A stretch of 64,000 bases of DNA from Candidatus Termititenax aidoneus (GTDB taxonomy: Bacteria; Margulisbacteria; Termititenacia; Termititenacales; Termititenacaceae), in assembly GCA_003864455.1 (NCBI GenBank), contig BGZN01000003.1:25484-89483 (forward strand). Reading direction: 5' to 3'. A program made the position numbers and the translations under genes. The notes below the pieces were generated by a model. It saw only the letters and a program-made list of their open reading frames with translations. It was not told where the DNA came from and made no database searches. Positions 1-64,000 of the stretch are shown here, piece after piece; positions within the stretch are counted from its first letter, which is position 1, and the number at the start of each line of letters is the position of its first letter.

Positions 1-944
1 ACGCGGAGATCCGCCAGTATGAAAATCTTTCCCTGTCGCCGGCGGCTTTGGTTTTGCATTACGCGCCGGAAGTTTTCGAGGGACTAAAAGCTTACCGCCA
101 GCCGGACGGCGGCGTGGCGATGTTCCGTCCGCTGGATAATTTTCGGCGCATGAATGTTTCGGCGGAACGCGTCTGTCTGCCAGCGCTGGACATTGATTTT
201 GCGCTGTCCGCTTTGACCGAACTGGTGCGGCTGGAGCAAAATTGGGTGTCCTCGGACGCTGGCGCTTCTTTATATATACGCCCGACGCTGATCGGCATTG
301 ACCCTTATGTCGGCTTGAAAGCGCCGGAGGAAGCGCTTTTCTATATTATTCTTTCGCCGGTGGGCGCTTATTACGCGCAGGGTTTTGAGCCGGTGTCTAT
401 CATGGTCGAGGACAAATACGTGCGCGCGGTGCGCGGCGGCCTGGGCGCGGCCAAGACCGGCGCGAATTATGCCGCGTCAATACTGGCCGGACAGTTGGCC
501 AAGAAAAAAGGTTTTGATCAAGTGCTCTGGCTGGACGGCATCGAACAGCGTTATGTCGAGGAAGTCGGCTCGATGAATATCTTTTTTGTTTATGGTGAAA
601 AGATCGTCACTTCCGCGCTCAATGGCTCGATCCTGCCGGGCATCACGCGGGATTCGGTCTTAAAATTGAGCAAACACTGGGGACTGGAAGTCGCGGAGGA
701 CAAGTTAGATATTGATCAGGTCATCGCGGATATTGCGTCAGGTAAGATTACGGAAATTTTCGGTTCAGGCACGGCGGCGGTCGTCTCGCCGGTGGGCGCG
801 CTTTATCACGAAGGCCGGGAATACGCGGTGGGCGGCGCTAAAACCAAAGTCGGCGCGTTGACGCAAAAGCTTTACGACAATCTGACCGGCATTCAATACG
901 GCAAAATTCCCGACCCGTTTGGCTGGCTGGTCAGAGTTTTATAA
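1..944 (+). CDS. ilvE: Branched-chain amino acid aminotransferase, 5'-truncated by the window edge (reading frame begins at nt 3)
   Basis: Translation from nt 3 reads ...IRQYENLSLSPAALVLHYAPEVFEGLKAYR... and matches the class IV aminotransferase (BCAT) fold throughout. The ORF is open to the window start. Confidence 0.85.
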   Translation, partial: AEIRQYENLSLSPAALVLHYAPEVFEGLKAYRQPDGGVAMFRPLDNFRRMNVSAERVCLPALDIDFALSALTELVRLEQNWVSSDAGASLYIRPTLIGIDPYVGLKAPEEALFYIILSPVGAYYAQGFEPVSIMVEDKYVRAVRGGLGAAKTGANYAASILAGQLAKKKGFDQVLWLDGIEQRYVEEVGSMNIFFVYGEKIVTSALNGSILPGITRDSVLKLSKHWGLEVAEDKLDIDQVIADIASGKITEIFGSGTAAVVSPVGALYHEGREYAVGGAKTKVGALTQKLYDNLTGIQYGKIPDPFGWLVRVL

Positions 945-1241
945 CAAATTATTTCTTGGACTTTTTCAGCCTTTTGTGAAACAAACGATTGACGCCGAAA
1001 GCGACAATCAGCTTTTCGGTTTCCTTCTTGGTTGTGTAAATATTTTTCAATAAACTAGCAGACATCATACCCCTCCATTTGCCATGGTTACCGAACGTAT
1101 ACCCATTTTTTGCCAATATATACGCGCGTATGCAGCGAAAAAAATTGTTACATTTATGTTGGGTAAGAGTTAAAAAATGGCTTGCTTTTTGCAATGGCCA
1201 AATGTTAGAGTACCGCATCATTTTTTGGGTGGTGTACTATT

Positions 1242-3689
1242 ATGACTAATTACGGTTATTTTGACGATAAAAATAAAGAATACGTGATTACCGATCCCAA
1301 AACTCCGCTCAAGTGGATTAATTATATCGGCACGCTGCAATTTGGCGGTTTTGTCGACCATACCGGCGGCGCGCTGCTTTGCAAAGGCGATCCAGCGCTC
1401 AATCGCATTACCAAATATATTCCGCAAATGCCGGCCGCGGAATTTAAAGGCTCTACATTATATTTGCGGTTTAAAACCAAGGACGGGTATAAGGTTTTTT
1501 CGCCGTTTTTTGTGCCGACGCTGGATAAATATGATTTGTTCGAATCGCATGTCGGTTTGAGTTATCAGAAAATCGTTTCGGAATTTTACGGCATTCGCAC
1601 CGAAGTTACGATTTTCGTGCCCAATGGCGAGCCGGTAGAGATCCGCGATATCACGATCACCAATAAATCCGGACAGCCGCTGGAGATCGATGCGGTGTCT
1701 GTCGTGGAGTACACGCATTTTGATGCGCTGAAACAATTAACCAATGCGGACTGGGTGCCGCAGACTATGACCGCCCGCCTCAATGACCGGCACGGCTTCA
1801 AGATCGTAACGCAATATGCGTTTATGAAAAAAGACACGGCGGTTAATTATCTGACTTCCAATTATCCGATCTCTTCTTTTGAGACCGACCGCAAGAAATT
1901 TTTGGGCGACAATGAATACGGCACTTGGACTAATCCGCTCGCTCTGCAGAACGCCGAGCTGTCCAATTACGAAGCCAATCGCGGCAACAATATCGGCGCG
2001 CTGCTCCAGCGTCTCGGGGTCTTGAAAAACGGCGAGAGCAAACGGCTGGTTGTTCTGCTCGGCCAAGATGAGTCTGTCGAAAAAGCCCTGCCGCTGATCC
2101 AAAAATATCAAGATGTCCGAAATGTCGACGCGGCTTTTCAGGCGCTGGCGGATTTTTGGGACAAATATTTGGCGATCCTGCAAATCGAGACTCCCGACGC
2201 CGGATTTAATTCTATGGTCAATGTGCATAATCCGCGGCAATGCCATGTAACTAAAAATTGGTCGCGCGATCTGTCCTACAATCAACTGGGTTTTGGCGGC
2301 CGCGGCATCGGTTACCGCGATTCGTCGCAGGACATTATCGGCGTCATGGCGCATATGCCAGAGGAGGGCATGACGCTGCTGCGCCAGATTTTGAGCGTGC
2401 AAAAACCTGACGGCTCGGCCATGCATCAGTTTTACGCTTCCACTATGGAGGCCAACGCCGGCGACAGCCGCGAGGAAAAAGGCCACGACTGGTATTCGGA
2501 CGATCATCTCTGGCCGATTTATCCGGTAACCGCGTATATCAAAGAAACCGGCAATACCAAAATTCTTGACGAGGAAATTACTTTTTACGATAAAACCAAG
2601 CCGCTCGAGCAGCGTGAAAAAGCCACGGTTTTTGAGCATCTGGACCGTGCGCTGGAGTTTACGCGCACCCATGTCGGACAGCACGGCCTGCCTTTGCTGG
2701 GTTTTGCCGACTGGAATGACACAGTCAATCTAAAAGGCGACGCGGAATCCGTGTTTACCTGCTGTCTGTACGGCCGCGCTCTGCTCAAAATGATCGAGCT
2801 GTGCGAATTTTTGCAGAAAAAAGATTACGTTGCCAAATACAAAAAATATTACGCGGAAATGAAACAGGCTTTTCAAAAATCAGCCTGGGACGGCGAATGG
2901 TTTGTGCGCTGGTTTGAGGCGGACGGCACGCCGCTCGGCTCGCACAAAAATGACGGCAGCAAACTTTTTGTCAACGCGCAGTCCTGGCCGCTGCTGGCCG
3001 GTTTTGCCGAGCCGGAAAAAGCTAAAATTGCTCTGGAGAGTCTGCGCCAGAAACTCAACACCAAATACGGCGTGAAAATCAGTTGGCCGTCTTACAACGG
3101 TTTTGACTGGCGCAAGGGCGGCGTAACCACTTATCCGCCGGGCGCCAAAGAAAACGGCGGCATTTTCCTGCACACCAATCCATGGGTCATGTTTGCCGAG
3201 ACGCTGATGGGACGCGGCGACCGGGCGTTTGAATACTACAATCAAGTCAACCCGGCCGCCAAAAATGAGATTATCGATATTTTTGAAGCCGCGCCGTACA
3301 ACTATCCGCAGAATATTTTAGGCGACGATCATCCGCAGTTTGGCCTCGGCCGCAATAGCTGGCTGTCCGGCACGGCGTCGTGGATGTACACAGTCAGCAC
3401 GAAATATATTTTGGGCGTGATACCGACTTACGCTGGTTTGCAAATCAACCCTTGCATACCGCAGTCCTGGCCGGAATTTAAGATGACCAGGGTTTACCGC
3501 GGCATTGCTTACCAAATCACAGTTAAGAATCCGGAAAAAGTCAGCAAAGGCGTGAAAAAGATTTTGGTCAACGGCCAGGAAATTAAAGGCATCGTAGTGC
3601 CAGTCCAGTCTCGCGATGCGGCGGTCGAGGTCATTATGGGCCAAGGCGGAGAGACTGACGAACTGTCTAAGATTTACTGGCCGGGCTGA
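1242..3689 (+). CDS. GH94-family glycoside phosphorylase (cellobiose/cellodextrin/chitobiose phosphorylase-like), 815 aa
   Basis: The N-terminus MTNYGYFDDKNKEYVITDPKTPLKWINYIG resembles the conserved N-terminus of cellobiose phosphorylases. The ~815 aa length fits, and an RBS lies upstream. Confidence 0.7.
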   Translation: MTNYGYFDDKNKEYVITDPKTPLKWINYIGTLQFGGFVDHTGGALLCKGDPALNRITKYIPQMPAAEFKGSTLYLRFKTKDGYKVFSPFFVPTLDKYDLFESHVGLSYQKIVSEFYGIRTEVTIFVPNGEPVEIRDITITNKSGQPLEIDAVSVVEYTHFDALKQLTNADWVPQTMTARLNDRHGFKIVTQYAFMKKDTAVNYLTSNYPISSFETDRKKFLGDNEYGTWTNPLALQNAELSNYEANRGNNIGALLQRLGVLKNGESKRLVVLLGQDESVEKALPLIQKYQDVRNVDAAFQALADFWDKYLAILQIETPDAGFNSMVNVHNPRQCHVTKNWSRDLSYNQLGFGGRGIGYRDSSQDIIGVMAHMPEEGMTLLRQILSVQKPDGSAMHQFYASTMEANAGDSREEKGHDWYSDDHLWPIYPVTAYIKETGNTKILDEEITFYDKTKPLEQREKATVFEHLDRALEFTRTHVGQHGLPLLGFADWNDTVNLKGDAESVFTCCLYGRALLKMIELCEFLQKKDYVAKYKKYYAEMKQAFQKSAWDGEWFVRWFEADGTPLGSHKNDGSKLFVNAQSWPLLAGFAEPEKAKIALESLRQKLNTKYGVKISWPSYNGFDWRKGGVTTYPPGAKENGGIFLHTNPWVMFAETLMGRGDRAFEYYNQVNPAAKNEIIDIFEAAPYNYPQNILGDDHPQFGLGRNSWLSGTASWMYTVSTKYILGVIPTYAGLQINPCIPQSWPEFKMTRVYRGIAYQITVKNPEKVSKGVKKILVNGQEIKGIVVPVQSRDAAVEVIMGQGGETDELSKIYWPG

Positions 3690-3694
3690 TTTTT

Positions 3695-4807
3695 TTAGCT
3701 AAGTCTGGGCAGGTTTAATTCATAGCGCACGCTGCGTCCCTGGCCGAATTGTTTTAATATTTTCTGGCGGTAGAGATAAGCGATCTCGCGGGCGGAGGTG
3801 GCCGGGCTGGTTTTGGTCATGGCCGTGTATTTGCGCGTGGTCAGGCCGCCTTCAAATTTTCCCAAGTCCAGCATTTTTTGAATAACTTTTCGCTGCCGGC
3901 TGTTGAGCACGGTATCTTGGATTGTATTCCAAAAAGCGGCCTTGCGGAAAGCGGCGGAAATTATTTCCTGCGAATTTTGCAAAGCGTTGTAGAACATTTT
4001 TAAGAACCATTCACGCCAGTCGTCCAGCCGCTGCGTGCCGCGCTGCGTGTTTTCCAGTATTTGATAATAAGCCTGGCGCTCACGCATGATCTGTGCGGAC
4101 AGGCTGTAGGCGCGAAAGGTAGCGTTTTCGTCCTGCGCCATGGCCAGGTCCGTGATTACGCGCGCCAGACGGCCGTTACCATCGTCATAAGGATGAATAG
4201 TTATAAATTTGAAATGCGCGTCGGCTGCGCGCAAAAGCCCGTTGCTTTGTCCAGCGCTTTGTTTAAACCATTTAAAAAAAACGGCCAACTCTTTTTTAAC
4301 TTGTTTGGCCGGCGGCGCTTCGTAATGGATTTTTTCATGCCCCAGATAGCCGGACACGACTTGCATACCGACCTGACGCGGCGCGCCGGCGGAGATCCGG
4401 CGCAAACCGGAAAACCCCGTTGGAAAAAGCGCCGCATGCCAGCCATTCAGTCTGGCCAAAGTCAGCGGCTGCGCGTGCTGCCGCACGGCGTCCAACAGGA
4501 CTTCCACTAAGCCGTCAACACTGCGGTCTATAGGCCGGCCAAATCCCTGCGGCAGACCGAGCCGGGCTGCCACGGATGAACGCACGGATTCAATGTTTAA
4601 TTCCAGACTTTCGATTTTAGCAGTTTGTAAAGTTTCGGCCAGCAGCAGTTCGCCCTGCGCTTCGGTCTGCAAGCGTAGATTTAGAGCGGATATTTTGCCC
4701 AGCAGTTGTCCCTGCAAAAACCGCGCTTGCGCCACTAGCTCAGCTAATTCCTGGCCGGCCGGCCTAAAATTTTGCCAATTTTTGTTTTGCCAGATATACC
4801 GACGCAT
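3695..4807 (-). CDS. Fic/DOC family protein (AMPylator-type) with an N-terminal Fic-associated domain
   Basis: Canonical Fic motif HPYDDGNGRLAR (HPFx[DE]GNGR) is present. The 370 aa protein is convergent with the GH94 gene. Confidence 0.8.
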   Translation of the reverse strand: MRRYIWQNKNWQNFRPAGQELAELVAQARFLQGQLLGKISALNLRLQTEAQGELLLAETLQTAKIESLELNIESVRSSVAARLGLPQGFGRPIDRSVDGLVEVLLDAVRQHAQPLTLARLNGWHAALFPTGFSGLRRISAGAPRQVGMQVVSGYLGHEKIHYEAPPAKQVKKELAVFFKWFKQSAGQSNGLLRAADAHFKFITIHPYDDGNGRLARVITDLAMAQDENATFRAYSLSAQIMRERQAYYQILENTQRGTQRLDDWREWFLKMFYNALQNSQEIISAAFRKAAFWNTIQDTVLNSRQRKVIQKMLDLGKFEGGLTTRKYTAMTKTSPATSAREIAYLYRQKILKQFGQGRSVRYELNLPRLS

Positions 4808-4916
4808 GTATTCTCCTTGATATGATTAGCGGCATAATCATATCAAAATATGATGTGATTAGCAAGTATAATAGTATCAATTTTTGAGGTGATTATGCCT
4901 TTAGCTTTGGCGCGGG

Positions 4917-5255
4917 TTAGCCGGCGCGCAGCGCGCGCAAAAGCCGGAGCGAAATATTCCTTTTCTCAGGGTTGAGTTTGCGAAACTCAGTCAGGAGTTT
5001 TAACTCAGTCAAATTCTTTTTATGAGGTTTGTCAAAATCCTTGAAAAAATAGTCCAGCGGAACGCCGTAAAATTCTGCCAGCTTAAACAGAGTTTCTAGT
5101 TTGGGCGCACCTTTTTGGCCTTTTTCTAAATATAAATAATTGGGAAAAGCCATGTCCAGCCCCAAAGCAGCGTCCTGTATAGTCAGCTTTTGGCTGACCC
5201 GCAATTCCTTTAAAAGCTGGCCGATATGTGTTTTCAGTTGGCTTAGGTCTCCCAT
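4917..5255 (-). CDS. XRE-family helix-turn-helix transcriptional regulator
   Basis: N-terminal HTH_3-like segment (LKELRVSQKLTIQDAALGLDMAFPNYLYLEKGQKGAPKLETLFKLAEFYGVPLDYFF). Divergent from the tail-collar gene. Confidence 0.6.
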   Translation of the reverse strand: MGDLSQLKTHIGQLLKELRVSQKLTIQDAALGLDMAFPNYLYLEKGQKGAPKLETLFKLAEFYGVPLDYFFKDFDKPHKKNLTELKLLTEFRKLNPEKRNISLRLLRALRAG

Positions 5256-5400
5256 AAAATTTTCCGTTTCTTTTCAAAGTTTTATTCTGTGTAGTTTATG
5301 ATTATGTTGTCCAAAAATATATTTCTTATAATTAATAATACTATTGCTTATAGTTAATAATAGTGGTATAATAGGTATATCAAACACAGGGGGTATGTAT

Positions 5401-6486
5401 ATGGCAAACGCAACAGGCAGTTACTCGGACAATTTTGAAGAGACGCCGTACTATATTAAAAGAGGCGAGCCGCTTTCGGCGGAGGGCATGAACGCCGCGC
5501 TGAATACCAGAGAAAAGATCACCCACAAAGAGGTATACAATACAGAGGCTGATGTTTTGAGCGCCAGCAATGATTATTATCCGTCATCTAAATTGGTTAA
5601 AGAAAGTCTGAGCGCTGCAAAAATGGCTTTGGAGGAGAGTATTGACGCATTGAGTGCTACTGTCAGTTCCAAAGAAGACGCCAGTAATAAGACAGGTGAT
5701 CTTGATTCAGGCGGAAGTAATGCCGCTTTGTATCCCACAGCCCAGGCGGTGAAAACCGCGCTCGACGGAAAAGAGAACGCGAGCAATAAAGCCGCGATAA
5801 TTACCGACGTCAATAAAGATGATGCGGTCAAATATCCAACGACTGGAGCGGTAACGGCCTGGGCAGAAAACAGCAACAATAAAGCCACATCGATTACTAC
5901 TGCCAATAAAGATGATGCGGTCAAATATCCAACGACTGGAGCGGTAACGGCTTGGGCGGCTACTGCGTTAATGGACATTCTTTTGCCAAAAGGAATGATA
6001 ATCGCTATGGAAAATGCGACTTATTACAACAACGCCAGCGCCGAGTTCAAGGCCAAATGGAAAATCTGCGACGGCGGCAACGGCACGCCGGATCTGCGGC
6101 ATAAATTCCTACGCGGCTACCAATCCGGCGATGTTGCTGCCGGCGGCGCAGATAGCCGAAGTTTTGGAATAGGCACAAACAATCTGCCCAATCATAATCA
6201 TACATTTAGCGGTACTACAGCGACTGGCCGCCTCCCTTGTTTGGGCAGTATGCATTATCGAGATGTGGGCGCTAATGGGCGGCCGCCTTCGGGTGTTTTT
6301 AGCGAAGGCAGTCGTGATGGTTATGTTGTTGGTTTTGAAAAATGGTTTCCAAATGAGCCAGGTCTCAGTTTTTCCATGACGCCTCAAGGCAGCGTTACAG
6401 GCGGCGGTAGCACGACGCCGGATAGGATTACGGTAGAAACAGTGCCAAGTTATTATACAGTGATCTACGTAATGAAAGTGGCTTGA
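5401..6486 (+). CDS. Phage tail-collar domain protein (tail-fibre-like) with an internal 31-aa tandem repeat
   Basis: C-terminal region ICDGGNGTPDLRHKFLRGYQSGDVAAGGADSRSFGIGTNNLPNHNHTF matches the phage_tail_collar signature (DGS...PDLRGxFxRG...NxxPxHxH). RBS acaggggg lies 7 nt before the ATG at 5401. The ORF track starts earlier, at 5344. Confidence 0.65.
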   Translation: MANATGSYSDNFEETPYYIKRGEPLSAEGMNAALNTREKITHKEVYNTEADVLSASNDYYPSSKLVKESLSAAKMALEESIDALSATVSSKEDASNKTGDLDSGGSNAALYPTAQAVKTALDGKENASNKAAIITDVNKDDAVKYPTTGAVTAWAENSNNKATSITTANKDDAVKYPTTGAVTAWAATALMDILLPKGMIIAMENATYYNNASAEFKAKWKICDGGNGTPDLRHKFLRGYQSGDVAAGGADSRSFGIGTNNLPNHNHTFSGTTATGRLPCLGSMHYRDVGANGRPPSGVFSEGSRDGYVVGFEKWFPNEPGLSFSMTPQGSVTGGGSTTPDRITVETVPSYYTVIYVMKVA

Positions 6487-6526
6487 TAAAAACACCCGCT
6501 GAAGATATTGCCTGCGGAGGCCTTTA

Positions 6527-6703
6527 CTAAGTGGAAGGTTCTCGTTTAGTATCGTGTTTCTCGACGAATTGCTTAATTTCTTCAATTGCCCCGAGCACTT
6601 TTTTGGCTTTGGCGAGGCCGAAAGAAAAAGGAAAACGGTCGTTTTCGTCGTTTTTGAGGCTAAGCATTGGTTTGCCCATGTATTCAGTTTCTTCGATCAG
6701 CAT
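6527..6703 (-). CDS. Small hypothetical protein, 58 aa (MLIEETEYMGKPMLSLKNDENDRFPFSFGLAKAKKVLGAIEEIKQFVEKHDTKREPST); below the ORF-track size cutoff
   Basis: Strong RBS (AAGGAG) 6 nt upstream of the ATG. It sits between the tail-collar gene and rho. No homology recognised. Confidence 0.3.
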   Translation of the reverse strand: MLIEETEYMGKPMLSLKNDENDRFPFSFGLAKAKKVLGAIEEIKQFVEKHDTKREPST

Positions 6704-6824
6704 GGCGCTCCTTACGGGTTTGATTATACCATGCCGGTTGCGCGTTTTGCCAGCCCGTGTTATACTACACTCATATTTCAGCTAATTTTAGTCTTTTTAG
6801 AAAATTTCACTTGAAGGAGAAATT

Positions 6825-8204
6825 ATGGCAGGCAGACCACCCAAAGAACAGGATAGTCCTGTGCCGGAAAAGAAAGAAATAAAAGAAGAATTCCCCAAAA
6901 CCGAAAGAAATAATGAAAGACCTGCCGAAAAGAATGGCGATAAAAGCAACGAAAAACTGATTGCCTCGCTGGATATTCCGGCGCTGCAGCGCATGAAAAT
7001 TTCTGAATTGTACGCAATTGCCAAAGAATTGAAAATCGAAGAAATGACCACGCTGGAAAAAAGCGACTTGATTTATAAAATCATGCAGCTCAAAACCGGC
7101 GACGAGGGCGCGGTGGCCTGCGAAGGCGTACTGGAGCGTTTGCCGGACGGCTATGGTTTTCTGCGCGTCAACAATTATCTGCCGTCCAGCGAGGATATTT
7201 ATGTGTCCTCGGCGCAGATTCGCCGTTTTTCGCTGCTGACCGGCGACCGCGTGAGAGGCCTGGGACGCAAGCCCAAAGAAGGCGAAAAATATTTTTCACT
7301 GGCGCGTGTGGACGAAATCAACGGCTTGACGCCGGAGGGCGCGCGCAAACGCACTTTTTTCAGCAATCTTGTGCCGATTTTCCCCGACAAAAAAATGAGC
7401 CTGGAGTCCAGCCAGCACAATATCACGACGCGTTTGATCGACATGGTCGCGCCGATCGGTTTTGGCCAGCGCGCGATGATCGTGTCTCCTCCCAAGGCCG
7501 GCAAAACGACGATACTGAAAGACATCGCCAAAAGCATCGAGCTCAATCACCCGGAAGTGGTAATCAAAGTGCTGCTGGTCGATGAACGTCCCGAGGAGGT
7601 TACCGACATGCGCCGTTTTGTCAAAGGCGAGGTGGTGGCTTCGACTTTTGACGAGCCGCCGGAACAGCATGTCAAAGTTTCGGAACTGCTGCTGGAGTCC
7701 GCCAAGCGTTTGGTCGAGCATGGCCGCGATGTGGTGATCCTGCTGGACAGCATTACCCGTCTGGCGCGCGCGCACAATATCGTGGTAGCGCCGTCCGGCC
7801 GCACTTTGTCCGGCGGTCTGGACCCGGCCTCGCTGCACAAACCCAAAAGATTTTTTGGCGCGGCGCGCAATATCGAGGGCGGCGGTTCGCTGACGATTAT
7901 CGCCACGGCTCTGGTCGACACGGGCAGCCGCATGGACGATGTGATTTACGAGGAATTCAAAGGCACGGGCAACATGGAACTGCATCTTGACCGCAAGCTG
8001 GCCAACCGCCGCGTTTATCCGGCTATCGATGTGGTCAGTTCCGGCACGCGCAAGGAAGAACTGCTGCTGGCCGAAGATGTTTTGAAGAAAACAATTATGC
8101 TGCGCAAGAGCATTGATTCCGAGAACGCCACCGAGGAGTTGGTCAATCTGCTCAAGAAAACTAAAAATAATCATGAGTTCCTCAATTCGGGTATTTTCGG
8201 CTAG
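6825..8204 (+). CDS. rho: Transcription termination factor Rho with an extended K/E-rich N-terminal region
   Basis: Rho N-terminal domain (MKISELYAIAKELKIE), RNA-binding OB (GVLERLPDGYGFLR), and a RecA-like core with Walker A (PPKAGKTTILKDIA). Confidence 0.92.
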   Translation: MAGRPPKEQDSPVPEKKEIKEEFPKTERNNERPAEKNGDKSNEKLIASLDIPALQRMKISELYAIAKELKIEEMTTLEKSDLIYKIMQLKTGDEGAVACEGVLERLPDGYGFLRVNNYLPSSEDIYVSSAQIRRFSLLTGDRVRGLGRKPKEGEKYFSLARVDEINGLTPEGARKRTFFSNLVPIFPDKKMSLESSQHNITTRLIDMVAPIGFGQRAMIVSPPKAGKTTILKDIAKSIELNHPEVVIKVLLVDERPEEVTDMRRFVKGEVVASTFDEPPEQHVKVSELLLESAKRLVEHGRDVVILLDSITRLARAHNIVVAPSGRTLSGGLDPASLHKPKRFFGAARNIEGGGSLTIIATALVDTGSRMDDVIYEEFKGTGNMELHLDRKLANRRVYPAIDVVSSGTRKEELLLAEDVLKKTIMLRKSIDSENATEELVNLLKKTKNNHEFLNSGIFG

Positions 8205-8207
8205 GCC

Positions 8208-8615
8208 ATGAATGTCCTGATCGTCGGCTGCGGCAGGGTAGGCGCGGAGTCGGCGCAGATTTTGAGCGCGGCTGGCTGTAATGTCATAGTGCTGGACAAA
8301 AACGAAAGTTCTTTGCAAAGGCTGGGCGCGGATTTCAACGGCTTGACGCTGGTCGGCAACGGCATTGATATGGAGACGCTTCGGAAGGCCGGCGTGGAAA
8401 AATCTGACGCCGCAGTCGTGGTAACCAATGGCGACAACACCAATGTGGTAGCCGCGCAAGTTATCAAAAAAATATTTAAAGTGCCAAAAGTAATGACGCG
8501 GGTGTACGATCCGCGCCGCGCTTATATTTACAAACAAATGGGACTGGACGTAGTCAGCGGCACGACTTTGTTTGCGGCGCTGATTCGCGACCGGATTTTA
8601 GAGGAGCGGAAATAA
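8208..8615 (+). CDS. TrkA-N (NAD-binding) domain protein, 135 aa; first of two split trkA genes
   Basis: Rossmann motif VLIVGCGRVGAESA. The stop overlaps the next start (TAATG). Confidence 0.75.
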   Translation: MNVLIVGCGRVGAESAQILSAAGCNVIVLDKNESSLQRLGADFNGLTLVGNGIDMETLRKAGVEKSDAAVVVTNGDNTNVVAAQVIKKIFKVPKVMTRVYDPRRAYIYKQMGLDVVSGTTLFAALIRDRILEERK

Positions 8616-9280
8616 TGTTTATCGTGATCGCCGGCGCGGGCAATGTCGGCCGGCAGTTGGCCGCCAATCTGCTCAAAGAAAAACATTCACTGGTGTTGCT
8701 TGACCGCCGGCCGGAAGTCTGCGCGCAAATGGCCGAAATTTTTCCGGATGCGCTGGTCGTTTGCGGCGATTGCTGTGACCCGAGCATTTTAGAACAGGCC
8801 TGTCTGGACCGCGCCGAAGTGGTGGCCGCACTGACCGGCGACGATGAGGACAATATTGTGATCTGCCAGTTGGCCAAAGAGCGTTTCAATGTGAAACGCA
8901 CAGTCGCGCGGGTCAACGATTCGCGCAATGCCAAAACTTTTGCCGCGCTGGGTGTCGATGTGCCGGTGGACAGCGGCGCGATTATCACCAGTTTGATTAC
9001 GCAGGAAGTTTCTTCGGTGGAGATGTCCACTTTGTTCACGCTGAAACGCGGCAAGATGGCAATCGTGCAGGTTACGGTTTCGCCGTATTCGCCCGTCATT
9101 GCCAAAAAAATCATGGAGTTAACTTTGCCTAAAGACACAGTTTTAATTTCTATTTTGCGCGGCGAAGAGGTGATCGTGCCGCGCGGCGGCACTGTTTTGC
9201 AGCGCGGAGACGATGTGATCGCGCTGACTTCGGACAGCAGCCGGCAGGCTATGCTCGATCTGCTGGGGACTGAAAAATAA
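8615..9280 (+). CDS. trkA: Potassium uptake protein TrkA (TrkA-N + TrkA-C), 221 aa
   Basis: IVIAGAGNVGRQLA Rossmann motif plus a C-terminal TrkA-C-like region. Lies upstream of trkH. Confidence 0.8.
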   Translation: MFIVIAGAGNVGRQLAANLLKEKHSLVLLDRRPEVCAQMAEIFPDALVVCGDCCDPSILEQACLDRAEVVAALTGDDEDNIVICQLAKERFNVKRTVARVNDSRNAKTFAALGVDVPVDSGAIITSLITQEVSSVEMSTLFTLKRGKMAIVQVTVSPYSPVIAKKIMELTLPKDTVLISILRGEEVIVPRGGTVLQRGDDVIALTSDSSRQAMLDLLGTEK

Positions 9281-9282
9281 TC

Positions 9283-10785
9283 ATGCTGATCAAGCCCCGT
9301 CTGGCCGATCACAAAGTCGTGGGTTTTTATATCGGCTCTATCTTGACCGGTCTCGGCGGCGCTATGATTTTGCCGCTGCTGACCGCGCTGATTTTTCGGG
9401 AATGGTCTGCGCTGCTCGATTATCTTTTGAGCGGTTTGTTGACGAGCGGCTTGGGTCTGGCGCTGCGCCTGCTTTGTTTTACCAAAAAAGAAATTGACTG
9501 GCTGCACGGCTTGACTATCGCCGCGCTGTTTTGGCTGGCCGCGGCCGCGGCTGCCGCGCTGCCGTTTTTTCTCGGCGGCAATTACGCCTCGTATCTAGAT
9601 GCTTTTTTTGAAGCGATGAACGCGCTGGCCACGGCTGGTTTTAGTTTGGCGCGTGATCTAGACCATATCTCCGCGGCGGACAATATGTGGCGGCATTTGC
9701 TGATGTTTTTCGGCGGACAGGGCATCGTGGTGATGGCTTTGAGTTTTCTGACGCTGCGCGGCGCCGCCGGTTTTAAACTTTACGCCGGAGAAGCGCGCGA
9801 GGAACGCATCGTGCCAAATATCATCAGCACCGCGCGCCTGATCCTGCAAATCAGTTTGGTTTTTCTCGTGGCAGGCACAGCCGCGCTGACTTTGATTTTG
9901 CGCTGGGACGGCCTGTCCTGGACGCAGTCTTTTTGGCACGGGCTTTGGCTGTTTATGTCCGGCTTTAGCACCGGCGGTTTCGCGCCGCACTCGCAAAATA
10001 TTTTGTATTATCACAGTTGGCGGCTGGAAATAGCCTTGCTTTTCTTAATGTTTTTAGGTGTTTTGAATTTTCGTCTGCACTATGCTGTCTACACCGGCGA
10101 CCGCCGTGAGCTGTACCGCAATATCGAGACTGTGGTTTTGTTTTGTTCGTTTTTGCTGGCATTTTTTTTGGTCTGCGCCGGGTTGCTTTATTTCCGTGTT
10201 TACCCCGGTCTCGGAGCGGCGTTGCGCCAGGGAGTTTTTTTGCTGGGCTCTAGCCATTCGACCGCAGGTTTTATGACGGTCTATGCCGGGCAGTTTTTCC
10301 GTGAATGGCCGCAGCTTTCTCTACTGGCTTTGCTGGCGGCGATGGCGGTCGGCGGCAGCGCTTGCTCGACAGCCGGCGGTATCAAGGCCTTGCGCATCGG
10401 CATTCTTTTTAAAGCTCTGCGGCAGGATATCAAGCGTCTGCTGCTGCCGCCCGGCGCCGTGTCTGCCGAGCGCTACCATCATGTCAAAGATTATTTTCTC
10501 GATGACAAAGTGGTACGCGGCGCGGCGATTGTAACTTTGCTGTATCTGACGGTTTTTGGCCTCGGCGCGCTGGCCGGAGTTTGTTACGGCTATCCGTTTT
10601 TGCCGGCTTTGTTTGAGTCTATTTCGGCCGCGACGAATGCCGGCCTGTCCTGCGGTATTATCACGCCCGGTCTGCCTGTCGGCCTGAAATTGATTTACCT
10701 GCTGGAAATTTGGGGCGGCCGTTTGGAGTTTACCGCCGTGCTGGGTTTGCTGGCCTACGGCTGGGCTTGCCTGAAAGGAAAATAA
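9283..10785 (+). CDS. trkH: Trk-type K+ uptake membrane protein TrkH, 500 aa
   Basis: Polytopic membrane protein with repeated selectivity-filter-like motifs (STGGFAP, CSTAGG, NAGLS). Operonic with trkA. Confidence 0.8.
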   Translation: MLIKPRLADHKVVGFYIGSILTGLGGAMILPLLTALIFREWSALLDYLLSGLLTSGLGLALRLLCFTKKEIDWLHGLTIAALFWLAAAAAAALPFFLGGNYASYLDAFFEAMNALATAGFSLARDLDHISAADNMWRHLLMFFGGQGIVVMALSFLTLRGAAGFKLYAGEAREERIVPNIISTARLILQISLVFLVAGTAALTLILRWDGLSWTQSFWHGLWLFMSGFSTGGFAPHSQNILYYHSWRLEIALLFLMFLGVLNFRLHYAVYTGDRRELYRNIETVVLFCSFLLAFFLVCAGLLYFRVYPGLGAALRQGVFLLGSSHSTAGFMTVYAGQFFREWPQLSLLALLAAMAVGGSACSTAGGIKALRIGILFKALRQDIKRLLLPPGAVSAERYHHVKDYFLDDKVVRGAAIVTLLYLTVFGLGALAGVCYGYPFLPALFESISAATNAGLSCGIITPGLPVGLKLIYLLEIWGGRLEFTAVLGLLAYGWACLKGK

Positions 10786-10788
10786 TTT

Positions 10789-11265
10789 GTGAGAAAGATT
10801 ATATTTATTTTGCTGCTGACCGTTTTGTCCCTGGCCGCACAGGAGCGTTCGTCCGGTGAACTGCTCGCTTTGCCGCGCGAGTATGACAATATTCCTACAC
10901 TTTACCGCGGCGAAGTAATCGGCGATATTCTGGCGCGCGGTGAAAACGTCTGGTTCAATGTCAGCGACGGCGAAAACGCAATCGGTATTTTTGCGCCGCG
11001 GAGATTAGCCGCGGAAATTCAAACTACCGGAAAATATTTACAGCGCGGCGACACTGTGGAAATTTTAGGCAAATTTAGCCGCGCCTGCGCTGAGCACGGC
11101 GGCGAGCTGGATATTCACGCCGCGCAGATCAAAGTGCTGGCTAGAGGATACGCGCTGGCGCGGCCGGTCAGCAAATTTAAAATTATTTTATCCGTACTCC
11201 TGGCCGGCGTTGTTTTATTCTTGGGCAGACTGGATTGGCAAAGACAGGGCAGGTTTATGAAATAA
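10789..11265 (+). CDS. Hypothetical exported protein (signal peptide, C-terminal hydrophobic anchor), 158 aa
   Basis: GTG start after RBS aaaggaaaa. N-terminal signal-like MRKIIFILLLTVLSLAA. No recognised domain. Confidence 0.5.
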   Translation: MRKIIFILLLTVLSLAAQERSSGELLALPREYDNIPTLYRGEVIGDILARGENVWFNVSDGENAIGIFAPRRLAAEIQTTGKYLQRGDTVEILGKFSRACAEHGGELDIHAAQIKVLARGYALARPVSKFKIILSVLLAGVVLFLGRLDWQRQGRFMK

Positions 11266-11280
11266 TTCCGGCGTAAATTT

Positions 11281-11325
11281 AATTGTTTCATAATTTTGTT
11301 ATAATTGTATCATTATGAAACAATT
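11281..11325. repeat. Perfect 14-bp inverted repeat AATTGTTTCATAAT (17-nt spacer) ATTATGAAACAATT
   Basis: Read directly. Located 16 bp after the stop of the 10789..11265 gene, in the long intergenic region upstream of the lipoprotein gene. Confidence 0.6.
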
Positions 11326-11434
11326 TATGACAAGCCTTTTTAGCCTTTTGCCGTCCGGGTTATGGCTATTTATATACCCCCAAAACATGTTATAATTACA
11401 CCTATGGTGGATAAAGACAAAATTGTAACTATTA

Positions 11435-11444
11435 CCCCCCCCCC
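11435..11444. repeat. Homopolymeric C(10) tract about 165 bp upstream of the lipoprotein gene
   Basis: attaCCCCCCCCCCagttt read directly. The antisense G-run produces the spurious poly-Pro ORF 11432..11887. Confidence 0.7.
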
Positions 11445-11609
11445 AGTTTTTGGCGTACCTGCGCTAAAAATCCAGCATTTTCTGTATTTAAACATCTAAC
11501 AAATTTCTCCTGCGTAACGTAATTTTTGCGATGTCTCGTCGGTCTCGACGGTTCGACAGGCTCACCGTCCGAGGCTCGGTCAATACAAAACACACAAAGG
11601 AGAAAAGAT

Positions 11610-12908
11610 ATGAAAAAAATAATTTTAGCGATTTTCACAGTAATGCTGGCGCTGTCCATATTCGGCTGCGGCAAAACGCAGCAGGCGAGCGGTGGCGGTT
11701 CATCGAGCGGAGGAGGAGGTGGCGGTGGAAACACACCGCAGACTTTTTCGATCAGCGGTGAATCAGATTTGTTAAATGGATATGTTTCTGGATTTTCTGT
11801 TATGGCCGCTGATGATTTTTCGGTAACGCTCCATGACCTCTTGACCGGCGCGACGGTGAATGCCAACGTGAAAATAGAGGATGGCAAATATTCTGTTACC
11901 GGTCTGGATGCCGCTAAAGTTTACGAGGTGCGCCTAAGAAAAAATAGCGACGTGCAGAGTAATGTGGCCGCCAAGCCGCGCTTTTCCGATACGGCGACAG
12001 TTAATGTTAGTGAAAATACTACAACTTTTGCGAATAAGATTATAGAAAAGAAAGATGAGATAAAAGACGCGCTGACTGGCGCTAACGCGGCGGCGGGTAA
12101 GGTAAACGAATTGTTCGCTCTGGCCAAAGATAATGAAAGCAAACTCGTTGAATACGCAAGGCAGATAAAAAATTCTAAACAAGACAAGCTCACCGTGCTG
12201 GCCTGGGACACTAAAAACATTGACGGCAGCACAAGCGATTGGAACAAGAATTATACTGTCTTGTTTGACGCTGACCATCCCCTGTCTGACACCGACAACC
12301 GTCTCACATGGAGAGGTATAGGCAAGGCATATAAAGATTGTTTGGTAGTAAAGAACGTCAAAGTGGCTAGGGACAATGACAATCTTTATTTCTTGTGGGA
12401 GCAACAAGGAAATGGATTTTATACTGACGAGGAAAAAAAGGATAATAACAATATTTGGGATAATCGTGGAAAAAATACAGTAGAGTACATGATGGGAATT
12501 TACATTGCCGGCACGGGTTGGGATGCTGAGGACGAGACGCGTCCGCCATCGTATATGGAAACTCCTGTGCTCGCGGAAATGGGGATGAGTAATACAAAAA
12601 TACAAGACGAAGTCCGGTTTAGCGCTCAGATCTGGAGGAAAGAAGATCCGCACCACAACATCGTGATAAACGATAAAATGCAAGGCAAATTGAGCGGCGA
12701 TAAGAAATTTCTGGAAATAGCCGTGTCAATAAATGAAATCCAGGAACATTTGAGAGGCTATTTACTATCAGACTATGATGATGCTTATGTTATTGGCATC
12801 AAGGTTAAAGGTAATTATGAATGGGTTCCGGGGCCCAACGACGGCGAAGGTAGTATGATCGGGGGTAATTATAATTTTATAACCAATATGTTGTTAGTAA
12901 AGTTTTGA
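11610..12908 (+). CDS. Lipoprotein with a Gly/Ser-rich linker, 432 aa, function unknown
   Basis: RBS aaggagaaaag. Signal + lipobox MKKIILAIFTVMLALSIFGC followed by GGGSSSGGGGGGGN. The ORF-track N-terminal extension (11526) lacks an RBS. Confidence 0.65.
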   Translation: MKKIILAIFTVMLALSIFGCGKTQQASGGGSSSGGGGGGGNTPQTFSISGESDLLNGYVSGFSVMAADDFSVTLHDLLTGATVNANVKIEDGKYSVTGLDAAKVYEVRLRKNSDVQSNVAAKPRFSDTATVNVSENTTTFANKIIEKKDEIKDALTGANAAAGKVNELFALAKDNESKLVEYARQIKNSKQDKLTVLAWDTKNIDGSTSDWNKNYTVLFDADHPLSDTDNRLTWRGIGKAYKDCLVVKNVKVARDNDNLYFLWEQQGNGFYTDEEKKDNNNIWDNRGKNTVEYMMGIYIAGTGWDAEDETRPPSYMETPVLAEMGMSNTKIQDEVRFSAQIWRKEDPHHNIVINDKMQGKLSGDKKFLEIAVSINEIQEHLRGYLLSDYDDAYVIGIKVKGNYEWVPGPNDGEGSMIGGNYNFITNMLLVKF

Positions 12909-12945
12909 CGACAAAAGGGACAGGCACGCATCAGGATTAAGCAGG

Positions 12946-13254
12946 TTGATTGAAAACAATCTGGTCGGTACTAATGAACTGATCTTGACCGAATTATTGC
13001 CGGCTGTTTGGCATCAGAAAGAGCACAAATTGGCGGAATTGCTGAACGCTTTGCCAAAGTACCCTCTGCGCATTGATTGGGACGAGCTACGCTCCTGGCA
13101 AGCCCTCAATCTCAAAAAGGGTTTTAACAACATTGGCATTCCAGATTTATTGATCGCTCAAAATTGCTTGCAAAACCATTTGCAGATTTTCAGCCGCGAC
13201 AAACATTTTCGCTGGCTGGCCAAACATTTGCCGTTGGAGTTATACGCCGGTTGA
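12946..13254 (+). CDS. Possible PIN-domain (VapC-like) fragment, 102 aa, TTG start, no clear RBS; may be a gene remnant
   Basis: C-terminal GIPDLLIAQNCLQNHLQIFSRDKHF resembles the C-terminal acidic motif region of PIN domains. The N-terminal catalytic Asp region was not identified. Confidence 0.25.
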   Translation: MIENNLVGTNELILTELLPAVWHQKEHKLAELLNALPKYPLRIDWDELRSWQALNLKKGFNNIGIPDLLIAQNCLQNHLQIFSRDKHFRWLAKHLPLELYAG

Positions 13255-13296
13255 GGTTGTTCGCTCCCTTCGCCAGCGTATCCGCAGGATACAGGC

Positions 13297-14022
13297 TCAG
13301 GGAGCGCAGAGAGCAATGGGGAGCGGAGAGCGTGGCAGGGCTGAATAATTTTTCAACGCCACATTTAAAAACAAACCCTCTAAATAAATTTGCGCCTGCG
13401 AGATAAGCGTGCCGCTGGGTTTGTGGCGCAACTGCAGTCCGTTTTCCGGTGTCCGCTCCAGCACAAAGCCGCGGCTGCCGCCGTGAAAAATATTGTGTTG
13501 ATTTTTCTCAAAAAAGAGCGTTTGTCCCAGCAGTCCCCAATGAAAATTAACTTTGTAAATATTACTCATGGTCAGAGGGTCGCGCTCCGCCGGACTAAAA
13601 ACATGTGGCGGTAATTCCAGGTCGCGCGGCCGTTGCAGCCTGCCGTCCAGTTTGGTTGGAAAAGTTTCTATTACTTTGTACCGGACATTGGGGTCGATTT
13701 TTTGCGCCAGACGCAGCAGGCCAAAATTGGCGGTGTATTCTATGATTATCCCGTCCGCCGTACCCAGCAAATAGCGCAGTATAGCCTGCCCGAAACCGCG
13801 CCGCAGATATTTGTCCTCCAGCCGCCAGAGCGGAATAATGAGCAGGTGATTATCGCTTTTGCGCAGGAAGATTTCTCCGGCTTTGCCGCCCTGGTAAATT
13901 ATCCGGTATTCATTGCCGTTGAGATAAGCGCTGTATTTTTGAAATTCCAGCCGCAGGTCGGCGTTAATAACAACGCGGCCGGCGGGCTGGCGTTTAAAAA
14001 CGGACACAAGTTTGGTCTGCAT
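13297..14022 (-). CDS. GNAT-family acetyltransferase-like protein, 241 aa
   Basis: GNAT motif A-like RRGFGQAILRYLL. The rest is unrecognised. Confidence 0.45.
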   Translation of the reverse strand: MQTKLVSVFKRQPAGRVVINADLRLEFQKYSAYLNGNEYRIIYQGGKAGEIFLRKSDNHLLIIPLWRLEDKYLRRGFGQAILRYLLGTADGIIIEYTANFGLLRLAQKIDPNVRYKVIETFPTKLDGRLQRPRDLELPPHVFSPAERDPLTMSNIYKVNFHWGLLGQTLFFEKNQHNIFHGGSRGFVLERTPENGLQLRHKPSGTLISQAQIYLEGLFLNVALKNYSALPRSPLPIALCAP

Positions 14023-14044
14023 AGTTGTTTATTTATCGGCGCTC

Positions 14045-14238
14045 CGGCGAAATTATTGCAAAATTTTTGGCCTGTGTTATAATGCCCTACCTTTAGGCTC
14101 TGGCGAGTTTGAGGGAATAAACATCGTTCTGTTTCTGTCTTGCGGTTGCCCGTTCGGGGTGGAAAGACAGGTTTAAAAGCGGAGCGAGAAGTAAAAACCG
14201 CCGGAAAATTCTTTTTTTCGGCAAAAAAGGAGTTCAAT
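14045..14238 (+). promoter_or_regulatory. rpsB-tsf promoter (TTGCAA -35 / extended -10 TGTTATAAT) and structured leader
   Basis: ttgcaaaatttttggcctgtgttataat read directly. The leader contains the stem ctgtctt...aagacag typical of S2-autoregulated rpsB leaders. Confidence 0.4.
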
Positions 14239-15051
14239 ATGGCATTTGACGTAAGCATGCGGCATTTACTGGAGGCTGGTGTGCATTTCGGCCACCAGAC
14301 CAAACGCTGGGACCCGCGCATGAAGCCGTTCATTTATACGGCGCGTAACGACATTCACGTGATCGACCTCAAGCAGTCGCTGGAGAGGCTCGAAGCTGCG
14401 TACAATTTTGTCCGCGACCTGGTGTCCGACGGCGGCAAGGTTTTGTTTGTCGGCACGAAAAAACAAGCGCAGGACGCGGTGAAAGAAGAAGCTCTGCGCT
14501 GCAAGATGCCGTATGTTACCAACCGCTGGCTGGGCGGCGCGCTGACCAATCTGTCGACGATACGCAAATCCGTGCGCAAATACAAAAAACTGCTCGAACA
14601 AAAAGAAAAAGGCATTTTTGCCAAACTTCCGGCCAAAGAAGTTTCCAAATTGACCAAAGAAATGGCCAAACTGGATACTAATCTGGGCGGAATTTTGGAA
14701 ATGACCAAATTGCCGGAAGCGATTTTTGTGGTGGACACGGTGAAAGAAAATATCGCGGTGCACGAAGCACGGCGTCTGGGCATCAAGGTCGTGGCTATCG
14801 TCGACACCAACTCCAATCCGCAGCTGGTCGATGTGCCGATCCCGGGCAATGATGACGCGATACGCGCGGTCAAGCTGATCGCCCAGACTGTCGCCAACGC
14901 CTGCAACGAAGGCACGAAAACTTTCATCGAGAAAAACGGCGGCGTTTACGAGGAGAGCGCTTATATGTCACCGGACGACGCGTTGGAAGCCGCGGCCAGA
15001 CTGGAAAAAGAAGAAGAGATTTTAGAAACCGAAGCGATCGAAAAAGATTAA
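14239..15051 (+). CDS. rpsB: 30S ribosomal protein S2
   Basis: MAFDVSMRHLLEAGVHFGHQTKRWDPRMKPFIY... is the canonical S2 N-terminus. RBS aaaaggag. Confidence 0.95.
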   Translation: MAFDVSMRHLLEAGVHFGHQTKRWDPRMKPFIYTARNDIHVIDLKQSLERLEAAYNFVRDLVSDGGKVLFVGTKKQAQDAVKEEALRCKMPYVTNRWLGGALTNLSTIRKSVRKYKKLLEQKEKGIFAKLPAKEVSKLTKEMAKLDTNLGGILEMTKLPEAIFVVDTVKENIAVHEARRLGIKVVAIVDTNSNPQLVDVPIPGNDDAIRAVKLIAQTVANACNEGTKTFIEKNGGVYEESAYMSPDDALEAAARLEKEEEILETEAIEKD

Positions 15052-15061
15052 AGGAGAAAAA

Positions 15062-15916
15062 ATGACTGAAATATCCGCCGCTGTAGTAAAAGAATTGCGC
15101 GAGAAAACTTTTGCCGGCATGATGGACTGCAAAAAAGCTTTGCAGGAAAACAACGGTGATTTTGAAGCGGCCGTCAAGTGGCTGCGCGAAAAAGGACTGT
15201 CCACCGCTGCCAAGCGTTCAGACCGCGCGGCTTCGGAAGGCCTCATCGATGTGAAATTTAACGACGAGCGCAGCCTGGCCGCTTTGCTGGAGCTGAACAG
15301 TGAGACGGATTTTGTGGCGCGCAACGCTAAATTCCGTGCTCTGCTCAATCAACTGCTCGATCAAGTGCTGGCCAAACAGCCCAAAGATATCGCCGAGCTG
15401 GAAAGTCAGCCTTTTTTGGGCGACGAGTCGAAAAAAATCAATGAATTGATCACCGACGCTATTGCGGTGATCGGAGAAAACATCGTCGCGCGGCGTTTTG
15501 CTCTGTACAGCGTGCCGGCCGGCAATGTGCTGGAGAGTTACGTGCACAACGGGCGCATCGGCGTGCTGGTCGAACTGACCGGCGCGCAGGCGGACAGCGA
15601 GTTGGCCAAAAATATCGCCATGCATATCGCGGCGGCTAATCCGGCGCCGCAGTATTTGCAGCGCGCTGACGTGACCGCCGAGCATCTGGCCAGCGAACGC
15701 GAGATTTACAAAACGCAGATTTTGCAGGACGAGAAAAACGCCAAGAAGCCGGCCAATATTATTGAGAAAATAATTGACGGCAAGGTTAATAAATTTTATC
15801 AAGATGTTTGTCTGCTGGAGCAGGGCTATATCCGCGACCCGGACAAAACGATAAAAGATATTTTGCCAGAAGGCGTGTCGATAGTGCGCTTCACCCGTTT
15901 TGAGCTGGGCGCTTAG
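15062..15916 (+). CDS. tsf: Elongation factor Ts
   Basis: AAVVKELREKTFAGMMDCKKALQENNGDFEAAVKWLREKG is the conserved EF-Ts N-terminus. Immediately downstream of rpsB. Confidence 0.95.
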   Translation: MTEISAAVVKELREKTFAGMMDCKKALQENNGDFEAAVKWLREKGLSTAAKRSDRAASEGLIDVKFNDERSLAALLELNSETDFVARNAKFRALLNQLLDQVLAKQPKDIAELESQPFLGDESKKINELITDAIAVIGENIVARRFALYSVPAGNVLESYVHNGRIGVLVELTGAQADSELAKNIAMHIAAANPAPQYLQRADVTAEHLASEREIYKTQILQDEKNAKKPANIIEKIIDGKVNKFYQDVCLLEQGYIRDPDKTIKDILPEGVSIVRFTRFELGA

Positions 15917-15929
15917 TTTTTTCACACCT

Positions 15930-16004
15930 TCCCCGATCGTCTAATTGGTAGGACGACAGATTCTGGCTCTGTTAATCGAGGTTCGACTCCTTGTCGGGGA
16001 ACCA
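15930..16004 (+). tRNA. tRNA-Gln (anticodon CUG), 75 nt including the encoded CCA
   Basis: Hand-folded cloverleaf: acceptor TCCCCGA/TCGGGGA, D-stem GTCT/GGAC, anticodon stem ACAGA/TCTGT with loop TTCTGGC (anticodon CTG), T-stem CGAGG/CCTTG with loop TTCGACT, discriminator A, then CCA. Confidence 0.8.
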
Positions 16005-17555
16005 ATCCACCCTAGTATCCAACCCCGTTGAATTTAGTCTTTGACGATTCACGGAGTCAATCGGCCTTATCTTAATCCGTACTAAAGAGTCTTTGCTGTT
16101 TTCTTGAGGATAGAGCCGTATTTCGTCAATTATATAGCCTAGCAGTTTTTCTTTATCGATAAAACTTAATTCGTCATACATCTCGTAAAATATCCTAAGG
16201 GTGTCTCTTAGGTCATTATCGGTGGCTTTTTCCTGTTCTTTTAAGGCAATCAATTCATCGAAGTTCGAGCTTTCTAGGCCATATTTGGCAATTTCTTGCT
16301 CATACTTGCGGATAAGGTCGGCTAAATCGGGGTCATTTTTCGATAACTTTTGTAACTTATTTTCTACCCCTATTTTTTTGTTTAATATCCCTTGTTTCTG
16401 GTTGCGTAATTCTTGTATTTCTTTGTTCTGCTGCTTTCGTGCGTCAACTAAAACTTTTTCGAAGGCTAGATTATCCTTAAATAAATTCTTTAACTCCTCG
16501 GCTAGATGTTTTTCAATCAATTCGCTGTTAATTCTTATTCTTTTCTTTTTATTATCTTTAATATATGTATGCACATAATAATTGGTGTTGTTTTCCTTGT
16601 TATAGCCCATCTGCTTTTCAGAATCATTGTAAAACAACAAATCACTCAATATTCCCCTAGAAGCAGCAGACCTTCTTAATTCCGGTTTAGTATTGTCATT
16701 AAATATCTCTTGGCACAGGTTAAATACAGACTCGTTGATAATCTGACAAGACGGATTCCAATTAACAATTTTTCCGTCATGTCTGGCTTTACCAATGTAA
16801 TAGGGATTGTTTAGGACATTTTCCACATTATCCCTTTTGAAAGTTCTGTCTTTATTTTTTAAGTTTTGCTTATTCAAAAAATCAGCCACTTTTTTAGCAC
16901 TTTTTAACTCGATATATTTATCAAAAAGTAATTCAACAATAGGCCGTTCATCTTCATTGATTACAAGTTTTTTTCCGTTTTGGTCATATCCAAGGGGGAC
17001 TCGTCCGCCTCTAAATTGTCCTTCCTCAATCATGCGGTTCATACCGGTTTTAGTTCTTTCCGTGATAAGTTCACGCTCATATTCCGCAAAAGTTAAGATG
17101 ATATTCATCATCATTCGTCCTGCTGCTGTAGCAGTAGAAAAATCTTGTGTTATAGAAACAAGCGATATATCTTTGTACTTCAAATAATCGTTTATAAACT
17201 TGTAAAAATCACTAATGCTTCTGGTCAATCTATCAAGTTTATATATGACAATACAATTTATTTTACCTGCTTCAATATCTCTAACCAGTCGCTCATATTC
17301 GGGTCTATCTAAATTGCTCCCTGGCTTCCCTTTTTCGGCATATATTTCAGTCAGCACCCATCGTTGTTTATCGTCTGTGTCGTTGCGTAATGATATATGC
17401 TTTTTACACAGCTCGATCTGATTGTCCACAGAATCATGCTCTTTTAGTTGGCCGTATTTATCTTTGCCTTGTTTTTGGTCGCTAAATCTAGCATAAATTC
17501 CACAGCGTAATATTTTCTGTTCCTCGGTTTGAATAACAGCATTATTATTTTTCAT
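15972..17555 (-). CDS. Large serine recombinase (integrase) of the element; its last 11 codons are encoded by tRNA-Gln sequence
   Basis: N-terminal resolvase catalytic domain (YARFSDQKQ...; IYKLDRLTRS), recombinase domain and a coiled-coil-rich C-terminus; 527 aa. The stop lies at 15972-15974, inside the tRNA. Confidence 0.85.
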   Translation of the reverse strand: MKNNNAVIQTEEQKILRCGIYARFSDQKQGKDKYGQLKEHDSVDNQIELCKKHISLRNDTDDKQRWVLTEIYAEKGKPGSNLDRPEYERLVRDIEAGKINCIVIYKLDRLTRSISDFYKFINDYLKYKDISLVSITQDFSTATAAGRMMMNIILTFAEYERELITERTKTGMNRMIEEGQFRGGRVPLGYDQNGKKLVINEDERPIVELLFDKYIELKSAKKVADFLNKQNLKNKDRTFKRDNVENVLNNPYYIGKARHDGKIVNWNPSCQIINESVFNLCQEIFNDNTKPELRRSAASRGILSDLLFYNDSEKQMGYNKENNTNYYVHTYIKDNKKKRIRINSELIEKHLAEELKNLFKDNLAFEKVLVDARKQQNKEIQELRNQKQGILNKKIGVENKLQKLSKNDPDLADLIRKYEQEIAKYGLESSNFDELIALKEQEKATDNDLRDTLRIFYEMYDELSFIDKEKLLGYIIDEIRLYPQENSKDSLVRIKIRPIDSVNRQRLNSTGLDTRVDWFPDKESNLD

Positions 17556-17648
17556 AATTATAGATACGCTCCTTTATATAAAGATTATTATTTAATCAAA
17601 CTTGGGGCAGAGATGGGTAAAACCCTCTCTGCCAGTTTCACTAAATCT

Positions 17649-18347
17649 TTAGGCTTTCGCTACTAAAGATTCCTGCGGTTCTGCAACCGTTGAAGTTTGT
17701 TCAGCAGTTGCGGTCAAGGTGTTTTGTAAGTCTCTTAATTCTTTAAGAGCTTCCTCGACTTTGGCAATAGCTTCGCTTAATTGGTTTGGGTTTTTGATAT
17801 TCTTTACAACAATATCTTTTTCCCATCTGTTAAGCGAACGGCTGTTCCTGTTTTTGCAATATTTTTTATATATTGCTTCCAGACCTAGGCTGTCCACTTC
17901 AGCCTTTTTGTCGGGATTCTTAGATAGAAAATCACCCACCTTAGCATATTTCGAGACCAGTGCCTCGGACTTGCTTATTGCGGTGGAGACTTGGGCTTGA
18001 GTAATATCTTTATTATCAAGCACGGTCAAAACCGCTTTAGCAAATTCCGAGGGCATCAGATTCTTTCTCTGACAGTTCTCGGTAAGTTGGGTTAAGATGG
18101 TCTCCACACCATCTTTAGTTTCTGTAACAATCACAGGTACAGTTTCTAAATTGGCTAACTTAGCCGCCTCAAACCGCCTATGACCACAGATAACTTTATA
18201 GCCATCCCCCTCTTTTCTGGCACAGATGGGCTGCATAACCCCATAGGATTGGATGCTTGCTTTCAAGCTGTCCAATTTCCCCATGTCGGCACTCCGGATG
18301 TTCGTGCCGTTTGTTAATTGCTCCATAACCATATTGATCACTGCCAT
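17649..18347 (-). CDS. ParB-like nuclease domain protein
   Basis: ParB/Srx motif region MQPICARKEGDGYKVICGHRRFEAAKLANL. Confidence 0.65.
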   Translation of the reverse strand: MAVINMVMEQLTNGTNIRSADMGKLDSLKASIQSYGVMQPICARKEGDGYKVICGHRRFEAAKLANLETVPVIVTETKDGVETILTQLTENCQRKNLMPSEFAKAVLTVLDNKDITQAQVSTAISKSEALVSKYAKVGDFLSKNPDKKAEVDSLGLEAIYKKYCKNRNSRSLNRWEKDIVVKNIKNPNQLSEAIAKVEEALKELRDLQNTLTATAEQTSTVAEPQESLVAKA

Positions 18348-18671
18348 AATTCTTTACCTTTCTGTACAATCATGTACAATTTTATTTGCCAATTATCTGA
18401 CTTTATATCCAGAGTATATTTTTAAGAGATTGGGCTTATTACTCCACCTGCCTTTCAAGCATTTGTGCAGAAAAGTAATTTGCCGTACTAGACCTTGGCG
18501 AGCCTAGCTTAGTTAAATGTTTTCTTGCACAACAAATTTTGAAAGGGGCGTTTTACTTCCGGCTCAAGCTGTGGTTGGTTGTATGGCCGTTATCATTTAT
18601 TTCGCCCTGTTGTTAAACCACAGGTTTGGCAATACTATCAAACTCGCTATTTCTTGTCAACAGATATTTTT

Positions 18672-19358
18672 TCAATTCAACAAACCCTTAATTTTTTTCT
18701 GTGCCGTACCTGCACTTCTAATAAAATAATTTGTATCGCTTTTCATTTTGTTTTTTAGTTCTGCTAAATTTTCTTTCTCTGCTCCTCGGCTTAATCCGCA
18801 TTGTGCCAGTAAGTAACTTGCCGTAAGTGTGTTTGTCAGATTGTCATTTGTTTGTGGTTCTAAATTTTTTGCCAGAAAAACAATCGCTTTTCTAAAATAC
18901 TCCTCGGTATCAAGTCTGTTATCACGGGGCAGTTCTTTATCGGTTTTTTCAGAGCCTTTTTGTAACAGGTTATCAGTTTCATAGAGTTTATCGGGATAGA
19001 TATAATCGTCTTGCAAACCGGCAAAGTCAGCGTAGATCGATGTGTTGCACAAAGGGAATGAATGATAATAAGCCAGCCTGCCACCGGAGTTACAATTACG
19101 GAAGTAGGTCAGCAAAGCCCCTGTACTGCCTGTCATTATTTTACCGCCCATCTCTTTGATTTGCATGTAAGAGCCAAAGAATACATTGTTTTTTATGTTG
19201 TGCTGTCGGCAGTAGATACTCAATAAGGCTTGGTTTAATACGCTGTAATTCTGTTCACTGGCCATATTGCGGTATAGAAATCCTTGATTGAGAAAATCCA
19301 AACCGTTATTTTCTACATATCCTAAAACATAGTCATTTATAATATTTTCAACACGCAT
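18672..19358 (-). CDS. ArdC-N-like (ssDNA-binding, DUF1738-like) protein
   Basis: Architecture and motifs resemble the N-terminal domain of the neighbouring ArdC-like protein (…YRNMASEQNYSVLNQALL…FFGSYMQIKEMGGKI). A weak call. Confidence 0.4.
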   Translation of the reverse strand: MRVENIINDYVLGYVENNGLDFLNQGFLYRNMASEQNYSVLNQALLSIYCRQHNIKNNVFFGSYMQIKEMGGKIMTGSTGALLTYFRNCNSGGRLAYYHSFPLCNTSIYADFAGLQDDYIYPDKLYETDNLLQKGSEKTDKELPRDNRLDTEEYFRKAIVFLAKNLEPQTNDNLTNTLTASYLLAQCGLSRGAEKENLAELKNKMKSDTNYFIRSAGTAQKKIKGLLN

Positions 19359-19596
19359 AAGATTACCCCTTTTTATTTGATGTAAAAGTTTCGTAACAAA
19401 ACTATTGAAAAATTAGCCCTCGCTTAAAGACACCACCCACCTTATTTTTGAATACGGTTTTTTCTAAAATGTGGAGCGTTATTTTTAAGAAAGGACTAAT
19501 TATTTATTCACTAAGATTTAGCGTTTGATTTTTTCTTGTAAGATTTTCCGCAGAAAATCCATCTCTTTTTGGCTTAGATTAGACTTGAGCAATAAT

Positions 19597-20484
19597 CTAT
19601 CTTTGTTCATGGCACACTTCCTTTCCTGCACCCTCATTTAGCTTTCGTCCAAAAATATAATCTGCCGCCTTGCTTGCCTTACTGCTAGCAGACACAAGGG
19701 CTTCTTTTTGATTTTTTAGAAAGTTAGCCCAGTTATTGATATAGGCTTGTGTATTGGTTTTGTTTATAGGCAAGCCTAACTCTTGCATAATAAAACTGCT
19801 AGCCATTTCCGCTATCAATTCCTCTTGGCTGTATGAATTTCTATCTTTATTAAGGCTTTCCAGAGGTCTATTTAATCTTTTTGCATTTCCCGTCCAGTGA
19901 GACAATTCGTGAAAAGTAACACCGTAGTATTCGTTAGTGTTTATAAATGTTTCGGGTTTTTGTATATAAATAGTGTCCTCACTTGGTATATAGTAATTGC
20001 CGGAAACAGATACAATAAGATTAGGGTTGTTTGCTTTTATAACTCCCTCGGCTTTTTCGATAGGGTTAAAATTATTGTGCTGTTTTTCGGGTAACTTCAT
20101 ATTGGTTTGCTCTATGTTAAAAACATTGTAATAGCGTAATATGGGTATCTCTTTTACTTCTTTTAGACCGTTTTTATTTGTTACTTCTTTTTCCGTGATT
20201 GTCCAGTAGATAACCGGCACGGATTTTTCACCGCAATTTACGCTACCGCCTGCGTTTTTAATCTGTAAGAAAGTACCCCAGATATTATGTTTATAGCTTT
20301 TTTTGTTAGCGATATAAGTTAAATATAAATAATTTATACCTCTATAAGTTTTATTAGATTGTAGATTTTTAGGCAGCTCCGCAGCACAGGGGTTTTGCCA
20401 CGGTATAACACCTAACTCCAATCCTTTAATCAGTTCCTCTACTATTGCCTGTTGCTTCTCTTGTGCGATTGTCATGGTCAGCAC
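19597..20484 (-). CDS. ArdC-like antirestriction protein (ssDNA-binding N-domain + zincin-like metalloprotease C-domain)
   Basis: N-terminal …IPWQNP…YRGINYLYL…TFLQIKNAGGSV. C-terminal HExxH zincin motif FHELSHWTGN. Confidence 0.7.
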   Translation of the reverse strand: MLTMTIAQEKQQAIVEELIKGLELGVIPWQNPCAAELPKNLQSNKTYRGINYLYLTYIANKKSYKHNIWGTFLQIKNAGGSVNCGEKSVPVIYWTITEKEVTNKNGLKEVKEIPILRYYNVFNIEQTNMKLPEKQHNNFNPIEKAEGVIKANNPNLIVSVSGNYYIPSEDTIYIQKPETFINTNEYYGVTFHELSHWTGNAKRLNRPLESLNKDRNSYSQEELIAEMASSFIMQELGLPINKTNTQAYINNWANFLKNQKEALVSASSKASKAADYIFGRKLNEGAGKEVCHEQR

Positions 20485-20586
20485 CGCCTTTCATTGGTTA
20501 GTTATCTGCCAACGACAGAGGACAACTCCGAAGTGCGGTGCAAATATTGAAAGGCGGTTATTGAAGACTATGCGGAAGTTTAGTAA

Positions 20587-20826
20587 CTAAAGATTAGCGG
20601 TGTGGTTACTTTCATCTTTAATATTTATATTATAAGTATGATGGTCTTTAGTTTTTACGGTTACTCGCCATAATGTTGCGTCTTTTAATTTCTTTCGCCA
20701 CCAGATTTTTTCAACAATTTCTTTGTTTCCGACAGTTTCAACTATCAGATTTTCTATGTTGTTTCGTAACTTTATGTTTGTTAATTCATTGTCTATATCT
20801 ATTATTTTTCCCATTTCACCAGCCAT
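20587..20826 (-). CDS. Hypothetical protein, 79 aa
   Basis: ORF with an upstream RBS inside the AT-rich element. No recognised domain. Confidence 0.4.
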   Translation of the reverse strand: MAGEMGKIIDIDNELTNIKLRNNIENLIVETVGNKEIVEKIWWRKKLKDATLWRVTVKTKDHHTYNINIKDESNHTANL

Positions 20827-20870
20827 ATATACGCTCCTAAAATATTTTTACCTTCTTTAGAGACTAAAGA

Positions 20871-21293
20871 TTAGTTATTTATTTTTTTTGTTTCTCTGAC
20901 TTTTTCTAATTTTCTTTTAGCGGCATACGCTTGCTTCAAAAATGAGACCGCTTCTTTGTTGGTCGGCTCTAGTTTGACTACTTCCGTAAAATCTTTTATT
21001 GCCTTATCAAAGTTTTTTGTTTGAGCATACGCACACCCTCGAAAGAGATAAGCCGGTGCAACGCTTTTGCCGAATTTAATCGCCTTAGTAAAATCCGCTA
21101 TGGCCTTGCTCCAATTCTTTAGCTCAAAATAAGCAAGCCCACGGCCAAAATATGCCGTTGAGTGATCCGGCTTTAATTTAATGTATTCAGAAAAACTTTC
21201 GATTGCCTTATCCCAGTTTTCTTTTTCAAGGTACATCTTCCCGGTACTTAGGTACGCTTTTTTAGCTTGCCCTTTTGTCGATTTTTTAATCAT
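20871..21293 (-). CDS. TPR-repeat protein, 140 aa
   Basis: Three TPR-like units (W-LG-Y-A-F-P pattern: AYFGRGLAYFELKNWSKAIADFTKAIKF…). Confidence 0.6.
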   Translation of the reverse strand: MIKKSTKGQAKKAYLSTGKMYLEKENWDKAIESFSEYIKLKPDHSTAYFGRGLAYFELKNWSKAIADFTKAIKFGKSVAPAYLFRGCAYAQTKNFDKAIKDFTEVVKLEPTNKEAVSFLKQAYAAKRKLEKVRETKKINN

Positions 21294-21697
21294 CGATATG
21301 CTTCAGGGTCATATCGTATTGGCTCAGTTTCAAAACCTTTAATGATTTCCATTTGCATATTCTCATTTATTTTTACAAGTCCCCATTTACCATTTTTCAT
21401 TAAGGAAAATTTTCCGGTTGTTTGGTATTCACTAAACCAAATGTTATCATACTCAAAATTAACAATAATTTTTCCTTGTTTACTGATAACTCCCCACTTA
21501 CCGTTATATATTGCAGGAAATAAACCATTGTGATACTCATAAATTCTGACTTTGTCAAAAATACGTTCGCTAATTTGCTTTCCATATTCATCAAAAACTT
21601 TCCATTTAGTACTACTTATTCCCACGGCAGTTAGCCCTTTGTATTCTTGAATTTGAGTTCCCTTATCGTACCTTATATTGAATTTTTCACTACTCAT
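21290..21697 (-). CDS. WG-repeat protein, 135 aa
   Basis: Repeated (N/K)GKWG(V/L)(I/V) motifs (YNGKWGVISKQGKIIV; KNGKWGLVKINEN). Confidence 0.6.
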   Translation of the reverse strand: MSSEKFNIRYDKGTQIQEYKGLTAVGISSTKWKVFDEYGKQISERIFDKVRIYEYHNGLFPAIYNGKWGVISKQGKIIVNFEYDNIWFSEYQTTGKFSLMKNGKWGLVKINENMQMEIIKGFETEPIRYDPEAYR

Positions 21698-21720
21698 ACT
21701 TCACTTCTCCCATAATTTCT

Positions 21721-21948
21721 TTAAAGATTGTCCAAATTCTCAATTTCAATTTTGCCTTTGTGTATAGCTTTATGGCATGGCTGACATACGGAAACAATAT
21801 TGTTTGGATGGGATAGGCCGCCTAAGCCACGAGGAATATAATGATGCCCTGCACAGTTACCTTGTCCGCAAATTTCACATTTGTTTCCGGCTAATATTCT
21901 GCCTTCTCTTTGTGCTTTTATATCAATATAAGTTCTTTTTTTTGACAT
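21721..21948 (-). CDS. HNH endonuclease, 75 aa
   Basis: CEICGQGNCAGHHYIPRGLGGLSHPNNIVSVCQPCHKAIH is a classic HNH (CxxC…HH…N…CxxCH). Confidence 0.7.
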   Translation of the reverse strand: MSKKRTYIDIKAQREGRILAGNKCEICGQGNCAGHHYIPRGLGGLSHPNNIVSVCQPCHKAIHKGKIEIENLDNL

Positions 21949-21966
21949 AAATACTCTTGCACCTAA

Positions 21967-22188
21967 TCAAAATGAAGATAACGTCACATCGTCATTAGTA
22001 ATTTCTACCTCTCTATCGCCATAAGTAATAATACATTCAGTATCGTCAATGCTTACCATTCCATCCTTTTCAAAAATTATTTTAAAAATTTCCACCTTGC
22101 CGTTGGAATGTTTAACGACAATTTTATCATCATAGACATTGAGAACCTCATCACCTTTCTTTAATATTTCCAAGGATATTTTTTTCAT
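21967..22188 (-). CDS. Hypothetical protein, 73 aa
   Basis: ORF in the element's minus-strand gene string. No recognised domain. Confidence 0.35.
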   Translation of the reverse strand: MKKISLEILKKGDEVLNVYDDKIVVKHSNGKVEIFKIIFEKDGMVSIDDTECIITYGDREVEITNDDVTLSSF

Positions 22189-22206
22189 GTTGTCTCCTTT
22201 AAGTTA

Positions 22207-22419
22207 TTATTTCCCTTGCCCTGGCAAGAGATTGCGAAAAATCTGTTCGATTACTTTGCCGCCATACACACCTGTTCTGACTCTCATATCGGATTTGTGT
22301 GTTTTTTTATAGTCTTTTAGTACTTTTTTGACTTTTGGCATCACACGCTTAACATCTTTTGTTTTACCCATTATATTAACTGTGGCCGCACTTACCTCAT
22401 CATTGCTCATACAACTCAT
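22207..22419 (-). CDS. Hypothetical basic protein, 70 aa
   Basis: ORF in the element. Lys-rich. No recognised domain. Confidence 0.35.
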   Translation of the reverse strand: MSCMSNDEVSAATVNIMGKTKDVKRVMPKVKKVLKDYKKTHKSDMRVRTGVYGGKVIEQIFRNLLPGQGK

Positions 22420-22581
22420 CCTCTCTTTATGTTGTTTTAGTCAACAGCTCTGCCAGTTAAACTACAAACTCAAAACCATTATCGTTTTATACAGTTTAGT
22501 TAGAATTATACATTTGTATAGCAATAAAAACAATATCCATTCAAAGATAAAATTAAATGTCTCTTATTTAAGGAGGCATTT

Positions 22582-22971
22582 ATGGAAAATAAAACCACAG
22601 TAGAAAAAAGGTTAAAAACGCTGATCTCAACCAAGCTTCAAGAAATCAGAGAAGCGGCAGGCGGTCAATCGCTTGAGAAAATGGCCGAACAATTAAATCT
22701 AAATTATACTGTCCTGTTTCATATTTATTCGGGCAAATATTTGCCCAGATTGACAACCCTTACCCAAATTTTAGATTTTTACAATCTGCCGATAGAGATA
22801 TTTTTCAAAGATTTAACAAACAAAGATAAGGCCACACTTGCCAAAAATGCAAGTCATGCCACGCTAATTAGCGATTTTGATAAACTCGACAAACCAATGC
22901 AGGCCTCTATCCTAAAAATAGTCCGCAAATTAAATCTAAAAGAGAAAAAGCACAGGTATAGCGGTAAATAA
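22582..22971 (+). CDS. XRE-family HTH regulator of the element
   Basis: HTH-like LQEIREAAGGQSLEKMAEQLNLNYTVLFHIYSGKYLP. RBS aaggagg. It is the only plus-strand gene in the element's interior. Confidence 0.6.
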   Translation: MENKTTVEKRLKTLISTKLQEIREAAGGQSLEKMAEQLNLNYTVLFHIYSGKYLPRLTTLTQILDFYNLPIEIFFKDLTNKDKATLAKNASHATLISDFDKLDKPMQASILKIVRKLNLKEKKHRYSGK

Positions 22972-23047
22972 TTCTAAAAAATCTGTAACGGTTAAGTATT
23001 AAAGTCGAAACAGCATAAGTTTAGTGACTAAAGATTAGCCGTTTTTT

Positions 23048-24004
23048 CTATTTCTTTGACTTTCTTTTTTCGGCTTTTGCCTGTTCTAAATATTCATGTG
23101 CCTGTTTGTTATTGGGATTTAGCTCCACTGTTTTAGCAAAATCTTCAATGGCTTTGTCAAAATCGCCTTTACTGGCATACGCACAACCCCGATAAAAATG
23201 TGCCTCATCATAATCCGGTTCTAAGTTTATTGCCTTTGTATAACTTCTTATTGCCTTAATCCAATCACCTTTTTGAAAATAAGCATATCCTCGATATGAA
23301 TATGCTTGGATAGCAAGTCCTTGTCTCTCACGACTAGGATCAGATTTAATTGCCTCGGTATAATCCTCTATGGCCTTATCCCAATTTTCCTGAGCAGCAT
23401 AGGCACGTCCTCTATGCAGATATGTCAATTCATCTCCCGAATATAATTCAAGTGCCTTGTCGTAGTCTTTAATAGCCTTGTCAATATTTCCCTTTTCAAA
23501 ATACGCAATACCTCGATTGCAATAAACCATGTAATCATCATGCGTATAATTTTTATTCATTTTAATTCTTTTAGTGTAATCCTTTATGGCGTTATCATAA
23601 TCTTCCATATCACTATACGCATTTCCTCGCATGAGATATGCAATTTCGTCATTGCTGTCTAGTTTTGTTGCTTTGGTATAGTCCTCTATGGCTTGATTAA
23701 GGTTGCCTTTTTTGGCATATGCTACGCCTCTATTACAATATGCTATTCCATAATTTTTATCCAGCTTAATTGCTTCTGTATAACTTTTAATCGCATTGTC
23801 CCAATCATTTTCTTCACTATAAGCACACCCTTTATTATAAAACTCTACCGCTTGTTCGTCAGTCGATATACTCCTATCCTTAATGCCTAGTCTTTTTTTG
23901 AGATTCTTATAATACCTTTCTGGATTTTCGCAATAATCCCTATAATTAGGATCATCAAATTCTTTGTATTTATCTATAATTTCTTTTAATTCCGATTCGC
24001 TCAT
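23048..24004 (-). CDS. TPR-repeat protein (about 8 TPR units), ~318 aa
   Basis: Repeated AYxxRGxAYxxxGxxDKAIxDYTxAIKL units. Start chosen at MSESELKE (24004) rather than the ORF-track 24064. Confidence 0.65.
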   Translation of the reverse strand: MSESELKEIIDKYKEFDDPNYRDYCENPERYYKNLKKRLGIKDRSISTDEQAVEFYNKGCAYSEENDWDNAIKSYTEAIKLDKNYGIAYCNRGVAYAKKGNLNQAIEDYTKATKLDSNDEIAYLMRGNAYSDMEDYDNAIKDYTKRIKMNKNYTHDDYMVYCNRGIAYFEKGNIDKAIKDYDKALELYSGDELTYLHRGRAYAAQENWDKAIEDYTEAIKSDPSRERQGLAIQAYSYRGYAYFQKGDWIKAIRSYTKAINLEPDYDEAHFYRGCAYASKGDFDKAIEDFAKTVELNPNNKQAHEYLEQAKAEKRKSKK

Positions 24005-24005
24005 A

Positions 24006-24431
24006 TTAGTTATTCCCCTTAGGTTTACGCTGCCAAAAAGCAAGCCGAGGCAAAAACAGTACAAATCTAAGCAACCAAGATTCTGGCCAAGGATAATTAG
24101 AAAATGGCTTTTTGTTTTTTATTCTTTTTTCTTCATCGTCTTGGCTATATATTTTGGTAATGGACAGAAAAAACATATTAGGAGTAAGTTTTCTTATTAA
24201 CCCATTAGAGGCAGAAACTGCACCGCAACAGAAATCAAGGAACGGTTTTTTATCTGCTGCGTCTAATTCTTTAGTGGATAATATCAGCCAACCTTGAATC
24301 TTTAATATTGTGCCTGCTTGATGCATAGAATCTGCATCTGTTTTTTGCGGTGTATATGTAATGTCAGACAAGCTGTCCCTTATTTGTCCCTCATCTAATA
24401 ACTCCGACCCAGTTTTTTTATTTTTCGCCAT
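24006..24431 (-). CDS. Hypothetical protein, 141 aa
   Basis: ORF in the element. No recognised domain. Confidence 0.35.
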   Translation of the reverse strand: MAKNKKTGSELLDEGQIRDSLSDITYTPQKTDADSMHQAGTILKIQGWLILSTKELDAADKKPFLDFCCGAVSASNGLIRKLTPNMFFLSITKIYSQDDEEKRIKNKKPFSNYPWPESWLLRFVLFLPRLAFWQRKPKGNN

Positions 24432-24661
24432 ATATGCTCCTAAAAATTAAGTATATCATATCCTATTGCTTAACAATAATATATATTATTTGTTCTGCAA
24501 TAAACTAAAATGCCAGTATCAAAATCAGGCAAAATTTTGTGTTTGGACTGCTAAAATATTTATGACAAATTACCATACGGAATTTCGTCACGAAACTTTA
24601 TTATTCAAGGCAGACTCATTGTATATTCTTTGATAATAGTTACCCCCATTTACAGATTATT

Positions 24662-25294
24662 TTAGTTAAACCAGTCTAATTCTGTTTTGCCTTTGTAACC
24701 CTTTTCCCAGATAAACCATGCGTAACAAATGGTGCTATTGGTAGGGAAAGTAACAAAATCACCATTTCTGGCACAATTCAGACGTGAGCTTGAGACCCAG
24801 ATTTTCTTGGGCGGATTTTCAGTAAAAATCTTTTTGCGTGTTTTGCTTTCCAGATACCTAATGGGCAAAAACAACGCTAGCTTGCGGTTACAATCAAGAA
24901 TTTCTAAGGCTTTCTTCATAAATTCATTAGCATATTTATACGGTGGATTGGTAATAATATCGCCATGCCATTTCGATATGTAATCCTGTTTGTCTGTAGG
25001 ACTTGCTAAAAAATCATAATGCTTGCCGTACCCGTAATTATATTTATCAGTAGCCAACTTTAGTATGCCCTGCTTTTTTAACACTTTCGCCATGTGTCCT
25101 TGACCACAGGCACATTCCCATACGTCAGAGAAGTTATCTAGTTCTAAAAGTAATTCGGTTGCCTTTGGCTCTGTGGCGTAAAAGTCATGCATCTCACGGT
25201 CATGCAAGGCAAGATTCCGTGAGCCAATGCTCATATGTACGCTGTGTTTATTGCCTGTCCAATCTTTTGGCTTTTGATTTTTCTTGCCAGTCAT
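24662..25294 (-). CDS. Orphan N6-adenine DNA methyltransferase, 210 aa
   Basis: SAM-binding motif I (DVWECACGQGHM) followed by the catalytic motif IV DIITNPPY. No adjacent restriction endonuclease gene. Confidence 0.75.
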   Translation of the reverse strand: MTGKKNQKPKDWTGNKHSVHMSIGSRNLALHDREMHDFYATEPKATELLLELDNFSDVWECACGQGHMAKVLKKQGILKLATDKYNYGYGKHYDFLASPTDKQDYISKWHGDIITNPPYKYANEFMKKALEILDCNRKLALFLPIRYLESKTRKKIFTENPPKKIWVSSSRLNCARNGDFVTFPTNSTICYAWFIWEKGYKGKTELDWFN

Positions 25295-25335
25295 CTATAC
25301 TTAATAAAAGTTTCGCAACTAAACTTCTTTATTAT

Positions 25336-26574
25336 TCAAGGCGGCCTAATGGCATACTCTTTGAGGTCAACCCCTATCATAGAGCTTGTATAATCTATCC
25401 AGTCTATCAATCCGGCAAAAGCAGACATAACAATTTCATATTTATTTATCAACTCATGCCTGAGTTTTGTATAAAGATTATCAGGCAAAAAATCGGCTAC
25501 TTTATTAAACAGGGCATATATGCGTTTTCTTTCCCTGCACTTAGCCGAAGTGTCATTTTTATCGGAAAACCTATCATTAAGATACTGACTTATATTTAGT
25601 GTGTTAATATCTAAAAGCAAGTTTATTTCTTTCCATGATAAATGTTTACTTAACCAATCCCAAGTAAAAGTATTATTCCACAGACTAGGGTAGGGTTTGG
25701 CCTTGACTGGCAAAAAGTCTTTTAATTCTTTAGTGTAAACTTTCGTAAATAAACTTTGTAAGTTCCGTTTGGAGAATAAACTTTCTGCTGTAAACTTTGA
25801 GCCGTGAATTTTGCCAAAACTCTTTATCCGTTTACTGCCTTTGATTCTCAACTCTGCCCTTAATAGATTTATATCGCCAATATCAAAGTCCTGTTTTTCT
25901 CTTAATTCTTTGGCTTTATCATAAACACATAACAAATAACCCCCTTTTTTACTTCTAATATATAAAGAGCCTTTGAAATACCGGATTTGATTAGCATGAT
26001 GTTTTAAGTTTTCCTCAAAGAATACATAATAATCAGGCGGTCGGTTAGGAAGCTCTACATTAAGGGCTATATCTATTCTTGATATTTTTATATCGCTTAA
26101 ATCGACAACAACCCCGTTCTCTGCTAGAAAATCCTTAAACATTTCCCAAAATTTCCGGTATTGCTCATTAGTAGGCAGGGCTATATTATTACTGTTAAAA
26201 CATTTAGGGATATTTACAGTAATAAAAAGATTGCCGCTCCCTTGGCTTAAATTAAAGTGTCCGTCATTAAGCCAAAAATCCTTACACCGCAAAAAACCAG
26301 TACGCCCATCGTCATATAAAAGAGGGATAACATTATTTTTATCTGCCGTATTGCATTTATACTTTGTTAAGCAGGACTGTTTGATCCTGTACTTCTCGTG
26401 CGGCAGATAAAAAACTACGCTATCTGTGCCTACTACATAATCAAGGTTGGCTAAATTTATAAAGTTAGACTGTTGCCAGGCAAGGTTATCAAGATCAGTA
26501 AACATAATAAAATCATCATCAAATAAATCTGCAATCAAAGTCGCCTTATTATTAGCCAACACTGCTATCCTCAA
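25336..26574 (-). CDS. Rep_trans-like rolling-circle replication initiator / relaxase-like nickase, 412 aa
   Basis: Size and motifs (…LLCVYDKAKELREK… candidate catalytic Tyr in a YDK context) resemble the Rep_trans family found on ICE/IME and RCR plasmids. A moderate call. Confidence 0.45.
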   Translation of the reverse strand: MRIAVLANNKATLIADLFDDDFIMFTDLDNLAWQQSNFINLANLDYVVGTDSVVFYLPHEKYRIKQSCLTKYKCNTADKNNVIPLLYDDGRTGFLRCKDFWLNDGHFNLSQGSGNLFITVNIPKCFNSNNIALPTNEQYRKFWEMFKDFLAENGVVVDLSDIKISRIDIALNVELPNRPPDYYVFFEENLKHHANQIRYFKGSLYIRSKKGGYLLCVYDKAKELREKQDFDIGDINLLRAELRIKGSKRIKSFGKIHGSKFTAESLFSKRNLQSLFTKVYTKELKDFLPVKAKPYPSLWNNTFTWDWLSKHLSWKEINLLLDINTLNISQYLNDRFSDKNDTSAKCRERKRIYALFNKVADFLPDNLYTKLRHELINKYEIVMSAFAGLIDWIDYTSSMIGVDLKEYAIRPP

Positions 26575-26611
26575 TTTTCTTTTATAAATTGTCTGTTATG
26601 CGTTCTTGCCG

Positions 26612-26761
26612 TCATTGTTTTTTGTCCTCATTATTATTTGCCATACTTAATCTCATAGCCCGTCTGCGTTTGGCTTCTTTTATTACATTGCGAGCAATAA
26701 TTTCATTTACGGCCGCTGTCCTTTCCTCTAGGGTTGCATTCATTATCCTTAATAGAAACAT
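26612..26761 (-). CDS. Small basic protein, 49 aa (MFLLRIMNATLEERTAAVNEIIARNVIKEAKRRRAMRLSMANNNEDKKQ); candidate RHH/Xis-like regulator; below the ORF-track cutoff
   Basis: RBS GGGAGGTG 8 nt before the ATG. Immediately upstream of the Rep_trans-like gene, and divergent from the XRE gene across a palindromic operator. Confidence 0.4.
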   Translation of the reverse strand: MFLLRIMNATLEERTAAVNEIIARNVIKEAKRRRAMRLSMANNNEDKKQ

Positions 26762-26782
26762 TACAGAATCACCTCCCGTATT

Positions 26783-26812
26783 AAGCGTATGCTAGAATTA
26801 TAGCATACGCTT
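26783..26812. promoter_or_regulatory. Perfect 12-bp inverted repeat AAGCGTATGCTA-gaatta-TAGCATACGCTT in the divergent promoter region
   Basis: Read directly. Lies between the small RHH-like gene (minus) and the XRE-family gene (plus). Confidence 0.6.
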
Positions 26813-26838
26813 GAAAAAGGTCAACGGCTAGTATATAA

Positions 26839-27420
26839 TTGTGTTCTATGGCGATAAAACAGATAAACCCCGAACAGGCTCAACATTTGAAAAACCTGTT
26901 AAAACAAAAACAGATTAGCCTTGAAAAAATGGGTAAGGCTTTAGGTGTTAGCTTTCAGCTTGTTCATCAATACACTACAGGCCGGTGCAATCCATCGCCA
27001 GAAACAATGGCGGAAATGGCAAAGGTCTTAAGTGTTCCTCTTTGTTATATGTATATTGATTGCACGCAAAAAGCCTTAGAAGTTATTAGCAATTATTTTC
27101 AACAGCATGGCTTTTTCGTCAAAAAAGAGGTAGCAAAAACCTATTCTTGCGACCTGCTTTGCTTAAGCCCCATGCAAAACATTATCATAGCGGCAAATGT
27201 TAAAAAAACTTCGACAAAGAAATTTTCGGACTCAGCATTAAATATTGATTTTATAGAGCAATCTCTTAGAAAGACATACAATATAAAAAACTGTGTTTTT
27301 CTAAAGGTTGAAATAACTCCCGAAAAAGTACACATTAACTATGATAAGAAGTTAGAACATTTGCCCAGTTTACCAAAGTTACTTAAAGCTCTCGACAGTT
27401 TGTCGATTGTCTGGCCTTAG
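26839..27420 (+). CDS. XRE-family HTH regulator with a C-terminal extension, 193 aa
   Basis: HTH-like LKQKQISLEKMGKALGVSFQLVHQYTTGRCNPSPETMAEMAKVL. Confidence 0.55.
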   Translation: MCSMAIKQINPEQAQHLKNLLKQKQISLEKMGKALGVSFQLVHQYTTGRCNPSPETMAEMAKVLSVPLCYMYIDCTQKALEVISNYFQQHGFFVKKEVAKTYSCDLLCLSPMQNIIIAANVKKTSTKKFSDSALNIDFIEQSLRKTYNIKNCVFLKVEITPEKVHINYDKKLEHLPSLPKLLKALDSLSIVWP

Positions 27421-27573
27421 ATTTCTAACTACTAATTTTTTTCTATGACCATAAGCCCACATATTATAATGTTTAATACACAACCCTTTTCCGTGGTGCG
27501 GCTCATTACAACCTAATATAGTACAAGTCTTAATATATGGGTTTGGGAATAGGCCTACCCAAATAACGCTCAT
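27379..27573 (-). CDS. Cys/His-rich small ORF, 64 aa, at the right end of the element; in frame with the recombinase across the inferred attP
   Basis: CTILGCNEPHHGKGLCIKHY motif. The minus-strand frame is open from the element boundary (27618) to this ATG and matches the recombinase frame relative to the 10-bp core. Confidence 0.4.
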   Translation of the reverse strand: MSVIWVGLFPNPYIKTCTILGCNEPHHGKGLCIKHYNMWAYGHRKKLVVRNLRPDNRQTVESFK

Positions 27574-27631
27574 GGTATAATTTGTCCTTGCTCCATTCTT
27601 TGTATTGTAGGGTGGAATGGGGAACCAAAGT

Positions 27632-27730
27632 TACTAAAAGTCCTCCTTGCACGTCGCTACGCTTGTTGGTCTCACTTAACTTCGGGCTTACGCCCTTGTT
27701 AAGCTCGACGCGGGTAACCAAAGTGTTATA
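27632..27730 (-). repeat. Single diverged copy of the 104-bp repeat unit also found in tandem at 37032-37289
   Basis: Minus-strand read …GTCGAGCTTAACAAG[GGCGTAAGCCCG]AAGTTAAGTGAGACCAACAAGCGTAGCGACGTG… versus repeat unit …GTCGAGCTTAACAAG[CGAAGCG]AAGTTAAGCGAGACCCACAAGCACGCGAAGCGGGCGACGTG…. Confidence 0.6.
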
Positions 27731-27899
27731 CTTTAGGCTATGCGAAAGACGAAGCCTAAAAAACTCAAAGCGCGCGACGAAATTTTGCTGCGTCATATCA
27801 CTACCGGCAAGATCGGCTGCGGACCGCACAAAAATAAAATAAAATACAGCCGCCAACGCAGCAAACTCGAAACTAAAAATACCGCCGTGGAGGAACAAA

Positions 27900-28217
27900 A
27901 TGCCAAAACTTAAATTTACGCAGAACAGCAAAACTTACGAAGCGTGCGGCACGGATTTTCAAATACGCGTTTGGCAGGAATTGCGCAAGATCCCCAGAGG
28001 GCAAGTTATTACTTACGCGGAATTGGCGCGGCGCGCAGGCCGCCCGCGCTCCGCGCGGGCCGCGGCGAACGCCTGCGGCGCCAATCCGCTGCCGGTCATA
28101 GTTCCCTGTCACCGCGTTATCCGTGGCGACGGAGGTTTGGGCGGATACTCAGGAGTCGGCGGCGTGCGGAGAAAACGCGAATTGCTGCGCAAAGAGGGTT
28201 ATATTTTACTGGCTTAA
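27900..28217 (+). CDS. MGMT-family protein (O6-alkylguanine-DNA alkyltransferase DNA-binding domain only, YbaZ-like), 105 aa
   Basis: Active-site motif PCHRVI and an HTH (TYAELARRAG) are present. The N-terminal Ada/Ogt domain is absent. Confidence 0.8.
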   Translation: MPKLKFTQNSKTYEACGTDFQIRVWQELRKIPRGQVITYAELARRAGRPRSARAAANACGANPLPVIVPCHRVIRGDGGLGGYSGVGGVRRKRELLRKEGYILLA

Positions 28218-31200
28218 TTTTTTCTCGAGGCGTTTGATGTAATGTTCAGACCGGATTTCACAAAATATTTGCAAGGCTTTATCTAATATTTTTATTCTAT
28301 CGAAATAATTTTCATCGCGGCCTGTGGAATTGAACAACGAAGCGTAGTGGTACATAGATTTGCCCAGTTCATATTTACGGCCGATGAGTTTGCAGTGTTT
28401 TATAGACTGCAAAAATAACTTTTTAGCTTTGTCTTTTTTGTTGACCAGAACATTGTATCTCGCCGCCGCACGCAAAGCTCCGCCGTAATGTGTCGGCCAG
28501 TTTTTAGTCTCCCGTAAAGCTCTTTGGCTGGCTGCCTGAATTTGCCGCAGGAAATTTTCGCTGTCCGGAATTTTAGCCGTGTCGTTTTTATATTTTCGAT
28601 AATAAGCGATCAGGATTTCCGCATGATCATTCAAAATATTGATCGAATACTCTTTATTGAAATTCGCGCCTTCCGCGTTGTAATGCTCGATCGCTTCGGT
28701 GATGTAGCCTTTGGCTTTTTCCAGCTCGCCTTTTTCTAGGTAAAGCATGGACAGCTCGGTCAGCACATTGCAAAGCATTTGCTGTTCATCGCGTTTGTAC
28801 AATTCACGGGCATAACCTAAAGCGGTCAGGCCGGATTTTTCCGCTTGTTCCAGACTGCCTGTTTCAGCCCGAAGACTCAATTGCATCAAATTAGCGGAAG
28901 CCAGGCCGTAAGTGTCATTAGCCCTGGTTACGCGCACAAAGTATTTTTTGTTTAATTCATCGGCTGCGGGGTATTTGGCCAGCGCGTAATACACATAAGA
29001 CATGGAGGTTTGCACGCGGGCGATATGCTCGTTGTCGCCGGCTATGGAAAAATATTTAAGGCTTTTTTCCAGATAATGCTGGGCGCGGCGAAAATCCGCT
29101 TTTAGCCAGAGATAATTATAGGCCGAAAACTGATAAAGCTGCCCTAGACCAAAAGCGTTTTTGTTTTTCTCATTTTTTCCATACAGAATCTCAGCTTTTT
29201 CAAAGTATTTTTGCGCGGAATTAAACTTGCCGAGATTGAGCATGATAAGGCCTAGGCCGCAGTAACTTAAAGCTTCTTCACTGGATTTAGGCAGAAAATG
29301 TCTGGCGATGCCGTTCATTTTCAAAATACAATAGGTTAGTTTTAACCGATCGGTCGTGGAATAATTCCAGGCCAGCGTATTATAGAACCAGATTTTTTGC
29401 GCCGCGCGTTCCTTATCTGCCCGGGATTGTTCTGACGGAAAACTGGCCATAACGTCCAGCAACTGCAGGGCTAAATAGCCTTTCGTAACTCTTTCGGGAA
29501 AACTTTCCTCCAAAATTTTTAAACCATTCAGGCCGTAATATTCACAACTGCTGTAATTGGCTTGTTTATAATACGCGGCGCATAAAAAACTGTAAGCTCT
29601 GGCTTTATCCGGCGGTGAATTTAAAAAAGGCATAATTTTGTTGAGCAGATTTTCCGCTGACGCGACCTGTCCGACCACCAAATACAATTCGGCTAATTTT
29701 AAACCGGACTGGATATGTCCTTCTGAACCTTCCTGCGTGCTGGCGACTACAGACTCCAGCACATTGATCGCTTCTGCATAGGCAAAACCTTGAGCATGCT
29801 TCAGCGCGGCAGTATAACCGTGTTTCCAGGATTGATCCAGGATTACGGCGGATTGACTGTTTTGTGCGTGATAATAAAGGTCTTCGGCCTGCTCAGTTTT
29901 CTCTTCTGTGGTCAAACGGCCGTCCAGAAAATTTAAAGCGGCGGCATGTACAACGCTGCGGATTTTTTCCGGCAGATCATTCAAAAGCACCTGCCGGATA
30001 TAGTCATGGACAAAAACGATTTCATTTTGGTCGTTCAAGCGCACCAACTGAGCCTCCACAGCGTTGCGGATCTTAGTGGCGTTTAATTTCGGACATAGCC
30101 TGCTAAGGTCTTCAACAGTCAGGCTTTGCGCGCCGACCGCCGCGGCATAAATTAGCAAAGCTTTAGTCTCATTATCTAAAACATTCAGTTTGTCATGTAT
30201 CGAATCTTTGGTCAGCGGCGCAATAGAGATTCTTTCAGCCCGTTCTTCCGAGAAAGTCCATTGATTGTTTTTTAAGTAAAGAACCGGCGGGTCTATGGCG
30301 TTCTTTTCTGTGTTGGCGCTTTTTAGTTGTTTGACAATCTCCAGCGCATAGAAAGGATTGCCGCCGCTTTTTTTCTGCACCCAGTTGGCCAGGGCGGAAA
30401 TAGAGCTGTTCCTTTGCTGCAGCTCATTGACGATCATTTTTTCCGTGTCCCGTAAATTAAAATTTTGCAGAGCCAATTCTTTGGCGCTGGCCAGTAAATT
30501 TTCCTTGAGAAAATCAAAATTGACATGCAGCAAAGGCTGGATTTCTTTGTAGGTGCAGACCAGCAGCAGATAAGAACTGGCTAACTGTTCGCGGGATAAT
30601 TTTTCCAAAACTTCCTTGGAATATGAGTCGAGCCATTGTAAATCATTCAGCACGATGACCATGCCCTGTTCAGCCGCGGCCAGACAGAGCAAAAACCGGA
30701 TAAATATATTGCAGAATTTAAGCTGTTCGCTGGAAGAGGTGTCCATTTTGACTGAAAAAGACAAATTTTCGTCATTAAGGTTTAGATCGAGCAGTTCGCC
30801 TAATTGCGGAGCAAAACTCTGAATTTCTTTTTCATAATCTATGCCGTAGTTTTCCATCTGTTTTTTTAGCTCGGCTGAAATCGCTGCTTTTTTGTCGTGA
30901 GGATAACTTCTAAAACGTTTGATATACGTGATCAGTATTTGTTTGAAAGCCAGATAAGGCTGTTGCCGGTCGCCTAGTTCGAATCCGCCTTCCATAAACG
31001 GCTTGAGATTTGCTTTGGCAATAGGTTTCAACTGGCCGGCCAGAGCGGTTTTGCCAATGCCGGATTCGCCGCTGATTATATATACGTTGCCTTGTTTTTG
31101 CAGCGCGCTGTGGAAAGCGTTTTTTAATTGTTTTACTTCAGCAAGGCGTCCGACAAAATTTTCTCCGGAAGGAAAAGCGCTAAGGTTAGACGAGACACCC

Positions 31201-31253
31201 TGCGCTAAAAGCTCTCGATTTGAGTGAATTACTTTATGATGCATAACGTACAA
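28206..31253 (-). CDS. STAND-type NTPase (AAA_16 P-loop + long TPR-like helical C-terminus), 1015 aa, no recognisable DNA-binding or effector domain
   Basis: FVGRLAEVKQL…ISGESGIGKTAL resembles the AAA_16/MalT-type N-terminus. The ~900 aa repetitive helical region has TPR character. The gene is lower in GC than its neighbours. Confidence 0.65.
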   Translation of the reverse strand: MYVMHHKVIHSNRELLAQGVSSNLSAFPSGENFVGRLAEVKQLKNAFHSALQKQGNVYIISGESGIGKTALAGQLKPIAKANLKPFMEGGFELGDRQQPYLAFKQILITYIKRFRSYPHDKKAAISAELKKQMENYGIDYEKEIQSFAPQLGELLDLNLNDENLSFSVKMDTSSSEQLKFCNIFIRFLLCLAAAEQGMVIVLNDLQWLDSYSKEVLEKLSREQLASSYLLLVCTYKEIQPLLHVNFDFLKENLLASAKELALQNFNLRDTEKMIVNELQQRNSSISALANWVQKKSGGNPFYALEIVKQLKSANTEKNAIDPPVLYLKNNQWTFSEERAERISIAPLTKDSIHDKLNVLDNETKALLIYAAAVGAQSLTVEDLSRLCPKLNATKIRNAVEAQLVRLNDQNEIVFVHDYIRQVLLNDLPEKIRSVVHAAALNFLDGRLTTEEKTEQAEDLYYHAQNSQSAVILDQSWKHGYTAALKHAQGFAYAEAINVLESVVASTQEGSEGHIQSGLKLAELYLVVGQVASAENLLNKIMPFLNSPPDKARAYSFLCAAYYKQANYSSCEYYGLNGLKILEESFPERVTKGYLALQLLDVMASFPSEQSRADKERAAQKIWFYNTLAWNYSTTDRLKLTYCILKMNGIARHFLPKSSEEALSYCGLGLIMLNLGKFNSAQKYFEKAEILYGKNEKNKNAFGLGQLYQFSAYNYLWLKADFRRAQHYLEKSLKYFSIAGDNEHIARVQTSMSYVYYALAKYPAADELNKKYFVRVTRANDTYGLASANLMQLSLRAETGSLEQAEKSGLTALGYARELYKRDEQQMLCNVLTELSMLYLEKGELEKAKGYITEAIEHYNAEGANFNKEYSINILNDHAEILIAYYRKYKNDTAKIPDSENFLRQIQAASQRALRETKNWPTHYGGALRAAARYNVLVNKKDKAKKLFLQSIKHCKLIGRKYELGKSMYHYASLFNSTGRDENYFDRIKILDKALQIFCEIRSEHYIKRLEKKLSQ

Positions 31254-31311
31254 TCCATTTCTTGCGCTTCATGTTAGCATGATAAGCAAAATAAAAACAA
31301 TGAGTTAAAAA

Positions 31312-32367
31312 CTACAGGCCGAGGAGTTTTGCTATTTCCTGAATGTCCGCGCTGCTTTTGCTGACCGGCGGAGCGACCGCGATGGCGCGGTCCGGGTCTT
31401 TGAGGCCGTGGCCGGTGAGCACACAGACGGCGGTTTCTCCGCTTTGAAAAAATCCTTCCCGCGCTTTTTTGAGCAGACCGGCGATCGAGGCGGCGGAAGC
31501 CGGCTCGCAAAATATGCCTTCGCGCGCGGCCAGTTTGATCTGGGCGGACGTGATCTCCTCGTCGCTGACTTTTTCGATGATCCCGTGCGATTCGTCGCGC
31601 GCGGCCTCGGCTTGTTTCCAGGAAGCGGGATTGCCGATCTTAATCGCCGTGGCAATAGTGCGCGGATCTTTGATCGGGTGGCCGTCGACTATCGGCGCGG
31701 CTCCGGCGGCTTGAAAACCCAGCATTTTGGGCAGAGCTTTTATTTGTCCGGCGGCTTGCCATTCCTGATAACCTTTCCAGTAGGCGGTGATATTACCGGC
31801 GTTGCCGACCGGCAGGCAGTGATAATCCGGCGCGCGGCCAAGCTGCTCGGCTATTTCAAAAGCGCCGGTTTTTTGGCCATCGATGCGGTGAGGATTGAGC
31901 GAATTAACCAGCGTAACCGGATATTTTTCGCTGATAATTTTTACCGCGGCGAGCGCATCATCAAAATTGCCGTCGATAGCGATGACTTTCGCGCCTTGGA
32001 TCATGGCCTGCGCCAATTTGCCCAGCGCGATATTGCCGTCTGGTATCAGGACAAAACATTTCAGACCGGCGCGCGCCGCGTAAGCTGCCGCGGAAGCCGA
32101 AGTGTTGCCGGTCGAGGCGCAGATCACTGCTTGAGAACCGGCTTCCGCGGCTTTGCTAATCGCCAAAAACATGCCGCGGTCTTTGAAAGAGCCGGTGGGA
32201 TTAAGGCCTTCAAACTTCACGTAAACATTGAGGTCTATTTTTAACTCTTGCCGCACAAAATTTTGTAATTTGATAAGTGGCGTGTTGCCTTCGTGCAGCG
32301 TGATATTCGGCGTTTTGTCCGTGACGGGCAGATATTTCCGATATTTATCCAGTAAACCGGTCCACAT
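31312..32367 (-). CDS. thrC: Threonine synthase
   Basis: PLP-lysine motif FEGLNPTGSFKDRGM plus conserved TGNTSASAAAYAARAG. Start chosen at MWTGLLDKY (32367); the ORF-track N-extension looks spurious. Confidence 0.88.
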   Translation of the reverse strand: MWTGLLDKYRKYLPVTDKTPNITLHEGNTPLIKLQNFVRQELKIDLNVYVKFEGLNPTGSFKDRGMFLAISKAAEAGSQAVICASTGNTSASAAAYAARAGLKCFVLIPDGNIALGKLAQAMIQGAKVIAIDGNFDDALAAVKIISEKYPVTLVNSLNPHRIDGQKTGAFEIAEQLGRAPDYHCLPVGNAGNITAYWKGYQEWQAAGQIKALPKMLGFQAAGAAPIVDGHPIKDPRTIATAIKIGNPASWKQAEAARDESHGIIEKVSDEEITSAQIKLAAREGIFCEPASAASIAGLLKKAREGFFQSGETAVCVLTGHGLKDPDRAIAVAPPVSKSSADIQEIAKLLGL

Positions 32368-32581
32368 GGGCGGTATTATAGCAATTGTCCTGATAAAGGG
32401 ACAGGCATAATTTTGGCATAGGCATAATTTTGGGTATAATTTTAAATTTTGGGACACAACTTTAACTTTAGTACCCAATTATGACTAGAACTTTTTTTGT
32501 TTAGATAAGCCAAATTACATAGTTTGGATAATTTTTACGAGATTTTTGCCAACTGGCATTTTTCTTGCTGTTTTCTAAAAT

Positions 32582-33265
32582 ATGGCACGAATTGCAAGAA
32601 TAAAACCTGTAGGACAGATATACTCGGTAGTTACCAGAGTGAATAATTCTGATTTTGCGTTTGCGGATCGCTCTGTATGCACTGCATTTCTCAAGCATGT
32701 AAAAGAAATAAAGGCCGAGCTTGGTTTTAAGCTTTATGCTTTTGTGCTTATGTCTACACATGTGCATCTCTTGATAGAGCCAAACGAGGCAATCGCGGAT
32801 ATTTCAGAAATTATGTGCCGGATCAACGGGCTGTTTGCCAAAAAATACAATGCTTTCCACAAACGTAAAGGGCATTTCTGGATGCAGAGATTTGGTAGTA
32901 AACTGGTGGAAATGGGGCAATATTTTACCAATACAATTGTCTATTTTATGCTCAATCCGGTAAAGGCTGGAATTACAGATAATCCGCTGAAATATGAATA
33001 CAGCAGCATACATAATATTATTTCCGGTAAATTTTCTGATCTGCTGGACAGGCTTCCACAGGCCTGTGTTGAATATATAAAAGATTTTCTGCGTCAGAAA
33101 AATTTTGTAAAAGTATTGAATAAATGCAAACGCTTCTTGCGGCGGTTCAGTTTTAATCTGCGAAAAACAAGGCGAGAGCAAAAGTTCAGGCATTTTATTG
33201 GCGGCCAACAATTCTATGAGCGATGTATGAAGAGATATATAAATCTTTGTGGCCAGAGTTGTTGA
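32582..33265 (+). CDS. IS200-like/REP-associated tyrosine transposase (Y1 HUH transposase, RAYT-like), 227 aa
   Basis: HUH motif LMSTHVHLLIE and the conserved …FWMQRFGSKLV…Y… C-terminal region. No IS terminal structures are evident around it. Confidence 0.75.
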   Translation: MARIARIKPVGQIYSVVTRVNNSDFAFADRSVCTAFLKHVKEIKAELGFKLYAFVLMSTHVHLLIEPNEAIADISEIMCRINGLFAKKYNAFHKRKGHFWMQRFGSKLVEMGQYFTNTIVYFMLNPVKAGITDNPLKYEYSSIHNIISGKFSDLLDRLPQACVEYIKDFLRQKNFVKVLNKCKRFLRRFSFNLRKTRREQKFRHFIGGQQFYERCMKRYINLCGQSC

Positions 33266-33436
33266 GCTGCCACAGGGAAACTAGCGTCCCAAAATAGAAA
33301 ATTTAGTCAAGAGCGACAAAATCAACACGTCAAATTTTCCAAAAAACGCATGATGTATAGTTTTATACAATAAATCTCAGGAAATTTCTGTAATTACGGC
33401 AGAGAAAATCGGGTAAATGTTAATGTTGCTGCGTGC

Positions 33437-33540
33437 CAGTGCCAAATATGCCAATATGCCCAAGTATGCCTGTCCCTTGTCCGTCCCTTGTCCGGGAATG
33501 GGAATGTGCCTGTCCCTTTTCGTCGTCCCTTTTCGTGTGC
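33437..33540. repeat. Cluster of short direct repeats upstream of miaA (ATATGCC x3; GTCCCTTGTCC x2; GTCCCTTTTCGT x2)
   Basis: gccaaatatgccaatatgcccaagtatgcctgtcccttgtccgtcccttgtccgggaatgggaatgtgcctgtcccttttcgtcgtcccttttcgtg read directly. Confidence 0.6.
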
Positions 33541-33560
33541 TTTCTTTGTTAAAATACGCT

Positions 33561-34451
33561 ATGCGGAAAATCACTCTCATCGTCGGTCCTACCGGCGCCG
33601 GCAAATCGGATTATGCGGTATGTCTGGCGCTGGAACAAAGCGCCGCGATTATCTCGGTGGACGCTTTTCAGGTCTATCGCGGTCTGGACATTGGCACAGC
33701 CAAACTGACTTTATCCGAGCGAAAAGGCGTGCCGCATTACGCCATAGATATTGTCGAGCCGGCAGAGGGTTTCTCTGTGGCGGACTACATTACTTATGTT
33801 TCCAGGCTGCTGGCTGGCGAATTGAGGGACAGGCATATTGTTTTTTGCGGAGGTACGGGATTTTATTACAATGCCTTGATAAATGGTCTGTGCCTGTCCC
33901 TTTCTGTGAAAGACGAAACTGTGCGCCGGAGACTGCGTGCGCAGGCCGCGGAAAAAGGACGGGAGTGGCTGTGGGGCGAATTAAAAAAAGTCGATACGGA
34001 AGCCGCCGCGAAAATTCACGCCAACGATTTATTTAGAGTAGTCCGCGCGCTGGAGGTTTATGAGTTGACCGGCCAAAAAATTTCCGCCCAGCAAAAAAAA
34101 CAGCCGTCAATTTTGGGGACAGGCACGACAGGCATAGATGCTCATATCGGCTACCGCATCATCGGCCTGACCATGCCGCGCGCGGAACTTTATGCCAGAT
34201 TGGACGCGCGCGTGGATAACATGTTCGAGCGCGGCTTGCTAGACGAGGCGCGCGGTCTGCTTGCGCGCGGCTGTACAGCCGAGTTATCATCTATGCAGGC
34301 GATCGGCTACAAGGAGGCGTTGCGTTATTTGCAGGGACTGAGCAGCCGAGAAGAAATGCTCGCGGACATTAAACAAAACACGCGCAATTTTGCCAAACGG
34401 CAGTACACCTGGTTTCGCGCGTTTAAAAATGTGGAGTGGCTAGAACTATGA
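33561..34451 (+). CDS. miaA: tRNA dimethylallyltransferase
   Basis: P-loop ITLIVGPTGAGKS and the conserved DAFQVYRGLDIGTAK. Start chosen at MRKITLI (33561). Confidence 0.9.
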   Translation: MRKITLIVGPTGAGKSDYAVCLALEQSAAIISVDAFQVYRGLDIGTAKLTLSERKGVPHYAIDIVEPAEGFSVADYITYVSRLLAGELRDRHIVFCGGTGFYYNALINGLCLSLSVKDETVRRRLRAQAAEKGREWLWGELKKVDTEAAAKIHANDLFRVVRALEVYELTGQKISAQQKKQPSILGTGTTGIDAHIGYRIIGLTMPRAELYARLDARVDNMFERGLLDEARGLLARGCTAELSSMQAIGYKEALRYLQGLSSREEMLADIKQNTRNFAKRQYTWFRAFKNVEWLEL

Positions 34452-35275
34452 ACTTTGTCAAACTCGAAGGTCTGGGCAACGATTTTATTTTGTTTGACGC
34501 GCTGAAAGATGACTTGAGCGCGATTAACTTTCATGAATTAGCGCCAAAACTCTGCAACCGGCATTTCGGCATCGGCGCGGACGGACTGCTCATCGTGCGC
34601 AAATCCGAAAAAGCCGATTTTTATATGCAGGTCATCAATGCCGACGGCTCGGAGCCGCAAATGTGCGGCAACGGTATACGTTGTTTCGCGCGCTACGTTT
34701 ATGAAAATTACGCAAAAAAAAGCGTGATCTCGGTAGAAACTCTGGCCGGTATTATGCTGCCGGTGCTGGACCCCAAAAACAATATTATCGAAGTCGATAT
34801 GGGCGAGCCAATACTGGAGCCGGCGCGCGTGCCGGTCAAATTTTCCGGCGAAAAAATGCTGAATGCGCCGGTGCCGGTTTTAGACCAGACTTTTGCGATT
34901 ACCGCGGTTTCGATGGGCAATCCGCACGGCGTGATTTTTGTCGCTGATGTGTCCGCGGTAAATGTGCCGGTTTACGGTGCGGCTCTGGAGACGCACGAGA
35001 TATTTCCTGAGAAAGCCAATATTGAATTTTGCCAGATACTGTCGCGCGGTGAAATCAAAATGCGCGTCTGGGAGCGCGGCGCTGGCGAAACTCTGGCCTG
35101 CGGCACCGGAGCTTGTGCCGCGGCGGTGGCTGGCGTGCTGACCGGCCGTCTAGACCGCGATGTTACAGTGCAATTGGCCGGCGGCATTTTAAAAATTTCC
35201 TGGGACGCTGACGACAATCGCGTGTCGATGTCCGGCCCGGCTTTTCAGGTTTTTAAAGGAGAAGTGGTTTTATAA
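34448..35275 (+). CDS. dapF: Diaminopimelate epimerase
   Basis: MNFVKLEGLGNDFILFD and the active-site motif CGNGIRCFARYV. The ATG overlaps the miaA stop (ATGA). Confidence 0.9.
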   Translation: MNFVKLEGLGNDFILFDALKDDLSAINFHELAPKLCNRHFGIGADGLLIVRKSEKADFYMQVINADGSEPQMCGNGIRCFARYVYENYAKKSVISVETLAGIMLPVLDPKNNIIEVDMGEPILEPARVPVKFSGEKMLNAPVPVLDQTFAITAVSMGNPHGVIFVADVSAVNVPVYGAALETHEIFPEKANIEFCQILSRGEIKMRVWERGAGETLACGTGACAAAVAGVLTGRLDRDVTVQLAGGILKISWDADDNRVSMSGPAFQVFKGEVVL

Positions 35276-35276
35276 A

Positions 35277-36464
35277 ATGGTCAGCCGCAATCCCAATTTT
35301 GCCAGACTGCAGGCCGGATATTTGTTTCCCGAAATCGCCAGACGCCGCCGCGCTTTGCTGGAAAAACAGCCCGACGCCAAAATCATCAGCCTCGGCATCG
35401 GCAATACTACCGAGCCGCTGACGCCGATAGTCACCAAAGCTTTGACGGAAGCGGCCGCGCGGCTGGGCACGGCGGACGGTTATTCCGGCTACGGCGATGA
35501 ACAGGGGCTGCCAGCCCTGCGCGAGCAAATCGCCAAAGTTTTGTATCAAGACCTGATCCGCGCGGAAGAGATCACTATTTCCGACGGCGCGAAATGCGAC
35601 ATCGGGCGGCTGCAAATTTTGTTTGGCGGCCAAGTGACTGTGGCCGTGCAAGACCCGGCTTATCCGGTCTATGTCGACGGCTCGATTATCGCCGGCGCGG
35701 ACTCCGGTTTGCAATATATGACTTGTCGGCCGGAAAATGATTTTTTTCCGGATCTGGGCAAATTGCCGCGCGTGGACTTGATCTATTTTTGCTCGCCAAA
35801 TAATCCCACCGGCGCGGCGGCTACCAAAGCCCAGTTGGTAGAATTGGTAAAGTTTGCCCAAAAGAATAAATCCATAATAATTTTTGACGCGGCGTACAGC
35901 GAATTTATCACGGACAAGAATTTGCCGCGGAGCATTTATGAAATAGACGGCGCGGACGAGGTGGCTATTGAGGTCAATTCTTTTTCCAAATCGATTGGCT
36001 TTACCGGCGTGCGGCTGGGCTGGTGCATTGTGCCTAAAAAAATAAAATTTGCCGACGGGACGCTAGTCGGTCAGGACTGGACGCGCGTTATCACCACGCT
36101 TTTTAACGGCGCGTCAAATATTGCTCAAGCCGGCGGTCTGGCCGCGCTGACCGCCACCGGGCGTCAGGAAACCAAAACGCTGCTTGCCTATTATCAGGAA
36201 AACGCGCGGCTCATTTGCGAGGGCTTGCAGGCTTTGGATATTCAGATTTACGGCGGGGTTAATTCTCCATATATTTGGGCGCATTTCCCGGCGCAAAAAT
36301 CCTGGGATATTTTTGAGAAAATTCTTAACGAAGCCCACGTCGTAACCACGCCGGGCGCCGGTTTTGGCCCTGCGGGAGAGAATTTTGTCCGGTTTAGCTC
36401 ATTTGGCCGCAGGGCGGATATACAGGAAGCGGTGCGGCGGTTAAGCAATGTGTTAAAAAATTGA
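35277..36464 (+). CDS. dapL: LL-diaminopimelate aminotransferase (DapL pathway)
   Basis: N-terminal …NFARLQAGYLFPEIARRR… is characteristic of LL-DAP aminotransferases. Fold-type I aminotransferase with SFSK lysine. Confidence 0.8.
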   Translation: MVSRNPNFARLQAGYLFPEIARRRRALLEKQPDAKIISLGIGNTTEPLTPIVTKALTEAAARLGTADGYSGYGDEQGLPALREQIAKVLYQDLIRAEEITISDGAKCDIGRLQILFGGQVTVAVQDPAYPVYVDGSIIAGADSGLQYMTCRPENDFFPDLGKLPRVDLIYFCSPNNPTGAAATKAQLVELVKFAQKNKSIIIFDAAYSEFITDKNLPRSIYEIDGADEVAIEVNSFSKSIGFTGVRLGWCIVPKKIKFADGTLVGQDWTRVITTLFNGASNIAQAGGLAALTATGRQETKTLLAYYQENARLICEGLQALDIQIYGGVNSPYIWAHFPAQKSWDIFEKILNEAHVVTTPGAGFGPAGENFVRFSSFGRRADIQEAVRRLSNVLKN

Positions 36465-36507
36465 GACAGTTTCTGGCTTGTAACGATTAAATTACCGGAG
36501 GCGAGGT

Positions 36508-36972
36508 ATGCGAAATATGCGGCGGAAATTTATCGGCGGCTATGCTTATTTTAAAAAAATGAACGATTTGGCGCGTTTTCTTTCCCTGCAAATCCCGGCA
36601 TTAAAAATAGCGGTGCAAGAAATCCTCAACGAAAAATTTACAGAAGAAGAACGGCTGGCTTTTTACAATGGCCGCAAAATCAACGAATACCCGGCTGATC
36701 TGGGCGCGTATGAAGAGCCCAATATGGAAACTCTAAAAAAGCACGCCGAGGAATACCAAAAACTAGTGCAAAAATTTGACCGGCTTTTGACAGCGACCGC
36801 TATAGGCCGGGTTTTTCAGAATTTACGCGCAAACAACGAATTGTTTGATAAGCAGTTAGAAATGTTGGAGGACGAAATGTACCAGAAGGCGGCAGAACAG
36901 GGTTTGCCAGGAGTAGTGCTGCCCTTGAGCGATGAATATCTCGAGATTTACAGGATACTGGGCGGACAATAG
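36508..36972 (+). CDS. Hypothetical protein, 154 aa, immediately upstream of the tandem repeat and the giant operon
   Basis: RBS ggaggcgaggt. Predicted helical. No recognised domain. Confidence 0.5.
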   Translation: MRNMRRKFIGGYAYFKKMNDLARFLSLQIPALKIAVQEILNEKFTEEERLAFYNGRKINEYPADLGAYEEPNMETLKKHAEEYQKLVQKFDRLLTATAIGRVFQNLRANNELFDKQLEMLEDEMYQKAAEQGLPGVVLPLSDEYLEIYRILGGQ

Positions 36973-37031
36973 CAAATACTTATATGCTCATGGTATAAAA
37001 TTGCTGTTTGAGGGTATTCTTTTCCCAGCGC

Positions 37032-37289
37032 GACGTGATAATTTAAAAAAACGTGCAACGATTTTGGGTTGCTTACGAGTCGAGCTTAACAAGCGAAGCG
37101 AAGTTAAGCGAGACCCACAAGCACGCGAAGCGGGCGACGTGATAATTTAAAAAAACGTGCAACGATTTTGGGTTGCTTACGAGTCGAGCTTAACAAGCGA
37201 AGCGAAGTTAAGCGAGACCCACAAGCACGCGAAGCGGGCGACGTGATAATTTAAAAAAAACGTGCAACGATTTTGGGTTGCTTACGATA
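37032..37289 (+). repeat. Tandem direct repeat, 104-bp unit x ~2.5 copies (period 104; the third copy has A8 in place of A7 and is truncated), ending 48 bp before the giant gene's start
   Basis: Unit GACGTGATAATTTAAAAAAACGTGCAACGATTTTGGGTTGCTTACGAGTCGAGCTTAACAAGCGAAGCGAAGTTAAGCGAGACCCACAAGCACGCGAAGCGGGC. Copies begin at 37032, 37136 and 37240. Contains stems GCAAC/GTTGC and GCTTAAC/GTTAAGC. Confidence 0.9.
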
Positions 37290-37336
37290 TATTAGTAAGC
37301 ATAAAACCTGAAACTCGAAAATGTTAGGAGTAAGGT

Positions 37337-40300
37337 ATGTATCAGTATTTGCTTAAAGTGATTTCCGATATAGCAGGCCCGCCGGCTACAGGGAGAATTG
37401 TTAACCCAAATGTCCCGAATCCTCATAATAATGCAGGGCAGCCGGTTTTGGAAACAGCGCTGAGCCCGTATTTGAATGCGCTGGTTAAAGAAAGTAGTTA
37501 TGTTAAAGGTTTTACACTGCAAGAAAATGGAATTGAGCCTAATATTTTCGCCTACAATATAGACGTGTTCGTAGAAGGATTAGGAAACCCTTTTAAAGGC
37601 GTAGTGATTTATCATGATGTTGATGTTGTTGGAGGAAAGAAAGGCGAGCCTTATCTGGCTGTGGTGAGGGACGCCGCCGGAAATCTGAAACTTTATCAGG
37701 CCAGTCCTGAAAATGTGGCAGCCGGAATAGATAGAATAGTTATTGGAGCTGAAATAACGAATAGCAGAGTGGAAACAGGTGCAAATGGGGAGATTACCGG
37801 AGCGGTGGTAGGGGTGGCGGATATTGTGCCGCACAACGATGGTCTGTCTGAAGCTGCCAGAATAGGAACTGGCGCGGCTGAGAGAATTACCGGAATAAAT
37901 TATATCAATAATATTGATGGCGAGGCTCTTAGTGTAAAAGAAATAGAACGGCTGAGAGTTGCCGGACGTTTGGCGGAAATTCCCAATATAAGCGCTTATG
38001 TAGATGATGTAAATAAAATGTTGACGGAAACTCATTCTATTTCACTGCGGCATAGAGAGGGGCCGCTGGGAATAATCGACTGGGCGGAAAACGGATTGGA
38101 AGGCTTAAAAGAATTCTTAGTGCTCACTAAAGCTTATCCGCGCAAAGGAGTATCTTTTTTAGCTAATGCCACGGCCTTTTTGAGCGTGCTGACACCGCAT
38201 CTGTCTATGCTTGGGAATCAGCAAGTCGCTCCTTTCTTTGCCCTTTTGTTCTTTCAATATTTTTATGGTTCGATTAATTATTTTAATAACAGTATGCGGC
38301 TTTTTGAGAAAGATAGTTATGAATCCAATATAAGCTCGGGCGAAAGTTTTGTGCAAAGGTTGAAACTGGACGAAAAAACGGCTGAGTATTTTAAGGATTT
38401 GTTTTCTAATGCCGCGTTAAAAAGCGGGAAATATAAGAATTTTATAAAACTGATAGAACACACCAAAGGAGCTGACGGCAAAGATCAAGTAAACTCTTTT
38501 GGCGAGAATGCCGGCATTACGGTGGAGAAATTTGCGGACGGCAAGATGACTTTAACTATCAATTATGGCATAGCCGACGAGAATAATGAGGTCTGGCGGC
38601 ACTTTATCCAAGAAGATGTCCTGCAGACAGCCAGGGAACAATTGACCGATCTGAAAAGCAATTGGCCAAAATATAATGGCGGAGCAGTCCCTGCTGAGAC
38701 TTCTCCCGAGTATGCGCAATATCTAAAGTCTCCCGAATATAAGGCTTATAAAAAAAGCGCTGAGGGAAAAAAATATAAAAGCCTGGAGGCTATCGTTGGC
38801 ATTATGGAGTCTGTGTATAAACAATCTCAAATTCGCTTTCTCTTGCCGCAGGCCGGCCGCAGGCAGCGCGCGCGCGCTGGTTTTTGGCTTTTTGATTTGA
38901 AAGAGCTTGGCGTAAAAGACGGTTTTCAACTGGCGGGCGACTTGGCCGGCGGTTTGGGCGCTTATATCCATGAGCCTGGTAAAGAAACAGACAATCGGCG
39001 GCTTTTGCAGATCAATTATCATTTGAAAACCGCGGAATTGGAGAATCTAATAAAAGCTTTAAGCGCAAATGGCGCGGATGAAGCGGCGATACAGAAAATA
39101 CGGATTGCTTACAAGATAGTTTCTCAAAACTTCTATGCGGATGCCCAGGGCAATCCAAATTACCAGATACCTGTAGATCAGCGCGCGACACAAGTGGCTA
39201 CGGATCGGCTGACTTTTACTTCTGCTCCGGTGTGGGATGTTCTTCAAGATATTTACACTGCGGCTGAGCAGGAATTTCATACTTTTATGCGCCTGCAAAG
39301 CAATATTCAAAACAACAGCAACAATTCTCTGGATGACGCTCAATCTAGAGGTTTGGAAATAATGGGACGCGACACCGAAGCGTGGAAAAATGCGATGCGG
39401 GCTGTTTTGCTGGAAGGCGGTGTTACGGGAGAGTTGTTTGCGGCGGTGCAGGATTTAAAAAAGCAACTGGCAAATAAAACCGGCTTAACACAGGCTGGCG
39501 TCAATGCGGCTATTGATAGCGCGGCTTTTAAAGACAAGATTCGCGGAATCATAACGAATTATTTTTCAGCTGGCGGCGATCTAAATATCGGGGCTAGAGT
39601 CGACGGCATTTTAAAAGACCTGAAGCAGGAATTTACTATTGATGCAAACGGCAAACTGCAAACTAATGATTATGGCGTAGGGAACACTTTGTTTTATTAT
39701 GTTCTCCTAAATGGCGCGGAAGCCGGACGGGATCTGCGCAGTGTGAACATATTTGAGTTTTTTACGCAGTTGGCTGATGCTTACGGCCGGCATATACCAA
39801 TGTCGGCGATTTTGGCGGAAGCTGTAGCCAAAGCTTTTCCGTCCGATGATTATTCCCGCGATCAGATACGCAAAGCCCTGAATTTTTGTTATCTAAACGG
39901 CAATATGTTGCTGGATGAGCAGTTATACGTAGAGGACGGCCGTTACAAAGGCCGGCAGTTGTGCATAGACCCGCGCCGCGCCGAAGACAGAAATGCCAAA
40001 AAAGCAGATTCGGCGGTGTCGCTGGAGGATTATTTGATGGAGTTCTTCTTCGGAGATGCTGTAAAAGCGGAAGATTATAAAAAGCATCCTGAAAATATGT
40101 ACAGCTTAAACAGGATAGATATTAAGAATTTCGTGAATATTTTAAATCATAAAATAGCTGTTCAAAAACGAGCGGAATACTTTGCCGAACTGACGTTTAA
40201 ATTGAGAACCGGCGACTCGATGAGCCAAACGGAGATCGACAATTTGGTTACTATGCTTACCGAACGCTACAGCATGGAAGAATTTACGGCCAGGCAATTG

Positions 40301-43300
40301 ATCGATTTTCTACAGACAGGGGCTGTGCGCGGCGCTATCGAGACCAGAACAATGGCTTATGAAAATGCTTTCATAGGCTTTGATAGATTAAATAATGTTA
40401 ATTTTATGAGCGATTTCGCTCCGGAAAAGAAGCGGGATATTTACCTCGCTCTGATGGCCTATCAGAAATGGCAGACTGCTAAACATCATAATAAGAAACC
40501 TACTGCCGTGGAAGGGTTGGAAGCGGTTGATCCGGCAAGACTAAGAGACAAAATAGAGAGAGAGAATTTAAAACAAGAGTTAATCCAAGCGTTTGGTTCA
40601 GCAGAAATAGCGGAAGCTATGCTGAGCACAGACTTTTTTAATGCCGATAAAACTTCCGGCGGCATACGGTATACGTTCCGCGCCTCGATAGAGTATGACA
40701 TCAGGCTGGCTTTTTGCCAGGCTATGCAGCGGCTGTATCACGACAATCGGGTGTATGTGCTGGAGCATCCTGCGAATGTAATGAATAAAGAGAAAATAGA
40801 GAAAAAAGAGGTTAAACTTTCGAATCAGGCGATCAAAATAATCAGCGAAAAACCGTTTAAGGGCGAGATAGAATTTGTGCATTCCAAAGATTTAGGAAAT
40901 GGCAAACGTGAGGGCCAATTAATTGTTGCCGCTGCCAATTCCAAAGAGTTTTTGGATTTAATTATGAACCCGGGGTTGACTCCTGATGATCGCAACGAAT
41001 TAATGAGAATCTATGAGGAGTATCATTATTTGAAAGCGGAATATGCGAAAGCGAAAGAGTCCTCAGGCGATAAAACGGTGCCCTTGTCTAAGGGAACGCT
41101 AGAATTGATCCGGAACAAATATAAAGATATTGTTTCTCCCAATGATGATAACAATGATGCAAAAAAAGTAATCTTGTCTTTTACAAATGATTCTTACAGC
41201 ATGATTGCCCTGCTTTGCGATCCGAGCCTGGATAATGTGCAGGATGCGGAAGCGCTGCGCAAAGTGTTTGCGGACTATTTGGAAATAGCCGTGATCAACC
41301 GGACTATTGAGCTGAGCAAGGCGGCTTTTGCTGTGCTGGACGCGCATAGATTTAATGTAGCTGAAATGCGTGAGTACATGGACGAACTGGCGCGGGCAAA
41401 CCCCTATTTGGCTACGCTGGAGCCTAGACTACAGTATCAACACGCCATGCGGGAAATGCATAAAAAAATACGCAATGAACTGGTAAATAGTTTTGGCGAA
41501 TTTTTTGTCGGCCTAGAACAGGAAGCAGAAATGAATAAGCTGGTGGATACGCTGATGGACGCACTGGCTGAAGGCGAAGCGTTTCAAGAAGCTTCGACTA
41601 ATGGCTTGCTGCAACAAACCAATATGCTGGTTTTAAGCGTGGCGCAGTTGCATAACAAAACAATAATGAACACGAACTCTGCTTTGGGAGAGATGACTAG
41701 AACCAGCAGAGATGAAGTCAATAGCTTGTTGAACAACCGTCCTGAAAAGGTAATCGAAACCTCGGAAGGCAAAACAGAACCAAACCCCCAAAGAGAGATT
41801 TTTGATATGTTCTATAACCTGCTTAAATCTTTTGGCGGAAAAAAACTGACCGGACTGGCCACCGGCGCTTACTGGACAGTGCCTTTTGATATCGCGGCGA
41901 AAGGCCTGGCTGGAGATGTGTACCGCGCTATGAATGATGAGAAAAGACACGCTGGTTTTGGCGTAAATCAAGGTGTTCGCGCTGCGTCCGATTTTGGCGA
42001 ATATGTGGCCGAGACTGCTCTCGGCGGCCAAGAAGGGCATAATATGGTTGACATCAAGGGCAATGGAGACAGGCCGATAGCGATATTCTCCCTGGATAAT
42101 ATTGTCGGCGCCAGCAATATTCATCCCGTGCTGCTGGATCTGACCAGCCAAAAATTTATGCAGAACGGCAAAGTGCGTAGTATTTCGGATATGCATACAC
42201 AGGGCTTTATCAGTAATGAAGCTTGGGATATGCAACAAGAGTATGAGGTCTTGCATGATCGGTTTCTGGAATTAACTAATGAGAGCCTCGGCCGTTTTCT
42301 TACTGCAGCAGAAGAGCGGGAATACCTGGATTTAGAGGCTAAATTTGACAGCGGCAAAATATTTGCTGACGCCGCAAAACAGCAGAAATATGAGGATTTT
42401 TTGATTTTGGCCGGAGCTGCCGGAAAAGACTGGAAAGAATTAAACGGTCATGAGACGCGGGTTTTGAATGATTGTGCCGCGCAATATTTGCGTAAGATAT
42501 TTGAGGCCGCCGGCTTGCCGTCTGCTGCGGAAGGGCATTGGAGCGAATATGATTTGCAAAAAATCATTGATAGCGCCAAAGATTTATTGGCTGCGGAGAA
42601 TGATTTCCGGACCGCATTGGATGAGCTTTTGGCTACGCCGGAGATCGGCCTGAATAGAGACACGGCGATGGTAGCTGTGGATATGCTGTATAAAACATTT
42701 TTAGAAGAAGGAAATGACAATAAAGCGCTCAAAGTAGCCGGCAGCAAAGATGATCTTGGCAAACTGCAGTCCGCAGGGTTTATAGCGATAGATCCGCGGT
42801 TGTTTATTACAAAGTATCATGAGTTGCAAAACGGCAAAGGACACAGTATCAAAGGGACAGACAAGGATCAGCCGGATCTAAATTATTTGACGTCAAACAC
42901 TCTAGGTGATTATATTTTTGCGGCGGCGGATCAGGCTGTTAATTCTGGCTGGCAGACGGAGGCAAGAGAGGCCACGGGCGAGCCGGAAACGATGTTTTGG
43001 CTGGACAGACCGGCAGTCTCGATGGACAGCACTTTGAAGCCGGATACTCTGACCATGGCTTTTACCGGACGGACGCCTTTTGAGAATATGCAGAAGTTGA
43101 TTAAAACGGTTATTCAGTACTGGCGTGAACGGAATGGCGCATATGATCTGAAGACAACTTGGAAAAGATATAAAGAAGAAATGATGTACGACACTATCTC
43201 CGCTACGTTCCAGAATATGTGGTATCGCGGCAATCTTTATCCTTTTTTGCCGGTTTTAGATCAAGTGTTTGCTGAAATGGATAAACTCGATATAAAAAAT

Positions 43301-45271
43301 GCGCAAGGCCAGACGGTAAAAATGTTTTCGCAGAATAATTTGCGCGAACTTTTTGATCTGGATAATAATGGAACTTACAACTATAACCATGAGTTGGACA
43401 TGCAGCGCAATGGCAACAAAAAGCTGGATGAGATTTTTAAACAGGTAATGGAAAAAATACTGGATAAGAATAATCCCAATCCTCTATTTGTTGTGGGCAG
43501 CCGGGAATGGCAGACGCTGGTCTTGACCAATGCCGCCGAAGTAACCATCCGGGAAAAAATTGACGCGGTAGTGCAGGGCACTTTGGATAAAGATTTCAAA
43601 ACTTATTTATTTTATCTAGAGGGCGTTTACAATCTCTGGAAGCCGCGCTTGGACGGTACGCTGGTCAATGTCAACAGTATTCTAGCGCAAGCCGAACAGG
43701 AAATGATGTATACGCTTTTCAATAGTCTCCAGCTCGGCGGACATGTGGATATGCAAATGTTTAATTACATTGCCGCTTATGTGCAGGGACAGATGGGCTG
43801 GGAGCAGGACCAGGGCTGTTCCAATTTCCATCTGCTTAAATGGGATGCTTATTTTCATATGACCCGTATGGCTCTGGAGTTTGCCGCGGCGCCGGCAAAT
43901 ACTCCGCCCAATCTGCGAACCAAATTTATGGTGGAGACACTGCCTTATCTGAGCAGCACAGGGATCATGATGGGGCTGGCTTTAGTCTTGTCCGCTCTGA
44001 ACGCGCCAATGCTGCTGAGCGCCGGTGCACTGCCTGTGGCGCTGCATCAGATGCTGACCAAGTTTGTGCCTCGGTTTCAAGATTGGATACGCGCCAAAGC
44101 GAAGACCACTGAATTATCGGTTAATGCTTTTTATCCCAGTGTCTTGCGCTGGACTCTGGATCTCGTAAAAAAATATTCCGCGGTGGAGGATGCGCGTTCG
44201 CAGACAGAGCAAATTAAATGTTATGACGCTTATGGCCGGCATATCTTTACCATACCCGGCGGCGCTATCGCGGAAGGCGATTGGGCAGTGGCTTATGGCC
44301 AAATGTTCCGCTGGTTTGGGGCGGACACCGAGCTGCGGGTCGTGGAAGGAATAGACGGCAAGCGGTATGAATTGCAAATTAAAAGCAAGAGACTATCCAA
44401 CGCTATTTACCGCCGTTATGTGCAGCATTATAAAGAGGCCGAACAGCATGTGCAGTTTCCCTTGTCCACAAACTACAATTTGCGCTTCCCGACCTTGATG
44501 ATGACCACGCCGCTGGTGGGCATGTCGATGTTTAATTTTAAATCTTCTTTCTTGTCCAACGGTTTGGGAGGCGTGTTTGGCGCTTTGGGCGTTTCGCCTG
44601 AATCTTCCCAGCAGTTTGGCTCGTATGGTGCGATAGGTCTGGTTTCCGCTCTGGCCTTGGTTCATTATTATGGGATACAAAATCAGATCAAACAGACTTA
44701 CGCCAGCTCGGGCGTAACAGAACGGGCGGCGCAGATGGCGGAAGACCGCGCCAATCTTAATGACGGCAAAATGATCGACACCCGTCTGGAAAATGTGCTG
44801 GTTTCTTTTTCCAAAGCGGCGTTTAACACTACAGAGCCGCTGGCTATTCCGGAGTACAAATCTTTTGACGAATTTTATCTAAACCGCGCGGAGAATGATC
44901 TGGCAAAACTAAAAGCAGCGGTGAGTGCCCTGAATTTGATGACGGATAATACCGGACATATTGCTGCTCGAGAGGAATTGTTCGGCCATAAGCTTAGCCG
45001 GATACGGCACTGGTGGAAATTGCATGCTCCGAATGGCGCATTTAATGTGTCTGTCGGGCTGCCCATAGCCACCGCGATTGGTTTGGGTATACAGCATTTT
45101 GCTTATGGCACAGAGCCTCTGATGATACCGCTGCTGGCAGCGGGTTTTGCTGTGCCTTGGTTTGCAAAGCTTTCGCAGAAAAAACTCTTTCTAAGTCCAA
45201 AATCCTATATGAATGAACACGGACTGGTAGGCGTGGCAGGCAAGAAAAAATATGAAGGCACAATAGAATAG
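37337..45271 (+). CDS. Giant protein A, 2644 aa, no signal peptide, several C-terminal hydrophobic helices, no recognised domain
   Basis: RBS taggagtaagg. One uninterrupted ORF. C-terminal hydrophobic segments (GIMMGLALVLSALNAPMLLSAGALPVAL; GLGGVFGALGV…AIGLVSALALV; VSVGLPIATAIGLGI…LMIPLLAAGFAVPWF). Confidence 0.8.
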   Translation: MYQYLLKVISDIAGPPATGRIVNPNVPNPHNNAGQPVLETALSPYLNALVKESSYVKGFTLQENGIEPNIFAYNIDVFVEGLGNPFKGVVIYHDVDVVGGKKGEPYLAVVRDAAGNLKLYQASPENVAAGIDRIVIGAEITNSRVETGANGEITGAVVGVADIVPHNDGLSEAARIGTGAAERITGINYINNIDGEALSVKEIERLRVAGRLAEIPNISAYVDDVNKMLTETHSISLRHREGPLGIIDWAENGLEGLKEFLVLTKAYPRKGVSFLANATAFLSVLTPHLSMLGNQQVAPFFALLFFQYFYGSINYFNNSMRLFEKDSYESNISSGESFVQRLKLDEKTAEYFKDLFSNAALKSGKYKNFIKLIEHTKGADGKDQVNSFGENAGITVEKFADGKMTLTINYGIADENNEVWRHFIQEDVLQTAREQLTDLKSNWPKYNGGAVPAETSPEYAQYLKSPEYKAYKKSAEGKKYKSLEAIVGIMESVYKQSQIRFLLPQAGRRQRARAGFWLFDLKELGVKDGFQLAGDLAGGLGAYIHEPGKETDNRRLLQINYHLKTAELENLIKALSANGADEAAIQKIRIAYKIVSQNFYADAQGNPNYQIPVDQRATQVATDRLTFTSAPVWDVLQDIYTAAEQEFHTFMRLQSNIQNNSNNSLDDAQSRGLEIMGRDTEAWKNAMRAVLLEGGVTGELFAAVQDLKKQLANKTGLTQAGVNAAIDSAAFKDKIRGIITNYFSAGGDLNIGARVDGILKDLKQEFTIDANGKLQTNDYGVGNTLFYYVLLNGAEAGRDLRSVNIFEFFTQLADAYGRHIPMSAILAEAVAKAFPSDDYSRDQIRKALNFCYLNGNMLLDEQLYVEDGRYKGRQLCIDPRRAEDRNAKKADSAVSLEDYLMEFFFGDAVKAEDYKKHPENMYSLNRIDIKNFVNILNHKIAVQKRAEYFAELTFKLRTGDSMSQTEIDNLVTMLTERYSMEEFTARQLIDFLQTGAVRGAIETRTMAYENAFIGFDRLNNVNFMSDFAPEKKRDIYLALMAYQKWQTAKHHNKKPTAVEGLEAVDPARLRDKIERENLKQELIQAFGSAEIAEAMLSTDFFNADKTSGGIRYTFRASIEYDIRLAFCQAMQRLYHDNRVYVLEHPANVMNKEKIEKKEVKLSNQAIKIISEKPFKGEIEFVHSKDLGNGKREGQLIVAAANSKEFLDLIMNPGLTPDDRNELMRIYEEYHYLKAEYAKAKESSGDKTVPLSKGTLELIRNKYKDIVSPNDDNNDAKKVILSFTNDSYSMIALLCDPSLDNVQDAEALRKVFADYLEIAVINRTIELSKAAFAVLDAHRFNVAEMREYMDELARANPYLATLEPRLQYQHAMREMHKKIRNELVNSFGEFFVGLEQEAEMNKLVDTLMDALAEGEAFQEASTNGLLQQTNMLVLSVAQLHNKTIMNTNSALGEMTRTSRDEVNSLLNNRPEKVIETSEGKTEPNPQREIFDMFYNLLKSFGGKKLTGLATGAYWTVPFDIAAKGLAGDVYRAMNDEKRHAGFGVNQGVRAASDFGEYVAETALGGQEGHNMVDIKGNGDRPIAIFSLDNIVGASNIHPVLLDLTSQKFMQNGKVRSISDMHTQGFISNEAWDMQQEYEVLHDRFLELTNESLGRFLTAAEEREYLDLEAKFDSGKIFADAAKQQKYEDFLILAGAAGKDWKELNGHETRVLNDCAAQYLRKIFEAAGLPSAAEGHWSEYDLQKIIDSAKDLLAAENDFRTALDELLATPEIGLNRDTAMVAVDMLYKTFLEEGNDNKALKVAGSKDDLGKLQSAGFIAIDPRLFITKYHELQNGKGHSIKGTDKDQPDLNYLTSNTLGDYIFAAADQAVNSGWQTEAREATGEPETMFWLDRPAVSMDSTLKPDTLTMAFTGRTPFENMQKLIKTVIQYWRERNGAYDLKTTWKRYKEEMMYDTISATFQNMWYRGNLYPFLPVLDQVFAEMDKLDIKNAQGQTVKMFSQNNLRELFDLDNNGTYNYNHELDMQRNGNKKLDEIFKQVMEKILDKNNPNPLFVVGSREWQTLVLTNAAEVTIREKIDAVVQGTLDKDFKTYLFYLEGVYNLWKPRLDGTLVNVNSILAQAEQEMMYTLFNSLQLGGHVDMQMFNYIAAYVQGQMGWEQDQGCSNFHLLKWDAYFHMTRMALEFAAAPANTPPNLRTKFMVETLPYLSSTGIMMGLALVLSALNAPMLLSAGALPVALHQMLTKFVPRFQDWIRAKAKTTELSVNAFYPSVLRWTLDLVKKYSAVEDARSQTEQIKCYDAYGRHIFTIPGGAIAEGDWAVAYGQMFRWFGADTELRVVEGIDGKRYELQIKSKRLSNAIYRRYVQHYKEAEQHVQFPLSTNYNLRFPTLMMTTPLVGMSMFNFKSSFLSNGLGGVFGALGVSPESSQQFGSYGAIGLVSALALVHYYGIQNQIKQTYASSGVTERAAQMAEDRANLNDGKMIDTRLENVLVSFSKAAFNTTEPLAIPEYKSFDEFYLNRAENDLAKLKAAVSALNLMTDNTGHIAAREELFGHKLSRIRHWWKLHAPNGAFNVSVGLPIATAIGLGIQHFAYGTEPLMIPLLAAGFAVPWFAKLSQKKLFLSPKSYMNEHGLVGVAGKKKYEGTIE

Positions 45272-45292
45272 ACGGCTTCAGGAGGCAGGACA

Positions 45293-48200
45293 ATGATTGT
45301 CTTTAGAAAATTGATCGGACAAAAAGACCGGCTGCTGCCGGGCGGAAGCGGCAAGCCGCCTTTGGCTGCGGTTGGCGCTGCGTACGCCGCCGCTGCTTTG
45401 GTTGTCAGCGGCTGCTCAAGTGAGGCTGAGGATTCCGCCGCGCTTCAAGATGTATTAAAGATTGAAGTTTTTGACAAACTGTCTCTGGAAAAAGCGTGCC
45501 AGATTTCTTTGCAGGGGACTTGGGATACGGTTGTAAACAATGATTCTAAAGTTAACGGCCTATTGGTGAAAATAAATAACGCCGCCGGCCAGCCTGTCTA
45601 TTTCTTTCGGGAAAGCATAAAAATTTTGGCTGAATTTACTGACGCGGATTCCGCTGCCAGAAAAATCGCGCAGGATGTTGTCTCGGAGGGCAGCGCCTAC
45701 TGGCTGCGCAATGCCGCCGGATTGGTTTATGCCGGAGTGTCTGCCGAAGCCAGCCGGGAATTTTTTATCAGAACAAAACGCGGTATAGATATGCTGACCG
45801 AACTGCCGGGCTGCTCCGGTGTTTTTCCGGCTTGGGCGGCGCGGATTGTGTCTGGAGAAATAACTTTAAATCCGGACAAGCCGGGGCCGCAAAATTCCGC
45901 GTCTGACGCTGATCATGACTATGTGATGGCTTTGCTGGCGGCGAGAGCCAACTTGGAAAATAAAATTTGGCATGAGGATACCGAGCTGAATATTCAGTTG
46001 ATTGATGCTTGGCTTGCGGAATTGCTGCCGGCCTTGTACGACGAATACATTGAGCCGGGTAAGGCGAATGGTCTTTATGTGTTGAAGCCTTCGGAAGATT
46101 ATGGCGAGGATATAACCCAGACAAATTATCGGTTGGATTATCTTTCGCCGGAAACCTGCTTTGCGATCGAAAAATATCTGCGTGATACAGATCCCAAGAC
46201 AGCGGATAAATGGCGGACTATCGGGGAAAACAGCATGGAAATATACCTGACTTGTCTGACCCAGCCAGGATTAGGCGTTGTGCCGGCCGAAGCTACATTG
46301 AGCTGGGAGGCTGGAAAATTAAAGATCGACCCCAATGGCACCTGGCAGACTTGGGACGGCATCCGCGCGCCGAGCCGTATTGCCGCCGCTCTCCCGTATC
46401 TGGGCGAGGAATGGCTGAATGCGCATAGGGCTGTTCTGACCGCTTATTTGCAGCGCTGGAATGACGGCTATACGGTAAAAGAATTGGATGCGTCCGCGTA
46501 CTTGTCCCTGGCGGTGCATCTGGGTGAAAATGAAATAGCCAGGACAATCGCGCAGACCTTGGGCGGCGGTTTCAGCGCAAAAGGTGTTTATGCCGAAACG
46601 CATAAATATTTTGAAACATCTTTGATAACTAAAAATTTGCTAGAGCTGTTTTATCCTTATGGATTGAAAGCCAGAATAGAGCCGCAGATAACTCACAATT
46701 CTGCTGAATTGGACAAAGTGAAACAGGGCAGCTTTGTGGTGGATGAGGCGGAAAGGTTTTATCGTAAATTTGGCGACACTGGATATGTTTACAATAATGA
46801 TCCTGTGCCGGTAGATATGGGCAATGGCTATATGATTTCCCTAAAGGAATTTGTGCCGGCAGGTTACGATCTGATCAATAGTGAAAGCTTGGTTTATGGC
46901 CTGATGGATGCGCTGGCTGATTTTGTGCGGAACGATCAGGATATGAAGGCAGCCGATAGGATAAAAAGTTTAATCAATACAATATATTTATTGTGCCAGG
47001 AAAATCATCAAGAAACCAACACGACTTTGCGGCTGCTGCCCTGGGCGGCTATGTCCAATGGCCTGGATTTTCAGATTATTCAGAGGCCAAATGTGCAGAA
47101 TTACGGCAATGCCTCAGCTTCTGATGCCGACCTGCTGCTGATCGCTACTTTAATTAAGATCAAAGAAATAATTAAGGTCAAAGAAAATAGCGCCAGAATC
47201 GGCCTGGATAAAAATATTCTGGATTACTTTATCCATCGATATACGGATAATTTTGTGGAGCGCGTGCTAAAAACTTATAGAGGCGCGGACAAAAAGCTTC
47301 ATTTTATTATGACCGCCGGCGGCTTGGTTACTGTGGATAAAGACCCTTTGACCGGCGAGCCGCTGTACCGAATCAACACTTCATATATCAATTATGGAGC
47401 TATGCAAGTGATCAAACAATATTTTGCCCAGGAGTCCAGAAATGGTATCTGGACGGCAACCGGTTTGGGACAGGGTAGTCTCGCTGATTATTCAAGCTAT
47501 GCCGAGGTTTTTGCCCAATTAGAAAATGACACTAGAGCGTTAATGGCTTTGCTTACTTCAGACGAAAATTTTCCCTTGTCTTTGGGAAAAGATTTTCCTG
47601 AGGTGGTTTATGTGCGCGCTTCAGCGGCGAACGGCTTGGAGGTATTAAAAGAAGACAGCGCTGAAAAGGACGAGAGGTACAAACCGTATCAGCCGCAAAA
47701 GGACAATGTAGCCGGCTGGCGTCTGGCGCTGAATGGGCTGGTCCCGACAGACAGTGTTTGGGGCGAATCTTTTAACTCTGCGTACGACGGCCAAAGATAT
47801 TACCACTACTATCTGAAAAATTTAATAGACAAACTGGATTTTTCCGGCGGCGCGGCGGGAAAACTGGATTTTACAACTACCAGCGCTCGATACAGCTTGA
47901 ATGACACCATATACAATAACGGCTGGCTGGCCGGAATCCAACATCATATTGTCTCCAATATTATTCCGTTGGGACAATTTTCTCTCAGACGCGACGAAAT
48001 GTTTCCAAGTGTGAATTATAAGCCGCCGTTTGCTTACAGAGAAAACGCGGCGCTGCAAAACTGGTATAGCTCGACCTCGCCGGAAAAACTCTATAAATTG
48101 GGGTTGACTGGCTTGAGAGACGGCATGAAATATGCCATTGATCTGAAAAGCGACACCGCGCATATTTATAAAGGCTTTGAAGTTTATCGGACTATGATTT

Positions 48201-49993
48201 TGGCGGGATTAGAGATGCTGCCTGATAATGCTGACGCTGTTTCTTATATTGGCCAGCAGATTTATATGGTGGATAATTATTTAGAGGCTTTGATCAACCG
48301 CGGCTGGGACGACGACCGGATCATCCAGGAGATAAATGTCCTGCTGGCTATCGCCGATCAAAAAGAAGCGAGCTTGCAGCATCCGATAGTAAAAGCGCTG
48401 TGGGGGCACAAGCTCCTGCGTTACGCTTCTTTGCCTCCTTATGAAAGGGAGCTGCTGAAAACGGCGGCTGTGGAATACGGCTGGGCTGAATTGATTGATG
48501 CTAAAACCGGCCAGCCGCCGACAGAAGCTGCTCGGCCTGAGGATATTGTGGTTCAGCCGAAGCCGGACAGTGTTTATGACCGCCTGCAAAATCCGCCCCA
48601 GGATCAGTTTACCTCTACTCGTCTTTGGCTGGATTGGGAAAGCAAGCATCTCGATACGGCGGCAACCAATGGGCGCGGGGAATATGTTTTGACGCTAAAT
48701 GACCTTAAAGATAAAAATAAAAAAGTCTTTTGGGGCATCGGCCTTAATTTGGCTGGAAGCACGCAGCGGCAGAGAGATTTGCTGGCCGAATATGCAGCCA
48801 GAAGGGATGTCTGGAATATAATCCAGGCCAACTCTCCGGCGGAGACCGAGGAACAGATCAAAAAACTGCAAAAAGAGTTGATGGATTATATAAATAAACA
48901 GCCGCAGGAATCCAGAAAAATTTGTTTAAGTCCGCTTATTTTTCCGGCGGATAGGCCTGACCAGCGCGGTGTAAATTTGATCGACAGTTCGATAAATGAA
49001 TATTTTATTCGAGATGTTCTGGAAAATCCAGCCAAGTATGATCTCCATCCAGAGGAAGAAGGAAAACAAGACATTTACGCTGATATATATAAAATGCTCT
49101 GGGAAGCTTATGTGTTAATACAGTACAGAGCGGTAGATGCTCTGCTAAAACAGTTTAGAGAGAATGCCGATTCGATAACTTCTGACAATGCGGCGGCGCT
49201 GAATCATAATTTGGCCAAGCTGCTGTCCGCACTGGATCTGGCCAAACAGACTGGTGTCAGCGGTTTTGAGGCTTTCTTGTTGCCGGACGATAAAGAGTTT
49301 CTAAATCTTTTTGCCTCCAAACAATATAATGTTTTTCTGGATAAGTATTCAGGCCGATTTGTCAGCGCTTTGCGCGGTATTCTCAATAATCTTTACTGGC
49401 CGGCCAGGAATCTGGAGCAGTTGCTGCGTAAAACGCCGTCTGATCTGTCCAGCCCGGCGGCGCAGGCTGAAGCGGAGAGATATGCGGAATTAGCAGGACA
49501 TCAGGAATTGTACCAAAAAATTAAACCGGCTGTGCTTAATCTGATAAACTGGTATAAAGAACTTAACACTAATTGGGCGGAAAATATCGGCCTGCGCGTG
49601 CAGATGCGCGGTATCGAACTGCGCGAAACGTCAGAGCTGGATATTAACGAGGTTGTGGCGGAACTGCATGAACTGCAAAACATGGCGGATATTTACGGCG
49701 AGGATGAGGCCTATGCGCAGTGTAAGCTCATAGAGGCGGAGTTGTGTTTGAAATCTATTTACACAGGGTCTGACGAGTATGGAAATGAGAAAAACGGGTA
49801 TGATTATTATCTAGATATGGTTGAAGATCCTAAGATGTATAAATATTGGTATATTGAAGACTCACTAACAAATATGGGGCCTTTTATAAAAGGGCAATAT
49901 GAGAAAGGCGAAAGAACAGAAACTGGCTCAGATATAGAGCCAAATGGTGTAAGTATTCCTGATCTTCCGCCGCTGTTAGATATCAGCGATTAG
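45293..49993 (+). CDS. Giant lipoprotein B, 1566 aa
   Basis: N-terminal signal with lipobox …AAAALVVSGCSSEAED. It starts 22 bp after gene A. No recognised domain. Confidence 0.8.
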   Translation: MIVFRKLIGQKDRLLPGGSGKPPLAAVGAAYAAAALVVSGCSSEAEDSAALQDVLKIEVFDKLSLEKACQISLQGTWDTVVNNDSKVNGLLVKINNAAGQPVYFFRESIKILAEFTDADSAARKIAQDVVSEGSAYWLRNAAGLVYAGVSAEASREFFIRTKRGIDMLTELPGCSGVFPAWAARIVSGEITLNPDKPGPQNSASDADHDYVMALLAARANLENKIWHEDTELNIQLIDAWLAELLPALYDEYIEPGKANGLYVLKPSEDYGEDITQTNYRLDYLSPETCFAIEKYLRDTDPKTADKWRTIGENSMEIYLTCLTQPGLGVVPAEATLSWEAGKLKIDPNGTWQTWDGIRAPSRIAAALPYLGEEWLNAHRAVLTAYLQRWNDGYTVKELDASAYLSLAVHLGENEIARTIAQTLGGGFSAKGVYAETHKYFETSLITKNLLELFYPYGLKARIEPQITHNSAELDKVKQGSFVVDEAERFYRKFGDTGYVYNNDPVPVDMGNGYMISLKEFVPAGYDLINSESLVYGLMDALADFVRNDQDMKAADRIKSLINTIYLLCQENHQETNTTLRLLPWAAMSNGLDFQIIQRPNVQNYGNASASDADLLLIATLIKIKEIIKVKENSARIGLDKNILDYFIHRYTDNFVERVLKTYRGADKKLHFIMTAGGLVTVDKDPLTGEPLYRINTSYINYGAMQVIKQYFAQESRNGIWTATGLGQGSLADYSSYAEVFAQLENDTRALMALLTSDENFPLSLGKDFPEVVYVRASAANGLEVLKEDSAEKDERYKPYQPQKDNVAGWRLALNGLVPTDSVWGESFNSAYDGQRYYHYYLKNLIDKLDFSGGAAGKLDFTTTSARYSLNDTIYNNGWLAGIQHHIVSNIIPLGQFSLRRDEMFPSVNYKPPFAYRENAALQNWYSSTSPEKLYKLGLTGLRDGMKYAIDLKSDTAHIYKGFEVYRTMILAGLEMLPDNADAVSYIGQQIYMVDNYLEALINRGWDDDRIIQEINVLLAIADQKEASLQHPIVKALWGHKLLRYASLPPYERELLKTAAVEYGWAELIDAKTGQPPTEAARPEDIVVQPKPDSVYDRLQNPPQDQFTSTRLWLDWESKHLDTAATNGRGEYVLTLNDLKDKNKKVFWGIGLNLAGSTQRQRDLLAEYAARRDVWNIIQANSPAETEEQIKKLQKELMDYINKQPQESRKICLSPLIFPADRPDQRGVNLIDSSINEYFIRDVLENPAKYDLHPEEEGKQDIYADIYKMLWEAYVLIQYRAVDALLKQFRENADSITSDNAAALNHNLAKLLSALDLAKQTGVSGFEAFLLPDDKEFLNLFASKQYNVFLDKYSGRFVSALRGILNNLYWPARNLEQLLRKTPSDLSSPAAQAEAERYAELAGHQELYQKIKPAVLNLINWYKELNTNWAENIGLRVQMRGIELRETSELDINEVVAELHELQNMADIYGEDEAYAQCKLIEAELCLKSIYTGSDEYGNEKNGYDYYLDMVEDPKMYKYWYIEDSLTNMGPFIKGQYEKGERTETGSDIEPNGVSIPDLPPLLDISD

Positions 49994-50010
49994 ATTGTTT
50001 GTAAGGAAGT

Positions 50011-53000
50011 GTGATTATGGCAGATGTTGTGCTCAATAATGATGGTTATTTAAGCAGCAGAGAGTACGAGCTTCTTTTACGACGCCAGAAATTGCCGTCT
50101 GCGGATAAAAATGACGCCGGAAATATTAAAGAACTTACGGGCGGATTAAATTATGATGATTTTATTCAAAGTATTTTTGATGAAGCGAAAAATCTTGATT
50201 TAACAAAAAAAAGAGAATCTCTGACGAATTTAAAAGAGATTTGCGGCAATTCTATGGAGAGTAATTCCCGTTATAATGCAGATCAACGAATTTCGCTTTA
50301 CTATGCTTTAATCAGTTGGACTATGCAGAGCGGCGATTATACGCAAGCCAAGAAACTGCTGCACAATCTTAACCCTGATCTCAAAAAGCTTGAAGAATTT
50401 AATAGTGATGTATTTAATACAGAGGCCAACACATACAATCCGCCCCTTACTCTTCTTAAAAATCTAACTATAGGCGTTGATTCTTATTCTGATAAACAAA
50501 TGTGGTTTGTTTCCATGTTAATAGAATTGGCAGAGAAAGGGCAGATTGCCAGCCTAAATGATGATCTGATTAAAATTTTAAATTCTTTGATAAGAGATGC
50601 CACTGGTGATTTAAAGACTTTCTTTCAAAATGCTAAAGAATATTTACGGCTCAAAATTCAAGTTGATTATGTTGCCGCAGACTGGAGAAATTTGTACGCT
50701 AAGACTATCGTAGTTAGAGATAAACAGGACACCTTGGATTTTTTAAACAAATTCTTGCGCGTGAAAGTTTTGACAGAAATTATGACTAATGACCCAGATC
50801 CTAATCGATACTTCACAGAAACAGAAAATATTAACTTGGGTGATTGGAAAAATAGACTTTCAAATGAAGCGCCAAAGGCTATAAGCAATGCCCAGGAACG
50901 TATAAGAATACTTATCGATTATTATTGGGAAACTATAGGGAATCTAAATAGTAATCAGGCGAGAGAAATGAGAGATACTCTGGTAAGAGAACGAGATAAG
51001 AGTTTGGACAATTTGGCTTTGTGGCAGCAGATAAGCGGCGTGTTGACCCAATATTTTATACTTTTGGCTGAAACTTACAAAACGCAAGGGAATTATACAG
51101 CTCTGGCCACTCATCTCGATTGGGCGGAATCCAAAATTTTTCAGCCTCTGGAGAAAGACAAAGACAGAAGAGTTAAATCCCTGCGGGACAAAGAAGGCCA
51201 CTATATGGCTAAATTTATAGATTTTGCCAGAGTAGATGCTGCCTTGCTGCGCGCCAAAGCAGCGCCTACAGACCAAAATATACCCGCTGTCTTAACACAG
51301 GTGCAGACGTTGGAAGGACAATACCAGTCAACGCTTTTGCCGGCGGATAGACAAAGACTGCATTATGCCCGCGCGGATTATTATCAGCTGTGCATCAAGC
51401 AAGCGGAAAAAGCCGGTAATAAAACGCTGGCCAATAGTTATAGAAATGAGCAGTTAGAACGGCTGACCGGTACTGTATTGACTATAAACGAATCGGTTAA
51501 TAACGTCAGCGCTGTTTTAAATACTAGTTATCGAAAAAATACACAGTCCTTGCTTGGCGAGGATAAGAAATTTTTCTTGAATGCCCTTTGCGAAGCGGCG
51601 GAGCTGCATACAGGGCTGAAAAACAAAGCTACAGCTGAAAAATATTATAATGTAATTTTGAGACAGAGCAGTGAGTTGGCTGGTTTGTTAAATTCTTACG
51701 CCAATAAAACAGCGTTTAGTGAATTAGAATCCCGCTTTCTCATCCTTGCTGCGCAATTTATTGTCCCGTCTAAGAACGCAAGGCCTATTTTGGAGAAAAT
51801 TACCGCGGTTTGCCCGCCTAATTCCGACGCCTATATCGGCGCACAAAAAATGCTGGAAGCTTACAAATTCGTTGACCTTTTGGATAGGTTGGAGATATGC
51901 AAAAAAACCGGAGAGTGGCAGAAAGGTCTGGCTGATATTGACGAGGCGTACCAGAAAAAGATTTTTAATGTGCCTGATAATGCGGACGACGACAGAGCAC
52001 GTAAAGAGGAATTAGTTTTCCAAATCGCCGAGTTTCAGGAGCTGCGCGCCGCGGCTGACCGCACTTATTCTCCGGCTGTGTGGATCGGCGATCTGCCGGC
52101 AAAGATAAACGACACGCTGGGGAATACGACGCTGAATGATATTGGCATAGATAACACTCCGCCCAATCAGCAGCGCAGAATGTATCTCGAGTTATCAGCT
52201 TTGAGCCGCCGGAAAGATTACGCCGGTATTTTACGCCTGCTGAATAAATTTTTTGTGAATGATGTTAACTCCAAAATCTCTTTGCGCGGGCTGGATAACA
52301 TAGGAACGCCAAGTGTTAATTATCTGATAGACGGCAACAATAATAAAAATGAAAACGAAACTCCTGAAGAGCAGAATGCCCGCTTCCGCGACAACCTCGC
52401 CTGCGCCTATCTGGAAGCGCTGAATACTTTGCGAACTTCCGAACAGACTGTGCCGGCCAATGTTTTTGCGCCAAGCGATTTGGCCGCGGCGTTCAGCTCT
52501 CGTTTCTCGACAACGCGTTTATTCGGCGTGAATGGACAAGACGGTATTTTGCACAAAAAAGACGAAACTGGCCAGACGGCGGACTGGACAGATACCGAGC
52601 GGCGGATCATGTTTCTCGCCGCGCAGTGTCTTAAAAATTGGCCAAAAGATATTTCCCAAAAAGAAGTTTACGAGGAAATTATCAGGCGTTATCCGCTGCC
52701 GTCGCCGTTGGGCTACACGCCGGTCAATGGAGTTCTGCAGACTTATTATTACAATTCCGACGCCAAGCGCGCCTACTGGGAAGCCCAAGCCGGTCTGGTC
52801 AATTATTACGCTAAACAAAAGAATTTTGACGAGCAAAAAACAGTGTTTGCTAAAATCGAGGCTGAATACAAAAACCGCGTTAATCCGCAAAGCGTTACTA
52901 GTTATGCCGCTGATGCCGCCTATATCAAAAATCTTTATTTCAATGCGCTGTTGATGCAATGCCTGTCCGATCTGGAGCAAGAAAACCGGGCTGCAGCCCT

Positions 53001-56000
53001 GAAAAATCTGCAAACCTGGAAAACGCTGCGAAATGATGTTGATATTTATAAACAATTAACTGACGCCGACCGCGAACGGCATACTTATACTCTGGTGGAA
53101 ATGCTGACCCGTGCGGCTATGCTGTTGGACACGCAGGAAGACCGGCCGCAGGCTGCGCTCGACGAATTGCTGGGGATTTACAGGAACGAAGAATACAATT
53201 TGTCTCGACCACAAACTGCCGCCGCCAAACTCTGCGCCGACATTATCCGCGGCAATGTCGCGGCGCTGGTCGCTGCGAATAAAGAAAAAACTATTGCGCG
53301 TCAGCGTCTGGTCTGGCCTGAAGGACCTGACGGCATTTCTAGAGATTACTTTACGACTGGTTTGGCGGATAATAATTATGAAAAACTAGAGGATAATTAT
53401 AAGGAACTGACGCATAGTTACGAGAAGCGTTTATTTATCTCTTTTCTGCTCAATCAAGCCAAGCTGGGTGATCAACAAGCGTTTAAGCTTTTGCAGGCTT
53501 TGCTGGACAGGGAACAAACCAAAGAAGACGTCGGAGAAGATTTCTTTAAACAGATTGAGCAGCGCTTTGAGTTAGATACGGCGTGGAATTCTCTGGACGC
53601 TGAATACCGCGGCTATCAGCCTGAAAATATCGATGCTGAAAGTATTGCCAAAAAATATCTGGCTTCCTCGTATTCCGCCAACACACGCGACGAAGCGGAA
53701 GATTTGCTCCGCCTGGCTTGGTCAAAAGGCGCTGATCCGCAGAAAGCAATATTGGACGATGGCCAGACCAGAGGTTATGCCGCGCTAATTGTTGAGCCGA
53801 TAGATTTTGCCGACAAACGTGTGCGCGGCGCTTTGGATAATCTGATTTCGTTGTACGCTTACAAGCCTCAAACACGCGATGCCGAACAAAACAAAGGCAA
53901 ACTAGACGCTTTAGTGAAAAGTTTACAGGCCGCTTATGATAGGGCATCTAACGATTTACGCGGCAAAGAATTGTATGTCAAAGCTCTGCTAGCGCAGGCG
54001 GAAACTTATTATCGGCGGAAAAATATGACTGAAAAGGAAAAAGTACTGGAGATAGAAAAAGCGCTGGATATAGTAAAAAGTCTTTTAGCCGAAGAGATTA
54101 GTATTCCCGAAAAAACCGCGCAGTATTATGTTTACTGCGAACAACGCATCCGTCTATCCTTGAGGCAAGCGCAGGACAGCAATAAAACGCCGCTGGAAAT
54201 TGACCGCGCTTTGGAAACTTTGCGTCAGGAGTTCAATTTGATTAGTCCTGACGATTTTCCGACCAATTTGACCGAAAAATTATTAAATTCTTTTATTACA
54301 ATCAACAAACCTGGCCTTACAGATAAAGAGATTGCCGCTGTCCTGACGGATTTGGGCAAGAATTTCGAAGACTGCTTTAAGGATTTTGGCGAAGACCCCA
54401 AAAAAGACATTGAAGCCTGCCGAGAATTTTTTGAGAATATTTGCCAGACCAATTATCAGCGCCGTTTATTTATCAGCATTTTGTGCAGTCTCGCGAATGA
54501 GACATCTGCGGCGCTTGATCCTGATACCGAGAGTGAGCGTGCGGCTCTCATTCAGCATGGCGACAATGATGTCTATGAGCAGGCCGTCGAAGCTCTGCTG
54601 CTGGATAGTGAATATCTGCCTACAGCCCTGGCGCTGGAACTTCTGGGTTCAGAATTTGCGGAGACGATCAAGCCGCGTCTGCGTCTGAACATGGCCTGGC
54701 GTGGACTGACCGGTGAAAATAAGGAATCTGTCGATCATGTGATCTCACCCGATTGGCTGACGGTAGCTGCTGAAGTGGTTGAAGATATTGATATTTTGAC
54801 CGCGGCCAATCCGACGCTAAAAGCCGAATTGCAAGACGAAGTTAATTCTTTGCGTTATTTTGTCCTGATTAAGAGTAAAGATACCGAGAACATCAATACA
54901 GCTTTGCAAGATTATTACCTACCGCGAATTGCAAATGGTATTGCGGACGCGGACGAAAAAACTCTGGTGATTGGCGCTTATGCCTATGATTTGCGTGATT
55001 ACACTGCGGCATTGAGTTATATTGATAAAAATATTCAATATACTGACGAAAGAGACATTCAATCTGACACCGCGCTTGACCCAATACTTTTCTCTATAGT
55101 GGTGGACTGTTGGAGCAAACAAGAGCCAAAGAAGGACATACCCGAAGCCATGGTGCAGCAATACATCAAGGCCATTCAAACCCGGCCAGAACTTTACGCT
55201 AACGACAAAGCCAAGACCGCGCTGGCCAATATCGTCTGCGCTTATGTTGCGCAACAATTGGAAAACGGCAAGGCAGATGCCGCCGGCTGGCTGGACAGCA
55301 TTCTTACTGATTTGGAACACTCCTCGCTGACGCGCTCATATATTGAAAACAGAATAAAAACGCTTCAAGCCAAAGCGCGGATCATACAAAATAAATATAC
55401 AGAAGCGAGCAAACTTTTGCATGAGGTTTTGGAAAAATTTACAAAACCAGCAGAATTGGAAGCCTATAAGGATAAGTTAGAACCGCAGCCTTTTGCTTAT
55501 ATTCACAACGACGCTCTACGGCAACTGGCGCAGGTCAAAGAAGCGCAAGGTGATTATAAAACCGCGCTGGATTTTCTAGATAAATTGCCAGAGACAGAGG
55601 AAAAATATCCCGGCGATGATCCAAAAGAAAAAACCCGGGCCTGGCTTTATGACCGGCTGCAGAGCGCCGGCATCCTAATGAAGCAGGGCAAATATCCGGA
55701 AGCGGAAACCAAATTGCAGACCGTGCGGGAGCAGAATACTCAATTTACAACCGCGGATGACCGCGGCTTGGTTTATTTTAAATTGCTGGATTTGGCGCTG
55801 GCTGAGGCGCGGCAGGCGGAGACTCGGCCAGGATCAGAATTGCGGAGCGCCGCCGAAGGCTGGCTGGCAGACCTGGACGCTCTCGGCCTGCGCCGGCCGG
55901 AAAATATTTTCTTGCGGGAAATCCAGCGCGCGGCCTGCCGCAAACTGCTGTCGTCCGCCGCGCCGGAGACGCTGTACACCGCGGCGAAAAAAGCGCTGGC

Positions 56001-59000
56001 TGCTGTGCCGGCCGGACCGAAACGCGAGGCTTATGCGGATTTGCTGGACGAGCTGCAAGCCTATGCAGATTTAGAGAGCCGGAGTTATTTGCGGCCGGAC
56101 AGCGGCACGAGCATTGCGCCGGCCGAGCTGCCGGAGTATTTTGAACCGGCGGACGGCTTGGCCGCTGAGGAGCATGCGCTGACTCTGCGGACTATTTATC
56201 TCAACAGTCTGCTCACCGCCGGCGACACCGCTGTTTTAACCAAAATAAACGACGATCTAAGCCGGCTCGAGACCGAGCTTGCCAAAACAGACAGCGCCGC
56301 GGACAGTGAAGGCCTGCGGCTGGCTTTGCAAAAATACCGGGCTGAGCTGAATTTATTGAAATACAGTTTTCTAAAAACCCATTTCCAATACGACAAAGAC
56401 GGCAGGGAAATTACCGAGCGTTGGCCTGAGGAAAAAGTGCGCGGCTCTTGGTCAGAGCTGCCGCCGGTTTTTGCCGTTGATTTTGAAAAACGCTTTGCCG
56501 ATTTGCTGCAAACTTCCGGCAGCGACACGCCGCCGTATAATATTTTGGAAGAAAAAACCAGCGAACGGCTGGCTGATTTTGACCAGGCTGAGGACGACGC
56601 TTCTGCAAAACTGGAGTTCTGGGAGTACAAGAAAAAAATTGACGATTTGTTAAATGATCTTGTGGCTTTGGGCGGCAGTTCGCTGGCGGGTGCGCCGGAA
56701 CTGGCGCAGGCGGTCTGCGCCTTGTACGGCTTTGACCCCGCTCTGGCCGAAGCCGAGATTATAGCAAACGGCCAAGAGCCGCGCGGCGGCATTCTGGCCA
56801 TAGTTCGCGCTTTCCGCGCGCAGTTTAAACCGCAGTTTGACGCCGGATTGGATTTCACCGCTGAGGAAAAAGGCTACGGCTATTATTTGCTTTCGCGGCT
56901 TTTGATTAAAGAAGAGAAAGATGTGTCCCGGCTGCTGGAAATCTTGGTGGACGGACATTATTTAGACGGCAAATCCGGCGGCTATTATGCGGAGTCCGGC
57001 GCGCTGCTGATTGATTTTTGGAATAAACAAATCAAGCGCAACAGCGAAAACAAACTGCCGCAGGCAGAATGGAACGCCGTTTTGTGGGATTTGTCTGTAA
57101 GAAAAAAACAGTCCGGCTCAGACTTTCTGCCGGACATTGAGTACACGCCGCGCGGCGGCAATATAGTTTCCAATTACGGCGAAATGAGCTTGACCAAAAA
57201 TTTAGAAAAAAAGATCAAAATTGCGGAAAGAGAGACAGCGCTTGATCTGCCGTCCGGCTTTGCGGAGTGGAAAGAGAAATACAAAGACCGGCTGACTATG
57301 GCTTTGACCGGCAAATACCAATATACCGCCGGCAAAATGCTGCTGGATTATATTGGCGTTTTGATTCGGCGGCGCGCTGAAGAGCAGTTTGTTCCTAAAC
57401 TGGGCGAATTGCAGCAAAAGATCGAGCTGTTGTTTGATTTTGTAGATGATTTTATCAATGCTTTGCCGCCGGACGAGCTGGCCGCCGGCACGTATTATTA
57501 TTATCAGCTCAGAACGGCGGTCCTGAAAACCCAGTATTCCCTGGCGGCTTTGCCTGACGGAGATCAGACAAATGTTTGGAGCGGATATAAAACTGCTTTG
57601 ACTCAAAATTTAAATGAGGTGCGGACTCTTTTGCTGGACAGAAAAGATGTTCTGGATGCTGCCGCGGTTCAGAACGCGGAAAGCGCTTTGCTGCAGTATT
57701 TGTTGACGGTCTGGGACCAGCCGGCCGCTGCCGAAATTGATTCCAGCCAATTGCCGGAAGAAGCTTACTATCTCTATGTGGATTTGTTCTATCGTTTTAT
57801 CGAGGCGCTGTTGATCCAGTATGGGAAATTGAACAAGACCGAAAAAAATCATCTTGATACAGCGATCTCTGTATTTGGAAGCATACTCCAGGAGGAACAC
57901 ACCGGACTGCCTTATCTGAAAAATAATCTTGGCAATGCGGCGAGCCGGCTGACAATCGGGCTGCGTTATTTGTTCGACTGGATCGAGTCCGGTAGTAAAT
58001 CGACCTGGGATACTATTACGACTAACCCAGGGGCTGCCGATGGCGGACAAAAAAACGAAGGTAATACTTCCGATTCCTCAAGCACAATGCAGATACACAC
58101 TTTGGAGCTTCCCCTGTCTTATACGCCGCTTGATTGGCTGACTTTACGCGCCACCGCCGGCGTTAGTTTCTTTAATACTGACTTCAATGAATCGATGACA
58201 CGATTTGAGCGGCGCGAGGGCATGCCGCAGCCATACCCCGACAACGGCGGGCGTCCTCCGCTTAATCTGGAGGAGTTTAAATTCTCTAAATTTGGGCTGG
58301 GCGTGGATTTGGCTACGCCGACCCTGGGCTGGTGGACAGGTTCGTATAGCGCGGATGTGTGGTGGAATCAGACTCCGCAGCTGCGTTCGCCCATTGCCGC
58401 GCAGCGTTACGGCGAGGATGTTTTCTGGAATCAACAGCTGGGGATTAGCGCTTTTGTGGGCAATAAATTTAACCTTGTGCCGAATTCCTTGACCTTCGAT
58501 ATCGATGAGGCGGCTAGCTTTAATCAAACCGCCCGCATCGAAGCTGTTGAGGATTACCGGGGCTACCGAGAAACAAGGGTTTTGGATTCAGTATTCCAAA
58601 ACCGCCTGACCGGACGCTTGAATTTTTCTTTTGGTCAGGGCTGGTCTGCTTACGCTGGCGGCGGCTGGCTGTTTGAGAACGCTCAGGACAGGCGCAGTCT
58701 TTGGGAAGGCAATATTCGTAACGGCTGGCTGGGGGAGCTGGGCTTGTCTTATTACGGCGAGTCGCTGACCTGGGGGCTGGATTTAAATGCCAGCATGCTG
58801 GGACGGGCTTTGAACGCAGGGCTTGGTCTGCGCCTAGAGCCGTTCAGTTGGCGAGGCGTTAGTTTGTTGGCCGGAGTAAGTTATGGTTACTACCCGGAGG
58901 TTACTCTGAGCAGACAAAACACAATTCTGAATAATGGCATGCCGACAGTTACCAAGACGACGGAAACACAGTCTGCACAAAAAAACTGGAAAGGATTTTT

Positions 59001-59040
59001 GGGTTTTAACTGGAATATTGGCGGCGGCAGAAAAAACTAG
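50011..59040 (+). CDS. Giant protein C, 3009 aa: ~2600 aa alpha-solenoid/TPR-like region plus a ~400 aa C-terminal Gly/aromatic-rich beta-barrel-like domain
   Basis: Long Leu/Ala/Glu-rich helical repeat region. The C-terminal segment shows an alternating-aromatic pattern typical of outer-membrane barrels (…LGLRLEPFSWRGVSLLAGVSYGYY…GFLGFNWNIGG). No N-terminal signal peptide is evident. Confidence 0.8.
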   Translation: MIMADVVLNNDGYLSSREYELLLRRQKLPSADKNDAGNIKELTGGLNYDDFIQSIFDEAKNLDLTKKRESLTNLKEICGNSMESNSRYNADQRISLYYALISWTMQSGDYTQAKKLLHNLNPDLKKLEEFNSDVFNTEANTYNPPLTLLKNLTIGVDSYSDKQMWFVSMLIELAEKGQIASLNDDLIKILNSLIRDATGDLKTFFQNAKEYLRLKIQVDYVAADWRNLYAKTIVVRDKQDTLDFLNKFLRVKVLTEIMTNDPDPNRYFTETENINLGDWKNRLSNEAPKAISNAQERIRILIDYYWETIGNLNSNQAREMRDTLVRERDKSLDNLALWQQISGVLTQYFILLAETYKTQGNYTALATHLDWAESKIFQPLEKDKDRRVKSLRDKEGHYMAKFIDFARVDAALLRAKAAPTDQNIPAVLTQVQTLEGQYQSTLLPADRQRLHYARADYYQLCIKQAEKAGNKTLANSYRNEQLERLTGTVLTINESVNNVSAVLNTSYRKNTQSLLGEDKKFFLNALCEAAELHTGLKNKATAEKYYNVILRQSSELAGLLNSYANKTAFSELESRFLILAAQFIVPSKNARPILEKITAVCPPNSDAYIGAQKMLEAYKFVDLLDRLEICKKTGEWQKGLADIDEAYQKKIFNVPDNADDDRARKEELVFQIAEFQELRAAADRTYSPAVWIGDLPAKINDTLGNTTLNDIGIDNTPPNQQRRMYLELSALSRRKDYAGILRLLNKFFVNDVNSKISLRGLDNIGTPSVNYLIDGNNNKNENETPEEQNARFRDNLACAYLEALNTLRTSEQTVPANVFAPSDLAAAFSSRFSTTRLFGVNGQDGILHKKDETGQTADWTDTERRIMFLAAQCLKNWPKDISQKEVYEEIIRRYPLPSPLGYTPVNGVLQTYYYNSDAKRAYWEAQAGLVNYYAKQKNFDEQKTVFAKIEAEYKNRVNPQSVTSYAADAAYIKNLYFNALLMQCLSDLEQENRAAALKNLQTWKTLRNDVDIYKQLTDADRERHTYTLVEMLTRAAMLLDTQEDRPQAALDELLGIYRNEEYNLSRPQTAAAKLCADIIRGNVAALVAANKEKTIARQRLVWPEGPDGISRDYFTTGLADNNYEKLEDNYKELTHSYEKRLFISFLLNQAKLGDQQAFKLLQALLDREQTKEDVGEDFFKQIEQRFELDTAWNSLDAEYRGYQPENIDAESIAKKYLASSYSANTRDEAEDLLRLAWSKGADPQKAILDDGQTRGYAALIVEPIDFADKRVRGALDNLISLYAYKPQTRDAEQNKGKLDALVKSLQAAYDRASNDLRGKELYVKALLAQAETYYRRKNMTEKEKVLEIEKALDIVKSLLAEEISIPEKTAQYYVYCEQRIRLSLRQAQDSNKTPLEIDRALETLRQEFNLISPDDFPTNLTEKLLNSFITINKPGLTDKEIAAVLTDLGKNFEDCFKDFGEDPKKDIEACREFFENICQTNYQRRLFISILCSLANETSAALDPDTESERAALIQHGDNDVYEQAVEALLLDSEYLPTALALELLGSEFAETIKPRLRLNMAWRGLTGENKESVDHVISPDWLTVAAEVVEDIDILTAANPTLKAELQDEVNSLRYFVLIKSKDTENINTALQDYYLPRIANGIADADEKTLVIGAYAYDLRDYTAALSYIDKNIQYTDERDIQSDTALDPILFSIVVDCWSKQEPKKDIPEAMVQQYIKAIQTRPELYANDKAKTALANIVCAYVAQQLENGKADAAGWLDSILTDLEHSSLTRSYIENRIKTLQAKARIIQNKYTEASKLLHEVLEKFTKPAELEAYKDKLEPQPFAYIHNDALRQLAQVKEAQGDYKTALDFLDKLPETEEKYPGDDPKEKTRAWLYDRLQSAGILMKQGKYPEAETKLQTVREQNTQFTTADDRGLVYFKLLDLALAEARQAETRPGSELRSAAEGWLADLDALGLRRPENIFLREIQRAACRKLLSSAAPETLYTAAKKALAAVPAGPKREAYADLLDELQAYADLESRSYLRPDSGTSIAPAELPEYFEPADGLAAEEHALTLRTIYLNSLLTAGDTAVLTKINDDLSRLETELAKTDSAADSEGLRLALQKYRAELNLLKYSFLKTHFQYDKDGREITERWPEEKVRGSWSELPPVFAVDFEKRFADLLQTSGSDTPPYNILEEKTSERLADFDQAEDDASAKLEFWEYKKKIDDLLNDLVALGGSSLAGAPELAQAVCALYGFDPALAEAEIIANGQEPRGGILAIVRAFRAQFKPQFDAGLDFTAEEKGYGYYLLSRLLIKEEKDVSRLLEILVDGHYLDGKSGGYYAESGALLIDFWNKQIKRNSENKLPQAEWNAVLWDLSVRKKQSGSDFLPDIEYTPRGGNIVSNYGEMSLTKNLEKKIKIAERETALDLPSGFAEWKEKYKDRLTMALTGKYQYTAGKMLLDYIGVLIRRRAEEQFVPKLGELQQKIELLFDFVDDFINALPPDELAAGTYYYYQLRTAVLKTQYSLAALPDGDQTNVWSGYKTALTQNLNEVRTLLLDRKDVLDAAAVQNAESALLQYLLTVWDQPAAAEIDSSQLPEEAYYLYVDLFYRFIEALLIQYGKLNKTEKNHLDTAISVFGSILQEEHTGLPYLKNNLGNAASRLTIGLRYLFDWIESGSKSTWDTITTNPGAADGGQKNEGNTSDSSSTMQIHTLELPLSYTPLDWLTLRATAGVSFFNTDFNESMTRFERREGMPQPYPDNGGRPPLNLEEFKFSKFGLGVDLATPTLGWWTGSYSADVWWNQTPQLRSPIAAQRYGEDVFWNQQLGISAFVGNKFNLVPNSLTFDIDEAASFNQTARIEAVEDYRGYRETRVLDSVFQNRLTGRLNFSFGQGWSAYAGGGWLFENAQDRRSLWEGNIRNGWLGELGLSYYGESLTWGLDLNASMLGRALNAGLGLRLEPFSWRGVSLLAGVSYGYYPEVTLSRQNTILNNGMPTVTKTTETQSAQKNWKGFLGFNWNIGGGRKN

Positions 59041-59100
59041 CCGCGGCTGCAATAAAGGGCAGCTAATTACGATATCTATATAGATAGAAAGAGAGGGAAT

Positions 59101-61023
59101 ATGTTATTACTTAAACTTATAGCTGATAAAGGCCAACCGCACAATACGCCCGCTGCGCCGGGCGGCAATCCGGATCCGCCCAAAAAATCAAACGTGGTGA
59201 AAGCGGCTGAAGCGGCTGTTTTTGCTGCTTTGGCGGGAACTACAATTAGCTGCACTAATGTTTTGGGGCAGGAAGAAGAGATCTATAATGCGCCGCCTGA
59301 AACCACTGGATATGCCGATCAGGGCTTACCTTACGGCAGTATCGAAATCAAGACGGCCGAAGGCGCTAACAACGCGTTTATTGTAACCGTGCGCAACAGC
59401 CGCAAGCAGGAAGATGAGAATACTCCGGAGAAAGATGTAACCGGCTTAAAAATTCTGCTGAATGAGTTTTATAAAAAATATCCCAATGCGGAAAGCATTA
59501 CTTTTACATTTGAGGATCTGGGCAATTTTGATTTTACCCGGCTGATAGTCAGTCTGCTGGATAAAAACACCAGAGATTATGAATATCTGGGCGATAACAG
59601 CCGTCCGGAGTACGAACAAGTCATGCAGGGCGCGATTTTTGCGGCGCTTTACAAAATGGACTTAAACAGCGGGGGGCTTAATCCGGTCAGCGCTGAGCCT
59701 TATGCCTGGAATAATCCCGCGACTTACGGCATCGCTGTGAATACGGCCGACAAATCCGTAACTTTGGATTTGCGTAAACGCGCCGTGCTTATCCATAATT
59801 TGGAGCATAGAGACCCCCTCACACAGCAGTCCAATGTGGTCATTGCTGATGTGCTGGACAATGCGGGTGAAAGAACTGTCCGGTTTGGGCTGTTGTCCAC
59901 GGAAGGCTTGCCAAAAGACCAGCGCTGGTCGTACCTGGGCTTTAATCTGGAAGACCTGATCGATAAAAACGGCGTGCCAATGAGCGTGAACGGCAAAGTG
60001 TCCTTTAAACTTAGCGGCGCGGCGGGAGCGGCTTTACCGGCGGATTTTGAGTATCGGGTAACGGCCAAAAATACGGACGGCCAAGACCTGGTGTTTTATC
60101 CTGAGGAGCATCTCGGTTTTACCGAACTGCTGTGGAGTGATTTTCATGAAAGTTTTTATCAAACGGCGCATGCAGCCGCAGCGCAGTATCAAAACGACGC
60201 GCTGACGCTGAATTTTGCCAATATAAACTCTTATGTTACAGTCAGCGATGAAACCCCGAAGCTTGATCCTCAGGCGGCTTTGGCTAAAATCAATCTTTTC
60301 GCCAATTATTACAACGCTGCCGGCGGAGAATTGTCTTTGCAGGTCGAGGGCACTGCGGATTTTGATGTGCAAAAATTCCTCAAAGATATTCGGCTGACTC
60401 TCAACTGTGAGGACAGCGGCGGCGGGGCAGTTTATTATTCGCTAGACAAGCAGTTTGCCTATTCCGAGGAGGAATTAAAAAAATTGAGCGGTTTGGCCGT
60501 ATACAATGACGCCGGATACTGGGACATTCGTATCCCGCTGAGTTGCGTAAATACGGAAAAAGGCTTGCCTGCTGGAGAGCTGACTGTTACAGGCGTCTCT
60601 TTTGGCGTGAATAAAGATTCTTTTACTCCTGCTGCGGAAAAAAGCTATGATTATGCTGTCCGCCAAATTGCTATTAAGGCTGAGGCTAATTCGGAGAAAC
60701 ACATTTTTCCGTTCTATAGCGTGGGCAAAACGACGCCTTTAAAATCCATCGGTATTGCCATGCAATGCCAAAACGGAGACACTGTGTCCGGTTTGCAGTT
60801 GAGTGATTTTACTTTGTGTTCAGACGGTGCGGAAAAACCGCTGCCTTATTTGCGCCAGCAGAGCAATTTGCAAAGCGAGGGGCAGGCTGTGAGTTTCGTG
60901 GTGCATACCGGCACACATATTAATGAGGACACGCCGGATGAATATTTTGTGCCGTATCCGGAGGACAAATTGCCGATTAAATATAAAATAACAGCCAGCG
61001 GTGATATTATTAATGTATATTAG
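59101..61023 (+). CDS. Paralog D, 640 aa, Pro/Lys-rich N-terminus then a hydrophobic segment ending in Cys (AAVFAALAGTTISC)
   Basis: RBS agagggaat. Architecture and N-terminal organisation parallel gene E. No recognised domain. Confidence 0.75.
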   Translation: MLLLKLIADKGQPHNTPAAPGGNPDPPKKSNVVKAAEAAVFAALAGTTISCTNVLGQEEEIYNAPPETTGYADQGLPYGSIEIKTAEGANNAFIVTVRNSRKQEDENTPEKDVTGLKILLNEFYKKYPNAESITFTFEDLGNFDFTRLIVSLLDKNTRDYEYLGDNSRPEYEQVMQGAIFAALYKMDLNSGGLNPVSAEPYAWNNPATYGIAVNTADKSVTLDLRKRAVLIHNLEHRDPLTQQSNVVIADVLDNAGERTVRFGLLSTEGLPKDQRWSYLGFNLEDLIDKNGVPMSVNGKVSFKLSGAAGAALPADFEYRVTAKNTDGQDLVFYPEEHLGFTELLWSDFHESFYQTAHAAAAQYQNDALTLNFANINSYVTVSDETPKLDPQAALAKINLFANYYNAAGGELSLQVEGTADFDVQKFLKDIRLTLNCEDSGGGAVYYSLDKQFAYSEEELKKLSGLAVYNDAGYWDIRIPLSCVNTEKGLPAGELTVTGVSFGVNKDSFTPAAEKSYDYAVRQIAIKAEANSEKHIFPFYSVGKTTPLKSIGIAMQCQNGDTVSGLQLSDFTLCSDGAEKPLPYLRQQSNLQSEGQAVSFVVHTGTHINEDTPDEYFVPYPEDKLPIKYKITASGDIINVY

Positions 61024-61040
61024 TAGAAAGGAGAGCCATT

Positions 61041-63011
61041 ATGCTGTTAAAAAATATAAATTTTGAAGATAAACCGAAAACCGGCGGCGGTGTTCCGCCC
61101 AAAGATCCGGCATTGCCTGCTGTGGCTAAAGCGGCTATCGGAGCGGCTGGCGGAGCGATTATGAATAGCTGCGGTAATCCTTTTGATCCCATTGTGGTAG
61201 ACCTTGGCTCGACGACGACCGAAATACCCTCGGATAAACCGGAGGAGAATACGCTGGAATGGTGGAAAGATCAGTATCCGGGTTACCATGTGGATTATAC
61301 GACGGGCGAGCCGCTTTTCCCCCAAATGTCCGGACCGTCTATACCGCCCGACGTGAAAAGCCATGTTGTGGTTTGGGGCAATGCAGGCAACATAATTTTT
61401 GATGATTACACGACAGAAATCTTGATTAGAGACAGCCGTTATCACCCGACGGACAAAAATCAATTGGCGGCGATGAAAGTTAATTTAGCTTATTTTTATG
61501 AACAATATCAAAAAACGCATGGCGTAACGCCGACCGAGATTACCTTTACGATTACGGACATCAAAGGACAAACGCCGCTGCAGGAGTTTCGGTTTTACCT
61601 TTTGGATTCTGTCAGCAGCAAGGAAGCGGAATTAGCCCAGACCGACGAGTACAAGAATGATCCGGAGGGATTAAAAGCCCTGATGCAGGCGCACACCATT
61701 TCCGTTAAGCTGGGCGACACCGCTGAATTGGCGAGGGCTGGTTTTACTTTCAACGAGGCGGAGGGAAGCATTACGATAGATTTAACAAAACGCAGTCTGT
61801 ACCCGGATACTGTCATGCTGGACGAAGGCGAGGGTGATGATCCGGCAGACGCGTCTTACATTGACGGTTATTCTATTGGCAGCGCGGGAGAAATTACTTT
61901 TAAACTGAGAGCCAGACCGGACGGCAAAAAAAGCTGGGGTTTTGTAGGCGTTTATACAGCCGCCGGATTCGATTTGACTGCGGATTCTGTGTTCAGCTAT
62001 ACATTGGGAGATTTTCAGCCGCCGATTTATCCGAATTACTCTGTGCAGGACAAAGGTTATCGCGTTGTTTTCAGCTATGGCAGTGAAAAAAACGGCAATT
62101 ACAGAGAATTAATTTACGACCCCAATGAGTTTTCGGACAGCAGCCCGTCTGCCGTGAATGTGCCGGCTGAGCGCGCGCATGAAAAATATTTAGCTTTGCG
62201 CGACGCCGAGGCTTTGGCTTTGGGCAATAATAATCTGAGACTGAAATTTTACGGCAAAGACTCGCGCGTTACGATCAATGATACTGTGGAGAGGCCGGAG
62301 GATAAGTTTAAGTTTGATGTGGATCATGATGATATGAGTGATTCTACACGAATAAGTTATCTGAAATTTAAGGTGCGTAAAACAACAGGGTTGAGCGGCA
62401 AGGCGGATTTTTTCAGCAAAGTCAGAGTTGGCTTGAAACTCGAAGATGTTGCTGACGCAAACCAAGATGCGAGTTGTCCAGTTGCCTTGAATGGAGGACG
62501 TATGAACTATATTCTAGAAGAGGATTTGGATGTTAATTATTATGAAATATCCGTTCCGCTTTTGTTTGTGGAGGGCATTGGATTTGACAGGCAAAATGTT
62601 TTGAGTGGAGTTTATTTTGAAAGCCTTGAGGCCTTGGAGGGTTTGGAAATCAAGGATATACAGATCACGGCCGTCGAGCAAGGAGACAGGTCATTGCCTT
62701 TGGTTCAAGTTGACAGGACGGGATTTAGCGGTTTTGGCGCGGCGCTGGATAATAAAGACGCGCAAGAAGCCGTGATCTTGCGGGATTTGAAAATCGGCGG
62801 CAGAGAAATTCTGCAAAAGATCGATCTGGACAGCAGAGTTGAGGAGATTTCTATACTGGCTCTCACCGGCACGTATGAAAATGATGATATGTTTAACGGC
62901 GAATTTACCTCTACAGGCCAGGTGATATATACCCTGAAAGCTTCAGAGCCTATTGTCAATAGCAAAGCAATTTTTGGCATTCCGGAAGATGAGGAACAAA
63001 CGGATCAATAA
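61041..63011 (+). CDS. Paralog E, 656 aa (N-terminus …PKDPALPAVAKAAIGAAGGAIMNSC)
   Basis: RBS aaaggagag. Shares N-terminal architecture and scattered motifs with D (…TF.D…F.LLD…; …DL.KR…). Confidence 0.75.
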   Translation: MLLKNINFEDKPKTGGGVPPKDPALPAVAKAAIGAAGGAIMNSCGNPFDPIVVDLGSTTTEIPSDKPEENTLEWWKDQYPGYHVDYTTGEPLFPQMSGPSIPPDVKSHVVVWGNAGNIIFDDYTTEILIRDSRYHPTDKNQLAAMKVNLAYFYEQYQKTHGVTPTEITFTITDIKGQTPLQEFRFYLLDSVSSKEAELAQTDEYKNDPEGLKALMQAHTISVKLGDTAELARAGFTFNEAEGSITIDLTKRSLYPDTVMLDEGEGDDPADASYIDGYSIGSAGEITFKLRARPDGKKSWGFVGVYTAAGFDLTADSVFSYTLGDFQPPIYPNYSVQDKGYRVVFSYGSEKNGNYRELIYDPNEFSDSSPSAVNVPAERAHEKYLALRDAEALALGNNNLRLKFYGKDSRVTINDTVERPEDKFKFDVDHDDMSDSTRISYLKFKVRKTTGLSGKADFFSKVRVGLKLEDVADANQDASCPVALNGGRMNYILEEDLDVNYYEISVPLLFVEGIGFDRQNVLSGVYFESLEALEGLEIKDIQITAVEQGDRSLPLVQVDRTGFSGFGAALDNKDAQEAVILRDLKIGGREILQKIDLDSRVEEISILALTGTYENDDMFNGEFTSTGQVIYTLKASEPIVNSKAIFGIPEDEEQTDQ

Positions 63012-63070
63012 AAATTATATTTTCGCTGTAAAAGGGGGGCAGGAATATGTTAAAATAGTTTGGAGACATT

Positions 63071-64000
63071 ATGCGAAAACTATATAAAATTTTAATGATT
63101 GTTATGGTTTTCTTTCTATCTGTTCCTGCCTTTGCTATGCAAGTGAAGATTTCGACCACGGGAGCAAGTCTGACTTATCCTGTTACCTTGTGGTTGGAAG
63201 ATACAAGCGCTTTAGAGATTAAAACTTATTCTTTGGCTAATGCTAGTGGCACTAGCATAAATGAGGGTAATTATCGCTTCAAGTTGTACTCTAGTAATGT
63301 TGTTGCCGCTTATTCTGGGGGAAAACATACTTACAAAACGGCTTCTATAGTTAATGTTCCATTTACTACAATTACAGTTGCCTTTGATATTCCCAGCCAC
63401 ACCCTCACCGGCTACGTCAAAAATGCCAGCGGCGGCGCTATATCCGGCGCGACAGTCCATATTTTCGAGGCGGATTCTGCCGATGATCCCGCGCATTACT
63501 GGCTGGCCTCGACAACGACTGATGGGAGCGGCAAGTATGAATTTAAGGGCGTGTACAGCGATGTGAACTATCACATCAAGGCCGAGAAGAGCGGTTACTT
63601 TCCAATGTTTGCCTCCAAAACAACAGACGGCGGCGAATATAGTCCGGTCAATATCAAGGGCGGCGAAACTGTTAAATATATAACGCTGCGCGCCGCGCAA
63701 ACAATTCAAGGTACGATTACCAATGGCGATGCCAGCACGGAAGTTTCCGCGTTTTTGGCGGATTCGAGCTTATTAAATAATGACCAGTATGTTTGGGTTA
63801 GTAAATTTGAGGGAAGCAATCCCAGTCCTTATACTTTAGATGTTCCTGCCGGCGTGCCGGTAATAATTCAGGCCAAGCGCGGTAATTATATCACGGCCTT
63901 TTATAAAGCGGGCAGCAGTCAATGGTATGATGGTAAAACAGCGTCCTCGGTGCAAGGCGGAGCTGCTGGCGTGAATATTACTCTGGAGCAGGCCGGCAGT
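63071..64000 (+). CDS. Secreted protein with a CarboxypepD_reg-like (transthyretin-like beta-sandwich) domain, 3'-truncated by the window edge
   Basis: Signal peptide MRKLYKILMIVMVFFLSVPAFA. Motif TGYVKNASGGAISGATVHIFEADSA…TTTDGSGKYEFKGV is typical of CarboxypepD_reg domains. The ORF is open to the window end. Confidence 0.7.
   Translation, partial: MRKLYKILMIVMVFFLSVPAFAMQVKISTTGASLTYPVTLWLEDTSALEIKTYSLANASGTSINEGNYRFKLYSSNVVAAYSGGKHTYKTASIVNVPFTTITVAFDIPSHTLTGYVKNASGGAISGATVHIFEADSADDPAHYWLASTTTDGSGKYEFKGVYSDVNYHIKAEKSGYFPMFASKTTDGGEYSPVNIKGGETVKYITLRAAQTIQGTITNGDASTEVSAFLADSSLLNNDQYVWVSKFEGSNPSPYTLDVPAGVPVIIQAKRGNYITAFYKAGSSQWYDGKTASSVQGGAAGVNITLEQAGS

Follow-up and report, generated by a model that had tools for sequence, protein, structure and literature searches.

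A run of ten cytosines (C10; positions 11435–11444, + strand) in a 64-kb window of DNA, the whole stretch analyzed here, from Candidatus Termititenax aidoneus (Margulisbacteria), a termite-gut symbiont, belongs to a leader that recurs upstream of a family of surface-lipoprotein genes. We consider the chances about even that this run forms the variable part of a conserved leader cassette in which a slipped-strand switch sets the frame of a leader ORF and would in that way gate the lipoprotein. From 5′ to 3′ the cassette comprises a sigma-70 promoter, an ATG, sense codons, the poly-C tract, hairpin 1, block 2, GC-rich hairpins and the Shine–Dalgarno sequence and ATG of the lipoprotein. The original prediction placed the tract correctly to the nucleotide, 165 nt 5′ of the lipoprotein ATG at 11610, and the gap that holds it, from the stop of the upstream ORF (11265) to that ATG, measures 344 bp for a predicted ∼345 bp. 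Its proposal of a phase-variable tract stands as far as a length-variable, pure-C repeat with homologues in all nine family leaders examined is concerned; the promoter mechanism attached to it does not.

The lipoprotein gene (NO1_0328; 11610–12908, + strand) encodes 432 amino acids arranged as a signal peptide, a lipobox (SIFG↓C), a Gly/Ser tether (11691–11732), an Ig-like domain, a helical region and a C-terminal domain that may be CBM9/DOMON-like. Signal peptides of bacterial lipoproteins end in a lipobox of the pattern [LVI][ASTVI][GAS]C; that of NO1_0328, read from the translation as MKKIILAIFTVMLALSIFG followed by Cys20 (11667–11669), identifies the protein as a bacterial lipoprotein. The glycine run GGGSSSGGGGGGGN, which lies 3′ of the lipobox (codons 11691–11732), is encoded by GGN codons as originally described, but its candidacy as a second phase switch was rejected, the unit being a triplet and the codons mixed: slippage would stay in frame because the stretch is GGN, and an on/off switch is impossible. 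NO1_0328 belongs to a variable surface-lipoprotein multigene family (18 protein clusters, at least nine of them in T. aidoneus) with a common 5′ region, signal peptide and lipobox and divergent mature parts. Other T. aidoneus members are NO1_0950, NO1_1234, NO1_1677, NO1_1701, NO1_1931, NO1_2082, NO1_2225 and NO1_2231. Members are nearly identical over the first 20–22 residues (signal peptide and lipobox), after which all have a Gly/Ser stretch of variable length (common sequence MKKIILAIFT..LAIFGCGK.QQASGGG..); the adhesin-like mature bodies beyond it are 28–64% identical or unrelated. The family is Termititenax-specific. A protein search with the 49-residue N-terminus added only two partial members, and a scan of a genome collection with the signal-peptide DNA returned only three loci.

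The C10 tract is the sole G or C run of at least 7 nt in the window (expected number of C runs of at least 10 nt, 0.01), and across ∼115 kb of related DNA the G/C runs of at least 7 nt are all copies of this leader tract, with C invariably on the sense strand of the gene. A C run occupies the homologous position in nine of nine family leaders, which were taken from independent assemblies including the genome records of T. aidoneus and T. persephonae, a pair of MAGs, and contigs from several JGI samples. Compared between paralogues and species, rather than between strains at one locus, its length ranges from 9 to 18 and differs in nearly every copy: C10 in the window, C9 in L009, C10-A-C3 in L003 (in another genomic context), C14 in L001/L004 and in L011, C15 in L012 and L015 and C18 in L013, where homopolymers of 14–18 nt may be miscalled by ±1 in Illumina or amplified-DNA assemblies. 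The L005 tract is known only as a minimum (at least C5) because its contig begins inside the run. L001/L004 is the syntenic orthologue of the window locus (64% amino-acid identity), and one locus thus carries C10 in the window and C14 in L001. SSR contingency loci are recognized by a hypermutable simple repeat, ∼8 nt or longer for G/C homopolymers, and a run of 9–18 C is intrinsically slippage-prone during replication; the window has C10 and the eight other copies have C9–C18. The tract is pure C, yet CCC makes up only 17% of the proline codons in the window, and the 33 long ORFs of the window contain no proline run of three or more. The tract has the look of a repeat that is maintained, varies in length and goes with a surface-lipoprotein gene. 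Assemblies also break at the conserved cassette: several family contigs stop in or beside it. A metagenome scan with the block-2 motif returned three unrelated contigs (L006–L008), all of them without the rest of the leader; a phage collection gave no DNA match, and a viral scan returned nothing.

A sigma-70-type promoter (11369–11396, + strand) precedes the tract, with a −35 element TTTATA (11369–11374), a 16-nt spacer and an extended −10 element TGtTATAAT (11388–11396; 10/12 match with TG). Its position and −10 box are kept in all leaders that reach that far, and L009 carries a canonical TTGACA −35 with a TATAAT −10. The ATG of a small upstream ORF (11404) lies exactly 7 nt after the TATAAT box, an arrangement (TATAAT-N7-ATG) found in all six leaders whose sequence takes in the −10 box; the ATG of L015 stands in the same context. 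With the transcription start predicted from these elements, the ATG is placed as expected for a leaderless start. Up to the tract, only the frame of the ATG is open (7/7), and it contributes ∼10–15 sense codons before the poly-C, which starts 31–46 nt past the conserved ATG across copies.

The tract reads as proline in any frame, and its length modulo 3 picks one of three downstream frames, A, B or C. As assembled, C10 carries the small ORF of the window (11404–11499, + strand; 31 codons, MVDKDKIVTITPPPVFGVPALKIQHFLYLNI) into frame B, with a TAA stop at 11497–11499; frame C is entered only with C11 or C8. The stop codon of frame A, TAA at 11465–11467, sits in the 3′ arm of hairpin 1, and frame C (SFWRTCAKNPAFSVFKHLTNFSCVT; 11446–11522, + strand) extends to a TAA at 11520–11522. 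Past the tract one plus-strand frame, frame C, looks protein-coding. It has no internal stop in any of the nine copies and ends with TAA or TAG at the same codon in all nine; its variable columns are distributed 8/8/20 over the three codon positions (binomial p 0.005) and its pN/pS is 0.26, compared with 1.22 and 0.83 for the remaining two plus-strand frames. Between the conserved blocks lie two unrelated insertions, each of exactly 60 nt and open in frame C. The N-terminal part of the small ORF displays no such periodicity (4/5/6). From the coding signature of frame C, the run would therefore encode (Pro)3–6 inside a small ORF of 39–66 codons. Of the assembled copies, four read into frame A, two into frame B and one into frame C, which leaves 6/7 out of frame. 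The small ORF carries no annotation in the loci examined, and searches with the frame-C peptide in a protein database, Pfam and NCBIfam gave no match.

The RNA downstream of the tract is predicted to be structured. Hairpin 1 (UUUUUGGCGU / GCGCUAAAAA; 11446–11471, + strand) starts 2 nt past the tract and folds with −11.3 kcal/mol (z −3.8); it is conserved, and three in-stem changes in other copies all retain G–U pairing. Block 2 (11478–11511, + strand) contains an anti-start arm, UUUUCUGUAUUU (11478–11489), and an anti-Shine–Dalgarno arm, UUUCUCCU (11504–11511), with predicted pairing to the ribosome-binding site of the lipoprotein (11598–11612, + strand), which consists of the Shine–Dalgarno sequence AGGAGAAA (11598–11605) and the start codon (11610–11612). 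The anti-Shine–Dalgarno arm is formed by the small-ORF codons N-F-S-C, and these last codons of frame C (AAU UUC UCC UGC) are the complement of the Shine–Dalgarno sequence. In 8/9 leaders block 2 forms the best duplex with the translation-initiation region, and the predicted pairing probability of the Shine–Dalgarno sequence is at least 0.90 in 7/9; synonymous changes weaken the pairing in L009. A covariation test of this helix found no two-sided changes, with 83% of cells paired compared with 54–68% when the partner was slid, and so gave the helix no backing other than sequence conservation. The variable GC-rich hairpin region (11523–11590, + strand) is the apical part of the predicted helix; its sequence is unrelated between copies, yet it is always structured. 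The GC-rich structured leader of the original prediction is accordingly present, but this segment (about 11523–11590) folded alone does no better than its shuffles (z −0.8). In each of the nine copies, C outnumbers G in the leader segment. Intrinsic terminators in the leader were considered and rejected, as the hairpins have no U tails, and an Rfam scan of 10500–12500 in E-value mode returned only chance matches (E of at least 4), with no family matching the leader.

We propose, tentatively, that heritable ±1 slippage in a leaderless poly-C (poly-Pro) small ORF gates each adhesin-like lipoprotein gene through a ribosome that melts the anti-Shine–Dalgarno codons; on our reading this full mechanism is possible but falls well short of an even chance. 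Slipped-strand mispairing would alter the run by ±1 within a population and shift translation among three outcomes. Of the three frames past the tract, frame C (…FWRTCAKN…FSVFKHLTNFSCVT) alone is conserved as coding sequence and would yield the full-length peptide, whereas frame A would stop within hairpin 1 and frame B about 5 nt before the anti-Shine–Dalgarno arm. Since the end codons of frame C complement the Shine–Dalgarno sequence, a ribosome completing this frame should melt the helix that sequesters it. The same ribosome may also keep Rho off the leader, which has C in excess of G. Either effect would turn the lipoprotein on, and the premature stops would leave it off. The switched frame is that of the leader ORF, and any effect on the lipoprotein must therefore be indirect. 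With one switch per paralogue, a population would display changing combinations of adhesin-like lipoproteins. The individual steps have precedents: translation of an upstream ORF gates the access of Rho at tnaC, speFL and cruR, and fim and flgB undergo Rho-mediated phase variation (PMC12360218), while polyproline leader peptides affect attenuation and transcription–translation coupling (PMC5021804).

A fixed leader-peptide element is the alternative that survives best, although we regard it as unlikely. Here, poly-Pro stalling (EF-P, tRNA-Pro), +1 frameshifting at CCC-C or slippage of RNA polymerase would derive all frames from one DNA length; expression would be tuned physiologically, and the length differences would be neutral or technical. 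The 3–6 consecutive prolines encoded in the leader ORF, the attenuation effects of such peptides cited above and the uncertainty of assembled lengths of long homopolymers are all consistent with this explanation, as is the frame count, since 6/7 copies out of frame is odd for a needed peptide unless it is recoded. Selection for poly-Pro at the protein level would, however, tolerate CCN, but the run is pure C, and the codons adjoining it show many synonymous changes. Moreover, C9 and C10 are short enough for reliable assembly and both are out of frame, and runs of 9–18 C are by nature prone to replication slippage.

An untranslated RNA element is less probable still. The C run would pair with the (GGN)n codons ∼100 nt into the coding sequence, or bind a G-rich small RNA, a poly(C)-binding protein or Rho, and its length would tune mRNA stability, processing or termination. 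In minimum-free-energy folds that extend into the coding sequence, 6/9 leaders show the C run paired to the run of Gly codons (pairing probability about 0.8), and both runs are conserved across the family. L013 has ATT in place of the ATG and no ORF entering its C18 run, and retains the tract and blocks despite this loss, which also counts against the leader-ORF model. Transcribed 5′-leader repeats are established as phase switches: the heptamer repeats in the 5′ UTR of H. influenzae hmw1A form a hairpin with a G-rich arm that is cut by RNase III (PMC12721329), and the G-repeat of H. pylori tlpB is the target of the small RNA RepG (PMC8295292). Against such an element, any C run will pair readily with a G-rich one on thermodynamic grounds, ribosomes translating the coding sequence would melt the duplex, and the Gly/Ser stretch is already accounted for as the lipoprotein tether. 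The codon-periodic conservation, the conserved ATG and stop and the 60-nt in-frame insertions would be left unexplained.

The coding signal might instead come from a small minus-strand ORF (..YVTQEKFVKCLNTEN..), with the C run (G on that strand) incidental at or beyond its 3′ end; we consider this improbable to a marked degree. The minus-strand frame that shares its wobble positions with frame C also shares the 3-periodicity, a point against the frame-C reading; over block 2 its pN/pS is 0.21 and it stays open in 9/9, and a weak promoter-like site is present on the minus strand (11658–11631). On block 1, however, its pN/pS is 0.55 and five stops occur in 4/9 copies; its start codon is not conserved, and L005 has none at all. 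The conservation begins abruptly at Y, exactly the plus-strand stop codon, and maintenance of the run would have no explanation.

The classical promoter switch implied by the original prediction, in which the C run alters promoter geometry (the −35/−10 spacing or an upstream element) and hence transcription initiation, has very little probability left. It is known from Bordetella fim, Neisseria opc/porA and Mycoplasma hyorhinis vlp, and the homopolymer does lie in the intergenic region 5′ of a surface-lipoprotein gene, with family 5′ regions conserved as they are in vlp. The sole good, conserved promoter is nevertheless upstream of the tract, which lies inside the conserved small ORF rather than in a promoter spacer. 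The tract begins 38 nt 3′ of the conserved −10 box, a distance with a spread of 15 nt across copies; promoter spacing therefore cannot be the variable. The distance from the tract to the downstream block is near constant (1–4 nt), so that the tract is locked to that block and not to the promoter. Inspection by eye for a second promoter 3′ of the tract revealed no conserved −10-like box at promoter distance. A sigma-54 promoter in block 1 (TGGCGT-N4-TGCGC, by eye) was likewise rejected, as its GG-to-GC spacing falls short of the consensus by one base and the block is coding. A sequencing or assembly artefact is scarcely credible: homopolymers are error-prone and the L005 contig begins inside the run, but the tract occurs at the homologous site in independent assemblies, which leaves only its exact lengths uncertain.

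The leader resembles several known systems in part. Contingency loci with homopolymeric tracts inside ORFs include Neisseria pilC and siaD. As in these, a G/C homopolymer of at least 9 nt lies in the 5′ part of a reading frame associated with a surface structure, its length modulo 3 would choose between a full-length product and a premature stop, and the copies are in different frames. Slipped-strand phase variation at homopolymers inside ORFs is also documented for the poly-G genes of Campylobacter (bioRxiv 10.1101/2022.11.09.515450). In contrast to these loci, the frame that would be switched here is a leader ORF of 39–66 codons and not the surface-protein gene, and the host is an uncultured Margulisbacteria ectosymbiont.

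Mycoplasma hyorhinis Vlp is a variable lipoprotein family, and Treponema pallidum tpr has upstream poly-G tracts. NO1_0328 and its relatives are likewise multigene lipoproteins with a conserved 5′ non-coding region and signal peptide, divergent mature parts and a homopolymer for each gene, which would permit combinatorial expression. The poly-A of vlp lies between the −35 and −10 elements, whereas the present tract is 3′ of the −10 box and inside an ORF. Unlike Vlp, the lipoproteins have no tandem-repeat mature region that could be seen, and there is no sequence homology, Pfam matches of the lipoprotein being below threshold only.

The mgtL and mgtP leader peptides are proline-rich and linked to EF-P. 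In common with such regulatory leader peptides (tnaC, speFL, cruR, ermCL, mgtL/mgtP), the cassette has a short predicted leader ORF with poly-proline and a conserved C-terminal peptide sequence, and the position of the ribosome would set the accessibility of the downstream ribosome-binding site or leader RNA, much as the ermCL leader ORF unmasks a Shine–Dalgarno sequence (PMC5499644). The input to leader peptides is a metabolite, a drug or tRNA charging; the input proposed here is a heritable change in DNA length, acting through a predicted ORF. With hmw1A and tlpB the leader has in common a variable simple repeat 3′ of the (predicted) transcription start that would act after initiation, and a possible predicted pairing partner, the G-rich Gly-codon run. 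The hmw1A and tlpB repeats are untranslated, whereas this repeat sits in a frame that bears a coding signature.

If the model of a frame-setting tract holds, the leader ORF would be a third site for homopolymer phase switches besides promoters and structural genes, and would turn a DNA length change into unmasking of a ribosome-binding site or protection from Rho. Contingency-locus biology is known mostly from host-associated pathogens, and we know of no phase variation in the candidate phylum Margulisbacteria. Termititenax is an uncultured ectosymbiont attached to termite-gut spirochetes. A contingency switch operating by leader-peptide translation would, if real, extend contingency loci to this candidate phylum, and variable adhesin-like lipoproteins could govern attachment to the partner.

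The perfect 14-bp inverted repeat described in the original prediction (11281–11325, arms 11281–11294 and 11312–11325, 17-nt spacer) is present 5′ of the promoter, but it is not conserved: it is absent at the syntenic orthologous locus L001 and, by comparison of the copies, is placed outside the conserved cassette. It overlaps three 15-nt direct repeats spaced 11 nt apart, folds as RNA with −17.1 kcal/mol (z −3.6) and may serve as an operator or terminate the upstream operon.

The C10 run lies at 11435–11444, 165 nt before the ATG (11610) of the lipoprotein gene NO1_0328 (11610–12908, plus strand), as originally described. It is the sole G or C homopolymer of at least seven in the 64 kb window, where about 0.01 C runs of ten or more are expected from composition. 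We compared the DNA upstream of every reachable member of the lipoprotein family (n = 9 including the window): the syntenic orthologous locus L001 (Rho, TrkA, TrkA, TrkH, small OB-fold protein, lipoprotein, rpsB, tsf; on the same contig as L004 and counted with it as one leader), L003 in a different genomic context, T. persephonae NO2_0380 (L005) and L009, L011, L012, L013 and L015 on JGI metagenome contigs. All nine leaders contain a C run, with lengths of C9 (L009), C10 (window), C14 (L001 and L011), C15 (L012 and L015), C18 (L013), 10+A+3 (L003) and at least 5 (L005, the contig of which starts inside the run). The length thus differs in nearly every copy, although short-read assemblies may miscount homopolymers of 14–18 nt by one. 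As no further G or C run of at least seven occurs in ∼115 kb of related-locus DNA, the tract appears to be a maintained feature of the family. Eight of the nine copies are pure C, while in the 33 long ORFs of the window CCC accounts for only 17% of proline codons and there are no proline runs of three or more; this points to selection or slippage-driven homogenization at the DNA level rather than to selection for a polyproline peptide. Several family contigs (L005:1–5, L010:1–17, L014:1–7, L015:1–54 and L002:1–84) start within, or a short way ahead of, the conserved leader or 5′ end, that of L005 within the C run itself. The conserved region behaves as an assembly-breaking repeat, with the probable consequence that public data under-record both the size of the family and the lengths of its tracts.

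Alignment of the nine leaders revealed one modular cassette, which, together with its tract, is almost certainly real and conserved. It opens with a TTTACA-like −35 hexamer and the −10 box TATAAT, which an ATG follows at a distance of exactly 7 nt; then come a conserved GATAAATACAATTTTGTAA, an optional insertion of 12–16 nt followed by the C run, block 1 (TTTTTGGCGTACCTGCGCTAAAAATC) beginning 1–4 nt past the run, an optional 60 nt insertion, block 2 (..CATTTTCTGTATTTAAACATTTAACAAATTTCTCCTGCGTAACGTAA), GC-rich hairpins that are unrelated in sequence between copies and, finally, AAAATCACACAAGGAGAAAAAATATG. A search of Rfam returned nothing for the leader. The sole good promoter-like site that the intergenic region has on its plus strand is TTTATA-16-TATAAT, preceded by a TG (11369–11396); it is conserved in position, and its hexamers are canonical in L009 (TTGACA and TATAAT). 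The tract lies downstream of this promoter, starting 38 nt past the −10 box; its distance from the ATG varies between 30 and 46 nt and its position is fixed relative to block 1 rather than to the promoter; no conserved −10 box was found downstream of it among the leaders. The proposal of phase variation consequently survives as a maintained, length-variable repeat attached to surface-lipoprotein genes (9/9 leaders), but not as a promoter switch. Further upstream, the perfect 14 bp inverted repeat reported originally is present (arms 11281–11294 and 11312–11325) and is overlapped by three 15 nt direct repeats (TAATTGTTTCATAAT-like; 11280–11316) spaced exactly 11 nt apart. Its loop contains a second TGTTATAATT at 11297, identical to the extended −10 box of the promoter at 11388. 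The region could serve as an operator or as a second promoter, and its conservation does not extend to L001.

The likeliest mechanism is a frame switch, in which tract length would set the register of a small, conserved leaderless ORF coupled to expression of the lipoprotein. The ATG of this ORF (11404–11406) is conserved in 6/6 leaders that include the −10 box, L015 has the same ATG context, and a spacing of 7 nt is typical of leaderless mRNAs. In 7/7 copies no frame but that of the ATG stays open as far as the tract and, because poly-C encodes proline in any frame, tract length modulo 3 determines which of the three downstream frames (A, B and C) is read. Frame C carries the coding signature. 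Variable columns in blocks 1 and 2 are distributed 8/8/20 over its codon positions 1/2/3 (binomial p = 0.005, which is only indicative as the sequences are related), and pN/pS is 0.26 compared with 1.22 for frame B and 0.83 for frame A. Its reading, (F/I)WRT(C/Y)A(K/E)N-x-(A/P)F(S/P/F)VFKHLTNFSCVT*, shows many synonymous variants (GTA/GTG/GTT, TGC/TGT, TTC/TTT, TCC/TCT, ACG/ACA, AAA/AAG and CTA/TTA), terminates at a shared codon position (TAA or TAG) in all nine copies and is free of internal stops in all of them. The insertions between the blocks in L001 (approximately 4731–4790) and L009 (approximately 796–855) are mutually unrelated, yet each is exactly 60 nt long and open in frame C; both form GC-rich hairpins. 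The peptide has no match in the protein database, Pfam or NCBIfam. The same signal could in principle reflect a minus-strand ORF, the wobble positions of which lie opposite those of frame C and which fits block 2 equally well (pN/pS 0.21); however, on block 1 its pN/pS is 0.55 with stops in 4/9 copies, it has no conserved start, and conservation starts exactly at the plus-strand stop codon. We therefore favor the plus-strand ORF with moderate confidence, and judge that it is fairly probably translated.

As assembled, L015 (C15) is in frame C (45 residues), the window (C10) and L011 (C14) are in frame B, with a stop (ATY TAA) within block 2, and L001, L003, L009 and L012 are in frame A, ending in ..LAYLR/LAHLR* with a stop codon (TAA or TGA) that lies in the 3′ arm of hairpin 1, just past the tract. 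With C11 or C8, the window would encode a frame-C peptide of 38 or 39 residues, MVDKDKIVTITPP(P)SFWRTCAKNPAFSVFKHLTNFSCVT*. Contingency loci likewise appear in assemblies as frameshifted versions of a conserved frame that carries a pure homopolymer. The exception is L013 (1–110), in which ATT replaces the ATG and no ORF enters the run; it combines the longest tract with a decayed pre-tract region, while blocks 1 and 2 remain intact, as does frame C beyond the tract. This copy may be in decay, or the tract may have a role that does not depend on the small ORF.

Coupling of the small ORF to the lipoprotein is suggested by predicted folds. In the minimum-free-energy folds of two leaders, block 2 pairs with the lipoprotein ribosome-binding site: UUUCUCCU (11504–11511, frame-C codons N-F-S-C) with AGGAGAAA (11598–11605), and UUUUCUGUAUUU with the AUG region, the variable GC hairpins forming the apical part of the helix. 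In eight of the nine leaders the translation-initiation region finds its best duplex partner in block 2 (above most shuffles in six of these), and the pairing probability of the Shine–Dalgarno sequence is at least 0.90 in seven; anti-SD pairing is poor in L009. No covariation was found in this helix among the leaders, as would be expected if coding constrains one arm and the Shine–Dalgarno sequence the other. A ribosome that reads frame C to its end would pass through the anti-SD codons, whereas one stopping in frame A would halt 36 nt short of the anti-SD arm, or 96 nt short in the two copies with a 60 nt insertion. Alternatively or additionally, premature stops could expose to Rho a leader segment that contains more C than G, the mode of action of upstream-ORF-dependent Rho attenuation at tnaC, speFL and cruR; Rho also mediates phase variation of fim and flgB (PMC12360218). 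Control of the lipoprotein by the frame is a tentative proposal, at best an even chance.

Two other readings are compatible with a frame switch. Polyproline stalling, +1 frameshifting or transcriptional slippage on the run could make it a physiological sensor rather than a genetic switch, for which polyproline leader peptides provide a precedent (PMC5021804). The run is also predicted to pair, as an RNA element, with the (GGN)n codons ∼100 nt into the lipoprotein coding sequence, both partners being conserved across the family. This pairing is predicted in six of the nine copies, at a probability of ∼0.8 in five (window, L001, L011, L012 and L015); in the window it joins 11435–11444 to 11709–11719 if the leader is folded together with the first 150 nt of coding sequence. 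It is reminiscent of the hairpin in the hmw 5′ UTR (PMC12721329) and of the G-repeat of tlpB (PMC8295292). We rank both readings below the frame switch because they explain neither the codon-level conservation nor the purity of the run.

In a homologue search, the 432-residue product matched NO1_0328 of Candidatus Termititenax aidoneus at 100% identity; this member of the Margulisbacteria lives as an ectosymbiont of termite-gut spirochetes. The protein has a signal peptide, a lipobox (SIFG|C) and the originally reported Gly/Ser run (codons at 11691–11732, by direct reading); a Pfam search gave sub-threshold matches only. In the AlphaFold model (mean pLDDT 66.6), an Ig-like domain at the N-terminus is predicted with confidence, followed by a helical segment and, with less confidence, a β-sandwich at the C-terminus; the protein is a predicted adhesin-like surface protein. 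The family comprises 16 clusters from the homologue search and two partial ones from a second search; at least nine belong to T. aidoneus itself, and T. persephonae, Margulisbacteria MAGs and JGI metagenomes supply the remainder. Every member whose N-terminus is included starts with MKKIILAIFT..LAIFGCGK.QQASGGG(S/G)n; beyond this common 5′ end the members diverge, some into unrelated architectures.

Compared with L001, in which rpsB directly follows the lipoprotein gene, the window contains an extra ∼1.2 kb (12946–14022) with an N-terminally truncated PIN-domain ORF (12946–13254; Pfam PIN E = 1.8e-5, profile positions 30–117) and a 241-residue minus-strand ORF without a family match (13297–14022). 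Farther downstream, a tRNA-Gln gene (15930–16004) is abutted and overlapped by a 527-residue serine-recombinase-like ORF on the minus strand (15972–17555), beyond which a ∼12 kb block has a GC content of 35–37% compared with ∼49% in the flanks; the region 15930–28000 looks like a mobile element integrated at the tRNA-Gln gene.

Follow-up and report, generated by a model that had tools for sequence, protein, structure and literature searches.

In the termite-gut bacterium Candidatus Termititenax aidoneus, 11.6 kb of foreign DNA lies at the 3′ end of a tRNA-Gln gene. This island is very likely an integrative genetic element whose circular form would measure 11,623 bp (16006-27628; positions are those of the window, the whole stretch of 64,000 nucleotides that was analysed), and the enzyme that inserted it was apparently its own large serine recombinase (LSR). 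The element is of an ordinary mobile kind, with a target that is rare for the LSR class.

The boundaries are marked by short repeats (Table 1). The initial annotation had reported that the tRNA-Gln 3′ end recurs at the far side of the island and that 9-bp inverted repeats lie just inside, the right one separated by AT; both observations are borne out to the exact base. GGGGAACCAA occurs only twice on both strands of the 64 kb, where 0.05 copies are expected, and was present in two copies in none of 100 shuffles. The inner arms TCCACCCTA and TAGGGTGGA are likewise limited to two copies in the 64 kb, just inside the repeats (0.15 expected), with AT at 27617-27618 giving the right arm a 2-bp offset from its repeat. 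With imperfect pairing, the inverted repeat reaches 21 nt (16002-16022 versus 27600-27620, 81% complementary). Multiplying the expected copies of GGGGAACCAA (0.05) by 4 offsets and by 4^-9 gives an estimate of ~1e-6 for the joint chance of the 10-mer recurring together with an adjacent 9-bp inverted repeat. The sharp drop in GC content claimed between the two sites also holds: GC is 0.357 in 16006-27618 versus 0.479 in the remainder of the window and at least 0.454 in any other 11.6-kb stretch of it, and the shift is located no more than ~200 bp from each repeat.

Table 1. Features of the island and its flanks (window positions)
Feature	Position	Strand	Basis or remark
tRNA-Gln (anticodon CTG)	15930..16004	+	ARAGORN; Rfam tRNA 58.6 bits; integration target, intact post-integration
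Large serine recombinase, 527 aa	15972..17555	-	Pfam Resolvase + Recombinase; ORF through attL
attL (B arm, core, P′ arm)	15975..16024	+	Predicted crossover G15999/A16000; 50-bp extent nominal
Left 10-bp direct repeat GGGGAACCAA	15996..16005	+	Core identity common to attB and attP; at tRNA-Gln 3′ end
Inner P′ arm TCCACCCTA	16006..16014	+	Same sequence in decayed L002 relative
ParB/Spo0J-type N-terminal domain protein	17649..18347	-	Pfam ParB_N E 2.6e-16; PHROG ParB-like; TIGR00180
Non-coding block, candidate cis-acting site	18360..18560	.	Upstream of ParB-like gene; TGTACA repeats
ArdC N-terminal-like protein, weak match	18672..19358	-	Pfam ArdcN E 7.6e-7; PHROG anti-restriction E 1.8e-5
ArdC-type anti-restriction protein (ArdC-N + zincin metallopeptidase)	19597..20484	-	Pfam MPTase-PolyVal E 8.9e-31, ArdcN E 2.3e-27
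Small cargo gene block	20587..22419	-	orf79, TPR, WG-repeat, HNH, orf73, orf70; Pfam
TPR protein (small cargo block)	20871..21293	-	
WG-repeat protein	21290..21697	-	
HNH protein	21721..21948	-	
HTH (Xre-type) regulator	22582..22971	+	Pfam HTH_3 E 5.1e-5
TPR protein (23048-24064) and 141-aa ORF (24006-24431)	23048..24431	-	Pfam TPR E 2.9e-63
Orphan DNA methyltransferase, NPPY motif	24662..25294	-	PHROG 799 DNA methyltransferase E 4.2e-55; DIITNPPY in translation
Putative rolling-circle replication initiator, Phage_CRI / Rep_trans clan	25336..26574	-	Pfam, weak profile matches
Back-to-back promoter-like sites between Rep (-) and HTH gene (+)	26797..26839	.	11/12 consensus positions each; consensus match only
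Xre/RstR-like HTH regulator, divergent from Rep	26839..27420	+	Pfam HTH_3 E 1.9e-8; PHROG transcriptional regulator or repressor
64-aa Zn-finger ORF	27379..27573	-	PHROG 5351 (N-terminal module of HNH endonucleases) E 1.6e-7
attR (P arm, core, B′ arm)	27598..27647	+	Predicted crossover G27622/A27623; extent nominal; B′ side homologous to post-tRNA-Gln sequence of L003
Inner P arm TAGGGTGGA	27608..27616	+	Reverse complement of TCCACCCTA
Right 10-bp direct repeat GGGGAACCAA	27619..27628	+	
Host-side relic, outside the element	27629..27727	+	Older-insertion remnant and degenerate partial tRNA 3′ copy

Joining 27569-27628 to 16006-16065 reconstructs an attP that is an imperfect palindrome, symmetric at 17 of 25 positions about a centre between G15999 and A16000. 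Only one of 2000 shuffled sequences scored as high, whichever centre was taken; for the deduced attB, no clear dyad symmetry is seen at the same centre. To judge from its sequence, the near-palindrome is the architecture of LSR att sites, with the non-palindromic GA as the predicted crossover dinucleotide. Because the 10 bp are identical, the dinucleotide is not fixed by the sequence, and we infer its position from the symmetry. The initial annotation had read the two ends as attL (B-core-P′) and attR (P-core-B′) and suggested aligning them; the symmetry of the joined ends about G|A supports that reading, as do the genuine LSR and the comparative boundaries described below.

The recombinase ORF abuts attL, as the initial annotation said, and overlaps the left repeat, with its final 11 codons lying antisense to the tRNA-Gln. 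Its catalytic domain matches Pfam Resolvase (E 4.9e-30) and the TP901-1 catalytic domain (E 9.8e-17), residues 201-287 match Pfam Recombinase (PF07508, E 1.5e-13), and the PDB sequence matches are the TP901-1, SPbeta, Bxb1 and phiC31 integrases. R23, S25, R84, D108, R109 and R112 are invariant in a 51-sequence alignment. An AF2 model has a pLDDT of 86-97 over residues 191-290, a beta-ribbon at 308-343 and then long helices of low confidence at 344-463; with this model, Foldseek aligned ~500 columns to the full-length SPbeta, Bxb1 and phiC31 integrases (E 2e-16 to 1e-11). PF13408 gave no match, the four canonical zinc-ribbon cysteines are missing, and there is no cysteine past residue 290. Taken at the level of its residues and predicted fold, the protein is a genuine LSR whose catalytic residues are intact. 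Its sequence matches a Ca. Termititenax aidoneus protein of NCBI at 100% identity; every other protein in a 5.8-billion-protein collection shares no more than 36% identity with it, along roughly two thirds of the recombinase. A recombination directionality factor was not identified.

On the model of established LSR behaviour, recombinase dimers would bind the ~50-bp near-palindromic attP on the circular element, and the same enzyme would bind an attB spanning the 3′ strand of the tRNA acceptor stem. The sites would synapse, four strands would be cut at the central dinucleotide, predicted to be G15999-A16000, and subunit rotation and rejoining would generate attL (tRNA, core, P′) and attR (P, core, B′). 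The tRNA would be rebuilt unchanged because attP and the tRNA end have the 10 bp of GGGGAACCAA in common.

Integration may also affect the recombinase itself. Frame analysis places attP within the 3′-terminal part of the recombinase ORF; in the circle formed by excision, the 64-aa Zn-finger ORF (27573-27379) lies directly downstream and in frame. On the circle, the recombinase ORF would run in frame via attP into the zinc finger, resulting in a 599-aa protein or at least in co-transcription; in the chromosome, the recombinase would end at 527 aa with a tRNA-antisense tail, and the zinc-finger gene would be severed from the recombinase promoter. It is conceivable, if rather doubtful, that integration in this way remodels the recombinase, switching between an integrating form (or an accessory or directionality factor) and a resident form. 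The tyrosine integrase of Mx8, with attP within intP, shows a comparable effect; we know of no described case of such an attP-in-ORF switch for a large serine recombinase.

Six related Termititenax/Margulisiibacteriota loci (L001, L003, L004, L006, L007 and L008) lack the element, and in these the homology to the window ends at 16002-16004, precisely where the tRNA ends, and resumes at 27733-27761. In L003, the closest unoccupied relative, a homologue of window 27629-27735 lies directly 3′ of the tRNA-Gln (128 of 148 aligned positions identical, three gaps), with a 17-nt indel difference at the junction. L008 has a minimal arrangement in which the tRNA-Gln is followed by 30 bp and a conserved 60-aa ORF; other DNA follows the tRNA-Gln in L001 and L004. 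The initial annotation had proposed looking for an empty site, and this was answered in part: six loci are without the element and L003 has the right flank behind the tRNA, but an exact empty site, in which the tRNA would run straight into 27629, is absent from every collection searched. The circular attP junction, also among its proposed checks, was found in none of these collections either, and the activity of the element is therefore unproven.

The same site has a longer history of insertion. The 3′ half of the tRNA-Gln is identical across L001, L002 and L004, and L002 holds, at the same tRNA, the sole known relative of the element, a pseudogenised remnant that has lost the catalytic N-terminus. 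Its first 9 nt after the tRNA (ATCCACCCT) are identical, whereas the adjoining DNA is only ~70% so; it is an independent, second element at this tRNA. L003 and L006 show P′-like scars that lack a recombinase gene. In the host-side relic, a degenerate tRNA 3′ copy (CCTCCTTG ... GCGGGTAACCA, core 27712-27720) is split by a REP-like hairpin repeat; the architecture of the relic is matched in L003, and partial tRNA 3′ copies are found in L006 and L007. The longer tRNA 3′ copy at ~27712, like those in L003, L006 and L007, dates from a separate and earlier event. The host flank is not pristine, since this insertion hotspot also retains the older relic.

An alternative is that the island is a fossil that entered as described and is now unable to excise, its repeats being scars instead of working att sites. 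The element is seen in a single genome, its family could be decaying because the sole relative is a catalytically truncated pseudogene remnant, the collections searched hold no circular junction or exact empty site, and the other relics at the site include scars devoid of a recombinase. We nevertheless regard loss of excision as possible rather than probable, given an intact recombinase ORF with all invariant catalytic residues, perfect 10-bp repeats with well-matched arms, remaining element ORFs that are all open, and a strong GC difference that argues for recent arrival.

Scans of the ORFs of the element with Pfam, PHROGs, NCBIfam and PADLOC gave no match to a tyrosine integrase, transposase, capsid, terminase, Zot, T4SS or T4CP, and PADLOC recognised no defence system. 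The two ArdC-like proteins, the ParB-like protein and the orphan methyltransferase would together serve in entry and anti-restriction; the leading regions of conjugative elements typically carry genes of these three kinds. The non-coding block at 18360-18560, a candidate cis-acting site and at most an oriT candidate, is conserved with the L002 relative (blastn, 70% identity), where its orientation is inverted.

Weak profile matches suggest that 25336-26574 encodes a rolling-circle Rep: Phage_CRI scores 26.1 bits (cut-off 21.7) and Rep_trans 27.6 bits, below its cut-off of 29.6. Among 1.84 billion representatives there are 90 remote relatives, and a scan of 40 of these gave 24 matches to Phage_CRI and 8 to Rep_trans. 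Y182, Y218, K220 and E241 are invariant among the relatives; no homologue of solved structure was found. The putative Rep, under the divergent Xre-type regulator, would replicate or process the excised circle, and the element as a whole would be a non-autonomous, plasmid-like mobile element. Lacking genes for virions, type IV secretion and a coupling protein, it would depend on a helper for transfer and is probably either IME-like, hence mobilizable, or satellite-type.

The same replication module could also belong to an integrated filamentous-phage-like element or satellite in place of a conjugatively mobilised one. The pairing of a Phage_CRI-type Rep with an RstR-like repressor transcribed divergently is reminiscent of CTXphi/RS1: Phage_CRI is the best match of the Rep, as of the 24 relatives above, and the divergent HTH gene has a weak match to the RstR family (NCBIfam E 7.8e-7, under its cut-off). 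phiRSM-type inoviruses, moreover, also use a serine recombinase as integrase, with entry at a tRNA gene. We consider a phage origin unlikely, however, as neither Pfam nor PHROGs detects a Zot/pI morphogenesis ATPase, the coding strand has no small hydrophobic coat-protein candidate, the enzyme is a large and not a small serine recombinase, and the ArdC, ParB and methyltransferase genes point to conjugative leading regions. What hydrophobic ORFs there are lie on the (+) strand, which is not the coding strand; almost all of them overlap genes of the - strand, and none is a convincing coat-protein candidate. The inovirus or filamentous prophage class was rejected on the lack of both the morphogenesis ATPase and the coat proteins.

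The layout, with a direct repeat outside and an inverted repeat inside, is formally like that of a transposon whose TIRs are the 9-bp inverted repeats and whose target-site duplication is the 10-bp repeat. Such an insertion is highly improbable, because Pfam detects no transposase in the element, the 2-bp offset of the right arm fits a palindrome centred within the repeat and not TIRs abutting a duplication, the related element at the identical tRNA position of L002 indicates site-specific recombination, and a serine integrase is encoded at the element end. A DDE transposon or insertion sequence was discarded on the lack of a transposase, the arm offset and the related element at the same site, and a tyrosine-integrase tRNA island of the Islander type on the lack of a Phage_integrase match in any ORF and a far-end repeat of 10 bp only. 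Coincidental repeats in a low-GC island with other or diffuse boundaries, for which only the shortness of the repeats speaks, are effectively refuted by the restriction of both motifs to the two boundaries (estimated joint chance as above), by the attP symmetry and by the match of these boundaries to the GC shift and the synteny breaks.

The integrative element resembles the LSR systems of phiC31, Bxb1, TP901-1, A118/LI, SPbeta SprA, SCCmec Ccr and Tn4451 TnpX in the domain order and predicted fold of its enzyme, in a recombinase gene that adjoins an att site, in a short core identity and in a reconstructed attP that is near-palindromic around the predicted central dinucleotide. It differs in its target, a rebuilt tRNA 3′ end instead of a protein-coding gene, in a recombinase without zinc-ribbon cysteines, and in its host, an uncultured Margulisiibacteriota ectosymbiont. 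The inovirus phiRSM has an inovirus-type rolling-circle Rep and integrates in a tRNA-Ser gene. Its integrase has been described as a small serine recombinase (Mageeney et al. 2020, PMC7192596). The likeness to phiRSM-type inoviruses lies in the serine recombinase as site-specific integrase; phiRSM has a small resolvase-like enzyme without recombinase and zinc-ribbon domains, as well as virion genes, whereas the element has an LSR and no virion genes.

The phylum that hosts the element is sister to Cyanobacteria. Prochlorococcus tycheposons are also small cargo elements with site-specific integrases and often their own replication genes, and 27 of the 937 use a large serine recombinase (bioRxiv 10.1101/2020.12.28.424599). 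Compared by description, their replication genes are polymerases, primases or helicases, whereas that of the element is a rolling-circle Rep. [quoted passage not shown] 2017, PMC5704250). In that review, IMEs with a serine recombinase insert within genes and disrupt them, and every listed tRNA 3′-end IME uses a tyrosine recombinase. Like an IME, the element has its own integration/excision module with flanking att sites, and no T4SS or coupling protein among the ORFs scanned with Pfam, PHROGs and NCBIfam; no canonical relaxase, oriT or helper element was identified for it. Its sole candidate for a mobilisation protein is the rolling-circle initiator, Rep_trans, here below cut-off, being the family of the MobT relaxases.

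The remark in the initial annotation that serine-recombinase elements are rarer at tRNA ends than tyrosine ones agrees with the TIGER/Islander survey, in which t(m)RNA targets account for 14 of 297 S-Int elements (4.9%) versus 44.5% for tyrosine integrases, and in which the predicted S-Int t(m)RNA islands are still in need of experimental proof (PMC7192596). LSR elements in tRNA genes are thus rare and have already been predicted. None of the closest database relatives of the recombinase is near enough to suggest kinship with those cases. The element shares with them the combination of an S-Int and a tRNA target, and its attP symmetry and second same-tRNA relative add support here.

The 11.6 kb of low-GC DNA at the 3′ end of tRNA-Gln(CTG) is probably a serine-integrase element bounded by the att sites listed in the table. 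The initial annotation had described an integrative element with 10-bp direct repeats, 9-bp inverted repeats just inside them and a sharp drop in GC content between the two sites, all of which proved accurate. The direct repeat GGGGAACCAA occurs only twice on both strands of the 64-kb window (0.05 expected), and the inner arm TCCACCCTA and its reverse complement TAGGGTGGA are likewise the sole two copies in the window; a repeat finder lengthened the inverted repeat to 21 nt with 81% complementarity. The GC content is 0.357 inside the repeats vs 0.479 in the rest of the window, where all other 11.6-kb stretches have 0.454 or more, and it shifts less than ~200 bp from each repeat. Such a repeat arrangement is far beyond chance. 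In an Rfam scan, the tRNA was the sole match. Within the element, 22 nt (ACCAAAGTTACTTAAAGCTCTC) that reach into the ends of two convergent ORFs are identical at 19/22 positions to the attR core and host flank; this likeness may be due to chance.

Coordinates of the element, its boundaries and neighbouring features in the window, with counterparts in related loci
Feature	Window coordinates	Strand	Counterparts	Remark
tRNA-Gln(CTG)	15930-16004	+		
Direct repeat, attL copy	15996-16005			last tRNA-Gln bases plus one
Direct repeat, attR copy	27619-27628			
Left inner arm	16006-16014			
Right inner arm	27608-27616			
AT	27617-27618			between right arm and right direct repeat
Recombinase ORF	15972-17555	-		527 aa; 15972-16014 across attL
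Block with TGTACA repeats	18360-18560		L002 3130-3290	non-coding
Rep	25336-26574	-		412 aa
64-aa ORF	27379-27573			
22-nt stretch	27372-27393		window 27624-27645	
38-nt motif	24596-24633; 25327-25364			
21-nt motif	19383-19403; 25305-25325			
TPR genes	20871-21293; 23048-24064			
TPR 3′ flanks	20856-20905; 23020-23069			92% over 26 nt
Relic	27629-27727		L003 4695-4858; L006 10939-11041; L007 10936-11033	
REP-like repeat	27652-27711	+	L003 4796-4850; L006 4164-4217; L007 5766-5809	
REP-like repeat	37079-37226	-		two tandem copies
P′-like sequences			L003 4850-4870; L006 11033-11052	
Variable region	8200-14051			between rho and rpsB
STAND-type NTPase	28206-31253	-		1015 aa; between MGMT gene and thrC

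Joining 27569-27628 to 16006-16065 rebuilds attP, with the junction sequence TTGTATTGTAGGGTGGAATGGGGAACCAATCCACCCTAGTATCCAA; the deduced attB junction is GACTCCTTGTCGGGGAACCAAAGTTACTAAAAGTCC. The best dyad axis of attP lies between G15999 and A16000 (equal to G27622/A27623), with 17/25 symmetric positions in the layout TAGGGTGGA-a-TGG-gg/aa-CCA-a-TCCACCCTA (slash at the axis) and more matches farther out, and this symmetry score was matched at any centre by 1/2000 shuffles. The symmetry supports the proposed reading of the two sites as attL and attR with P and P′ half-sites that are inverted repeats. The deduced attB has no obvious symmetry. The two-base offset of the right arm follows from the palindrome centre falling within the direct repeat. 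The polarity of large serine recombinases (LSRs) requires a non-palindromic central dinucleotide, and GA fits. A crossover at GA would swap the final five bases of the tRNA (AACCA) for identical element bases and leave the tRNA intact; the crossover point is only deduced, since 10 bp are identical in both sites. attP, attB, attL and attR can all be deduced, and the element is well delimited.

The protein encoded next to attL is indeed an LSR, as had been proposed, judging by its domains, catalytic residues and Foldseek matches. Pfam assigns it a Resolvase and a Recombinase domain, its sequence matches PDB entries for the TP901-1, SPbeta, Bxb1 and phiC31 integrases, and it keeps the catalytic R23, S25, R84, D108, R109 and R112, which are invariant in a 51-sequence alignment. 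The AlphaFold model (mean pLDDT 70) has four parts, namely an N-terminal catalytic domain with helix E, a confidently modeled recombinase domain, a beta-ribbon (residues 308-343) and long helices of low confidence (residues 344-463). Some 500 columns of this model align in Foldseek with full-length serine integrases in att-DNA complexes (SPbeta 9dxh, E 2e-16), and phiC31, Bxb1 and LI 4kis are matched as well. The protein has no cysteines past residue 290 and no zinc-ribbon Pfam match (PF13408), and the model still has a beta-ribbon and coiled-coil-like helices in the zinc-ribbon region (residues 300-527); the recombinase may thus have a non-zinc-binding ribbon. An NCBI protein from Candidatus Termititenax aidoneus is identical to the recombinase. 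The next-best match in 5.8 billion proteins shows 35% identity over 65% of the length, and among the matches listed none exceeds 36% identity at comparable coverage. Exact-sequence look-ups with the recombinase and with EF-Ts gave no match, and viral contigs contained no relative of the recombinase. Such a divergent recombinase (≤36% identity to others), combined with a short predicted att pair, could be of interest to collectors of orthogonal integrases for genome engineering.

The recombinase ORF runs across attL, with its final 11 codons antisense to the tRNA. On the excised circular form it would extend in frame into the 64-aa ORF, which carries the zinc-finger module of phage HNH endonuclease N-termini (PHROG 5351, E 1.6e-7), to give 599 aa. 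It is improbable that integration alters the recombinase C-terminus and uncouples the downstream zinc-finger gene in this way; the reading is rated low because the in-frame open arrangement alone has an estimated probability of ~0.15 by accident.

Searched against one genome per species, the tRNA 3′ 25-mer matched two Margulisiibacteriota MAGs (loci L001 and L002), and relatives of the neighbouring EF-Ts gave L003, L004, L006, L007 and L008; the contig of L005 ends within the tRNA. In L001, L003, L004, L006, L007 and L008, homology to the window reaches 16002-16004 and the 11.6 kb is present in 0/6; where the contig is long enough, homology restarts at 27733-27761. The tRNA-Gln is followed by a Bro-N gene in L001, a Fic gene in L003, unrelated DNA in L004, DUF6973 genes in L006, a HipA/HIRAN/RhuM island in L007 and, in the minimal state, by 30 bp and a conserved 60-aa ORF in L008. 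This variation from locus to locus shows the tRNA-Gln 3′ end to be a recombination hotspot across the genus. Another variable region lies outside the element: at this position L001 and L003 lack the ~5.8 kb found between rho and rpsB in the window, which carries TrkA/TrkH genes for potassium uptake, an ORF with a PIN domain and ORFs without annotation. At the position of the STAND-type NTPase (AAA_16 + TPR), L001 has nothing and L003 a 239-aa ORF.

The deduced empty site (15960-16005 + 27629-27735) is identical to L003 4652-4880 at 128/148 positions with three gaps, so that the DNA right of attR is lineage DNA that directly follows the tRNA in a relative. The empty site suggested as a check in the initial annotation is represented by a near match: L003 is the closest found, and its junction is inexact owing to a 17-nt indel. 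L001 was rejected as an empty site, given another insert of 928 bp (Bro-N protein) after the tRNA and no counterpart of 27629-27732. The similarity of L008 to the B′ flank is ambiguous, as the automatic alignment pairs its tRNA end with the relic copy in the window, not with attR. The tRNA 3′ 25-mer had no match in the metagenome collection, which evidently lacks relevant termite-gut samples, since L004, a JGI contig, holds the identical 25-mer. Viral contigs contained neither the attL nor the attR junction pattern, and the sole metagenome match (L009) was a chance one within a coding region without a tRNA. That the element is a fossil, no longer mobile, appears unlikely.

The same tRNA has a second occupant in L002 (JAIRZV010000069.1, 32.7 kb), where ATCCACCCT comes next and then what remains of a related recombinase gene. 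This gene fragment corresponds to recombinase residues ~134-527 (42-93% identity); it is spread over more than one reading frame, and the part for the catalytic N-terminus is missing. The cargo differs from that of the element and includes a DEAD/ResIII helicase-like ORF. The nine bases 3′ of the tRNA are identical in L002 and the window and the adjoining DNA is only ~70% identical, which suggests that the inner arm is under constraint. The block with TGTACA repeats is also kept, in inverted orientation relative to the recombinase, and is a possible origin, oriT or ParB site.

Older events appear to have left traces at the tRNA. In L003, L006 and L007, whose full tRNA ends GGGGAAC before a T with CCA not encoded, a second, partial tRNA 3′ copy ((A)CTCCTTGTCGGGGAACCA) lies ~75-160 bp past the full gene and is interpreted as left by an earlier integration whose identity segment was longer. 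The window relic, placed at 27642-27724 in the comparison with these loci, comprises a short spacer and a degenerate tRNA copy, GGGTAACCA, split by a REP-like hairpin repeat. Since the relic is common to several Termititenax species, it is older than their divergence. The hairpin repeat is dispersed, ~55-60 nt long (GGTCTC.CTTAAC ... GTTAAG.TCGAC) and not in Rfam; paired stem differences between the window and L003 copies preserve complementarity. Directly after the relic-copy GGGGAACCA, P′-like sequences occur in L003 (ATCTACCCTGG) and L006 (AACCACCCCAT), with no recombinase gene nearby, and may be scars of earlier serine-integrase elements.

The cargo includes a ParB-N protein, two ArdC-like proteins (one complete, with a metallopeptidase domain), two Xre-type HTH proteins, an orphan NPPY DNA methyltransferase, TPR proteins, a WG-repeat protein, a small HNH protein and several small ORFs. 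Rep, with a Phage_CRI match above the Pfam cut-off and Rep_trans just below it, is a predicted rolling-circle initiator. A search of 1.84 billion representatives turned up 90 remote relatives of Rep. Of the 40 that were scanned, the majority match Phage_CRI, and their alignment has two tyrosines, one lysine and one glutamate that are invariant. No word-sharing homologue was found beyond the same NCBI protein, and no PDB relative by sequence or profile. Genomic context gave no information for three of the remote relatives, of which two lie on 2-kb contigs and one in a chromosomal region made up of gene fragments. Rep and an HTH regulator are divergently transcribed, with two strong promoter-like sites between them by consensus match. 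Several minus-strand genes (methyltransferase, Rep, ArdC) are closely followed by the repeated motifs of 38 and 21 nt, which could be terminators or origin-related sites. The two TPR genes share repeat units and near-identical 3′ flanks, which points to an internal duplication. A PADLOC scan of ten cargo ORFs and of the STAND protein next to the element recognised no defence system.

No capsid, terminase, tail, Zot, T4SS, coupling-protein, tyrosine integrase or transposase gene is present in the element, and it has no nucleotide similarity to plasmid or phage records. The best reading is a non-autonomous integrative element, which Rep would replicate or process after excision and whose transfer would depend on a helper. 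[quoted passage not shown] An inovirus was rejected in view of the missing Zot gene and the lack of any convincing coat-protein candidate, the hydrophobic small ORFs found being on the non-coding plus strand and nearly all overlapping minus-strand genes. A transposon, with terminal repeats abutting a duplication, was rejected because there is no transposase and the attP palindrome is centred inside the direct repeat.

The element is a clean example of the rare pairing of an LSR with a tRNA, supported by the attP symmetry and the independent second occupant. Its host is a little-studied termite-gut ectosymbiont of the uncultured candidate phylum Margulisiibacteriota, and no description of mobile elements was found in literature mentioning Termititenax. 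None of these findings changes the understanding of how such elements work; its mechanism is the one common to serine integrases, and what stands out as uncommon is the choice of target. Across 2168 surveyed genomes, t(m)RNA targets accounted for 44.5% of tyrosine-integrase vs 14/297 (4.9%) serine-integrase elements, in line with the initial remark that serine recombinases are less common at tRNA 3′ ends (PMC7192596). The survey authors describe LSRs as "not known for targeting tRNA genes", regard the use of t(m)RNA genes by serine integrases as previously unreported and in need of experimental proof, and note that the phiRSM enzyme is a small serine recombinase acting as a site-specific integrase (PMC7192596). 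The tRNA 3′-end IMEs listed by Guedon et al. all have tyrosine recombinases, and the serine-recombinase IMEs reviewed there insert within genes and disrupt them (PMC5704250). Among tycheposons, a few use LSRs.

Follow-up and report, generated by a model that had tools for sequence, protein, structure and literature searches.

The gene for a large serine recombinase (LSR) on an 11.6-kb integrative element of Candidatus Termititenax aidoneus, an uncultured symbiont and bacterium of the termite gut, reads across the crossover core of its own attachment site. Because the frame crosses the core and attP has very probably been reconstructed correctly, the excised form would have a different and longer C-terminus. 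The extension adds 79 residues in place of seven and brings in a Cys/His motif. Gene packing at attP most likely accounts for the in-frame read-through, which would be a tolerated by-product, presumably neutral, and not a domain that the enzyme needs. The explanation as a whole, in which an LSR element occupies a tRNA gene, the tail of its recombinase runs through attP and the fusion is a by-product, is the one that we guardedly favour. All coordinates refer to the window, the whole 64-kb stretch of contig BGZN01000003.1 that was analysed. The features that define the element are as follows.

15930..16004, plus strand: tRNA-Gln(CTG), intact, with the CCA encoded (ARAGORN; Rfam RF00005, 58.6 bits).
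15972..17555, minus strand: LSR, 527 aa in the integrated state, ending ...RVDWFPDKESNLD before the stop codon.
15996..16005: attL core GGGGAACCAA, whose minus strand encodes recombinase residues W518-F519-P520.
16006..27618: body of the integrative element, 11.6 kb, with ~35% GC against ~50% in the flanks and genes mostly on the minus strand.
25336..26574, minus strand: rolling-circle-type replication initiator (Rep_trans / Phage_CRI, weak Pfam matches).
26839..27420, plus strand: HTH_3 (XRE/RstR-like) repressor-type gene (Pfam, NCBIfam), with a likely start at ATG 26848.
27619..27628: attR core GGGGAACCAA, the second copy of the 10-bp repeat.

The reality of the element is established by four observations, namely the core count, the GC steps at both ends, the absence of the island from a related genome and the host repeat outside the right end. 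The core occurs in exactly two copies in the 64-kb window against 0.05 expected, and the exact identity between attL and attR covers these 10 bp and no further. At 16001 the GC content steps down from 51% to 35%, it climbs back around 27500-27700, and a host-type short repeat begins at 27651. Two genomes (L002 and L003) are without the island between tRNA-Gln and the homologue of 27733-28199; in L002, ~930 bp separate tRNA-Gln from the homologue of 27733-27919. The spacer 3' of the tRNA differs in each genome compared, and hence the junctions are not base-identical.

The att core covers the final 9 nt of tRNA-Gln(CTG), the integration target. The island thus has the arrangement of a tRNA-targeting element, with the tRNA left whole at one end, its 3' end repeated at the other and the integrase gene beside the tRNA. 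No Phage_integrase domain, and thus no tyrosine integrase, is present in the scanned island ORFs. The gene content comprises the LSR, a ParB-like gene, an ArdC-like gene, TPR genes, a small HNH gene, Rep and the XRE-type repressor. Rep is the first gene of a long minus-strand array, with a strong promoter-like site upstream on the same strand (26824-26797, promoter scan). The HTH_3 gene diverges from Rep and, at its 3' end, overlaps a small convergent Cys/His ORF by 42 nt. The 11.6-kb element is integrative and was inserted by the LSR at the end of tRNA-Gln(CTG); it probably replicates by rolling circle and is presumably mobile.

The recombinase harbors the domains of its family. The catalytic Resolvase domain at the N-terminus, with its nucleophilic serine (PF00239, E=4.9e-30), spans aa 20-180, with S25 and R23 invariant or nearly so in a 58-sequence alignment, and is followed by the Recombinase domain (PF07508, E=1.5e-13) at aa 201-287, in which AF2 pLDDT is >90, and by a helical (coiled-coil) region. 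In LSRs, a zinc-ribbon domain with four Cys normally separates the recombinase domain from the coiled coil. A Pfam scan of the LSR gives no match to PF13408 (Zn_ribbon_recom). Residues ~300-345 align with canonical zinc ribbons with every Cys replaced, as they do in the nearest homologues (P0002, P0007 and P0013), and a beta-rich fold is predicted by AF2 at 307-343. The alignment to canonical domains and the predicted fold together indicate that the zinc-ribbon domain is present in a Cys-less form at its normal internal position.

The LSR is complete before residue 500, with a non-conserved tail beyond. The PHROG family phrog_95 aligns to aa 8-499, and the NCBIfam models XisF and CcrA, aligned to 460/465 and 430/442 of their lengths, both end by aa 474-479. 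The AF2 pLDDT is <50 for residues 463-527. Even the nearest homologues share just ~35% identity with it, confined to the N-terminal 57% of the 599-aa query described below.

The attP site was built by joining position 27618, the core and position 16006, which brings together two half-sites.

16000..16023: P' half-site AACCAATCCACCCTAGTATCCAAC, with dyad symmetry, which also supplies the codons for ...LDTRVDWF.
27599..27622: P half-site TTTGTATTGTAGGGTGGAATGGGG, an inverted repeat of the P' half-site.

The joined site has a dyad symmetry of 17/24 about a single axis that lies inside the core, between GGGG and AACCAA, and the predicted crossover dinucleotide is GA at 15999-16000. Random arms give a mean of 9.4 (sd 1.26) and reach at least 17/24 in a fraction of 1e-4, while attL, attR and attB score only 8-10. 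An LSR-type attP is short, has imperfect dyad symmetry about a central crossover dinucleotide and shares only a few bp with attB; this site conforms, its identity to attB being limited to 10 bp. Since the symmetry axis falls inside the core, the reconstructed sequence, first proposed in the original prediction by joining the ends at the 10-bp core, is very probably right. The two core copies are identical; therefore, any crossover within the core yields the same junction and the same frame, and an out-of-frame exchange, which would have undone the proposed fusion, does not arise.

The consequences for the C-terminus follow from the position of the core within the gene, and involve three more features.

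15972..15995, minus strand: integrated-state tail DKESNLD and stop, antisense of the tRNA T-arm and acceptor stem.
27574..27618, minus strand: 45-nt linker IPPYNTKNGARTNYT from the core to the ATG of the small ORF, of which the first ~21 nt are the attP P arm.
27379..27573, minus strand: Cys/His ORF of 64 aa (NO1_0350) with one CxxxGC-x7-GxCxxHY unit at residues 17-36.

The final 33 nt of the LSR gene (10 residues and the stop, or 11 codons) lie inside tRNA-Gln(CTG) in antisense, as expected of an ORF said to cross attL into the tRNA. Within the 527-aa LSR, codons 518-520 are those of the core, and codons 512-520 those of the P' half-site and core together. In the joined ends, the frame stays open through attP into the 64-aa ORF, as had been claimed, to give an uninterrupted 599-aa ORF that reads ...RVDWFP-IPPYNTKNGARTNYT-MSVIWVG...ESFK before its stop. 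Residues 1-520 are common to both forms, with a tail of 7 aa when integrated and 79 aa when excised. An excised form "about 80 aa longer" therefore holds as a description of the longer tail, but the net gain is 72 aa. The C-terminal swap is structurally real provided that the reconstructed attP is correct. The open in-frame join is no more than expected by chance: the linker is open in all three frames, the probability of 15 codons with no stop is 0.40-0.42, and the factor of 1/3 for the frame brings this to ~0.13, or about 1 in 7. The proposed integration-dependent switch of the C-terminus thus stands in so far as the tail differs by state; as a device of the LSR it is weakened by this chance level and by the failure to find any LSR with the motif.

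The small ORF provides insights into what the extension would bring. It matches phrog_5351 (E=1.6e-7) only at positions 6-40 of 171, the N-terminal finger of phage HNH endonucleases, and has no Pfam match, PF13408 included. Its C-x4-C-x9-C-x2-H motif (C17, C22, C32 and H35) falls in nearly invariant columns of a 150-protein alignment. The finger is a widespread tandem repeat, with 2950 matches in a representative search; some of ten scanned motif proteins match PF24906 (Zf_WRKY19-like), and fusions of the unit occur in HNH nucleases, TnpB and Ros/MucR proteins. In the 64-aa ORF the unit stands alone, with no nuclease, other effector domain or tandem copies. The single unit and the limited coverage of the profile suggest that it is probably a truncated remnant of an HNH-endonuclease-type finger gene.

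The suggestion that the extension supplies the zinc ribbon of the LSR is not borne out by this evidence. The recombinase has its own domain at aa ~300-345, the tail matches phrog_5351 and not PF13408, and the extension sits at the extreme C-terminus after the helical region, unlike a zinc ribbon. As the LSR is complete before residue 500 with an internal zinc-ribbon region, the tail would restore no missing domain.

A related recombinase at the same tRNA site points to the age of the arrangement. In one genome (L004), a decayed pseudogene reads APIGVKNRKILDSPDFDIRVDWFPDKESNLD and stop across the core once its frameshifts are corrected, so that there, too, the core lies inside the recombinase reading frame, and the first 14 nt of the P' half-site are identical. 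The recombinase tail that crosses the core is thus ancestral. Homologues whose recombinase ends before the att site would have spoken against the fusion; this relic keeps the arrangement after frameshift correction. No intact relative of the element was found.

In the explanation that we favour, the recombinase gene would be packed so tightly at the element end that its non-conserved 3' tail passes through attP. Since the P' half-site and core double as codons, the residues beyond Pro520 would be set by whatever adjoins across the crossover. These would be seven residues antisense from the tRNA in the integrated state, and 79 residues from the P half-site, a short spacer and the 64-aa ORF in the circle, and the enzyme would be complete with neither tail. 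The ORFs, the repeat, the open frame and the domain content on which this draws are direct observations.

The small ORF may instead be an independent gene whose expression, rather than fusion, is governed by circularisation, a possibility to which we give a minor share of belief. The circle would place it directly 3' of the minus-strand array that ends in the recombinase, and integration would sever that transcription. Its ATG follows a weak SD-like AAGGA by ~10 nt, and NCBI annotates it as a separate protein. The promoter scan shows no candidate site from the ORF to the host flank but places a strong one ahead of Rep, also on the minus strand. However, the AAGGA is poorly spaced in comparison with other island genes, and the ORF looks truncated and overlaps the convergent HTH_3 gene. 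Moreover, no stop codon lies upstream of it, so ribosomes from the recombinase would read through and independent initiation would compete with the fusion.

A similarly small share goes to the element being a fixed relic that has lost excision, in which case the excised-form protein would never be made. The decay of the relative at the same site and the host, an uncultured symbiont, are consistent with such a fate; against it, neither the LSR, Rep nor either att site shows damage, and the two cores do not differ.

Functional isoforms are distinctly unlikely. They would consist of a 599-aa circular form for integration and a 527-aa form for excision, with the C-terminal finger adding DNA binding or altering synapsis or directionality. 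The finger is a modular DNA-binding unit on many DNA enzymes, and its promiscuity makes a functional fusion to the recombinase conceivable. The frame is open, and in the integrated state no sigma-70-like promoter is predicted upstream of the small ORF (promoter scan), which fits a product of the circle only. Phage Mx8 offers a precedent, as integration there gives int a different 3' end and different properties, according to the account in PMC6070905. The chance level of ~0.13 and the linker open in three frames argue against the isoforms, as do the separate ATG of the small ORF and its resemblance to a truncated HNH-endonuclease N-terminus. In addition, the motif is present in 0/120 LSR homologues, and no LSR occurs among the 150 best motif proteins. 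The stronger form, in which a self-switching C-terminus (599-aa finger form in the circle, 527-aa form when integrated) gives a tRNA-targeting element an RDF-independent bias between integration and excision, is improbable.

An internal repeat near the right end bears on where the element stops.

27372..27388, plus strand: internal copy ACCAAAGTTACTTAAAG of the right core half and host B' flank, which holds the stop codon of the Cys/His ORF.
27624..27640, plus strand: partner copy ACCAAAGTTACTAAAAG of the right core half and host B' flank.

When compared with the core/B' junction, the 17-mer at 27372-27388 scores 29 against a null maximum of 21; it occurs in only two copies in the 64 kb, and may be the scar of an earlier rearrangement. 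It could be taken to place the true attR at 27372-27376, with a 5-bp core ACCAA followed by a B'-like AGTTACTTAAAG, so that 27389-27618 is an older insertion remnant and the excised recombinase ends ...TRVDW and stop with no fusion. This is very improbable even though the match is far above chance and a 5-bp core is nothing unusual in an LSR. The attP built from this end is at most 9/24 symmetric, the level of random arms, against 17/24 at one sharp axis for the end at 27619; the full 10-bp repeat sits at 27619, and the GC content stays at island level to about 27600.

Genome engineering draws mainly on serine integrases for its recombinase tools, and the directionality of these enzymes is attributed to the coiled coil and a separate recombination directionality factor (RDF). 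A tail that is swapped by the enzyme's own reaction would be a simple natural test of whether C-terminal appendages can bias direction. The island is also an unusually clean candidate for tRNA targeting by a serine integrase, in that its core is short, its attP is symmetric and it encodes no tyrosine integrase; large surveys rate such targeting as rare and unproven (PMC7192596). The weight of the case is limited by the fact that it is a singleton element in an uncultured symbiont with a statistically unremarkable fusion.

The canonical LSRs (phiC31, Bxb1, A118/LI, SPbeta SprA, XisF and CcrA/B) likewise consist of Resolvase, Recombinase, zinc-ribbon-like and helical regions, and use a short symmetric attP with short identity to attB. 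The element differs from them in the Cys-less zinc-ribbon domain, the tRNA-gene target and the attP that overlaps its own coding sequence. In lambda sib retroregulation, the integration state alters the sequence 3' of a gene by attP and acts on mRNA decay, and in the integration-dependent immunity of BPs-type mycobacteriophages the repressor is truncated and a degradation tag removed. In both, as here, the sequence next to attP changes with integration and alters a product or its stability, but neither alters the C-terminus of a serine integrase.

The closest parallels are tyrosine recombinases. The target of Mx8 is also a tRNA gene region (trnD). The Mx8 attP lies within the integrase coding sequence, and integration gives IntP/IntX a new 3' end, as described in the passages on Mx8 in PMC6070905 and PMC4383910; experiments showed that the behaviour of the altered Int differs (Tojo et al. 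1996; Magrini et al. 1999, summarised in PMC6070905). As far as these accounts go, both systems have a core inside the integrase ORF and encode different C-termini in the prophage and free forms, whereas the present enzyme belongs to the serine recombinases and would swap no more than a non-conserved tail. The SSV-type (fusellovirus) integrase gene also extends across attP (PMC4383910), but it is a tyrosine recombinase gene that is split in two, while here only the residues after Pro520 are exchanged. In the literature searched, an attP-spanning gene is described for these tyrosine recombinases (Mx8, SSV) and no description was found for a serine integrase.

LSR elements in tRNA genes are uncommon. 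TIGER/Islander predicted 14 of 297 S-Int elements at tRNA genes (PMC7192596). Among Prochlorococcus tycheposons and cryptic elements, 27 of 937 bear an LSR, and the islands mostly adjoin tRNA genes (bioRxiv 10.1101/2020.12.28.424599). The authors of both sets of bulk predictions call for experimental proof (PMC7192596; bioRxiv 10.1101/2020.12.28.424599). As in those cases, the LSR island abuts a tRNA gene that is left intact; in contrast to them, attP can be reconstructed here, and its LSR-type dyad symmetry and core of just 10 bp link the tRNA site to the serine recombinase rather than to a tyrosine integrase.

The open reading frame at 15972-17555 (minus strand) encodes a protein of 527 aa with the C-terminus ...RVDWFPDKESNLD. 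Its Resolvase (aa 20-180, E=4.9e-30) and Recombinase (aa 201-287, E=1.5e-13) domains in Pfam identify it as a large serine recombinase (LSR); the phage-integrase profile phrog_95 covers aa 8-499, and its sequence matches, at 100% identity, a 'DNA-invertase hin' encoded on a 119-kb contig of Candidatus Termititenax aidoneus. The only tRNA in the window, according to ARAGORN and Rfam, is a tRNA-Gln(CTG) at 15930-16004 (plus strand) with an encoded CCA. As the original prediction held, the LSR frame runs across attL into this tRNA, its last 33 nt lying within the gene on the opposite strand.

The putative ends of the element are marked by the core repeat GGGGAACCAA at 15996-16005 (attL) and 27619-27628 (attR). 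Exact identity of the two sites is confined to these 10 bp, and no third copy is present in the 64 kb (0.05 expected). The 11.6-kb island between them has a GC content of ∼35% vs ∼50% outside. Its genes lie mostly on the minus strand and include the following.

Selected features of the island, by window position
25336-26574, minus strand: replication initiator (Rep), Rep_trans/Phage_CRI-like
24662-25294: methyltransferase-like ORF
21721-21948: HNH protein of 75 aa
26839-27420, plus strand: XRE-type HTH gene, divergent from Rep

The methyltransferase-like ORF is followed in the array by two TPR proteins, a WG-repeat protein, the HNH protein, two ArdC-like proteins (one with a zincin peptidase domain), a ParB_N protein and, finally, the LSR. 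The island encodes no tyrosine integrase, which leaves the LSR as the only candidate integrase. Two strong, near-consensus promoter-like sites (11/12 each) stand back to back at 26797-26839, between Rep and the HTH gene. The ATG of the latter (26848) is just 9 nt past the -10 hexamer; the sequence suggests that the XRE-type repressor mRNA may be leaderless, a feature known from phage immunity switches. Repeat families D1-D4 are common to the two TPR genes (20576-21293 and 23017-24064), and the 26-nt stretch AAGTTTAGTRACTAAAGATTAGC, found with 92% identity at both 20576-20601 and 23017-23042, lies just beyond their 3' ends.

Joining 27618, the core and 16006 yields the attP ...TTTGTATTGTAGGGTGGAATGGGG/AACCAATCCACCCTAGTATCCAAC..., with the predicted circular junction GGGTGGAATGGGGAACCAATCCACCC and the predicted empty attB CTTGTCGGGGAACCAAAGTTACTAAAAG. 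A short core and attP symmetry are both requirements of a serine integrase dimer. The reconstructed attP has inverted-repeat matches at 17/24 positions around a single axis inside the core, vs 8-10 for each of attL, attR and attB. Pairing the P' side, the half-site at the LSR end of the element, with random window segments gives an average of 9.4 matches (sd 1.26), and only a fraction of 1e-4 reaches 17. This internal symmetry is the strongest support for the insertion and its ends. The crossover dinucleotide is predicted to be GA.

A second right end was considered because of a 17-nt direct repeat. Its internal copy, ACCAAAGTTACTTAAAG (27372-27388), lies 252 bp within the element and matches the right core half together with the adjoining host sequence, ACCAAAGTTACTAAAAG (27624-27640). 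The two copies are 16/17 identical and the only ones in the window (alignment score 29 vs a null distribution with a mean of 17 and a maximum of 21); they enclose the P arm on the right-end side and a 64-aa Cys/His-rich ORF (27379-27573, minus strand), whose stop codon is inside the internal copy. An end at 27372 would have a 5-bp core, ACCAA, and an excised LSR terminating in ...TRVDW. Its attP lacks symmetry (at most 9/24), and attR is therefore kept at 27619-27628. The internal copy may be the trace of a past rearrangement by which the small ORF was truncated.

Comparative evidence for the boundaries comes from four related Margulisbacteria loci retrieved via the tsf gene, which precedes the tRNA. 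In L002, with flanks ∼92% identical, the tRNA-Gln is separated by 0.9 kb of unrelated DNA from the homologue of window 27733-28199; in L003 (Ca. Termititenax persephonae), the corresponding unrelated DNA measures 2.2 kb. The 11.6-kb island is missing from both tRNA-Gln loci. Since the spacer 3' of the tRNA differs in every genome, these loci do not provide a base-precise empty site. A dispersed host repeat beginning at 27651 confines the right end of the island to the interval 27573-27651. This short repeat (27651-27684), which contributes to a hairpin predicted at -19 kcal/mol (27646-27715), occurs in the host flank and elsewhere in host DNA, at about 37099-37226 and at 2472-2505 of L004, a termite-gut MAG. 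Adjoining the island on the right is a STAND-type NTPase of 1015 aa (AAA_16 + TPR; 28206-31253, minus strand). L002 and L003 lack its gene, 27919 and 31306 being almost adjacent there; the region is a second variable insertion, possibly defence-related.

The tRNA-Gln site appears to be used repeatedly. In L003 (10866-11060), a second, partial copy of the tRNA 3' end (ACTCCTTGTCGGGGAACCA), followed by GGGGAACCAAACCACCC, lies ∼95 nt past the tRNA-Gln, which points to a recurrent insertion hot spot. After this copy, AACCACCCC resembles the P' arm of the LSR element, and a segment of ∼55 nt is also repeated at about 12100-12230. L004, with 95% identity in the tsf protein and ∼87-93% in the flanking DNA, carries the identical attL sequence GGGGAACCAATCCACCCT at the same tRNA-Gln, with an LSR pseudogene (12451-13460 of JAIRZV010000069.1; ∼70% nucleotide identity) that lacks the N-terminus and contains several frameshifts and stops. 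After correction of a 1-nt deletion, its tail reads APIGVKNRKILDSPDFDIRVDWFPDKESNLD up to the stop. A homologous recombinase stopping before the att site would have spoken against the predicted overlap; the corrected tail instead crosses the core, indicating that an LSR frame extending through the core into the tRNA is ancestral to both copies. The remainder of the L004 island differs; it includes an ORF of 824 aa and, at 20134-20679, an HTH homologue.

Beyond these loci, the collections searched contain no other relatives. A search of 5.8 billion proteins with the LSR and the fused protein found the LSR itself as the sole close match; the next-best matches share ∼35% identity with the 599-aa query, across its N-terminal 57%. 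The C-terminal 278 aa gave no match at E<=0.001, which is weak evidence as the identical protein was also missed. No relative was detected in viral contigs by protein or att pattern, the five exact 18-mer matches in JGI metagenomes are all unrelated, and the best identity among phage and plasmid records is 34%. The distant LSRs represent a subfamily with a different C-terminus, so that alignment of this region is uninformative; three of them belong to DUF3489-DUF2924-LSR operons that lack a neighbouring tRNA.

Across the reconstructed attP, the LSR frame continues as ...RVDWFP-IPPYNTKNGARTNYT-MSVIWVGLFPNPYIKTCTILGCNEPHHGKGLCIKHYNMWAYGHRKK...ESFK, an open frame of 599 aa that includes the Cys/His ORF, and the proposed in-frame fusion on excision is thus borne out at the level of the reconstruction. 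The position of crossover within the core cannot shift the frame because both copies are identical. Residues 1-520 are common to both forms and are followed by 7 residues in the integrated state and 79 in the circle. The in-frame join is, however, no more than chance. The 45-nt linker between the core and the ATG of the small ORF is open in all three frames (the other two run for 18 and 31 codons from the core start before a stop), and 15 stop-free codons have a probability of 0.40-0.42 both in island sequence and in linker shuffles; with 1/3 for frame, the chance of an open in-frame join is ∼0.13. The first 7 codons of the linker are the P half-site.

The small ORF has an ATG of its own and an SD-like AAGGA ∼10 nt upstream, a poorer spacing than the 6-8 nt typical for other island genes, and it shares 42 nt with the convergent HTH gene. 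Pfam and NCBIfam contain no match, and a PDB sequence search returned none of significance. Residues 14-48 match positions 6-40 of the 171 in phrog_5351 (E=1.6e-7), the N-terminus of a phage HNH endonuclease. A word-indexed search recovered only the ORF itself; exhaustive phmmer against 1.84 billion representatives gave 2950 matches and no orthologue, most with 3-13 tandem copies of CxxxGC-x7-GxCxxHYxR, the first often at the extreme N-terminus. Ten such proteins carry HNH_3 or HNH, Zf_WRKY19 (PF24906), TnpB or Ros/MucR domains in Pfam. The ORF thus reads as a putative truncated N-terminal piece of an HNH-endonuclease-type gene. No LSR is present among the best 150 of the 2950 matches, and the motif occurs in 0/120 LSR homologues.

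The suggestion that the extension supplies the zinc-ribbon domain of the recombinase fails on both topology and homology: the ribbon of the LSR is internal and already represented, and the extension is a different motif. Alignment with PF13408-bearing LSRs places the ribbon region at aa ∼300-345 with all four Cys replaced, as in the nearest homologues. An AF2 model of the LSR (58-sequence alignment, mean pLDDT 73) has confident catalytic and recombinase domains and a beta-rich ribbon-like unit at 307-343, followed by helices; pLDDT falls below 50 from residue 463 to the end, where the alignment is thin. The XisF and CcrA models are aligned to positions 460/465 and 430/442 by residues 479 and 474, respectively. 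The recombinase does not need the extension. AF2 modeling of the small ORF by itself gave a pLDDT of 48, too low to be of use.

Because attP would overlap the 3' end of the integrase gene, which encodes a non-conserved tail, strand exchange at GA would swap all residues past Pro520. In the circular form, transcripts from the promoter ahead of Rep would pass through the minus-strand array and the LSR, across attP and into the small ORF; in the integrated state the LSR gene ends within the convergently transcribed tRNA. A promoter scan found no promoter-like site preceding the integrated small ORF, so the 599-aa protein or an independent small-ORF product would arise only from the circular form. 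Of the predicted integration-dependent switch, the alternative C-termini hold and a functional switch is unproven. The consequence of the tail swap for the protein is, on balance, most likely neutral. A regulatory or functional role is possible, although improbable and unsupported. A recombination directionality factor in the small ORF has no support either, as an Int-RDF fusion would favour excision, the wrong direction for a circle (compare PMC5737554).

The closest precedent, by analogy, is myxophage Mx8. PMC6070905, citing Tojo 1996 and Magrini 1999, describes attP inside the int coding sequence, integration creating a new 3' end and altered enzyme properties; the Islander paper (PMC4383910) lists the Mx8 and SSV integrases as extending past attP. 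Those enzymes are tyrosine recombinases, whereas the enzyme here is a serine recombinase. Targeting of tRNA genes by serine integrases is itself unusual, and surveys treat it as rare and unproven (PMC7192596, PMC4383910). The Islander paper knew of no serine integrases that specify tRNA genes. Mageeney et al. located 14/297 S-Int elements at t(m)RNA genes, noted that experimental support for such targeting had yet to be reported, and asked for proof by experiment (PMC7192596). In the tycheposon preprint, the Prochlorococcus islands described are mostly beside tRNA genes, and an LSR is present in 27 of its 937 tycheposons and cryptic elements (10.1101/2020.12.28.424599). Given these precedents and this rarity, the island represents a known arrangement in a new form and, with an LSR as sole recombinase, a 10-bp repeat and an LSR-style symmetric attP, a clean candidate case of a serine integrase targeting a tRNA gene.
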